Of a stretch of DNA of 24,956 nucleotides, positions 1-24,956 are shown piece by piece. The position numbers and the translations under genes were made by a program. Within the stretch, counting starts at the first letter, position 1, and the number at the start of each line of letters is the position of its first letter. The stretch comes from a virus (taxonomy: Duplodnaviria > Heunggongvirae > Uroviricota > Caudoviricetes). The notes under the pieces were generated by a model that searched no databases, was not told the origin of the DNA, and worked only from the letters and a program-made list of their open reading frames with translations. Location of the stretch: the IMG/VR virus record IMGVR_UViG_2923292180_000001. The stretch is one strand, 5' to 3'.

Positions 1-19
1 CTATTTGATAAATATTAAA

Positions 20-1315
20 TTAATTTTTCATTGCTTCGTTATGGGGCATGGTTGGGGCAAACTCGCTTAACTGTGTATTTAACAAAGCTACCTGTGCATT
101 ATTGTTTTCAGACATCCATTTTCCGTATACCTGAAATACCATTTGCGCATCTGCATGGCCCATCTGGTTTGCTATAAATGCCGGGTTAGCACCAGCTGTC
201 AGCGACCAGCAGGCATAAGTATGTCTCGACTGATATGATTTTCGATGGCGGAGTCCGGCACGTTTTATCGCTGCGTCCCACATCTGCCTTATTGAGTCAA
301 CGGTAAAATGGTCACCATAATTTTTTACTCTCGCTGACACTTCAGGTTGAAAAACAAAGGTGCATTTTTGTTTTTCTGTTCTGCCATACTCTCTGAGGTG
401 AACATCAATGATATGCTCTTTGCTCAGTCTCGTTAATGTCATCTGACTCCGGAGAGCGTCGATTGCTGGCTTAATAAGATGAATGACCCGATTGGTTCCC
501 GCCTGTGTTTTTGGTACCGTGAAACGGTCTTTTGCTAAATTTCTCCTGATCATCATTGTTCCATTTTTCAGATCTATGTCCTCCCATCCAAGTGCACACA
601 GCTCACCAGGGCGAACTCCAGTATAAACAGAAACACACCATAAATTTTTTGCTTGCTGATTTCTGCACGCATCGATAAGACGGATAAATTCTTCCCGCGA
701 AAGAGGATCCGGAATGGTTCTTGATTCCTTTAATGGCGAGATCCCCTTAAACGGATTATCTGCCAGGTAACCGTTATCAACACCAAACTGGAACACGGCG
801 TTAAGATTTGTCATGTAATTATTTACAGTTACAGCCGATCTCCCTGGTTGTGTAACAATATAGTTACTTTTGGGGATCTGGTATCCAGTCAGTAACTCTT
901 TACGAACCTCCAGTAATTTTTCTTTATTAATCGATGAGGCAAGATTTTTTTCACCGATTATGCTCAGGATATTTTTGATGACGGCACGGTATGTGTTGAG
1001 TGATGTTTTGGCGACTTCAGTTTCTTTCAGTGCCAGAAATTTTTCAGCCAGTTCTTTTATGGTTAAATCTTGTCGGGCCTCACCAAATTTTTCCAGATTG
1101 CGTGAGGAGGGAAACTGTTTTGCATAGTCGAAAACACCAGTTTTTATTGCGTAACAAACAGAGGAGCGTAGTTCACCTGCAACGCGCCTGTTTTTTGCTG
1201 TGTCAGGAACCCCCAGATTTTCCCTGACTCTTACGTCTTTATAAACAAACCAGATACGTAATTTCCCTCCATGGTTTTCCACGCCTGTCGGATATTTCAT
1301 TTCAACTTCTCTCAT
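20..1315 (-). CDS. Phage-type tyrosine integrase (site-specific recombinase), apparently full length
   Basis: 431-aa ORF at the prophage edge; C-terminal region has the R...H..R...Y pattern of tyrosine recombinases (..SRHTYACW..HADAQMVFQVYGKWM..); an excisionase-like gene lies immediately upstream on the same strand. Confidence 0.85.
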   Translation of the reverse strand: MREVEMKYPTGVENHGGKLRIWFVYKDVRVRENLGVPDTAKNRRVAGELRSSVCYAIKTGVFDYAKQFPSSRNLEKFGEARQDLTIKELAEKFLALKETEVAKTSLNTYRAVIKNILSIIGEKNLASSINKEKLLEVRKELLTGYQIPKSNYIVTQPGRSAVTVNNYMTNLNAVFQFGVDNGYLADNPFKGISPLKESRTIPDPLSREEFIRLIDACRNQQAKNLWCVSVYTGVRPGELCALGWEDIDLKNGTMMIRRNLAKDRFTVPKTQAGTNRVIHLIKPAIDALRSQMTLTRLSKEHIIDVHLREYGRTEKQKCTFVFQPEVSARVKNYGDHFTVDSIRQMWDAAIKRAGLRHRKSYQSRHTYACWSLTAGANPAFIANQMGHADAQMVFQVYGKWMSENNNAQVALLNTQLSEFAPTMPHNEAMKN

Positions 1316-1334
1316 TAGTTAGTGTGGCTTTTAG

Positions 1335-1586
1335 TCAAGTAAGATGACGTCTTGGTCTCGCTGATGCCTGGCGCTCAATCCAGCGATCAATTTCTTCCAG
1401 GTTGTAAAAGCATGGACTGTTATCCCATGGCATACCGTCATGAGCGACATGCTTATATTCCCTTCCTTCCATAAACGATTTTTCCCGGGCCTTTTTTAAC
1501 GTACCTTTTTTTATTCCTTTCAGCGCAATTAACTGCTCTTCGGATACCCATTTGCCGGGAGAGACAATCATGATTACTTCGCTCAT
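1335..1586 (-). CDS. Excisionase-like small DNA-binding protein
   Basis: 83-aa ORF 20 bp upstream of the integrase, same strand; basic; resembles lambdoid-prophage Xis-like proteins from memory (MSEVIMIV..GREYKHV..IDRWI). Confidence 0.6.
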   Translation of the reverse strand: MSEVIMIVSPGKWVSEEQLIALKGIKKGTLKKAREKSFMEGREYKHVAHDGMPWDNSPCFYNLEEIDRWIERQASARPRRHLT

Positions 1587-1658
1587 CGATTTCTTTATCT
1601 CTTACATCAGACGAGCGCCGGTTGCAGAATACCAGTCACAACCGGCGACAGTTGAACA

Positions 1659-3692
1659 TTAAGAATCAGCCTGACTCGGGATCAGTTTTTGCCAGATAAC
1701 TGAAACGTATTTTGCCTGGTAACGGGCGTCATCAAGTGCATTATGGCGCTCACCTTCGAATGGAATAGCCGTTCTGGCATCGAAGTCTATGGCTTTCCCC
1801 AGCTCAACGATTGTGCGTACATCGCGATCGTTGTAGTAACGCCACGGGCAGGGGATCCCCTGCCGTTCGTATGAACGGCGCAAAATCGTGTTGTCGAAGT
1901 TGGCTCCATTTCCCCAAACCTGAACAAAAAATTCACCGGAGTTTTCGTCGATAAATTCTCGCAATTGTAACAGTGCATCATCTAACGGGATTTCATCGGT
2001 CATAATGGCAGATTGCGCTTCGCGTGATTGCTTAAGCCACCATTTAATGGTGTCCCGATCAATGACTCCGCCAGCAGTTTCCAGATCGATAGTCTTACTA
2101 AATTCCGGTCCCATATCTCCGGTTTGCGGATCGAAAAATATTGCACCTATTGAGATGATCGGGGCATCAGGATTTTTTCCCATGGTTTCAAGGTCGATCA
2201 TTAGATGGTCACACGTCCTGCTGGTGGATGTGATTTCGTGATGACCGTTCACCTTAATTGGGTGATCTGCCGTCTCGCCAGTTTCATTATCGCTATTGTG
2301 ATGCTGATTGCCGCCAGTGTTCTCCTTGTGTGGATGTTCAGCGCCTTCCATTTCCTCCGGATCATCTTCCTGAACTTCAACCTGATACTCTTCATCGAAT
2401 GTTTCTTGGTATGTTGCGTCGCCCATCACCGCGCCACAATCAGGGCAGTTGCCGCCGCCGGTCTGACCGCAGGCGGTGCAGACTTTTTCCACTTCCTGTT
2501 GCGCTACTGGTTCAGGCTGTTTCGTTTCTGGCTCGTTTTGTAACGCATTTGGACTGTTTTGTTCCGCTTTTTGGTAGTTCCGTTCCGATTCATGCTGGTT
2601 CTGGTTCACAGAATCGCGGGTCTGGAGCCCCTTAACCCATTTCGGATCATTCGGGTCACTAATCCCTTCAACAAATTCACCACGTGATGCAGCAAGCAAC
2701 TTATCGGCGTCAGGCTGGCTGATATTGGCTGCCTGCATAATTTTGTTTACTTCGTCAGCGGTAACTTTTATCGGCTCTGGTTGTTCTGAATCTTCAGCGG
2801 TATCTACATTTTGCGGTAAGCCCGTGTATGTGCCATTTTTTCGGGCAAAATATTCTTCTTTTGTGATTTCAGTGGCGCCAGCAGCCAGTGCCTTATCCAG
2901 ACCAGAGAGTTTGTTTGCGCGACCGTATTTTTCTCCGTCCTTATCTGCGAAGAGGAAATAGAACGGCCCCTCACGCTCTACAGATGGTTCAGCTTCCGGC
3001 GCGGTTTCATTTTTTGGGATATCAGATACCTCAGTTTCCACTGCATCAGTTTGTGTTTCTGATGACTGGAGAACATCAACAGTGCCCAGGTCTGTTTCTT
3101 CATTCTCAAACACGCCCTTTGTCGTCAGGTATTCGCAGATATATTTGTTCAGTGCTACGGGATCTTTGTGAATGTCGATCGGACGCTCACGGACAAGGCC
3201 AAAAATAGTTTGGCGGTCGTAGCGAAGGGCATCAGGCTGTTTGCGCATTGATGCCGAGATACGCTTCCAGTCTTCGCGGTCGTTGTCGATAACTTCTTTT
3301 TTTGCCCAGCGATGGATGCTGCCGTCAATGTTTCCGGCATCCACATCACTAGGCCAGAGAGCGTAGGCCAGTTCGTCATCCAGTGTTTTCCATGTCTGCT
3401 TGTATTCGCGATGAATGGCAGCAATGACCGGGCTGATTTTTCCTGTTGAATTTTCAGTGTACTGTTGATTGGCTCTGGCGCGGGCGAGATCAACAACAGA
3501 CGTGTATTTTCCGGTTTCCTTGCGTTCACCTTCGCGACGTTTTTTCCAGATGCGCATCTCTGCCTGAATTTCGGGCCATTTAGCACCAGGAATACATTTA
3601 TGCTTAACCCACCCAATGGCGTGCAACTTAAGCTCCGGATACGGGTTATTCCCCTCTGAACAGGCGCGTAAGGACTGGCAAAACGCCCGCAA
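1659..3692 (-). CDS. RecE-like (exodeoxyribonuclease VIII-like) protein with C-terminal DEDDh (DnaQ-like) 3'-5' exonuclease domain
   Basis: 677-aa ORF. C-terminal region carries Exo I (MIDLETMG), Exo II (WGNGANFDNTIL) and Exo III (HNALDDARYQ) motifs; central acidic His-rich low-complexity linker; CxxC-x8-CxxC zinc ribbon (CTACGQTGGGNCPDCG); middle segment (DKLLAASRGEFVEGISDPNDPKWVKG) resembles RecE from memory. Confidence 0.75.
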   Translation of the reverse strand: MRAFCQSLRACSEGNNPYPELKLHAIGWVKHKCIPGAKWPEIQAEMRIWKKRREGERKETGKYTSVVDLARARANQQYTENSTGKISPVIAAIHREYKQTWKTLDDELAYALWPSDVDAGNIDGSIHRWAKKEVIDNDREDWKRISASMRKQPDALRYDRQTIFGLVRERPIDIHKDPVALNKYICEYLTTKGVFENEETDLGTVDVLQSSETQTDAVETEVSDIPKNETAPEAEPSVEREGPFYFLFADKDGEKYGRANKLSGLDKALAAGATEITKEEYFARKNGTYTGLPQNVDTAEDSEQPEPIKVTADEVNKIMQAANISQPDADKLLAASRGEFVEGISDPNDPKWVKGLQTRDSVNQNQHESERNYQKAEQNSPNALQNEPETKQPEPVAQQEVEKVCTACGQTGGGNCPDCGAVMGDATYQETFDEEYQVEVQEDDPEEMEGAEHPHKENTGGNQHHNSDNETGETADHPIKVNGHHEITSTSRTCDHLMIDLETMGKNPDAPIISIGAIFFDPQTGDMGPEFSKTIDLETAGGVIDRDTIKWWLKQSREAQSAIMTDEIPLDDALLQLREFIDENSGEFFVQVWGNGANFDNTILRRSYERQGIPCPWRYYNDRDVRTIVELGKAIDFDARTAIPFEGERHNALDDARYQAKYVSVIWQKLIPSQADS

Positions 3693-3711
3693 AAAACTCT
3701 CGAGGGCAAAG

Positions 3712-3882
3712 GTGAAGAAACCTGCTGTGGTTGATCCGGACCTTATCTGGTCATCACCTGACGGAGAAATACGTCGCTACGACAGTCGCCTAAACATAAT
3801 CTGTCGCGAGTGCCGGAAGAGCGAAGTTATGCAGCGCATACTGGCTTTCTATCAGGGTAATTTTCAGGACGTGGCGCAGTGA
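3712..3882 (+). CDS. Small hypothetical protein (about 56 aa from GTG at 3712), coupled to the downstream methyltransferase remnant
   Basis: Open frame 3616..3882; GTG at 3712 is the first start that does not overlap the divergent exonuclease gene; its stop TGA (3880-3882) overlaps the GTG start of the next ORF (GTGA). Start choice uncertain. Confidence 0.3.
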   Translation: MKKPAVVDPDLIWSSPDGEIRRYDSRLNIICRECRKSEVMQRILAFYQGNFQDVAQ

Positions 3883-4325
3883 GTGCACCGGCAACCATTC
3901 TTGATATGTGCTGTGGCAGCCGCATGTTCTGGTTCGATAAGTCTGACGAACGGGCGATATTCAGCGATATCAGAAAAGAAGGATACACATTACGCAATGG
4001 GAGACGCTTGATTATCAGCCCTGACATTATCGCAGATTTTCGTGCATTATCATTTGCAGACGCATCTTTTTCGATGGTTGTATTAGACCCTCCGCATCTT
4101 GAGAGTGTTGGTGATAACGCCTGGATGGGAAAGAAATATGGACGGCTGAATAAAGATGCCTGGCGTGATGATTCGCGACAGAGATTTAAAGAAGCCTTTC
4201 GGGTGTTGAGGCCGCACGGCGTTCTGATTTTTTAATGGAATGAAACGCAAATACCGGTAAGCCAGATTCTGGCACTGACAGACAGAAAACCTGTTATCTG
4301 TCAACGAACAGGGAAAAAACGATAA
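3879..4325 (+). pseudogene. SAM-dependent DNA methyltransferase remnant (DPPH motif) broken by an in-frame TAA
   Basis: 118-aa ORF with a glycine-rich SAM-binding-like segment (LDMCCGS) and catalytic-type motif VVLDPPHL; in-frame TAA at 4233-4235 is followed by 29 further sense codons (WNETQIPVSQILALTDRKPVICQRTGKKR) ending at 4325. Confidence 0.55.
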
Positions 4326-4497
4326 AACCCACTGGATTATTTTTATGAAAGAGGCATCCAGTGAGTAGATTCGTAAGGCTACAGATACGTATATCTGAAT
4401 AATTAAATTCAGTTCTGTAAATAAAATTTAATCCTTAACCGGATGGATTTCTGCACCCTCAGAACATCAGGAGGCCGCCCGAAAGGGCGGTAGTGAA

Positions 4498-4680
4498 ATG
4501 CGAAAGTTCAAAATTATTATTGAAACGGGAATAGCTGGTGGAGATTTTGAGGATGTATTCGAAGTGGACGATGACGCAACACCTGAGGAAATTCATGACG
4601 GAGCATAAGAAATTTTCTTTAACTACTGCAATTACTCATACCACGAAATAAAAGACGATGAGGAAGAACAAAGTGGCTGA
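4498..4680 (+). pseudogene. Short ORF broken by an in-frame TAA (35 codons, TAA, 23 codons); possible decayed prophage gene
   Basis: ATG 4498; MRKFKIIIETGIAGGDFEDVFEVDDDATPEEIHDGA, TAA at 4606-4608, then EIFFNYCNYSYHEIKDDEEEQSG and TGA at 4678-4680; preceded by AGGAGG plus an 18-nt GAAA-loop hairpin. Confidence 0.3.
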
Positions 4681-4845
4681 TTTTTGTTAAGCTAAATATA
4701 ACATCAGTTTTGAAGAGCGGGATGAACTATTAATGGACTATGGTGAGTTACGCGGTGGAAGTGCTGCTGATGTCGAATCCTAGCGTGATGACTATGAAGC
4801 GGGAAAAACTCCGGTCGAAGCATATTGTGATGAGTGGGGCGATGA

Positions 4846-5133
4846 ATGAGCGAGATTAATTATCAGGAAGGGCATGAAACGGCGGGGCAAGCAAAACCAG
4901 TGGCATGGCGATATCGCTACGTGAAAAAAGGCGTTACGGACTTTCAGGGGAAGTAGTGGTCTGGTGACTGGAAATATGTACCGAAAAAAGAGGATTGTAA
5001 CGACAGGCCGAACTATCAAATTCAGGCCTTATTCACTGCCTCACCAGTCCCAGTTACATCAGAAGAACTGGTTAAAGCTGTGCACTTTTATGAACAACTA
5101 AAACGCGAAAATCCACCAACATCCGGCAACTAG
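4846..5133 (+). pseudogene. Hypothetical prophage ORF (95 codons) broken by a single in-frame amber codon
   Basis: ATG 4846; 36 sense codons (MSEINYQEGHETAGQAKPVAWRYRYVKKGVTDFQGK), TAG at 4954-4956, then 58 sense codons in the same frame (WSGDWKYVPKKEDCNDRPNYQIQALF...ENPPTSGN) to TAG at 5131-5133. Confidence 0.4.
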
Positions 5134-5387
5134 ATTAATGGATTAACTATGTCGGTTAAACGACCAGCCAACTGAAAAAGCGGAAACCTGATTACAGGTT
5201 GCCAGATAAGGCAATGAGCTACCTGGCGCGGAACGGACTGATAAGTATGGGGAATGTTTTACGATGAACCTTTAGACTAAAGAGTTTGTAACGCTATGTA
5301 AGTGATTTTTTCTGGTTTAGATATTTATATGTCCGGCCAAATTGAGGTGTGTTTAAATGTAATTGCACATTGATTGTAGGAGGAATA

Positions 5388-5567
5388 ATGAAAAACGCAT
5401 TGCAGTTTTTGTTTGTTGCGTTCTGGTTGTTCGCATCATGTATGCCCATCATCTTCACAGCAAGGTATATGGAAAAAGTTGATGTTTTGATATTAATATT
5501 TGGATATATAAATGCCCTTTTTTTAGGGGTGTTCATGGCGGTCATGTGCATTGAATACTGGCGGTAA
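5388..5567 (+). CDS. Small hydrophobic protein (59 aa, two predicted transmembrane segments) in an AT-rich islet
   Basis: ATG 5388 preceded by SD-like TAGGAGGA at 5377-5384; product MKNALQFLFVAFWLFASCMPIIFTARYMEKVDVLILIFGYINALFLGVFMAVMCIEYWR; surrounding DNA is markedly AT-rich. Confidence 0.45.
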   Translation: MKNALQFLFVAFWLFASCMPIIFTARYMEKVDVLILIFGYINALFLGVFMAVMCIEYWR

Positions 5568-5840
5568 ATACAGCGAACTCCATTGGTTTAGTTGGATATT
5601 TACTGTGCTGGACAAAAACGGTTTGCGGGGAAATCTTAGTTAAGTAGAATGACTGCGGGTGCTTGAGGCTATCTGCCTCGGGCATGGACACCAACGGCAG
5701 ATAGAGAAAAGCCCCAGTTAACATTACGCGTCCTGCAAGACGCTTAACATTAATCTGAGGCCAATTTCATGCTAGACACATGTAGGTTAGCCTCTTACGT
5801 GCCGAAAGGCACGGAGAAGCAGGCTATTGTTAACACCAAG

Positions 5841-7458
5841 CTGTAATGTCCCCTTTGAACCATTCTAAAATGTCCCCAGACAATTCTCTGGGGGATTTTT
5901 CATGATCAAAGAGACTGTTACGATGAGTCATAAGGAACTCCACCGACTTCAGATTATTCAGGAACAAGCTGCGGCACGCATTGGCATTTCTATTCGGCAG
6001 GTTAAACGTCTGGTGCAACGGTATAGAAATGAAGGGCCTTCTGGTCTGGTTTCCCACCGACGTGGAAAGCGTCCTAATAATTCCTTTTCTACTGAATTCA
6101 GAGCAACAGTAATTTCACTCCTCAAAGGCCGTTACGCTGATTTTGGACCTACGTTTGCGTGCGAAAAATTGCGCGAGATACACGGTTTATCTTTATCCGT
6201 TGAAACTCTCAGAAAGTGGATGATAGAAGAGGGGTTATGGCGTGAACGCCGTCGTAAAATTGCCCGTATATATCAACGCCGCATGCGACGACCATCTTAC
6301 GGTGAACTGATCCAGATTGATGGCTCACCTCATGACTGGTTTGAAAATCGAGGCCCCAGATGTACACTGATCGTTTTCATTGATGATGCCACCAGTGCGT
6401 TGATGGCGTTGCGTTTTGTGCCTGCTGAAACAACCCGGGCTTACATGGAAACCCTCCGGGGTTACCTTAATGATCATGGCGTACCGCTCGCTCTCTACTC
6501 TGATAGACACAGTATATTCAGGGTAAATAACCCAGAGCGGGAAGGTGAGCTGACCCAGTTCACTCGTGCGATAAAGACACTGGGCATCGAGCCAATCCAT
6601 GCCAACAGCCCGCAGGCAAAAGGGCGGGTAGAGCGCGCCAATCAGACACTACAGGACAGGCTGGTCAAAGAAATGCGGCTTCAGAATATCAGTGATATTG
6701 AAACAGCAAATGCATGGTTGCCGACCTTTATTGAAGCCTATAACAACCGGTTCGCTACGTCGCCTCGTACTACTGATAATGCTCATCTTGATGTGCACCA
6801 TTCTGAAGAGGAACTGGGTTATATCTTCAGCCTACAGGCGAAGCGCGTTCTGTCTAAAAATCTCACTTTCCAGTACAAAAGCAGTGCGTTTCAGGTACGC
6901 AGTGAGGGCCGGGGATATCGACTTAGGCATTCGGTTGTTACTGTATGCGAGAACTTTGACGGTGAAATTAACGTTCTGTATGACGGGAAAGCGCTGGGCT
7001 GGGAAAAGTATGTTGATGGCCCGGAGCCTATACCACTGGATGATGAAAAGAGTGTCCATGAACGAGTGGATAATGCCCGTATTGATTTACGCTCAAAATA
7101 CTATGTTAAACCTAAAGCTGACCATCCCTGGCTTACGCGCCGAACGCAAAGTCATCAGCAAGTTAAGCCCCCGAAGTTACCTAAAAAGAAGCCTGATCCC
7201 GATAAAAAAGATTGAAACCAAGATCGATTCGGTTGAGTGCATATCCATTCATAGGGTAGATTCTTAAGTCGCGTTTCTGGTGTTCATTTTCGGGTGGTTT
7301 GTTACTTGTTTTACCGGGGATATGCCAGAAACGCGCTGAGTCAGTCTGGGCGGTGCGCGTAATGAGGCGTTATGGTAAATAGCCTATGCTAATGTCCGCT
7401 AAGAGCAAGAAGCGGAAGTTGGCAGTTTTGTGGACTGTCCCCACAAAAGTGACTACAG
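5841..7458 (+). mobile_element. Insertion sequence carrying the ISNCY-like transposase; boundaries approximate
   Basis: Single transposase ORF flanked by non-coding arms with short palindromes (CCCCAGA..TCTGGGG near 5875-5893; TTTGTGG..CCACAAA near 7427-7449). No convincing terminal inverted repeats or target duplication could be defined by eye. Confidence 0.3.
5902..7215 (+). CDS. DDE (rve-type) transposase, ISNCY/IS1202-like
   Basis: 437-aa ORF with N-terminal helix-turn-helix (ISIRQVKRLVQRY) and integrase-core signature (..DGSPHDWF.., ..YSDRHSIF.., ..SPQAKGRVERANQTLQD..). Family assignment is from memory. Confidence 0.75.
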   Translation: MIKETVTMSHKELHRLQIIQEQAAARIGISIRQVKRLVQRYRNEGPSGLVSHRRGKRPNNSFSTEFRATVISLLKGRYADFGPTFACEKLREIHGLSLSVETLRKWMIEEGLWRERRRKIARIYQRRMRRPSYGELIQIDGSPHDWFENRGPRCTLIVFIDDATSALMALRFVPAETTRAYMETLRGYLNDHGVPLALYSDRHSIFRVNNPEREGELTQFTRAIKTLGIEPIHANSPQAKGRVERANQTLQDRLVKEMRLQNISDIETANAWLPTFIEAYNNRFATSPRTTDNAHLDVHHSEEELGYIFSLQAKRVLSKNLTFQYKSSAFQVRSEGRGYRLRHSVVTVCENFDGEINVLYDGKALGWEKYVDGPEPIPLDDEKSVHERVDNARIDLRSKYYVKPKADHPWLTRRTQSHQQVKPPKLPKKKPDPDKKD

Positions 7459-7610
7459 AAATAGTTGCAATTCATAATTGATCATGGGTTGTCAGTTAAA
7501 CTCGTGGCGATTTAAATAGACTAATTGGGAGTGCGTCCATTACTTATATCTTGTAATGTTAACTATCAGAAATGATACAAAGATAATATGTCTTTAAAGA
7601 AAAGGCTGAT

Positions 7611-7637
7611 GGCGAAAAGTGGCCCGATGAGGGCCAC
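7611..7637 (-). terminator. Rho-independent terminator downstream of flxA
   Basis: Perfect 7-bp stem GTGGCCC/GGGCCAC (7619-7625, 7631-7637) with 5-nt loop, followed on the minus-strand transcript by UUUUCGCC; 15 bp beyond the flxA stop. Confidence 0.55.
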
Positions 7638-7651
7638 AATACGGCTGTCAC

Positions 7652-7984
7652 TTAGACGTAAATATCAATGGTGCCAGCGGTATTTGTATCGTCTTTTTTC
7701 TCTTCTTTTTTATCAGGCTGAACTGTCGCGTCTTCATTCTTTTTCTCTGCCTGCTGCCTTAACAACTGCTCCAGTTGAGCCCAGAGGCTTTCAATTTGCT
7801 TCTGTACCAATGCAGCCATTTCTTTTTTCTGCTGTGTCGTCATCCCCTCTTCCGATGAGATTTTCCCAAGCTTTTCAGTCAGCACCTGAATTTGTCTTGT
7901 GATTTTGGCTATTTCTGATGTTCCTTCCGGGGCGGAGTTGTTTGAAATAACGGTTGAGGTATTTCCCTGAATTGTGACAGACAT
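7652..7984 (-). CDS. flxA: FlxA (sigma-28-dependent prophage protein)
   Basis: 110-aa product MSVTIQGNTSTVISNNSAPEG...TIDIYV recognised as FlxA; a canonical sigma-28 promoter lies immediately upstream. Confidence 0.9.
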   Translation of the reverse strand: MSVTIQGNTSTVISNNSAPEGTSEIAKITRQIQVLTEKLGKISSEEGMTTQQKKEMAALVQKQIESLWAQLEQLLRQQAEKKNEDATVQPDKKEEKKDDTNTAGTIDIYV

Positions 7985-8006
7985 AGATTTCTCCTTTTAA
8001 AAAAGC

Positions 8007-8033
8007 ACTATCGGCATGCACAAAAAAATCTTT
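8007..8033 (-). promoter_or_regulatory. Sigma-28 (FliA) promoter of flxA
   Basis: Minus-strand sequence TAAAGATT-N11-GCCGATAG (-35 at 8026-8033, -10 at 8007-8014) matches the FliA consensus TAAAGTTT-N11-GCCGATAA with correct spacing; sits 23-49 bp upstream of the flxA ATG. Confidence 0.75.
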
Positions 8034-8186
8034 AATCGTATTTCTTGTGTCATTAATTGTTTGATGTTCAGATTGTTTTCCTCGCGGGCTGGCGCGCCTC
8101 AGAAAGTAAAGCTTGTTGACAGGGGTAAACGTTCGGCAATAATTTTCTGCCGCATGCGGGTGTTGCATAAAACGTGTTACGTTCCT

Positions 8187-8492
8187 TTATCGACAGGTCA
8201 GGTCACCGCTCACCCGCCGACGAGAAAGCAACACTGACATGCTAAAGCAAAAAATAGATGAATAAGTTGAGTTGTGCATATGTAGCCTGACCGTCACAAA
8301 GTATATGGTGTCTGTACCAGTAAGATGATGGCCGGACTCTTTAAAAACGAGCTGACCTGCACAATACAGGATGGACTTAGCAATGGCTGCTCCTGGCACA
8401 AAGCGGACAGTGATCACCGTTCTTACGACTACTTTCTGACTTCCTTCGTGACTTGCCCTAAGCATGTTGTAGTGCGATACTTGTAATGACAT
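8187..8492 (-). CDS. ydfV: Hypothetical prophage protein YdfV-like (101 aa)
   Basis: ORF of the length and position expected between flxA and relB in Qin; its start codon overlaps the relB operator, so the true start and expression are uncertain. Confidence 0.45.
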   Translation of the reverse strand: MSLQVSHYNMLRASHEGSQKVVVRTVITVRFVPGAAIAKSILYCAGQLVFKESGHHLTGTDTIYFVTVRLHMHNSTYSSIFCFSMSVLLSRRRVSGDLTCR

Positions 8493-8504
8493 TTGTAATT
8501 ACAA
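8481..8504 (+). promoter_or_regulatory. relBE operator (relO-like inverted hexad repeats)
   Basis: TTGTAATgacaTTTGTAATTACAA immediately upstream of the relB SD and ATG (8517); the TTGTAAT/ATTACAA repeats are those of the RelB-RelE operator. Confidence 0.6.
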
Positions 8505-8516
8505 GAGGTGTAAGAC

Positions 8517-8756
8517 ATGGGTAGCATTAACCTGCGTATTGACGATGAACTTAAAGCGCGTTCTTACGCCGCGCTTGAAAAAATGGGTGTAACTCCTTCT
8601 GAAGCGCTTCGTCTCATGCTCGAGTATATCGCTGACAATGAACGCTTGCCGTTCAAACAGACACTCCTGAGTGATGAAGATGCTGAACTTGTGGAGATAG
8701 TGAAAGAACGGCTTCGTAATCCTAAGCCAGTACGTGTGACGCTGGATGAACTCTGA
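8517..8756 (+). CDS. relB: RelB antitoxin
   Basis: 79-aa product MGSINLRIDDELKARSYAALEKMGVTPSEALRLMLEYIADNERLPF... recognised as RelB; stop overlaps relE start (TGATG). Confidence 0.95.
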   Translation: MGSINLRIDDELKARSYAALEKMGVTPSEALRLMLEYIADNERLPFKQTLLSDEDAELVEIVKERLRNPKPVRVTLDEL

Positions 8757-9043
8757 TGGCGTATTTTCTGGATTTTGACGAGCGGGCACTAAAGGAATGG
8801 CGAAAGCTGGGCTCGACGGTACGTGAACAGTTGAAAAAGAAGCTGGTTGAAGTACTTGAGTCACCCCGGATTGAAGCAAACAAGCTCCGTGGTATGCCTG
8901 ATTGTTACAAGATTAAGCTCCGGTCTTCAGGCTATCGCCTTGTATACCAGGTTATAGACGAGAAAGTTGTCGTTTTCGTGATTTCTGTTGGGAAAAGAGA
9001 ACGCTCGGAAGTATATAGCGAGGCGGTCAAACGCATTCTCTGA
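8756..9043 (+). CDS. relE: RelE mRNA interferase toxin
   Basis: 95-aa product MAYFLDFDERALKEWRKLGSTVREQLKKKLVEVLESPRIEANKLRG... recognised as RelE; translationally coupled to relB. Confidence 0.95.
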   Translation: MAYFLDFDERALKEWRKLGSTVREQLKKKLVEVLESPRIEANKLRGMPDCYKIKLRSSGYRLVYQVIDEKVVVFVISVGKRERSEVYSEAVKRIL

Positions 9044-9114
9044 ACCAAAGCATGACATCTCTGTTTCGCACCGAAGGTGACACTTCTGCTTTGCGTTGAC
9101 AGGAGAAGCAGGCT

Positions 9115-9270
9115 ATGAAGCAGCAAAAGGCGATGTTAATCGCCCTGATCGTCATCTGTTTAACCGTCATAGTGACGGCACTGGTAACGAGGAAAGACCT
9201 CTGCGAGGTACGAATCCGAACCGGCCAGACGGAGGTCGCTGTCTTCACAGCTTACGAACCTGAGGAGTAA
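9115..9270 (+). CDS. hokD: Hok-family membrane toxin HokD (RelF); below the ORF-track size cutoff
   Basis: 51-aa ORF MKQQKAMLIALIVICLTVIVTALVTRKDLCEVRIRTGQTEVAVFTAYEPEE: single transmembrane segment plus conserved Hok C-terminus; immediately downstream of relE. Confidence 0.85.
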   Translation: MKQQKAMLIALIVICLTVIVTALVTRKDLCEVRIRTGQTEVAVFTAYEPEE

Positions 9271-9339
9271 GAGACCCGGCGGGGGAGAAATCCCTCGCCA
9301 CCTCTGATGTGGCAGGCATCCTCAACGCACCCGCACTTA

Positions 9340-9370
9340 ACCCGCTTCGGCGGGTTTTTGTTTTTATTTT
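9340..9370 (+). terminator. Rho-independent terminator of the relB-relE-hokD operon
   Basis: AACCCGC-TTCG-GCGGGTT hairpin followed by TTTTGTTTTTATTTT, about 70 bp after the hokD stop. Confidence 0.7.
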
Positions 9371-9486
9371 CAACGCGTTTGAAGTTCTGGACGGTGCCGG
9401 AATAGAATCAAAAATACTTAAGTAGCGCGCAGGGATAAGAGGGATGGTCCCTTAAAGGGGAGAGCTAATTATCCGGAAGGATTCTG

Positions 9487-9738
9487 ATGATGAACATCGA
9501 AGAACTGCGTAAAATTTTTTGTGAAGATGGCCTCTATGCTGTGTGCGTTGAAAATGGAAATCTTGTTAGTCATTACCGCATTATGTGTTTGCGAAAGAAT
9601 GGGGCTGCGTTAATTAATTTTGTGGATGCTCGGGTCACGGACGGATTTATCTTGCGCGAAGGTGAGTTTGTCACTTCATTACAGGCATTGAAAGAGATCG
9701 GAATAAAAGCTGGCTTTTCTGCTTTTTCAGGAGAATAA
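9487..9738 (+). CDS. rem: Rem (prophage protein, 83 aa)
   Basis: Product MMNIEELRKIFCEDGLYAVCVENGNLVSHYRIMCLRKNGAALINFVD... matches Rem from memory in length and position between hokD and ydfU. Confidence 0.75.
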   Translation: MMNIEELRKIFCEDGLYAVCVENGNLVSHYRIMCLRKNGAALINFVDARVTDGFILREGEFVTSLQALKEIGIKAGFSAFSGE

Positions 9739-9804
9739 ACTCATCTACAATCTTGCGCGGGGCTGAACTCCCGCTGAGTAACACCGTGCCACCGGAGAAA
9801 ACCG

Positions 9805-10083
9805 ATGGCACGCAACGCAAAATATTACAATTCTGATAATTCGCCCGTTCTTGCCTGCACGCACGGGCGGTATTCTCACGCATTCAAGTCTGAATGGTTC
9901 CAGCACCCTCCATGCACTGCAGAACAGGCCGAATGGCTGATTCATTCTTACCGCAGGCGCGGGTTCGAGGTTAAGAAAGCTCTCAGTCTCGACTATCGGC
10001 ACTGGATAATCTCTGTCAGGCTGCCTTATTCCGAACGCCCACCACGTGCGTCCCGCACTTTCCAGCAACGGATCTGGAGGTAA
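9805..10083 (+). CDS. Hypothetical 92-aa protein between rem and ydfU
   Basis: ATG 9805 with upstream GGAGAAAA; its TAA stop (10081-10083) lies inside the SD (GGAGGT) of ydfU, 1 nt before the ydfU GTG start. No recognisable domain. Confidence 0.4.
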   Translation: MARNAKYYNSDNSPVLACTHGRYSHAFKSEWFQHPPCTAEQAEWLIHSYRRRGFEVKKALSLDYRHWIISVRLPYSERPPRASRTFQQRIWR

Positions 10084-10084
10084 C

Positions 10085-11134
10085 GTGCGGGTATTACTTA
10101 GACCTGTTCTGGTGCCTGAGCTTGGGCTGGTGGTCCTTAAGCCGGGCCGTGAATCCATACAGATATTTCATAATCCTCGAGTGCTGGTGGAACCGGAACC
10201 AAAAAGCATGCGTAATCTGCCATCCGGAGTCGTTCCTGCCGTTCGCCAGCCGCTGGCGGAAGACAAAACATTGCTGCCGTTTTTTAGTAACGAACGGGTG
10301 ATTCGTGCTGCTGGCGGCGTTGGCGCATTGTCCGACTGGCTATTACGTCATGTTACATCCTGCCAGTGGCCTAATGGCGATTACCATCACACTGAAACAG
10401 TCATTCACCGTTATGGTACCGGCGCAATGGTGTTGTGCTGGCACTGCGACAACCAACTGCGTGACCAGACATCGGAATCACTGGAGCTGCTTGCTCAACA
10501 AAATCTGACAGCATGGGTGATTGACGTCATCCGTCACGCAATAAGCGGTACGCAGGAGCGGGAATTATCTTTGGCTGAATTATCCTGGTGGGCGGTCTGC
10601 AATCAGGTGGTGGATGCACTACCTGAGGCTGTATCGCGTCGTTCGCTGGGATTACCAGCGGAAAAAATCTGCTCGGTGTACCGCGAAAGCGACATCGTAC
10701 CGGGAGAGCAGACCGCCACCAGCATATTGAAACAACGCACAAAAAATCTTGCACCGTTGCCTTACGCCCACCAGCAACAAAAATCACCACAGGAAAAGAC
10801 GGTGGTAAGCATCACCGTTGATCCAGAGTCTCCGGAATCTTTCATGAAGCTGCCTAAACGTCGCCGCTGGGTTAAGGAGAAATACACACGTTGGGTTAAG
10901 ACACAGCCGTGTGCTTGCTGCGGTATGCCAGCCGACGATCCGCATCATCTGATTGGTCACGGGCAGGGCGGAATGGGAACAAAAGCACATGATCTCTTTG
11001 TGTTGCCTTTGTGCAGAAAGCATCACAACGAGCTGCATACGGATACAGTGGCATTTGAAGATAAGTATGGCTCCCAACTGGAGCTGATATTTCGTTTTAT
11101 CGATCGCGCGCTGGCAATTGGCGTACTGGCGTAA
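10085..11134 (+). CDS. ydfU: YdfU (DUF968-family protein with C-terminal Cys/His cluster)
   Basis: GTG 10085 preceded by GGAGGT gives 349 aa (the ORF-track frame extends to GTG 10046); C-terminus has CACCGMPADDPHHLIGHGQGGMGTKAHDLFVLPLCRKHHNELH. Confidence 0.8.
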   Translation: MRVLLRPVLVPELGLVVLKPGRESIQIFHNPRVLVEPEPKSMRNLPSGVVPAVRQPLAEDKTLLPFFSNERVIRAAGGVGALSDWLLRHVTSCQWPNGDYHHTETVIHRYGTGAMVLCWHCDNQLRDQTSESLELLAQQNLTAWVIDVIRHAISGTQERELSLAELSWWAVCNQVVDALPEAVSRRSLGLPAEKICSVYRESDIVPGEQTATSILKQRTKNLAPLPYAHQQQKSPQEKTVVSITVDPESPESFMKLPKRRRWVKEKYTRWVKTQPCACCGMPADDPHHLIGHGQGGMGTKAHDLFVLPLCRKHHNELHTDTVAFEDKYGSQLELIFRFIDRALAIGVLA

Positions 11135-11147
11135 GTGGAGAACGAGC

Positions 11148-11900
11148 ATGAACCTTGAAGCCTTACCAAAATATTACTCCCCAAAATCTCCAAAATTGAG
11201 CGATGACGCTCCAGCGACAGGCACCGGTTGTTTAACAATTACGGATGTAATGGCAGCGCAGGGGATGGTGCAGTCGAAAGCACCACTTGGGTTGGCCTTA
11301 TTTCTGGCAAAAGTTGGTGTTCAGGACCCTCAGTTTGCGATTGAAGGCCTGCTAAATTACGCGATGGCACTGGATAACCCGACATTGAACAAATTGAGTG
11401 AAGAAATCCGGTTACAGATTATTCCTTACCTCGTGAGTTTTGCCTTTGCTGATTACTCCAGGTCTGCGGCAAGTAAGGCTCGCTGTGAGCATTGTTCAGG
11501 TACGGGATTTTATAATGTATTGCGCGAAGTGGTGAAACACTACAGACGCGGGGAATCTGTAATCAAGGAAGAATGGGTGAAGGAACTATGTCAGCATTGC
11601 CATGGTAAGGGCGAAGCCAGCACAGCGTGCAGAGGGTGTAAGGGTAAAGGGATTGTTCTGGATGAAAAAAGAACCCGGTTTCATGGCGTACCGGTATATA
11701 AGATTTGTGGGCGTTGTAATGGAAACCGGTTTAGTCGTTTACCGACCACGCTGGCACGACGTCATGTCCAGAAGCTGGTACCAGACCTGACCGATTATCA
11801 GTGGTATAAGGGGTATGCGGACGTCATTGGTAAACTGGTAACAAAGTGCTGGCAGGAAGAAGCATACGCGGAAGCGCAATTGAGGAAGGTGACGAGATAA
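11148..11900 (+). CDS. quuQ: Late-gene antitermination protein Q
   Basis: 250 aa from ATG 11148 (ORF frame opens at 11118); Cys/His-rich zinc-finger region (CEHCSGTG..CQHCHGKG..CRGCKGKG..CGRCNG); lies upstream of a PR'-like promoter and terminator. Confidence 0.85.
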   Translation: MNLEALPKYYSPKSPKLSDDAPATGTGCLTITDVMAAQGMVQSKAPLGLALFLAKVGVQDPQFAIEGLLNYAMALDNPTLNKLSEEIRLQIIPYLVSFAFADYSRSAASKARCEHCSGTGFYNVLREVVKHYRRGESVIKEEWVKELCQHCHGKGEASTACRGCKGKGIVLDEKRTRFHGVPVYKICGRCNGNRFSRLPTTLARRHVQKLVPDLTDYQWYKGYADVIGKLVTKCWQEEAYAEAQLRKVTR

Positions 11901-11930
11901 ATGATTTTTGCTGAAGATGGCGACATGATG

Positions 11931-11960
11931 TTTGCATTTTTCAAAAAATATGGATAAAAT
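11931..11960 (+). promoter_or_regulatory. Late promoter PR'-like element with downstream pause/qut-like CAACGATGGG
   Basis: TTTGCA (-35, 11931-11936), 18-bp spacer, TAAAAT (-10, 11955-11960), followed by TTTTCAACGATGGG, which closely parallels the lambda PR' initial transcribed region (...TGACTCAACGATGGG). Confidence 0.55.
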
Positions 11961-12005
11961 TTTTTCAACGATGGGCTTTGTATACCCGACGTTAAGAAAA
12001 AGTAG

Positions 12006-12034
12006 AAAACCCGCTGATGAGCGGGTTTTGTGCT
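12006..12034 (+). terminator. tR'-like rho-independent terminator downstream of the late promoter
   Basis: AAAACCCGCT-gatg-AGCGGGTTTTGTGC: 6-bp GC-rich stem with a T-run, about 50 nt downstream of the putative PR' start. Confidence 0.65.
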
Positions 12035-12321
12035 TTAAATGGGGCAATGGTAATGTTGAATCTCATCCCGGGACTCATGTCTGTTAACTTATTATTTAGC
12101 TGGTGACTTGGTTATTTGCCTGATGTTTAAAATGTTTTCTTCCAGTACAATGTCCCTAAACACAATGAGTCTGCTTATTATATTATTAGCAGAGCTATTA
12201 CGGCCAAAGTACAGCATAAGCTTTTAAAGCCAATCAACCAGTCATCAAGACAGACGGGGTTATTCATAAAAACTCTCCATGTGTGATCCGATGGGGCCTG
12301 AAATTAAAGCTTTAATATAGC

Positions 12322-12534
12322 TCATGAAAGGTAAACATTGGCAGCTGAAGGGCCACGCAGACCATTTATCCGGCAAAATTCCACGCGTAATCCGGTGGTA
12401 ATTTCTTCTGCATCGCGGAGATTGAGCGCTGAAACATGAAGCTGGACATCGATACGACCATCGGATGGGGTGATAAGACCCTTGCCGCTTTTGCCGTCAA
12501 AGGTTTTGACAATTCCTGTCATTTTACGGGACAA
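12322..12534 (-). CDS. cspF: Cold-shock-like protein CspF
   Basis: 70-aa product [70 protein letters not shown]; divergent from cspB. Confidence 0.9.
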
Positions 12535-12684
12535 AAAAATTCCTTAATACTGATAACTTGGCGCACTATACACACGTTCCTGAAGAAAGCTATAGTTTTT
12601 TGATGGGGTTGAAGATGGCTGGATGTCTAAAATAAACATTGCTTCATATGTTCAACTATGCGTTAATGATTGCGTCGGTTTGAA

Positions 12685-12834
12685 GAACAGACGATATACG
12701 AAGTAGTTTACTAAAGCAGTTCTCATTTCAGGTGTTATTCACTTATTCCTTCTTTGAGTCTCTCCAATTAAGTACGAAGTCGTTTCTGTTATGCAAACCA
12801 TTTATGCCGAAAGGCTCAAGTTAAGGAATGTAGA
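12685..12834 (+). promoter_or_regulatory. cspB 5' untranslated leader with cold-box-like element and cspA-type upstream box
   Basis: AACAGACGATATACGAAGTAGTTTACTAAAGCAG resembles the cspA cold box (TGACGTACAGACCATTAAAGCAG); GCCGAAAGGC lies just upstream of the SD (AAGGAATG) before the cspB ATG, as in cspA. Recalled from memory, not aligned. Confidence 0.4.
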
Positions 12835-13050
12835 ATGTCAAATAAAATGACTGGTTTAGTAAAATGGTTTAACGCTGATAAAGGTTTCGGCTTTATTTCT
12901 CCTGTTGATGGTAGTAAAGATGTGTTTGTGCATTTTTCTGCGATTCAGAATGATAATTATCGAACCTTATTTGAAGGTCAAAAGGTTACCTTCTCTATAG
13001 AGAGTGGTGCTAAAGGTCCTGCAGCAGCAAATGTCATCATTACTGATTAA
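12835..13050 (+). CDS. cspB: Cold-shock protein CspB
   Basis: 71-aa product [71 protein letters not shown] with RNP1/RNP2 motifs. Confidence 0.95.
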
Positions 13051-13331
13051 AATTCATCGCTCGTCTGTATACGATAACGAAGAAGGCTGATGCCTGAGTA
13101 GAGATACGGACAGAGTAGTGAATATTGGATCTCTTTAATAAAAAGTAAGGAGGTCCAATACATGAAACAATGGCTAGCATATTTGGCAAAATCTTAATCA
13201 GGAAAAGTATGCTAACCATTGTGGTGAAGTGCAGGTTTGCTGCATGAATAGTTTTACAGCAGAAGCTAACTGCTGGCATGGCAAAACAAAGTGCGTAAGT
13301 GGATGACTCCCACAAAAAGCACCACAATCTC

Positions 13332-13357
13332 AAACCCGCTCAGGCGGGTTTTTTATT
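13332..13357 (+). terminator. Hairpin terminator between cspB region and the convergent small zinc-ribbon gene
   Basis: AAACCCGC-TCAG-GCGGGTTTTTTATT; strong on the plus strand, weaker but possible for the minus-strand gene ending at 13414. Confidence 0.5.
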
Positions 13358-13413
13358 ATCTGCTTTAAATATATTATTAAAATATAAAAAATACTTGTTA
13401 CTAATAAAATCAA

Positions 13414-13584
13414 TCAGGCTACAGCTTTAAGATTTGTCTGGAATACTTTGTTGCAATGAGGGCAGATCAAAAGGGCACCTTTTTGTACTCTTGAAAAACT
13501 GTGTTCTGACTCTTGGGTGCAGTTTGGGCAGGAACATTTAACGAGATAATTACGGCGTGATTTTGAGTTTTTACGTTCTGACAT
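13414..13584 (-). CDS. Small zinc-ribbon protein (56 aa, two CxxC pairs); possibly YnfU-like
   Basis: ATG at 13584 with upstream AGGAAAAG; product MSERKNSKSRRNYLVKCSCPNCTQESEHSFSRVQKGALLICPHCNKVFQTNLKAVA (CPNC...CPHC). Gene name is a guess from memory. Confidence 0.5.
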   Translation of the reverse strand: MSERKNSKSRRNYLVKCSCPNCTQESEHSFSRVQKGALLICPHCNKVFQTNLKAVA

Positions 13585-13803
13585 AGGCTTTTCCTGTATA
13601 AATGGCCGTATACAGTACACTAAATATGAAAACATTTCTCGTATTATTATTTTATATATGACTTTCTTTCAAAATAATTACCCACATTTTTAATGTGTAT
13701 GTTTTTTTAGCGCCGTTGAGAACAACGTGTGCTGTCAAAACTCCCCCGTAGACTCCGATCTTTTCAAACATATTGCACCATCCGTGTACATCGGGGTGAG
13801 GAT

Positions 13804-14019
13804 ATGAAATCAATGGATAAGTTAACAACAGGTGTTGCCTATGGCACATCGGCGGGTAATGCTGGTTTCTGGGCATTGCAGTTACTCGATAAAGTAACTC
13901 CGTCACAGTGGGCTGCAATCGGTGTGCTGGGTAGCCTGGTTTTTGGCCTGCTGACGTATCTGACAAATCTTTATTTCAAGATTAAAGAAGACAGGCGTAA
14001 GGCTGCGAGAGGAGAGTAA
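13804..14019 (+). CDS. essQ: Class II holin (phage 21 S21 pinholin type) with dual-start motif
   Basis: 71 aa from ATG 13804 ([10 protein letters not shown]..., second Met at codon 4 as in holin/antiholin dual starts); two transmembrane segments and charged C-terminus ([13 protein letters not shown]). Confidence 0.85.
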
Positions 14020-14023
14020 TCCA

Positions 14024-14331
14024 ATGACTCAAGACTATGAACTGGTTGTGAAAGGAGTCCGTAATTTTGAGAATAAAGTTACGGTAACTGTAGCCTTACA
14101 GGACAAAGAACGCTTTGACGGTGAAATTTTTGACCTGGATGTCGCCATGGACCGTGTTGAAGGAGCTGCGCTGGAGTTTTATGAGGCAGCAGCCAGAAGG
14201 AGCGTCCGGCAAGTCTTCCTGGAAGTAGCAGAAAAATTGTCAGAAAAAGTTGAGTCTTATCTGCAGCATCAGTACTCCTTTAAGATTGAAAATCCTGCCA
14301 ATAAGCACGAGCGTCCTCATCATAAATATCT

Positions 14332-14335
<4 letters not shown>
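14024..14335 (+). CDS. ydfR: YdfR (DUF1327 prophage protein, 103 aa)
   Basis: Sits between holin and endolysin; stop overlaps the endolysin start (ATGA). Confidence 0.75.
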
Positions 14336-15359
<1,024 letters not shown>

Positions 15360-15721
15360 GGTAATATTAAATCGGAACATTTACATCGCGGAATGTAAAA
15401 TTTAAATAAAAAGGACTCTTCCATGAGCCAAAATTCCTGAAATCTTAAGGGTAAGATAAAAGGTCTTAATCAGAATGACACGTTTTATTAATAAATAAAG
15501 CCATTCTTTCATTGCTGTGTTTTTCTTTACAAAAGTAATCCTTGCTATGGGTGGTTAATCATGCGTTAATGGTGTTCTGGTTTGTTACAAATTTATCTGA
15601 AGCAGTCATTGTTATAATTTTATTATTTGTACCTCTTGAGATTTCCTTGTTGGTTTTTCTCTCTGATATTTTTTTTCGGACCATTCTGCCCAAGGGCTAA
15701 TTTCTTCAAAAGGTAATAATT

Positions 15722-15934
15722 ATGTCTAACAAAATGACTGGTTTAGTGAAATGGTTTAACCCTGAAAAAGGTTTTGGTTTCATCACGCCGAAAGATGGCA
15801 GCAAAGATGTGTTTGTCCATTTCTCAGCAATTCAGAGCAACGATTTCAAAACATTAACTGAGAATCAGGAAGTTGAATTTGGTATTGAGAACGGACCTAA
15901 AGGTCCTGCCGCTGTTCATGTAGTGGCGCTTTGA
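15722..15934 (+). CDS. cspI: Cold-shock protein CspI
   Basis: 70-aa product [70 protein letters not shown]; long AT-rich leader upstream. Confidence 0.95.
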
Positions 15935-16138
15935 GGTAGACAATATTACAAACCATATTCACTTTAGATGCCCGTGTTGTCATGGTTCCCAGTATAGAAC
16001 ATCATCTTTTGATGTTTCTGACATGAATCCTTTCGGGGCAAAATGTATCTTTTGTAAATCAATGATGATTACATTTGATAATATTTCACAATACTTAAAT
16101 GCCAGCCGTCTGTCGTTGGATTTAAAAAAGTGAAAATG

Positions 16139-16162
16139 AAGGCTCCTTCGGGAGCTTTTTTG
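16139..16162 (+). terminator. Rho-independent terminator downstream of the cspI region
   Basis: AAGGCTCC-TTCG-GGAGCTTTTTTGC; placed 6 bp after the stop (16131-16133) of a zinc-ribbon reading frame. Confidence 0.55.
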
Positions 16163-16205
16163 CTTGGTGTCTATTCGATGGATACTCACATACTACGGTA
16201 ACATC

Positions 16206-16436
16206 ATGAAAAAAATCATAGTTTTTTTTAACTCTGAACCAGCAGTGGTAGTGCCAGCGATGACTGGAGTTAACACCATCATGCGTGAATATCCAAATGG
16301 CGAAAAAACACACCTTACTGTAATGGCCGCAGGGTTTCCATCTCTGACCGGAGATCATAAAGTCATTTATGTAGCCGCGGATCGACATGTTACTTCAGAA
16401 GAAATTCTGGAAGCAGCAATAAGGCTCTTGAGTTGA
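16206..16436 (+). CDS. Hypothetical 76-aa protein
   Basis: ATG 16206 (ORF-track frame opens at 16164); product MKKIIVFFNSEPAVVVPAMTGVNTIMREYPNGEKTHLTVMAAGFPSLTGDHKVIYVAADRHVTSEEILEAAIRLLS; no recognisable domain. Confidence 0.4.
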   Translation: MKKIIVFFNSEPAVVVPAMTGVNTIMREYPNGEKTHLTVMAAGFPSLTGDHKVIYVAADRHVTSEEILEAAIRLLS

Positions 16437-16579
16437 TTTGATGCTATTGCATTGATAATTCAGGAAAATTCTCTTTGTCTGTTTGTGTAAAATTTAGACT
16501 ATCGTATGTTGATTATTGCGATGTTTCATCTTATCTTTTACACGTTTGCTGATCCTACCCACGTAATATGGACACAGGC

Positions 16580-17446
16580 CTAAGCGAGGTTCTTGTTTTC
16601 AAATTGTTCCGGACTGAGGCCGCCACACCAACTGTGCCGCCGCCACCGATTGTAATCACATTCGATATAATTAAACACCGTTGCCCGCATTATTTCCCGG
16701 CTGATAAAGTGTTCTCCATGGATACATTCCACTTTCAGCGAATGAAAGAAGCTTTCCACGCAGGCATTATCGTAGCAGCAACCTTTTGCGCTCATACTTC
16801 CACGCAGATTATGCCGCTTCAGTTGCGCCTGATAATCTGCTGAACAGTACTGGCCTCCACGGTCCGTGTGAACGATAACGTTCCGGGGCCTCTTACGCCG
16901 CCACAGCGCCATCTGCAGGGCATCGCAGGCCAGTTGCGCCGTCATGCGTGGCGACATTGACCAGCCAATAACGGCACGTGACCACAGGTCAATGACCACT
17001 GCCAGATACAGCCAGCCTTCATCTGTACGTAAGTACGTGATGTCTCCTGCCCACTTCTGGTTCGGGCCACTGGCGTAAAAATCCTGCTCCAACAGATTTT
17101 CTGACACAGGCAGGCCGTGTGCGCGGTAGCTGACCGGGCTGAACTTCCGGGAGGCCTTTGCCCTCAGTCCCTGACGGCGCAGGCTTGCCGCCACGGTTTT
17201 TACGTTAAAGGGGTAACCCTGAGCACGCAGTTCATCCGTCAGGCGTGGGGCACCGTAACGCTGTTTTGACCGGGTAAAAGCCGCGAGGACAACGCTGTCG
17301 CAGTGTTGGCGGAACTGCTGACGCGTGCTTATCCTTGTCCGCCGCTGACACCACGTATACCAGCCGCTGCGGGCCACCCGGAGCACGCGGCACATTGCTT
17401 TGATGCTGAACTCAGCCTGATGTTTTTCAATAAAGACATACTTCAT
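16580..17446 (-). CDS. insF: IS3 transposase OrfB (InsF), DDE catalytic domain
   Basis: 288-aa product [38 protein letters not shown]... recognised as IS3 InsF; overlaps the orfA stop (ATGA), as in the frameshift-fused IS3 arrangement. Confidence 0.9.
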
Positions 17447-17751
17447 TTCAGGCGCTTCGCGAAGTATGTCGCGGCCTTTTGGAGGATAGCCAGCTCTTCA
17501 TCCCGTTCTGCCAGCTGGCGTTTGAGACGTGCAATCTCGGTAGACATCTCCAGTTCACGTTCAGAAGACGTCTGCTGATTTTGCTGTTTACTGCGCCAGT
17601 TGTAGAGTTGTGATTCATACAGGCTGAGTTCACGGGCTGCGGCAGTAACACCGATGCGTTCAGCAAGCTTCAGGGCTTCACTGCGAAATTCAGGCGAATG
17701 CTGTTTACGGGGTTTTTTACTGGTTGATACTGTTTTTGTCATGTGAGTCAC
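17443..17751 (-). CDS. insE: IS3 transposase OrfA (InsE), helix-turn-helix / leucine zipper
   Basis: 102-aa [58 protein letters not shown]... recognised as IS3 InsE. Confidence 0.9.
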
Positions 17752-17868
17752 CTCTGACTGAGAGTTTACTCACTTAGCCGCGTGTCCACTATTGCTGGGT
17801 AAGATCATGCACCATATAATCGACTTACTGTGTAACTGGAAAGTCATAACAGACTAAAAGAGGAAATG

Positions 17869-18042
17869 ATGAATATTGAAAACTTAAAAACAAAAGCAGA
17901 AGCAGATATTTCTGAATATATAACAAAAAAAATTATTGAACTTAAGAAAAAGACCGGGAAAGAAGTTACCAGTATTCAGTTTACCGCACGGGAAAAAATG
18001 ACGGGTCTTGAAAGCTATGATGTCAAGATTAATTTAATCTGA
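17869..18042 (+). CDS. gnsB: GnsB-like small protein (57 aa); below the ORF-track size cutoff
   Basis: ATG 17869 with upstream AAGAGGAAA; product MNIENLKTKAEADISEYITKKIIELKKKTGKEVTSIQFTAREKMTGLESYDVKINLI matches the GnsA/GnsB family pattern. Confidence 0.8.
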   Translation: MNIENLKTKAEADISEYITKKIIELKKKTGKEVTSIQFTAREKMTGLESYDVKINLI

Positions 18043-18159
18043 TGTATTCAATAATAAAATTTATCCATAAACCTCGTTTTTACGGGGTTTTGTTATATTT
18101 GAATGGTTCCGAATATCTAAATCACAATTGTTGATGGTTTTTATTAAACCAATGCAGTC

Positions 18160-18193
18160 CGGCTCAGGAGTGAGAGAAGCCGGACGTTATGGT
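18160..18193 (-). terminator. Terminator downstream of ydfO
   Basis: GTCCGGCT...AGCCGGAC hairpin immediately after the ydfO stop (18194), followed on the minus strand by an A/T-rich tract. Confidence 0.45.
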
Positions 18194-18619
18194 TTAGCGT
18201 GGTAAGATCTGTGTAGTTTTCTGGATGCTTTCAGTAAATAGTAATGAATTATCAAAGGTATAGTAATATCTTTTTTGTTCGTGGATATTTGTAACCCACC
18301 GAAAAACTCCTGCTTTAGCAAGGTTTCTTCTGTATTCCTGAAATGTGATCTCTCTGGATTTCAGCTTATTAGAGGTCGTTTCTATAAGATGCCTATCCTT
18401 TGAAAATTTGACAGACACAATGTTTTTTAGGCCCTTTAATAACACTGTATTATCATTTTTTAATACAATATGAACATTCTCTGTGGCTAAATAGTAAATG
18501 TAATGTGAGACATTGTGACGTTTTAGCTCAGAATAAAACCATTGATAGTTTAAATCGTTTCGAACTTTATCAAATATTTGTTTAAAAATGACTACCTGAT
18601 CCATAGATAAACCTTCCAT
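18194..18619 (-). CDS. ydfO: YdfO (DUF1398 prophage protein, 141 aa)
   Basis: Product [54 protein letters not shown]... in the position expected between gnsB and the packaging remnant. Confidence 0.75.
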
Positions 18620-18661
18620 GTGATATGAGGGGGCGTAGTCTGCACGATTATCTAAATTGCT

Positions 18662-18895
18662 TCAATCTGGTCTGACCTGTTTTCTGAGCAATTCAGTAAT
18701 GTCACTCTTTTCTTTGTTTGCTTCAGAAGAAACTCTTTTTTCTGAGCACAGTCTCCGGCGGCAGGCTTCAATGACCCAGGCTGAGAAATTCCCGGACCCT
18801 TTTTGCTCAAGAGCGATGTTAATTTGTTCAATCATTTGGTTAGGAAAGCGGATGTTGCGGGTTGTTGTTCTGCGGGTTCTGTTCTTCGTTGACAT
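18662..18895 (-). CDS. ynfO: Small ribbon-helix-helix-like prophage protein (77 aa), YnfO-like
   Basis: Basic N-terminus then IRFPNQMIEQINIALEQKG, resembling an Arc/CopG-type RHH fold; position matches ynfO of Qin. Name from memory. Confidence 0.5.
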   Translation of the reverse strand: MSTKNRTRRTTTRNIRFPNQMIEQINIALEQKGSGNFSAWVIEACRRRLCSEKRVSSEANKEKSDITELLRKQVRPD

Positions 18896-19029
18896 GAGGT
18901 TGCCCCGTATTCAGTGTCGCTGATTTGTATTGTCTGAAGTTGTTTTTACGTTAAGTTGATGCAGATCAATTAATACGATACCTGCGTCATAATTGATTAT
19001 TTGACGTGGTTTGATGGCCTCCACGCACG

Positions 19030-19283
19030 TTGTGATATGTAGATGATAATCATTATCACTTTACGGGTCCTTTCCGGTGATCCGACAGGTTACGGGGCGG
19101 CGACCTCGCGGGTTTTCGCTATTTATGAAAATTTTCCGGTTTAAGGTGTTTCCGTTCTTCTTCGTCGTAACTTAATGTTTTTATTTAAAATACCCCCTGA
19201 AAAGAAAGGAAACGACAGGTGCTGAAAGCGGGCTTTTTGGCCTTTGTCGTTTCCTTTCTCTGTTTTTGTCCGTGGAATGAACA
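19030..19283 (+). other. Lambda-type cos site (cosQ-cosN-cosB); cosN 12-nt cohesive-end sequence at 19095-19106
   Basis: ...TGATATGTAGATGATAATCATTATCACTTTACGGGTCCTTTCCGGTGATCCGACAGGTTACG | GGGCGGCGACCT CGCGGGTTTTCGCTATTTATGAAAATTTTCCGGTTTAAGG... is essentially the joined right and left ends of phage lambda; the nu1 ATG follows 189 bp after cosN. Confidence 0.85.
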
Positions 19284-19541
19284 ATGGAAGTCAACAAAAA
19301 GCAGCTGGCTGACATTTTCGGTGCGAGTATCCGTACCATTCAGAACTGGCAGGAACAGGGAATGCCCGTTCTGCGAGGCGGTGGCAAGGGTAATGAGGTG
19401 CTTTATGATTCTGCCGCCGTCATAAAATGGTATGCCGAAAGGGATGCTGAAATTGAGAACGAAAAGCTGCGCCGGGAAGTTGAAGAACTGCGGCAGGCCA
19501 GCGAGACAGATCTCCAGCCACCCGCGCTACGGCATGGGTAA
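19284..19541 (+). pseudogene. nohA: Terminase small subunit Nu1 N-terminal fragment (homology ends near 19520)
   Basis: MEVNKKQLADIFGASIRTIQNWQEQGMPVLRGGGKGNEVLYDSAAVIKWYAERDAEIENEKLRREVEELRQASE is the lambda Nu1 N-terminus; after about codon 79 the sequence departs from nu1 and continues as a J fragment in another frame. Confidence 0.85.
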
Positions 19542-20799
19542 ACGTCTTGGTGCGGCAGATGTGGATAAATGGGCGCTGTATGTCATCGGCCAGTGTTGCG
19601 ACCAGTCGGTGCCGGACGGTTTTGGCGGCACGGAGCCGCGCATCACCTGTAATGCCTGGCTGACCACACAGCGTAAGGCGTGGGATGTTCTCAGTGATTT
19701 CTGCTCGGCGATGCGCTGTATGCCGGTATGGAACGGGCAGACGCTGACGTTCGTGCAGGACCGACCATCAGATAAGGTGTGGACCTATAACCGCAGTAAT
19801 GTGGTGATGCCGGATGATGGCGCGCCGTTCCGCTACAGCTTCAGCGCCCTGAAGGACCGCCATAATGACGTTGAGGTGAACTGGATTGACCCGGATAACG
19901 GCTGGGAGACGGCGACAGAGCTTGTGGAGGACACGCAGGCCATTGCCCGTTACGGTCGTAACGTCACGAAGATGGATGCCTTTGGCTGTACCAGGCGGGG
20001 GCAGGCGCACCGAGCCGGGCTGTGGCTGATTAAAACGGAACTGCTGGAAACGCAGACCGTGGACTTCAGCGTGGGTGCCGAAGGGCTTCGCCATGTACCA
20101 GGTGATGTCATTGAAATCTGTGATGATGACTATGCGGGGATCAGCATCGGCGGGCGCGTGCTGGCGGTGAACAGCCAGACGCGGACACTGACGCTCGACC
20201 GTGAAATCACGCTGCCATCCTCCGGCACCACGCTGATAAGCCTGGTTGACGGGCAGGGTAATCCGGTGAGCGTGGAGGTCCAGTCCGTCACCGACGGCGT
20301 GAAGGTGAAAGTGAGCCGGGTTCCTGACGGCGTTGCCGAGTACAGCGTGTGGGGGCTGAAGCTGCCGACGCTGCGTCAGCGCCTGTTCCGCTGTGTGAGT
20401 ATCCGTGAGAACGATGACGGTACGTATGCCATCACTGCCGTGCAGCATGTACCGGAGAAAGAAGCCATCGTGGATAACGGGGCGCACTTTGACGGTGACC
20501 AGAGCGGCACGGTGAATGGTGTCACGCCGCCAGCAGTTCAGCACCTGACCGCAGAAGTCACCGCAGACAGCGGGGAATACCAGGTGCTGGCGCGCTGGGA
20601 CACGCCGAAGGTGGTGAAGGGGGTGAGCTTTATGCTTCGCCTGACCGTGGCAGCGGACGACGGCAGTGAGCGGTTGGTCAGCACGGCCCGGACGACGGAA
20701 ACCACATATCGCTTCACGCAGCTGGCGCTGGGAAATTACAGGCTGACAGTCCGGGCGGTAAATGCATGGGGACAGCCGGTGCACATACCCATTCGATGA
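19521..20799 (+). pseudogene. Internal fragment of tail tip/host-specificity protein J (about 420 codons), no native start
   Basis: The 455-aa ORF (19432..20799) reads ..PRYGMGKRLGAADVDKWALYVIGQCCDQSVPDGFGGTEPRITCNAW...[12 protein letters not shown], collinear with the central part of lambda J; it begins exactly where nu1 homology stops and ends at a second junction with stf. Confidence 0.85.
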
Positions 20800-21074
20800 C
20801 ATTTGTTTCAGGTGGTTCCAGTGGTGCTCCGGGAAGTGGATCACCTGATTATTCTAAATACAGTGTTAACACTTCTTCTGCAGGCGCTCATACGCACTCT
20901 GTATCGGGTACTGCTGCAAGCGCAGGTGCACACGCATATACTGTCGGTATTGGTGCTCATACGCACTCCGTTGCGATTGGTTCACATGGACATACCATCA
21001 CCGTTAACGCTGCTGGTAACGCGGAAAACACCGTCAAAAACATCGCATTTAACTATATTGTGAGGCTTGCGTAA
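20766..21074 (+). CDS. stfQ: Side tail fibre (Stf) C-terminal fragment, 102 aa, with HxH repeat motifs
   Basis: ..[63 protein letters not shown] matches the lambda Stf C-terminus; the ATG at 20766 lies in J-derived sequence; stop overlaps the tfa start (TAATG). Confidence 0.75.
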
Positions 21075-21649
21075 TGGCATTCAGAATGAGTGAACAACCA
21101 CGGACCATAAAAATTTATAATCTGCTGGCCGGAACTAATGAATTTATTGGTGAAGGTGACGCATATATTCCGCCTCATACAGGTCTGCCAGCAAACAGTA
21201 CCGATATTGCACCGCCAGATATTCCGGCAGGCTTCGTGGCTGTTTTCAACAGTGATGAGGCATCGTGGCATCTCGTTGAAGATCATCGGGGTAAAACGGT
21301 TTATGACGTGGCTTCCGGCGACGCGTTATTTATTTCTGAACTCGGTCCGTTACCGGAAAATGTTACCTGGTTATCGCCGGGAGGGGAATATCAGAAGTGG
21401 AACGGCACAGCCTGGGTGAAGGATACGGAAGCAGAAAAACTGTTCCGGATCCGGGAGGCGGAAGAAACAAAAAACAGCCTGATGCAGATAGCCAGTGAGC
21501 ATATAGCGCCGCTTCAGGATGCTGTGGATCTGGAGATCGCAACGGAGGAAGAAACCTTGTTGCTGGAAGCCTGGAAAAAGTATCGGGTGTTGCTGAACCG
21601 TGTTGATACATCAACTGCACCGGATATTGAATGGCCAGCACTGCCGTAG
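21074..21649 (+). CDS. tfaQ: Tail fibre assembly protein Tfa
   Basis: 191-aa product [71 protein letters not shown]... is nearly identical to lambda Tfa from memory. Confidence 0.9.
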
Positions 21650-21746
21650 GGTAAAACATATAAATTCTATAATTAGATGTATCTCTCCATTTACGGCAAG
21701 GAAGGGGGCTTGGAAGACGTAAAGCATCTCACACCGAGATTATTTT

Positions 21747-22337
21747 TTATATGTCAGGTGTCTGAAGTTTTGCTTTGGCTCTTAAAATGGTTTGCCGCGA
21801 GGTTTTGAATTCCCGGGCAATGGCACTTATACTTACACCTGACTTAATTCGTTCGAATACCACCTGTTTCTGTTCTTCATTTAACACAGGTGGTCGACCA
21901 AAACGTTTCCCTGCGCCGCGGGCTCTTACTATCCCGGAATGAGTGCGTTCAAGTAAAAGGTCTCGTTCAAATTCAGCGACTGCTGAAATTACGTGCATCA
22001 TCATTTTTCCTGTTGGACTGGTCAGGTCAATGCCCCCCAATGCTAAGCAATGCACTCTGATACCTGTTTCGGTCAGTTGTTCCACTGTTTTCCTGATATC
22101 CATTGCATTACAACCAAGGCGATCCAGTTTTGTCACAATCAATTGATCACCACATTTCAGGCGAGCAAGCAACCGGTTAAAACCAGGACGCTCACTGGTT
22201 GCTGCTGAGCCGCTAATGTGTTCTTCGATTATTTGCTGAGGTTTGATTTTAAAACCTGCACTTTCGATTTCCCGGCGTTGATTTTCGGTGGTCTGATCCA
22301 GCGTTGATATCCGACAGTAAGCAAAAATTCGAGACAT
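21747..22337 (-). CDS. pinQ: Serine DNA invertase of the Pin/Gin/Hin family
   Basis: 196-aa product [29 protein letters not shown]... has the catalytic Ser motif (YCRIST) and a C-terminal helix-turn-helix; convergent with tfaQ. Confidence 0.9.
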
Positions 22338-22653
22338 AGTGAGACTCTATACGAAATTGGTGTTCATATCATAATGCATCTCAGAAAATAATTTTGATTA
22401 TTTTTGTGCATATTTGTATGTACACGTTCGAAAATAAACGAATGCGTATGCAACCCCGTAACTTTGGTGAGACCCAAAATCGATTTTGTGAAAAATGGCT
22501 TTAACTCGGTTTGTTTTTCGAGTTCCGGGCGGACTCAAGGAAGAAGAATAGTGTTGCGTGTTATTTTAACCAGATTTCAAGTTGTTTGGTCGTGGAAAAG
22601 TGGAGCAAAATGTTGTTAAAGTGGAAAAATGATAAAAAAGTAAGTTTATTATA

Positions 22654-22887
22654 TTACATTTTACCATTTAAATTTTGGTTGTCTTTAAGAACTGATATCG
22701 CTGTTTGTAATAATTCTTTGTTATCCAGCCATGATTTTTTCTTTATGTTTCCTTCAATGTAATCAAGCAATGTTCTGGTATTGATAGGTCTTCCCTGTTT
22801 TGCTACTTCCACTACAGCATCCCCTAGGATAATTCTGACTTCAGGAAGCTGCGCAGGGAACCACTTTAGGGTGTCTTTTGATTTCAT
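22654..22887 (-). CDS. ydfK: YdfK/YnaE-family cold-shock-induced protein (77 aa)
   Basis: From the internal Met of the 88-aa ORF: MKSKDTLKWFPAQLPEVRIILGDAVVEVAKQGRPINTRTLLDYIEGNIKKK...; long AT-rich upstream leader. Confidence 0.8.
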   Translation of the reverse strand: MKSKDTLKWFPAQLPEVRIILGDAVVEVAKQGRPINTRTLLDYIEGNIKKKSWLDNKELLQTAISVLKDNQNLNGKM

Positions 22888-23672
22888 GAATATATTCCTT
22901 AAAATATTATTGATTTTCATTGCGATATTGTATGTCTGATTCAGGATATGTTGACTTATACATCGGTTTTGTCTGGGTTATTGGATATGCCAATCCCTAA
23001 TTTTATTAGAGCATGACTAAAAATGCTGAATATGATAAGGAGCGAAGTGATTATCAGTATGCTGTTCATATAGCCTCGAATTAGTAATGTGTTATATATG
23101 ATATAGTTGACAATTTTTATCCTGGGTGTTCTTAAAGTTCGTAGATAAACATTGTCGTTTCAGGTATACAGGAATGCTAACAGATGGCGGCAAAAATCAG
23201 GCGGTTTATGGCGCAAGCTGAAGTGGCAACTGCAAACTATCTTATGCAGAGACTCTACACGGATTGGGTTTAAAAGTATACATAGATAACAGTTTTTATC
23301 TGAAGAAGAAAAATATCAAGGTGATATAGCCTATATGCCTTTGATGTGGAGGAATGAATGTGATGGGAGTGATGTATCTGAATAGTTGAAAAACCGCAGA
23401 CACGCCTTATGCAAGAACGTGCTGCGGTTGGCTGGTAAATTTTTCGATAGTGCGAGTATTGAATGATTTCCAGCCGTTATTGATTTTACGCGTAACTCCA
23501 TGAAAAAACTACTTATCTGTTGAGGAGTTTTTTTGGGGCATATATGGGACAGAAATGGGCCCCAGATAGACACTGAGATCGAACTTAGGATGCTTTTTAA
23601 AAAATGCAACTATCTGAAAAAACCTAGAAAACGCCAAGGAAACCACAGGATGGGAAAAAACACCTGTGAATT

Positions 23673-24956
23673 ATGGATTTCCAGTTATATTCGCTCGGCG
23701 CAGCGTTAGTGTTTCATGAAATATTTTTTCCTGAATCATCAACGGCAATGGCGTTAATTCTGGCAATGGGAACCTATGGTGCAGGTTATGTGGCGCGTAT
23801 TGTCGGAGCATTTATTTTCGGCAAAATGGGCGACAGAATAGGGCGTAAAAAAGTGCTCTTTATTACCATCACCATGATGGGGATCTGTACCACCTTAATT
23901 GGTGTGTTACCGACCTATGCACAGATTGGTGTTTTTGCACCCATCTTGCTGGTGACGTTGCGTATTATTCAGGGGTTGGGTGCAGGTGCGGAAATTTCCG
24001 GTGCCGGTACGATGCTGGCGGAATATGCGCCAAAAGGTAAGCGCGGAATTATCTCCTCATTTGTGGCTATGGGAACTAACTGCGGAACCTTGAGCGCAAC
24101 GGCAATCTGGGCCTTTATGTTCTTCATTCTCAGTAAAGAGGAACTGCTGGCGTGGGGATGGCGTATACCGTTCCTGGCGAGTGTTGTCGTGATGGTCTTT
24201 GCTATCTGGTTGCGTATGAATCTGAAAGAAAGCCCGGTCTTTGAGAAGGTTAACGACAGTAACCAACCGACAGCAAAACCTGCACCTGCTGGTAGCATGT
24301 TCCAGAGCAAATCCTTCTGGCTGGCAACAGGGCTGCGTTTTGGTCAGGCGGGTAACTCCGGGTTAATTCAGACTTTCCTTGCAGGCTATTTAGTGCAGAC
24401 GTTATTGTTTAACAAAGCAATTCCAACAGATGCATTGATGATCAGTTCGATTCTCGGCTTTATGACCATTCCGTTCCTTGGTTGGTTATCCGATAAAATT
24501 GGTCGCCGGATCCCGTATATTATTATGAATACCTCCGCGATTGTGCTGGCATGGCCAATGCTTTCTATCATTGTAGATAAAAGCTATGCCCCGAGCACCA
24601 TTATGGTTGCACTGATTGTGATTCATAACTGTGCAGTGCTGGGATTATTTGCTCTGGAAAACATTACCATGGCAGAAATGTTCGGCTGTAAAAACCGCTT
24701 TACCCGGATGGCTATTTCTAAAGAAATTGGTGGTCTTATCGCTTCCGGTTTTGGTCCTATCCTGGCGGGTATTTTCTGCACCATGACGGAATCCTGGTAT
24801 CCGATCGCCATTATGATCATGGCATATTCAGTGATTGGTTTAATCTCTGCGCTGAAAATGCCAGAGGTGAAAGACCGTGATTTAAGTGCGCTGGAAGACG
24901 CTGCGGAAGATCAACCGCGTGTTGTAAGAGCTGCGCAACCTTCCAGAAGTCTGTAA
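23673..24956 (+). CDS. ydfJ: MFS metabolite:H+ symporter-family transporter, N-terminally truncated at the prophage junction
   Basis: 427-aa ORF with multiple transmembrane segments and MFS motifs (GKMGDRIGRKK, ..LSDKIGRR..); an in-frame TGA sits 2 codons upstream of the first ATG and the reading frame starts partway into the conserved N-terminal helix, consistent with interruption by the prophage. Confidence 0.85.
   Translation: MDFQLYSLGAALVFHEIFFPESSTAMALILAMGTYGAGYVARIVGAFIFGKMGDRIGRKKVLFITITMMGICTTLIGVLPTYAQIGVFAPILLVTLRIIQGLGAGAEISGAGTMLAEYAPKGKRGIISSFVAMGTNCGTLSATAIWAFMFFILSKEELLAWGWRIPFLASVVVMVFAIWLRMNLKESPVFEKVNDSNQPTAKPAPAGSMFQSKSFWLATGLRFGQAGNSGLIQTFLAGYLVQTLLFNKAIPTDALMISSILGFMTIPFLGWLSDKIGRRIPYIIMNTSAIVLAWPMLSIIVDKSYAPSTIMVALIVIHNCAVLGLFALENITMAEMFGCKNRFTRMAISKEIGGLIASGFGPILAGIFCTMTESWYPIAIMIMAYSVIGLISALKMPEVKDRDLSALEDAAEDQPRVVRAAQPSRSL

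Follow-up and report, generated by a model that had tools for sequence, protein, structure and literature searches.

In phage lambda, the packaging site cos contains cosQ, a conserved 7-bp site, and termination of packaging requires a second, downstream cosQ-cosN (PMC4669245). In cosB, R3, an IHF site (I1), an inverted R2 and R1 lie at a fixed distance from cosN. Within R3, bp 56, 58 and 59 matter for recognition by TerS (PMC4669245). The E. coli prophage DLP12 carries cos-containing lambda homology (PMC3945230, PMC545071). Its cos has been proposed to be cut during lambda infection (De Paepe et al.), and the junctions of lambda x DLP12 recombinants cluster beside cos (PMC3945230). Cos-type PICIs, such as EcCICFT073, are chromosomal, lack capsid genes and carry a lambda-type cos on which the terminase of a helper could in principle act, and the locus described here resembles them in these respects (PMC6739421, PMC9026076).

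Identity of the locus and its cos site

The stretch of DNA that we analyzed (24,956 nucleotides, hereafter the window) can be assigned with high confidence to Qin, a cryptic prophage of E. coli, present here as a more eroded allele that is specific to some strains; the cos-to-pinQ region is the late-gene end of this prophage. It matches the chromosomes of PK6, JNQH497 and other strains with 99.9-100% identity, also across the J-fragment region in PK6. In PK6, rspAB and a truncated ydfJ border the near-identical segment, which thus occupies the Qin integration interval (rspB/ynfP to truncated ydfJ). RefSeq annotates in this region the Qin landmark genes relBE, hokD, rem, ydfU, ydfT (Q), cspF/B/I, essD, ydfR, rrrQ, rzpQ, gnsB, ydfO, ynfO, tfaQ, pinQ and ydfK; this annotation and the identity with K-12 recover the characteristic Qin gene set, including nohA. 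The element has a size of ~23.7 kb.

Qin of strain K-12, the nearest known counterpart and the same element in another decay allele, lies at the same chromosomal site (rspB/truncated ydfJ) and shares its cos and its landmark genes with the window. Its ends are colinear with window positions 1-1179 and 20883-24956, and colinearity extends over 7031-16549 (99.96% identity) and 17808-19520; the right end, tfaQ-pinQ-ydfK, shares 96-98.5% identity with the window. An IS3-family element is inserted at window 16550-17807, unlike in K-12. In the early region, int and xis look intact in the strain type of the window, whereas the dicA/dicB/dicF block is missing. The late regions differ as well: K-12 Qin contains a full-length nohA fused at lambda position 719 to a 320-codon stfQ and has no J fragment, whereas in the window nu1 ends at codon 79 and is followed by 1.26 kb of J and by just ~98 codons of stf.

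A BLAST comparison of window positions 18900-21800 with phage lambda (NC_001416) returned five colinear blocks, whose E-values are all effectively 0, so that chance matches are excluded:

Window 18900-19094: lambda 48308-48502, 100% identity, lambda right end
Window 19095-19520: lambda 1-427, 98.1% identity, cos and start of nu1
Window 19518-20779: lambda 16347-17608, 92.6% identity, within J
Window 20895-20956: lambda 21767-21828, 75.8% identity, weak stf repeat match
Window 20925-21639: lambda 21824-22538, 93.7% identity, stf 3' end and tfa

The features of the cos-to-pinQ region are as follows (window coordinates):

19065-19071, plus strand: cosQ heptamer GGGTCCT (packaging termination signal), within a stretch 100% identical to lambda; we take it to correspond to lambda 48473-48479
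19085-19106, plus strand: cosN nicking site, identical to lambda; the 12-nt cohesive end GGGCGGCGACCT is 19095-19106
19143-19262, plus strand: cosB, with the R3 core at 19147-19153 (TGTTTCC), the I1 region, R2 at 19203-19217 (inverted) and R1 at 19245-19259
19284-19541, plus strand: nu1' (nohA remnant), 79 Nu1 codons (237 nt), then 6 out-of-frame codons and a stop
19518-19520, plus strand: junction 1, nu1 (lambda 427) to J (lambda 16347), microhomology CCA
19521-20779, plus strand: 'J', internal tail-tip fragment, about residues 282-701 of 1132, without a start codon
20773-20779, plus strand: junction 2, J (lambda 17608) to the stf C-terminal region, microhomology CAGCCGG
20780-21074, plus strand: 'stf, last ~98 codons of the side tail fiber, with GxHxH repeats
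21074-21649, plus strand: tfaQ, intact tail-fiber assembly gene, 191 aa, 9 aa differences from K-12 TfaQ
21747-22337, minus strand: pinQ, intact serine invertase, 196 aa, 3 aa differences from K-12 PinQ

The 79 Nu1 codons differ from lambda Nu1 only by A75T. The predicted product has 85 aa in total and holds the entire solved DNA-binding domain (PDB ID 1J9I, residues 1-68; 6HN7), and Pfam aligns it with positions 1-81 of 164 of the Phage_Nu1 profile. Among phage records, the J piece is closest to mEp460 J (98.3% identity) and contains the Pfam domains Phage-tail_3 and Ig_J. The sequence at about 20776-20924 has no lambda match yet encodes a tail-fiber C terminus: from position 20773 on it shares 97.7% identity with stfR of a lambdoid element in strain SZQ1, and the stf stump, which contains a Pfam Phage_fiber repeat, is 77.6% identical to a T-even phage fiber from query position 7 on. 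TfaQ shows a full-length Caudo_TAP domain, as does K-12 TfaQ, and PinQ is a resolvase-type invertase by Pfam. The nu1, J and stf stumps are pseudogenes, and RefSeq/PGAP labels all three as incomplete pseudogenes in PK6 (terminase small subunit, TipJ/host specificity protein J, tail fiber protein).

By sequence, the window contains a lambda-type cos with cosN and its cohesive end, cosQ, and a cosB with R3-I1-R2-R1. No mismatch to lambda occurs in the 195 bp preceding the nick, cosN is present once in the window, and cosQ, cosN and the I2 spacer leading to cosB are the same as in lambda. In cosB, R3, I1, R2 and R1 follow one another in the lambda order and orientation and with conserved spacing, which is unchanged up to R2; R2 and R1 are perfect 15-nt inverted copies of each other. 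Five substitutions and a 1-nt deletion distinguish it from lambda (at lambda 53, 73, 102, 137/138 and 151). One of these, C53T, changes the first base of the R3 core (CGTTTCC to TGTTTCC), while R3 bp 56, 58 and 59 are those of lambda. All of the changes also occur in viable phages: apart from one extra A at lambda 134, the same haplotype is present in plaque-forming PhiR70_1, for which E. coli C is the recorded host, and in phiSTEC1575-Stx2k. It is thus a natural variant of working cos sites. We conclude that cos is intact by sequence and could probably be nicked by a terminase of lambda specificity.

Two deletion junctions

We defined junction 1 by three-way alignment of the window with its parental counterparts in FDAARGOS_1337 and KGu016, and junction 2 by alignment with mEp460 J and SZQ1 stfR. 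At junction 1, lambda 428-16346 is lost (15,919 bp). The loss at junction 2 amounts to about 4.1 kb in lambda coordinates and to about 5.1 kb when compared with an SZQ1-type stf, which brings the total missing at both junctions to about 20-21 kb. At this site strain KGu016 carries a Qin prophage whose neighboring Qin genes are the same and which has preserved an entire late region (nohA, A, W, B, C, D, E, FI, FII, Z, U, V, G, T, H, M, L, K, I, J, lom) that is colinear with lambda 1-18002 at 96.7% identity. Its nu1 and J cross the junction 1 positions without a break, and in lambda and its phage relatives the junction positions likewise fall within uninterrupted nu1 and J. Both joints of the window carry short microhomologies, and the parental sequences are uninterrupted in KGu016, FDAARGOS_1337, mEp460 and SZQ1. 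These shared bases are the sequence signature of illegitimate, microhomology-mediated deletion. A repeat search for a Pin invertase site at junction 2 yielded no convincing inverted repeat flanking tfaQ.

Could the joints instead be natural mosaic boundaries of a functional phage, or chimeras created during assembly? The former would fit the mosaic nature of lambdoid phages and the fact that J and stf have their best matches in different elements (mEp460 and SZQ1). However, none of 50,697 phage records spans either junction, whether the query was the whole region or the stf stump. The J-piece match ends at both junctions in all 265 matching phage records, and none of the 265 covers ≥80% of the region query. 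In addition, the fragments lack starts and ends and are out of frame, and the intact relative KGu016 has uninterrupted genes at both sites. Chimeras are hard to reconcile with the recurrence of the same junctions in 24 and 90 independently assembled complete genomes. We thus rejected mosaic borders as well as an assembly artifact, and consider either origin scarcely credible.

These results bear on an earlier, sequence-only reading of the window, which had described cos and the first 79 nu1 codons as lambda-like, followed by a switch to J at about 19520/19521 and by another at about 20776 to the last ~100 codons of stf and an intact tfa. Comparison with NC_001416 gives the same coordinates (junction 2 at 20773-20779, ~98 stf codons), and its view of cos as intact agrees with the lambda-identical cosQ and cosN. 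It had also named the outcome that would speak against its deletions, namely that the junctions are mosaic borders in intact relatives; with nu1 and J uninterrupted there, with microhomologies at both joints (CCA, CAGCCGG), and on comparison with KGu016, lambda and the 265 phage records, both switches are true deletion junctions. Its estimate of roughly 17 kb missing has to be raised to about 20-21 kb (15.9 kb plus 4.1-5.1 kb).

Decay alleles of the cos-tfaQ interval

We counted each junction with an 80-mer spanning it in 5426 complete E. coli genomes. Junction 1 is intact in 24 of them, and a 25th genome scored with 480 extra bases between the halves of the 80-mer; junction 2 is found in 90. 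The cos-tfaQ interval of Qin exists in at least six decay alleles other than that of the window, at least seven in all (lambda coordinates):

K-12: nu1 719 joined to stfQ, a joint present in up to 365 genomes
P13-6: A 956 joined to L 13434-13575, joined to J 16534, with junction 2
MS124-1: nu1 ~697-703 joined to J 17302, with junction 2
FDAARGOS_1337: nu1 699 joined to J 16138, with junction 2
NCTC9040: as FDAARGOS_1337, with a 1.29-kb A-W-B island at the nu1/J joint
GF31: cos 149 joined to B 3297-3467, joined to stf

The A-W-B island of NCTC9040 sits exactly at the joint, with TA on both sides, and occurs in one genome only. Several end points are reused by sister alleles, at nu1 ~697 (three alleles), in the portal gene at ~3464-3467 (two) and in J at ~16136-9 (two). 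This reuse is in part explained by the nu1/J joint that DLP12 and Qin have in common and probably exchanged. The nu1 699/J 16138 joint is present in 66 genomes, including the DLP12 prophages of E. coli B/BL21 and E. coli C, and the tract around the joint shared by DLP12 and Qin contains 3 mismatches in 500 bp, compared with 3-6% divergence in the flanks. The low divergence of this tract suggests recombination between prophages.

The FDAARGOS_1337 allele shares junction 2 with the window, and its flanks are 99.9% identical on both sides; the sole difference is a 477-bp segment that holds the nu1 699/J 16138 joint. This joint lies inside the interval lost at junction 1. Since the two alleles otherwise agree, junction 1 is most simply explained as a further loss from such a sister allele. 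We propose that an ancestral lambda-like late region (cos-nu1-A...J-lom-stf-tfa) was eroded by illegitimate, microhomology-mediated deletions. Early events may have been the deletion from nu1 699 to J 16138 and that from J 17608 to stf, the latter now seen in 90 genomes. A later, nested loss of 477 bp (nu1 428 to J 16346) would have produced junction 1, now in 24 genomes. The window retains cos, the first 237 nt of nu1, 1.26 kb of mid-J, ~0.3 kb from the stf 3' end, and tfaQ and pinQ, both intact.

Judged by the order of events that the sequences imply, three or more deletion steps are thus probably a better account than two. Exactly two direct deletions from a full-length prophage, of 15.9 kb (nu1 428 to J 16346) and about 4-5 kb (J 17609 to stf), would account for the only two junctions visible in the window. 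The full-length Qin of KGu016 makes a one-step loss of 15.9 kb physically possible, and junction 2 is found in P13-6 alongside more complete left parts. Against this stand the sister allele of FDAARGOS_1337, with its near-identical flanks, its junction 2 and an older joint within the 477 bp by which alone it differs, and the wide distribution of that joint, which 66 genomes carry and which is also seen in DLP12 of the B and C strains. A small nested loss is thus more parsimonious. We therefore regard two direct deletions as possible but rather unlikely, and the two clean steps of the sequence-only reading are probably wrong, as the older nu1 699/J 16138 joint inside the junction 1 interval calls for at least three. 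The erosion was not a simple linear series: in P13-6, A and L fragments persist alongside junction 2, and this allele indicates a reticulate history, with recombination between alleles or prophages.

Helper packaging and comparison with known systems

Both elements for the initiation of packaging, cosN and cosB, are in place, and packaging is predicted to proceed rightward, from nu1' through tfaQ and ydfJ towards the mar region. A scan allowing up to 3 mismatches revealed no second cos in the window or in ~57 kb downstream in PK6. In the PK6 element, from int to the truncated ydfJ, no repressor or replication module is annotated. An element of ~23.7 kb is smaller than a packageable lambda monomer, and monomeric circles are not packaged. 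With a lone cos, this size and no annotated replication module, infectious transducing particles are not expected without additional events. Productive packaging of the remnant by a helper thus appears unlikely from the sequence, and the realistic outcome of a helper infection would be a terminase-made break at cos rather than transfer of the remnant. The proposal that the remnant could serve as substrate for the terminase of a helper lambdoid phage is therefore plausible for cleavage at cos and initiation; as a route to packaging it is weakened by the missing second cos within ~57 kb, the size of the element and its annotation.

We regard cos as a passively retained relic, not as a working part. 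The Qin cos may work in lambda-qin phages, a point that we do not use as evidence. Our search of the open-access literature for direct tests of Qin cos function or for lambda-qin hybrids returned none, only a citation of Espion et al. 1983. Every Qin-locus allele that we examined keeps cosQ-cosN, and all except GF31 keep the 5' end of nu1; in GF31, R1 is lost, and nu1 and part of cosB are gone. The universal retention of cosQ-cosN, among the few alleles examined, could hint at selection. Cos and nu1' might then be kept because they are functional, either as a site from which helper-initiated packaging mobilizes Qin or the adjacent chromosome, in a PICI-like or lateral-transduction-like manner, or through Nu1' acting as a decoy against packaging by incoming phages. 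This would fit with a sequence-intact cos whose cosB haplotype is that of viable phages, with the complete DNA-binding domain in Nu1', with intact int and xis in the strain, with the occurrence of the same nu1/J joint at two different prophage loci, and with the cutting of the DLP12 cos proposed by De Paepe et al. (PMC3945230). But termination needs a downstream cosQ-cosN (PMC4669245), the element has no annotated Rpp-like gene, GF31 demonstrates that retention is not universal, and the shared joint lies in a tract of low divergence, as is typical when resident prophages recombine. We find such retention for function very improbable. A decoy or interference role of Nu1' is a small possibility, as judged from its sequence. 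There is only a very slim chance that cos, perhaps with the Nu1 DNA-binding stump, is under selection because cutting by a helper mobilizes Qin or its right chromosomal flank or disturbs packaging of the helper, and that the joint shared by Qin and DLP12 reflects helper-assisted spread of a capsid-less, cos-bearing lambda derivative and not an exchange between resident prophages.

The element is not a cos-type PICI, as judged by its replication module, size and gene content: it measures ~23.7 kb compared with ~10-15 kb, its genes are those of a decayed lambdoid prophage, and the PK6 annotation contains neither a replication module nor an Rpp-type protein that redirects TerS. What we describe is ordinary prophage decay in a known element and not a new system, a further decay allele of a cryptic prophage known from textbooks, present in 24 complete genomes and with its three pseudogenes already flagged by routine annotation. 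Its value is modest and lies in a coordinate-level example of stepwise erosion by microhomology-mediated deletion. The polymorphic cos-tfaQ interval of Qin, with its seven or more alleles, could provide a natural series in which to study how deletions arise and how prophages recombine with each other.

The DLP12 prophages of E. coli B and C offer the closest parallel at another locus. As in the window, a lambda-type cos is followed by a truncated nu1 fused straight to J, and their nu1 699/J 16138 joint is identical to that of the sister Qin allele. DLP12 differs in its integration site and left context (rrrD-rzpD-iss-ylcI), and in E. coli C its J reaches the natural end, whereas in the window the joint itself would have been removed by a further deletion. 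If a helper terminase cuts the Qin cos in vivo, the site would become a chromosomal break and a recombination hot spot during lambdoid infection, as proposed for DLP12.

Recurring end-points and joints in decayed lambdoid prophages

Comparison of the sister decay alleles of the Qin cos-tfaQ interval (L003, L008, L009 and L011) revealed that deletion end-points are reused within 1-5 nt and that their partners differ. The end-point at nu1 ~697 is joined to A 2177, J 16138 or J 17302 (lambda coordinates), and that in portal at ~3464-3467 to J 16137 or stf ~21452. This recurrence exceeds the coincidence expected from independent random deletions; our explanation for it is partial. The joint between nu1 699 and J 16138 (GAACTGATACCCGAACACGG) is found in 66 genomes in all and is identical in Qin and DLP12, two different cryptic prophage loci:

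L008 2800-2815: nu1 699/J 16138 joint, Qin copy, strain FDAARGOS_1337
L020 and L021 5030-5050: nu1 699/J 16138 joint, DLP12 copies, BL21 and E. coli C

Because divergence between Qin and DLP12 drops to 0.6% around this joint, compared with 3-6% in the flanks, the alignments suggest that it has passed between resident prophages through recombination.

Exactly at the nu1/J joint, strain NCTC9040 carries an island of lambda sequence with TA on each side:

L003 3790-5083: 1.29-kb island made up of the 3' part of lambda A, W and the 5' part of B

Its B/J junction occurs in NCTC9040 alone (1 of 5426 genomes), and the island may represent a templated insertion, a decay intermediate or an assembly problem.

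A comparable fusion is present in strain LR-27:

L010 2690-3789: lambdoid prophage remnant, cos then cut nu1 fused to J

Here nu1, with cos in front, ends at lambda 293 and is joined to J 17195. The remnant is an unrelated one (it is Rha-type and its lysis genes differ), and it has its fusion independently, so fusions of cos and truncated nu1 to J arise repeatedly.

Range of prophages at the Qin locus

L018 20001-41713 and L019: Qin prophage of strain KGu016

The KGu016 Qin retains the full complement of lambda-like head and tail genes (96.7% identity to lambda across 18 kb). Its tail-fibre module is different, and it also carries a group II intron and a KwaB-like gene. Prophages at the Qin locus therefore range from near-complete to minimal between strains.

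The window Qin compared with PK6 and K-12

Window 16550-17807: IS3-family insertion, 1258 bp, between ynfN and gnsB
Window 20-1586 and 1180-7030: left-end regions departing from K-12 Qin

The IS3-family element has two minus-strand ORFs (HTH_Tnp_1 and rve transposase) and TGATC(C/T)TACCCA terminal inverted repeats, and 3 bp of its target (TGC) are duplicated. Neither K-12 nor PK6, whose Qin is otherwise near-identical, carries this insertion. Near ydfK/ynfT, a 96-bp stretch (window 23394-23489) matches part of the lambda b region (24162-24256) at 84% identity and is an additional small lambda-like relic past pinQ.

At the left end, the window Qin has an intact excisionase and an intact 431-aa integrase; in K-12, by contrast, intQ is a pseudogene disrupted by IS2. 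Where K-12 has the dicC-dicA-dicF-dicB block, the window Qin contains a different set of genes, most of them pseudogenised. These comprise genes for an exonuclease, a DUF977 protein and a methyltransferase, along with a remnant of ISNCY.

Follow-up and report, generated by a model that had tools for sequence, protein, structure and literature searches.

Deletions in cryptic prophages can leave open reading frames behind, and the locus studied here raises the question of whether one such frame is still a usable fibre-tip gene or an inert remnant. The frame, stf' (20766..21074, + strand), has 102 codons and lies in a window of 24,956 nucleotides, the window being the whole stretch of DNA that was analysed. 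A sequence-only reading of this DNA had described a 102-aa Stf C-terminal fragment, left by a deletion from J to stf, that starts at an ATG in J-derived sequence, carries repeated His motifs of the metal-binding kind, and is coupled to tfa by TAATG. It had further proposed that the start codon is usable, that the deletion created an expressible fibre-tip module, and that the fragment could be a reservoir for recombination with phages.

The layout of the window was derived from two annotations, that of K-12 MG1655 and that of strain PK6, whose sequence matches the window at 100% over 19200-21800. The results showed that the window covers, in full, a Qin-like cryptic prophage from an E. coli strain other than K-12. 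The integrase gene is at 20-1315 on the minus strand, and ydfJ', a truncated host gene abutting the prophage, extends from 23673; a Q/lysis/cold-shock block lies between the integrase gene and nohA', and the order nohA'-J'-stf'-tfaQ-pinQ-ydfK-ydfJ' is that of Qin. The truncated terminase small subunit (Nu1) gene nohA' (19284..19541, + strand) matches positions 1-81 of the 164 positions of Pfam Phage_Nu1 (E 1.4e-48). It has about 79 authentic codons at its start, then runs out of frame through J DNA, and is labelled 'terminase small subunit, missing C-terminus' by PGAP. J' (19534..20799, + strand), recognized by Pfam Phage-tail_3 and Ig_J, is an internal fragment of the tail tip protein J, corresponding to about codons 281-700 of the 1159-codon J gene and read in the J frame from an internal ATG. 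At the nucleotide level it is 94% identical to nt 843-2101 of W444 gpJ, and PGAP describes it as 'TipJ family ... missing N- and C-terminus'. The position of stf' is that of the Qin stf remnant, between nohA and tfaQ-pinQ-ydfK in a prophage abutting a truncated ydfJ. The deletion end-points are not those of Qin in K-12: the window has nohA'(79)|J'(420)|Stf'(99), whereas K-12 has nohA(189 aa)|Stf(320 aa).

The stf' frame consists of 3 J-derived codons followed by Stf codons ~1018-1116, that is, the last 9% of the 1116-aa StfR, and its translation ends in ...NYIVRLA. Compared with the 3' end of the full-length stfR gene of W444, 2 of 298 nt are mismatched. The product matched Pfam PF03335 Phage_fiber (E 4.5e-5; 23.6 bits, with a cut-off of 20) and, over residues 4-102, the T4 gp37 tip (PDB 2XGF, E 6.4e-24); because of these two matches, we regard it as a homologue of the gp37/Stf tip and not as a chance resemblance. 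Five GxHxH boxes were located, at residues 5 (GAHTHS), 40 (GAHTHS), 54 (GAHAYT), 63 (GAHTHS), and 72 (GSHGHT), so that four intact HxH motifs are accompanied by one degenerate box (GAHAYT). Residues 11-39 (20796..20882, + strand) form the variable segment of the head, the receptor-binding tip subdomain; in the gp37 alignment this segment corresponds to T4 gp37 932-963, between the His boxes 929/931 and 966/968. It differs from the head segment of K-12 StfQ. The head allele of stf' was found in 622 of 5,426 genomes, mostly within full-length stf genes, to whose alleles it is 99-100% identical. These full-length relatives were found by DNA search, the search for protein homologues having returned mostly short fragments.

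The J|Stf junction was placed by a three-way alignment of the window, an intact J gene (L006), and a longer Stf remnant from the same Qin locus of strain PI12 (L005). The window tracks J up to ...GGGGACAGC and tracks Stf from CAGCCGGTGCAC..., and the two parents, L006 J and L005 Stf, have just CAGC in common at the junction, indicating a 4-bp microhomology at 20773..20776. J matches end at 20776-20779 in about 4,500 genomes, and Stf matches begin at 20773-20776, the match to W444 stfR at 20773. The ATG at 20766-20768 is J DNA, 5 nt upstream of the junction, and belongs to the Stf frame and not to the J frame. The alignment thus bears out the sequence-only reading both on the origin of the 102-aa fragment in a J-to-stf deletion and on the J-derived ATG, downstream of which the junction lies. 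The repeated His motifs were likewise recovered, one of the five being degenerate, and the 2XGF homology agrees with HxH as the metal-binding motif of the gp37/Stf tip. Compared with W444, whose J-lom-stfR-tfaR region is intact, the window lacks about 5.16 kb at this deletion, comprising the last ~459 J codons, lom, and stf codons 1-1016; stf' begins at stfR nucleotide 3050, in codon 1017 of 1116. A J-Stf fusion protein was considered and rejected for the window, since the J' frame ends at its stop codon (20797-20799), 23 nt beyond the junction. An in-frame J'-Stf' fusion is present in another lineage (P0014).

A second scar, the nohA|J deletion junction (19518..19520), lies where nohA codon ~79 meets J; the sequence follows K-12 nohA as far as about 19520, and the match to W444 J runs from 19518. 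Of the 5,426 complete E. coli genomes, 91 carry the J|Stf junction and 39 carry both junctions. Strain NCTC9040 shares the J|Stf junction and the 102-codon ORF with the window, with nohA-A'-W-portal' still upstream. The decay was thus stepwise, the nohA|J deletion being the later of the two. K-12 and PI12 have their own, different deletions at the Qin stf locus, which are independent. The ORF is open in most junction-bearing genomes, an observation that runs counter to the view of stf' as inert; the lineage is at least 99.8% identical, so the open frame says little either way.

The gp37-type tip fold is an intertwined homotrimer. Full-length StfR from W444 has exactly seven HxH boxes, as many as there are iron atoms in the T4 gp37 needle (PMC6957217). 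The stf' product aligns to residues 142-242 of the 2XGF chain, equivalent to gp37 926-1026; gp37 numbering was taken as chain number + 784 and checked on the positions that PMC6957217 and PMC5221442 give for H929/H931 and T939. In gp37, the collar D10 comprises residues 811-881 plus 1010-1026, and the stem begins at 882 (PMC6957217). On this scale, stf' retains the last ascending His box, the whole head subdomain, the four descending boxes, and the final collar strand. It is without the part of the collar D10 equivalent to 811-881, without the ascending stem (from 882) and its two His boxes, and without the shaft and the virion-attachment domain, which together span ~1000 residues; Pfam matched no N-terminal fibre domain in stf'. 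The seven-box pattern of gp37/Stf, with three ascending and four descending boxes, is therefore incomplete in stf', from which the two most N-terminal boxes are deleted. The combination of a collar with both stem strands is likewise absent, as is the arrangement of a functional lambdoid stf gene, in which an N-terminal domain and shaft are encoded downstream of J and lom. Folding with gp38/gp57A has been reported for gp37 pieces that begin at 785-799 and end at 1026, and the iron-binding His residues H929 and H931 of T4 were essential when tested (PMC6957217). Judged by this comparison, the descending half-needle would be unable to form a six-stranded stem. The stf' product is predicted not to serve as a tail fibre, because it has no attachment domain, no shaft, no N-terminal collar, and half a stem.

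Comparison with relatives revealed further changes within the fragment. Codon 58 (20937..20939, + strand) is TAT, so that the third retained HxH box (GAHAYT) has Tyr in place of His at the equivalent of T4 gp37 His982. This position is His in K-12, PI12, W444, ETEC-2264, Mosigvirus AV116, and T4. His58 is also found in NCTC9040 and in the commonest 102-aa variant (P0122), which is present on at least 1000 contigs; because both keep the His, the His58Tyr change arose after the deletion. In a sister variant (P0128), both His residues of box 54 are changed to Tyr, and three other variants (P0003, P0008, and P0007) have in-frame deletions that run from His box to His box. These changes fit drift, in a lineage that at 99.8% identity or more is too young for a formal test.

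We therefore favor the reading, at a probability of roughly 0.8, that stf' is an inert deletion remnant, a side tail fibre pseudogene with a chance ORF, in a decaying Qin-like prophage. The term 'expressible fibre-tip module' was an overstatement, given that the attachment domain, shaft, N-terminal collar, and ascending stem are missing, that His58 is changed to Tyr, and that PGAP calls a pseudogene. As a proposed course of events, an illegitimate deletion between two CAGC tetranucleotides would have taken about 5.16 kb and fused J DNA to the last ~99 stf codons. An out-of-frame J ATG would then have fallen in the stf frame by chance, yielding the 102-codon ORF with its native TAATG end. A later deletion would have linked nohA to J, and the fragment would have gathered deleterious substitutions, Tyr for His in one HxH box among them. 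In kind, stf' is an ordinary, already catalogued remnant, since the Qin stf remnant and the gp37/Stf HxH tip are both known.

It is very unlikely, in our judgment, that stf' is instead a working mini-gene, that is, a fibre-tip module that is translated, folded by TfaQ, and available as a cassette for phage host-range change. The expression signals bear on this directly. A J-derived Shine-Dalgarno (SD)-like element, GGGCGGT (20753..20759, + strand), stands 6 nt before the ATG at 20766. Its duplex with the anti-SD has a calculated energy of -7.2 kcal/mol, which places it in the top 4.4% of the 933 ATGs in the window and above the SD of tfaQ itself. With regard to inhibitory mRNA structure at the stf' start, the local RNA fold does not differ from that of shuffles (z -0.79), a result that carries little information. 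An ATGA (20796..20799, + strand) combines the in-frame Met11 codon of stf' with the J' stop TGA and might act as a termination-reinitiation start. The nohA' stop overlaps the J-frame ATG at 19534 (ATGGGTAA), and as a result of the two deletions the ORFs overlap in series, nohA' > J' > stf' > tfaQ. A better-than-average SD-like element, an ATGA coupling site, and an intact, conserved tfaQ directly downstream are observations counter to the inert-remnant view.

With regard to transcription, a consensus scan found no promoter-like site near stf', counts being at chance level, and a promoter of its own was rejected on these grounds; the nearest + strand promoter-like site is a 9/12 match at 19381-19409. 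No terminator-like site was found between nohA' and pinQ. Since no promoter-like site was found near stf', its transcription would need an upstream source. In K-12, tfaQ, pinQ, and ydfK transcripts are markers of rare subpopulations under bacteriostatic antibiotics (PMC10522482), and the region is therefore not transcriptionally dead. Searching the literature for stfQ/tfaQ expression yielded only these K-12 single-cell markers and stfQ/stfR SNP calls, with nothing on the allele of the window. On paper the start codon is usable, as had been claimed, and it may be translated at a low level if the region is transcribed. Annotation of the frame is divided: in RefSeq/PGAP the pseudogene label, for an incomplete 'tail fiber protein', covers 20868-21074 alone, and the exact 102-aa protein is entered in GenBank as 'phage tail protein' (EEW8811837.1, EGI11150.1, and END8248875.1).

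The use of stf' as a cassette would also depend on recombination with phages. Lambda is 95% identical to the window over 20948-21636, and Turner, 2H10, mEp460, and the PhiR series are 95-97% identical from about 20877-20922 to 21700; the stf 3' end and tfaQ together represent about 0.7-0.8 kb of 95-97% homology to lambdoid phages. De Paepe et al. (2014, PMC3945230) measured recombinants between lambda and the K-12 Qin stf/tfa genes at about 2e-6, most of which depended on Red-beta, and the homology used in K-12 Qin was the stf 3' end plus tfaQ, 96% over 657 bp (PMC3945230). To the left of the head segment there are only 19 bp of Stf DNA (20777-20795), followed by J'. With a crossover in J', the phage would lose the J C-terminus, lom, and stf, a loss that takes in essential genes. 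The head segment was not found in the lambdoid phages of the collection, in which homology starts only from about 20877 rightwards; among phages it was found only in the T-even-like AV116 and AV118, at 77.6%. The J|Stf junction was not found in phage records. Moreover, because the head allele is common in intact stf genes, stf' adds nothing beyond what functional prophages offer. The stf 3'/tfaQ stretch occurs at one to three places per genome, including itself, in the seven window-identical genomes, and at a median of two places per genome across the species.

These results indicate that the demonstrated biological relevance of stf' is only as DNA, as a recombination substrate together with tfaQ, and that this role is already known and belongs to the stf 3' end plus tfaQ, not to the head segment. 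The proposed recombination reservoir accordingly stands for the stf 3' end and tfaQ, where it is not new, and falls for the head segment with its 19 bp on the left. The nucleotide identity to lambda and other lambdoid phages on which the proposal relied was found, and resident partners vary among the window-identical genomes. For the mini-gene, an SD-like site with an in-frame ATG, native TAATG coupling to an intact tfaQ, a whole head subdomain whose allele recurs nearly unchanged in full-length stf genes of 622 genomes, and the recombination of lambda with Qin stf/tfa (PMC3945230) can be cited. Set against these are a product that carries His58Tyr and is missing most of the collar as well as the ascending stem and two HxH boxes; the short Stf arm to the left of the head and lambdoid homology that starts after it; the loss of J C-terminus, lom, and stf that a left crossover in J' would inflict; the absence of the junction from phage records; and the PGAP pseudogene call.

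The downstream end of stf' is a TAATG stop/start overlap with tfaQ (21072..21076, + strand). Annotations of stfR/tfaR and of K-12 stfQ/tfaQ show this one-base overlap too, and the coupling described in the sequence-only reading is ancestral, a native arrangement retained and not a product of the deletion. tfaQ (21074..21649, + strand) is an intact tail fibre assembly chaperone gene of 191 aa (Pfam Caudo_TAP, E 2.4e-43), annotated as WP_000885600.1, and its product is identical to K-12 TfaQ at 183 of 191 aa. The stf' locus thus has a tfa gene directly downstream with a stop/start overlap. It could be argued that stf' persists to serve tfaQ, carrying its ribosome-binding site and delivering ribosomes to the TAATG, with selection acting on TfaQ, which might, for example, aid fibre assembly of other prophages or phages. 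The ribosome-binding site of tfaQ (GTGAGG, 21060-21065) does lie within stf', genomes that differ in their upstream deletions share an intact tfaQ with an identical product (WP_000885600.1), the four independent Qin deletion forms of K-12, PI12, NCTC9040, and the window all keep the last ~200 bp of stf together with tfaQ, and tfaQ transcripts occur in K-12 subpopulations (PMC10522482). However, deletions that spare the tfaQ ribosome-binding site would look alike without selection, an SD-led start needs no open upstream frame, and the sample of deletion forms is small. To our knowledge, TfaQ also has no known host function, and we consider this explanation very unlikely.

An invertase gene lies beside the fibre genes, as in Din-type segments: pinQ (21747..22337, - strand; Pfam Resolvase and HTH_7) is convergent with tfaQ and encodes a serine invertase identical to K-12 PinQ at 193 of 196 aa. 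No inverted repeats bracketing stf'-tfaQ were found, no AAACCnnGGTTT-type crossover core was found within 20700-22400, with window-wide matches below chance, and the window contains no second tfa or stf ORF. An invertible segment of the Mu G, P1 C, or e14 P type was rejected, there being no inverted repeats, no crossover core, and no alternative cassette.

We know of no PADLOC-type context for Qin stf, which counts against reading stf' as a phage decoy. That a putative tip fragment together with TfaQ would titrate or co-assemble with the Stf/Tfa proteins of a lambdoid or T-even phage is highly improbable: the frame has no internal stop and is linked to a chaperone gene, and the C-terminal ~70 residues are near-identical to many phage Stf/gp37 proteins, making mixed trimers conceivable, but the His to Tyr decay speaks against constraint, and lambda side tail fibres are dispensable for plaques, with stf/tfa inactivation improving growth in soft agar (PMC3945230). 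There is also only a very slight chance that the 102-codon frame and tfaQ would be a maintained two-gene dominant-negative system, acting against side/long tail fibre assembly through a putative half-needle. A fragment shown to be made and to block fibre assembly would represent a novel type of prophage-encoded interference, but nothing points there.

As an inert deletion remnant, stf' matters little beyond tidy annotation. It illustrates how microhomology deletions in cryptic prophages leave chance ORFs that gene callers name inconsistently, and it shows that the recombination-competent part of a decayed fibre locus is the stf 3' end together with tfa, as opposed to the receptor-binding head.

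The locus can be compared with several known systems. The lambda-homologous stretch described by De Paepe et al. (PMC3945230) is retained in the window, at 95% over 20948-21636; their assay was performed in K-12, and exchange of the head segment was not what was measured. W444 stfR-tfaR resembles the window both in its TAATG coupling and in the tfa-pin-ydfK module that follows. Lambda stf-tfa and StfR are full-length, StfR having 1116 aa with an attachment domain, shaft, collar, and seven HxH boxes, whereas the window holds the last 9%. The HxH boxes of the T4 gp37 tip (2XGF) align one-to-one with those of Stf, both depend on a chaperone gene directly downstream, and a longer Qin remnant matches 2XGF with an E of 7.7e-89. 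The smallest folding pieces of gp37 (785/799-1026) have the whole collar and both stem strands, whereas stf' is equivalent to 926-1026 only (PMC6957217). K-12 MG1655 stfQ (b1547) has the same locus, the same neighbours, and the same one-base overlap with tfaQ, and its last ~68 codons are nearly identical to those of stf'. In contrast to the ~99 Stf codons joined to a J fragment in the window, K-12 stfQ has 320 codons joined straight to a longer nohA, with another head-domain allele and His where the window has Tyr58.

The late region of Qin was found in at least four different deletion states in E. coli, as shown by comparison of the variants in strains NCTC9040 (L002, 3085-6345) and PI12 (L005, 3839-5302) with that in K-12 (L003). 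In all the deletion states found, the last ~200 bp of the side tail fibre gene stf was spared together with tfaQ. In another E. coli lineage, the relative P0014 carried an in-frame fusion of the tail tip protein J (…PSSGTTLI) to the Stf tip (NHTHSV…). The joining point in the Stf tip differed from that in the window, and the fusion was produced by an independent deletion. This shows that J-to-stf deletions are recurrent events.

Compared over 1-18000 with strain PK6 (L007), the window showed an offset of ~1.26 kb upstream of ydfO and lacked the ISKox3 insertion found beside ydfK in PK6, and its pinQ had no internal stop, whereas that of PK6 did. The left arm, with integrase, excisionase and an exonuclease remnant, was unlike the left end of K-12 Qin.

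In the sequence, two deletions have left behind a chain of overlapping reading frames across 19284-21649. The stop codon of nohA', the truncated terminase small subunit gene (TAA, 19539-19541), overlaps the ATG of the J frame at 19534 (ATGGGTAA); the stop of the J' frame (TGA, 20797-20799) overlaps Met11 (ATG, 20796) of stf', the 3' remnant of stf (20766-21074, + strand), as ATGA; and the stf' stop overlaps the tfaQ start as TAATG. In principle, this arrangement could allow ribosomes that enter at nohA's authentic start to be handed along the chain as far as tfaQ. Upstream of nohA', a lambda-type cosN core (GGGCGGCGACCT, 19095-19106) and a perfect 15-nt cosB-region inverted repeat (19203-19259) were still present, yet the terminase genes are gone from the window.

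Within stf', the codon at 20937-20939 showed a His-to-Tyr change in an HxH box that is elsewhere invariant, at the equivalent of T4 gp37 His982. The ancestral state is His, as in NCTC9040 and the common variant, and in the sister variant P0128 both His residues of the same box were changed to Tyr. Three further relatives (P0003, P0007 and P0008) had in-frame deletions of 6-24 residues with endpoints within neighbouring His boxes, suggesting slippage or unequal exchange between repeated GxHxH-coding DNA of these remnants. Recurrent 'nonsynonymous SNPs' in stfQ, stfR and tfaD have been reported in evolved MG1655 populations (PMC9945972); mis-mapped reads, or gene conversion between these paralogous fibre remnants, may account for them rather than selected mutations.

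The head-domain allele of the lambdoid stf' remnant was also carried by the T-even-type gp37 of Escherichia phage AV116 (Mosigvirus; L004, 195-3326), and likewise by that of AV118. The AV116 gene matched stf' at 77.6% nucleotide identity over 20776-21061, with 85% amino acid identity in the C-terminal region, and gp37 contained one extra His box. This match is a case of the already known exchange of tail-fibre tips among unrelated phages.

Follow-up and report, generated by a model that had tools for sequence, protein, structure and literature searches.

Genes and features of the pinQ locus

The window, meaning the whole 24,956-nucleotide stretch of DNA that was analysed, is the end of the Escherichia coli cryptic prophage Qin. 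Of 5426 complete E. coli genomes, 3082 matched a 1.1-kb query taken from around pinQ; their records label the features tfaQ, pinQ and ydfK. The same gene order (ydfJ, ydfK, pinQ, tfaQ, stfQ, nohA) is present in the K-12 record, from whose PinQ the allele of the window differs at three residues. pinQ/pinR were found in about half of the complete E. coli genomes. The features of the locus are listed in Table 1.

Table 1. Coordinates of genes, codons and upstream elements around pinQ in the window
Feature	Position	Strand	Basis and remarks
J-protein fragment	19432..20799	+	Precedes the stf remnant; Pfam Phage_fiber, Phage-tail_3, Ig_J (J fragment and stf remnant)
stfQ, C-terminal remnant of side tail fibre gene (truncated stf)	20766..21074	+	Pfam as for the J-protein fragment
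tfaQ, sole tail-fibre assembly gene of the window	21074..21649	+	Pfam Caudo_TAP; convergent with pinQ
pinQ, 196-aa small serine recombinase	21747..22337	-	ORF list; Pfam Resolvase N-terminal domain and HTH_7; ATG at 22337
pinQ codon 76 (TGT, Cys), in motif KLDRLG[R]	22110..22112	-	Position of catalytic Arg, R71 of Tn3/gamma-delta
pinQ codon 11 (Ser), nucleophile position, motif YxRxST	22305..22307	-	Retained; Ser in all 22 alleles
Relic res subsite III, TGAACACCAATTTCGTATA on the minus strand	22348..22366	-	In-register alignment with TGTACACCCATTTCGTACA of the homologues
Probable -10 hexamer, TATGAT	22368-22373		Adjoins relic subsite III
Relic res subsite II, 32 bp, TGCACAAAAATAATCAAAATTATTTTCTGAGA on the minus strand	22379..22410	-	In-register alignment with TATCCGAAAGTCAGCGAAATTACTTTCGGACA of pColV
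Relic res subsite I, ancestral crossover site, 26 bp, CATACGCATTCGTTTATTTTCGAACG on the minus strand	22425..22450	-	In-register alignment with TGTCCGAAA-N8-TTTCGGACA of the homologues
Perfect 14-bp palindrome, CAAAATCGATTTTG	22475..22488	.	Core AAAATCGATTTT at 22476-22487; 138 nt upstream of the ATG
ydfK, cold-shock protein YdfK	22654..22920	-	Upstream same-strand neighbour of pinQ; annotation of matching records; phrog_2718
ydfJ, truncated transporter gene	from 23673	+	ORF list, Pfam

The product of the uninterrupted 196-codon pinQ frame consists of a Resolvase catalytic domain (PF00239, E=3.6e-36) and a C-terminal HTH_7 domain (PF02796, E=3.8e-11), the two-domain build of the TnpR proteins of the Tn3 family (Tn3, gamma-delta/Tn1000). 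PADLOC contained no model matching either PinQ or YdfK. As had been stated in a preliminary description of this DNA, pinQ converges on a single stf-tfa set that has no inverted second copy. Searches with TfaQ and the Stf C-terminus (tblastn) detected no other tfa or stf copy in the window, and minus-strand self-BLAST of positions 19000-23000 against the window yielded chance matches of 12-15 nt only. Thus, the window offers no local substrate for inversion, as had also been noted.

A possible explanation for the absence of a second copy is loss of an invertible segment, which would have left pinQ as an orphan. However, the same layout, in which stf-tfa is followed by pin and ydfK/ynaE on the opposite strand, was also found in prophage Rac, in phages 2H10 and Turner, and in prophages located beside prfC. 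Because it recurs in viable phages as well as in these prophages, the arrangement is native to a clade of viable lambdoid phages and did not arise by deletion of an invertible segment.

PinQ is closer to certain plasmid and transposon recombinases than to Din invertases

Some features of the locus favour the view that pinQ encodes an invertase of the Gin/Hin/Pin type that has lost its invertible tail-fibre segment by deletion, the palindrome upstream being a relic gix/hix-like crossover site. Like the Din invertases (Gin of Mu, Cin of P1, Hin of Salmonella and PinE of e14), PinQ is a small serine recombinase with a C-terminal helix-turn-helix, its gene lies beside phage tail-fibre genes, an effect on the e14 P segment has been reported (see below), and it is annotated as a DNA invertase (phrog_125; phage annotations). 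Sequence comparison pointed in another direction. PinQ and PinR of prophage Rac share 99% identity, and their two pin regions are inverted relative to each other at a distance of about 200 kb. By contrast, the identity of PinQ to Din invertases is only 39% (PinE), 36% (Gin) and 39% (P88 invertase), against 59-85% to 14 plasmid and transposon relatives. When one genome of each species was scanned, relatives at 59-78% identity turned up in Shewanella, Erwinia, Photorhabdus, Budvicia, Mycoavidus, Sphingobium and others, and about 1,650 plasmid records, mostly from Klebsiella, Escherichia and Enterobacter, encode proteins that are 60-90% identical. Hence the close kinship to characterised members that is typical of the Din family is not seen for PinQ, and the name Pin-family invertase is a misnomer.

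Some of the nearest relatives, which are 60-84% identical to PinQ, are placed back-to-back with a Tn3-type transposase. The gene of the Shewanella relative (77% identical) is divergent from one encoding a 1034-aa protein bearing DDE_Tnp_Tn3 and DUF4158, and in two more relatives a neighbour carrying DUF4158 occupies this position (L017, L020 and L023 together constitute this context). In the window the neighbours of pinQ are instead tfaQ and ydfK, and both a transposase and transposon ends are absent from it. PinQ scored 82 bits to gamma-delta resolvase versus 109 bits to Gin. In view of this low similarity to gamma-delta itself, the PinQ clade is, as far as its sequences tell, a distinct branch of the small serine recombinases.

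The gene layout of Din systems is not found either. A Din invertase gene is transcribed away from its segment, with a crossover site about 66 nt upstream: the centre of pixR (TTCTCCCAAACCAACGTTTATGAAAA) lies 66 nt before the pinE ATG in e14, and that of gixR 67 nt before the gin ATG in Mu. By contrast, pinQ faces tfa, so that its orientation to the fibre genes is the opposite one, and a res-like array, described in the next section, takes the place of the single site. The two inverted 26-bp crossover sites (TTnTCnnAAACC-NN-GGTTTnnGAnAA) that flank the adjacent segment in Din systems were likewise not found in the window. A Fis-dependent recombinational enhancer within the 5' end of the gene is a further trait of the Din family; Fis sites are highly degenerate.

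A putative decayed res array lies upstream of pinQ

The res site of Tn3 and gamma-delta comprises three dimer-binding subsites of 28, 34 and 25 bp between the divergent tnpA and tnpR genes, the distal one being the crossover site. Upstream of the gene in 12 PinQ relatives we found a common array of three subsites, composed of inverted 9-bp half-sites and overlapping the promoter, whose lengths differ from those of Tn3 res (26, 32 and 19 bp, in the order toward the ATG). As derived from the upstream regions of the relatives, subsite I is a 26-bp inverted repeat (TGTCCGAAA-N8-TTTCGGACA), subsite II spans 32 bp (TATCCGAAAGTCAGCGAAATTACTTTCGGACA, as in pColV), and subsite III is a 19-bp element (TGTACACCCATTTCGTACA) beside a TATAAT hexamer. 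The canonical form of site I in the family is TGTCCGAAATCGACCGGTTTCGGACA. Since this three-subsite array is as in Tn3/gamma-delta res, we read the PinQ clade as TnpR-type resolvases with a putative res site.

The region upstream of pinQ was scored with a half-site matrix derived from nine relatives; its consensus is TGTACGAAA, and the family median is 15.3 bits. All three subsites are present in register, but they are degenerate, with half-sites of 1.1-12.8 bits. The best preserved is the half-site TATACGAAA of relic subsite III (12.8 bits against the family median). Erosion has left the outer half-sites of subsite II at 5.4 and 2.5 bits. In subsite I the half-sites are down to 1.1 (left) and 9.7 bits, whereas in pColV each half-site of this subsite scores 15.3 bits. 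Summed over five half-sites, the score is 74 bits for pColV, 44 for prophages of the 2H10 type and 32 for Qin. Although eroded, the array stands out from its surroundings: within 143 bp upstream of pinQ, five half-sites reach 5 bits or more, whereas their density in the window predicts 0.69. On this evidence the window appears to hold a decayed copy of the resolvase's own target array, still in register. This array, which fills the interval between the palindrome and the gene, argues against a Din-type ancestry of the upstream region.

The 14-bp palindrome lacks the marks of a recombination site

The perfect palindrome about 140 bp upstream of pinQ that had been pointed out in the preliminary description is indeed present (Table 1). 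It is located outside the res array, 25 bp beyond relic site I. Its proposed gix/hix half-site character was assessed with a Din matrix based on gixL, gixR, pixL and pixR, which was scanned over the whole window. One arm of the palindrome, TTTTCACAAAAT, is mildly Din-like (5.7 bits; rank 137 of 49,890 half-sites), which is a point in favour of a relic crossover site. However, the likeness concerns one arm only, and the 26-mer centred on the palindrome scored 1.6 bits, against 27-30 bits for gixL/R and pixL/R. The best 26-mer of the entire window, stf included, reached 13.3 bits, so that nothing in it is at the level of a Din site. We also looked in the window for a partner in inverted orientation: with up to two mismatches the palindrome matches nowhere else, and self-BLAST provided none. 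In addition, its central dinucleotide, CG, is self-complementary; from the established mechanism, such a centre would be unable to fix the orientation of recombination, unlike the AA/GA cores of Din sites. The palindrome as a Din crossover site was rejected. Taken with the identity values, the orientation of pinQ, the layout conserved in viable phages and the res array, these data make it highly improbable that the locus is what remains of a Gin/Hin/Pin-type inversion system.

The palindrome was rejected as a binding site of the PinQ family as well, its arms scoring at most 2.5 bits on the PinQ-family half-site matrix. Nor is a dyad of this length exceptional for the window: three perfect palindromes of at least 14 bp were seen against 1.6 expected, and at least one was present in 81% of windows obtained by first-order Markov simulation.

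Alternatively, the palindrome might serve as an operator, a functional dyad recognised by PinQ or by another host or phage DNA-binding protein, through which pinQ or transcription reading through from ydfK would be controlled. Of the 89 copies compared, all that are intact share an identical core AAAATCGATTTT, including those of the 2H10 lineage, in which the spacer has diverged by about 10%; the core is degraded in the pseudogenised copy L028. This constancy of the core in a diverging intergenic region is weakly compatible with a function. Moreover, only 0.02 such palindromes would be expected in the 316-bp spacer, a figure that was calculated post hoc. On the other hand, the probability that the core is constant between the two lineages by chance is about 0.26, which is not significant, and the outer pair varies without regard to symmetry (C/G in 64 copies, A/T in 11, A/A in 3, A/G in 3 and C/A in 1). 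A compensatory change from C...G in Qin to A...T in 2H10 was considered and discarded because of these A/A, A/G and C/A copies. Variability per column over 38 distinct upstream sequences displayed no dip at the palindrome, although this profile is noisy, being based on low diversity with a few divergent sequences mixed in. The stretch is shared by Qin and the ColV plasmid homologue in diverged form, and the pColV stretch does not have the same dyad.

Further searches for a function of the element gave negative results. The pinQ-ydfK spacer has no match in Rfam, and no terminator-like site was found. An RNA hairpin or terminator was rejected, given that the fold z-score of -1.05 is not significant and that the palindrome forms no hairpin of its own in the minimum-energy structure. 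The seven papers in which the 12-mer core occurs were all unrelated, none of them dealing with E. coli or phage DNA. Together with the poor fit of the arms to the family matrix, these results make an operator at this position unlikely. Most likely the palindrome is incidental, an AT-rich dyad of little consequence in itself, with a minor chance that it is, at most, an uncharacterised operator. Its centre, AATCGATT, resembles the idealised Cra box, a LacI/Cra-type operator, but the outer TG/CA positions of that box are missing. A small ORF that starts 7 nt past the palindrome (MALTRFVFRVPGGLKEEE, 22495-22551 on the plus strand) was judged non-coding; on inspection of an alignment by eye, its 2H10-type version has three amino-acid changes, no synonymous codon change and a stop that differs (TAG to TAA), and the pColV stretch has ATA at the position of the ATG.

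PinQ carries cysteine at the position of a catalytic arginine

pinQ had been called intact, and its reading frame is indeed open from end to end; nevertheless, codon 76 specifies Cys in place of a catalytic Arg. HMMER alignments to the gamma-delta and Gin structures placed Cys76 opposite R71 of gamma-delta resolvase. In an alignment with 16 other proteins (13 family members, PinE, Gin and the P88 invertase), all 16 have Arg at this position. Cys76 is not confined to the allele of the window, as an O121 strain has it too, in an allele with 90% identity. Among the nearest 120 cluster representatives (90% identity) 112 have Arg, five have Cys and three gave no match to the pattern; in one of these last three, P0006, the Arg is kept in LARLGR and the preceding Asp is changed to Ala. 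The five Cys clusters all come from the PinQ/PinR clade; together they represent thousands of member sequences.

The other active-site positions are largely preserved. PinQ retains Y7, R9, S11 and R73, and the position of D36 is occupied by Glu across the clade. The full catalytic set of Tn3 resolvase (Y6, R8, S10, D36, R68 and R71) is therefore not present in PinQ. Of the residues on which catalysis by Tn3 resolvase depends, R71 is listed as one of the six that matter most: the R71A and R71K mutants displayed no detectable resolution in vivo and cleaved about 1000-fold more slowly, although R71 mutants were described as "not inert" (PMC2794168). The replacement of Arg by Cys in PinQ thus concerns a residue at which substitutions abolish Tn3 resolvase activity. 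The preliminary description had itself named an inactivating substitution in pinQ, and a palindrome with neither likeness to crossover sites nor a partner, as grounds for abandoning its interpretation, and this is largely what was found. Its descriptive part was right; its reading of the locus as an orphan invertase with a relic gix/hix site is not supported.

The 95 full-length pinQ copies fall into 22 alleles, with 14 synonymous and eight nonsynonymous changes and neither stops nor indels; Cys76 is present in all. Compared with the pColV allele, dN/dS was 0.16. As judged from these alleles, the Cys clade is under purifying selection and the reading frame is not decaying. Rare prophage alleles encode Arg76, and we considered whether they represent the ancestral state. 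This was rejected, as they are recombinants with the plasmid-type gene (L122/P0008), the switch point being inside relic site II. The recognition helix of the PinQ helix-turn-helix, 10 residues long, is identical to that of relatives with canonical sites.

The published effect of PinQ on the e14 P segment

The preliminary description had suggested that PinQ might act in trans on invertible segments elsewhere in the genome. An effect of this kind has been published. According to Kirigo et al. (Nucleic Acids Res 2025, PMC12529663), overproduction of PinQ raised inversion of the 1797-bp P segment of e14 from 30% to 88% of cells, and the flip generates a chimeric StfE2, which blocks T2 adsorption. 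The authors call PinQ an active, PinE-like invertase, and pinQ/pinR have lately been put forward as the first "recombinase-activated" phage-defence system. Their BLAST survey, as reported there, detected inversions in e14 only and none in Qin or Rac, in agreement with the lack of a substrate in the window. The trans effect is therefore already known; the resolvase ancestry, the relic res and Cys76 find no mention in the paper.

These data are the basis for the explanation that PinQ is a fully competent invertase which itself catalyses inversion at pix in trans, the upstream region and the palindrome being irrelevant. In its favour are the 88% inverted cells, the requirement for pix-bearing genes and e14, and the 14-fold induction of pinQ/pinR upon T2 infection (PMC12529663). 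Other values in the same paper are difficult to reconcile with it. As listed in its Table S4, inversion was 30% in the wild type, 22% in a pinQ deletion and 1.5% in a pinE deletion; because deletion of pinE nearly abolishes inversion despite intact pinQ and pinR, inversion depends on pinE. Also, overproduction of PinE gave 49% inversion, which fits the approximately 50% expected for a plain reversible invertase, whereas the 88% obtained with PinQ requires a bias or selection. The available text of the paper contains no report that we could find of PinQ overproduction in a pinE-deleted strain, nor of an in vitro assay. To these points our analysis adds Cys76, which occupies the position of a residue whose loss slows cleavage by Tn3 resolvase about 1000-fold, and the pix half-sites, which scored only 4.3-4.5 bits on the PinQ-family matrix.

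In view of the Table S4 values, the bias toward 88%, Cys76, an identity to PinE of 39% and pix half-sites that fit the family matrix poorly, an indirect or modulatory role of PinQ would be at least as likely as direct catalysis. Taking all of this into account, we consider it rather unlikely, though a good deal less so than a relic Din system, that PinQ performs the inversion as a fully competent enzyme. As a phenotype, the stimulation of P-segment inversion in trans is real, and that part of the earlier suggestion stands; that PinQ itself executes the reaction is unproven, and probably PinE would be the executor and PinQ a modulator.

A probable resolvase cassette adopted by lambdoid phages

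The reading that we prefer, to which we assign a probability of roughly 0.6, is that pinQ is a res-tnpR cassette of Tn3-family type that has become a native accessory gene of a lambdoid phage clade and whose product acts mainly by binding DNA. In the relatives, the protein would bind TGT(A/C)CGAAA half-sites in three subsites just upstream of its own gene, with subsite I as the place of crossover and subsites II and III overlapping the promoter. The lineage of Qin, Rac and 2H10 would have lost the transposase; its subsites would have kept their register while eroding, with site I the most affected, and the active-site Arg corresponding to R71 of Tn3/gamma-delta would have been replaced by Cys. 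The gene being open and under purifying selection, PinQ would most likely have been kept mainly as a DNA-binding protein, one that may use relic sites III and II to repress the promoter of pinQ and may have further targets. As a recombinase it would be very weak at most.

Some observations count against this reading. The first is the 88% inversion obtained upon PinQ overproduction, together with the label of active invertase (PMC12529663); residual activity of an enzyme lacking R71, present at high dosage, is a possible explanation, by analogy with the Tn3 mutants. The second is that the recognition helix is unchanged while the sites upstream of the gene itself have decayed. Finally, purifying selection implies a function beyond self-repression alone.

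A more specific version of the cassette reading, which we regard as tentative, is that PinQ and PinR are exapted, catalysis-deficient transposon resolvases retained as DNA-binding factors. Their anti-phage effect might then arise from biasing the orientation of the segment flipped by PinE, that is, they might be recombination-directionality or regulatory factors, and the AAAATCGATTTT dyad could be a new binding site. If PinQ is a resolvase derivative without the key Arg, pinQ would be an example of a recombinase turned regulator, and the published mechanism of direct inversion needs to be tested again. For annotation, the locus illustrates that a DNA invertase label beside tail-fibre genes can mislead, here by suggesting the loss of an invertible segment that never existed.

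There is a precedent for a prophage recombinase acting elsewhere in the genome: Fin of prophage Fels-2 acts on the H segment of Salmonella, as cited by Kirigo et al. (PMC12529663), and PinQ/PinR as studied there are the products of the gene described here, with the trans action on e14 that their paper reports. PinQ differs from such cross-acting recombinases in that it is not a close homologue of the Din family. The cross-acting invertase pairs that we know of are closely related Din-family proteins whose crossover sites match.

Mosaic pin alleles in lambdoid prophages

Several lambdoid prophage pin genes (locus L122 and the proteins P0003, P0005, P0007 and P0008) proved to be mosaics. The 5′ part of these alleles and the promoter-proximal portion of their res region are of the ColV-plasmid type, with arginine at codon 76, the remainder being of the prophage type, and the switch between them falls either in relic site II or in the pin gene itself. 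This indicates that the pin genes of prophages recombine with resolvase genes carried by plasmids.

In Erwinia oleae, two PinQ-like genes are placed head-to-head on either side of one site I that they have in common, giving the symmetric array III′-II′-I-II-III.

Coordinates of the features and of the loci compared
Feature	Record	Position	Strand
IS3-type-like ORFs, 288 and 102 aa (putative, from the ORF list)	window	16580-17751	
Region containing the J-protein fragment	window	19284-21074	
Rfam IS009 (RF02111) match, full-length	window	21417-21615	+
pinQ	window	21747-22337	-
AACTCG-N10-CGAGTT inverted repeat	window	22503-22524	
pinQ of K-12 MG1655	L003	9623-10213	
ColV plasmid pAPEC-O2-211A-ColV	L007	4631-5210	
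Head-to-head gene pair, Erwinia oleae	L021	1271-2649	
TCGATTTTGG, phage Mu	L040	4542-4551	
Mosaic pin allele	L122	2770-3591	

Surroundings of the palindrome and related sequences

An inverted repeat is situated between the perfect 14-bp palindrome upstream of pinQ and the ydfK gene. Alignment of the upstream regions showed that in the diverged 2H10-type lineage the 5′ arm of this repeat (minus strand) is changed from AACTCG to AGTTCG, and that pairing with the partner arm is then retained solely as G·U wobble in a minus-strand RNA. This is a hint that the RNA may form a stem here, either in the leader of pinQ or in the 3′ region of ydfK.

In phage Mu, TCGATTTTGG is found 4 nt after the crossover site gixR. 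This 10-mer has the same sequence as the Qin palindrome's right arm together with two bases. It was not found in the e14 region equivalent to this gixR flank, and its presence beside gixR is probably a coincidence. On plasmid pAPEC-O2-211A-ColV, similarity to Qin past res site I stops at GGAATTCGG, and an annotated IS110-family transposase gene begins about 350 bp past that sequence.

The Qin copy in the window

The Qin copy studied here differs from the K-12 reference in two regions. We read the ORFs of the first as putatively resembling those of an IS3-type insertion sequence; in the second, a 455-aa fragment of a J protein, with the domains Phage-tail_3 and Ig_J, lies between a nohA-like N-terminus and the stf remnant. 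PinQ differs from that of MG1655 by three residues (R3Q, H115Q and V158A), and no synonymous differences were present between the two genes. Finally, the IS009 match, which scored 221.5 bits in the Rfam search against a gathering score of 117, falls within tfaQ, in the 3′ half of its coding sequence.
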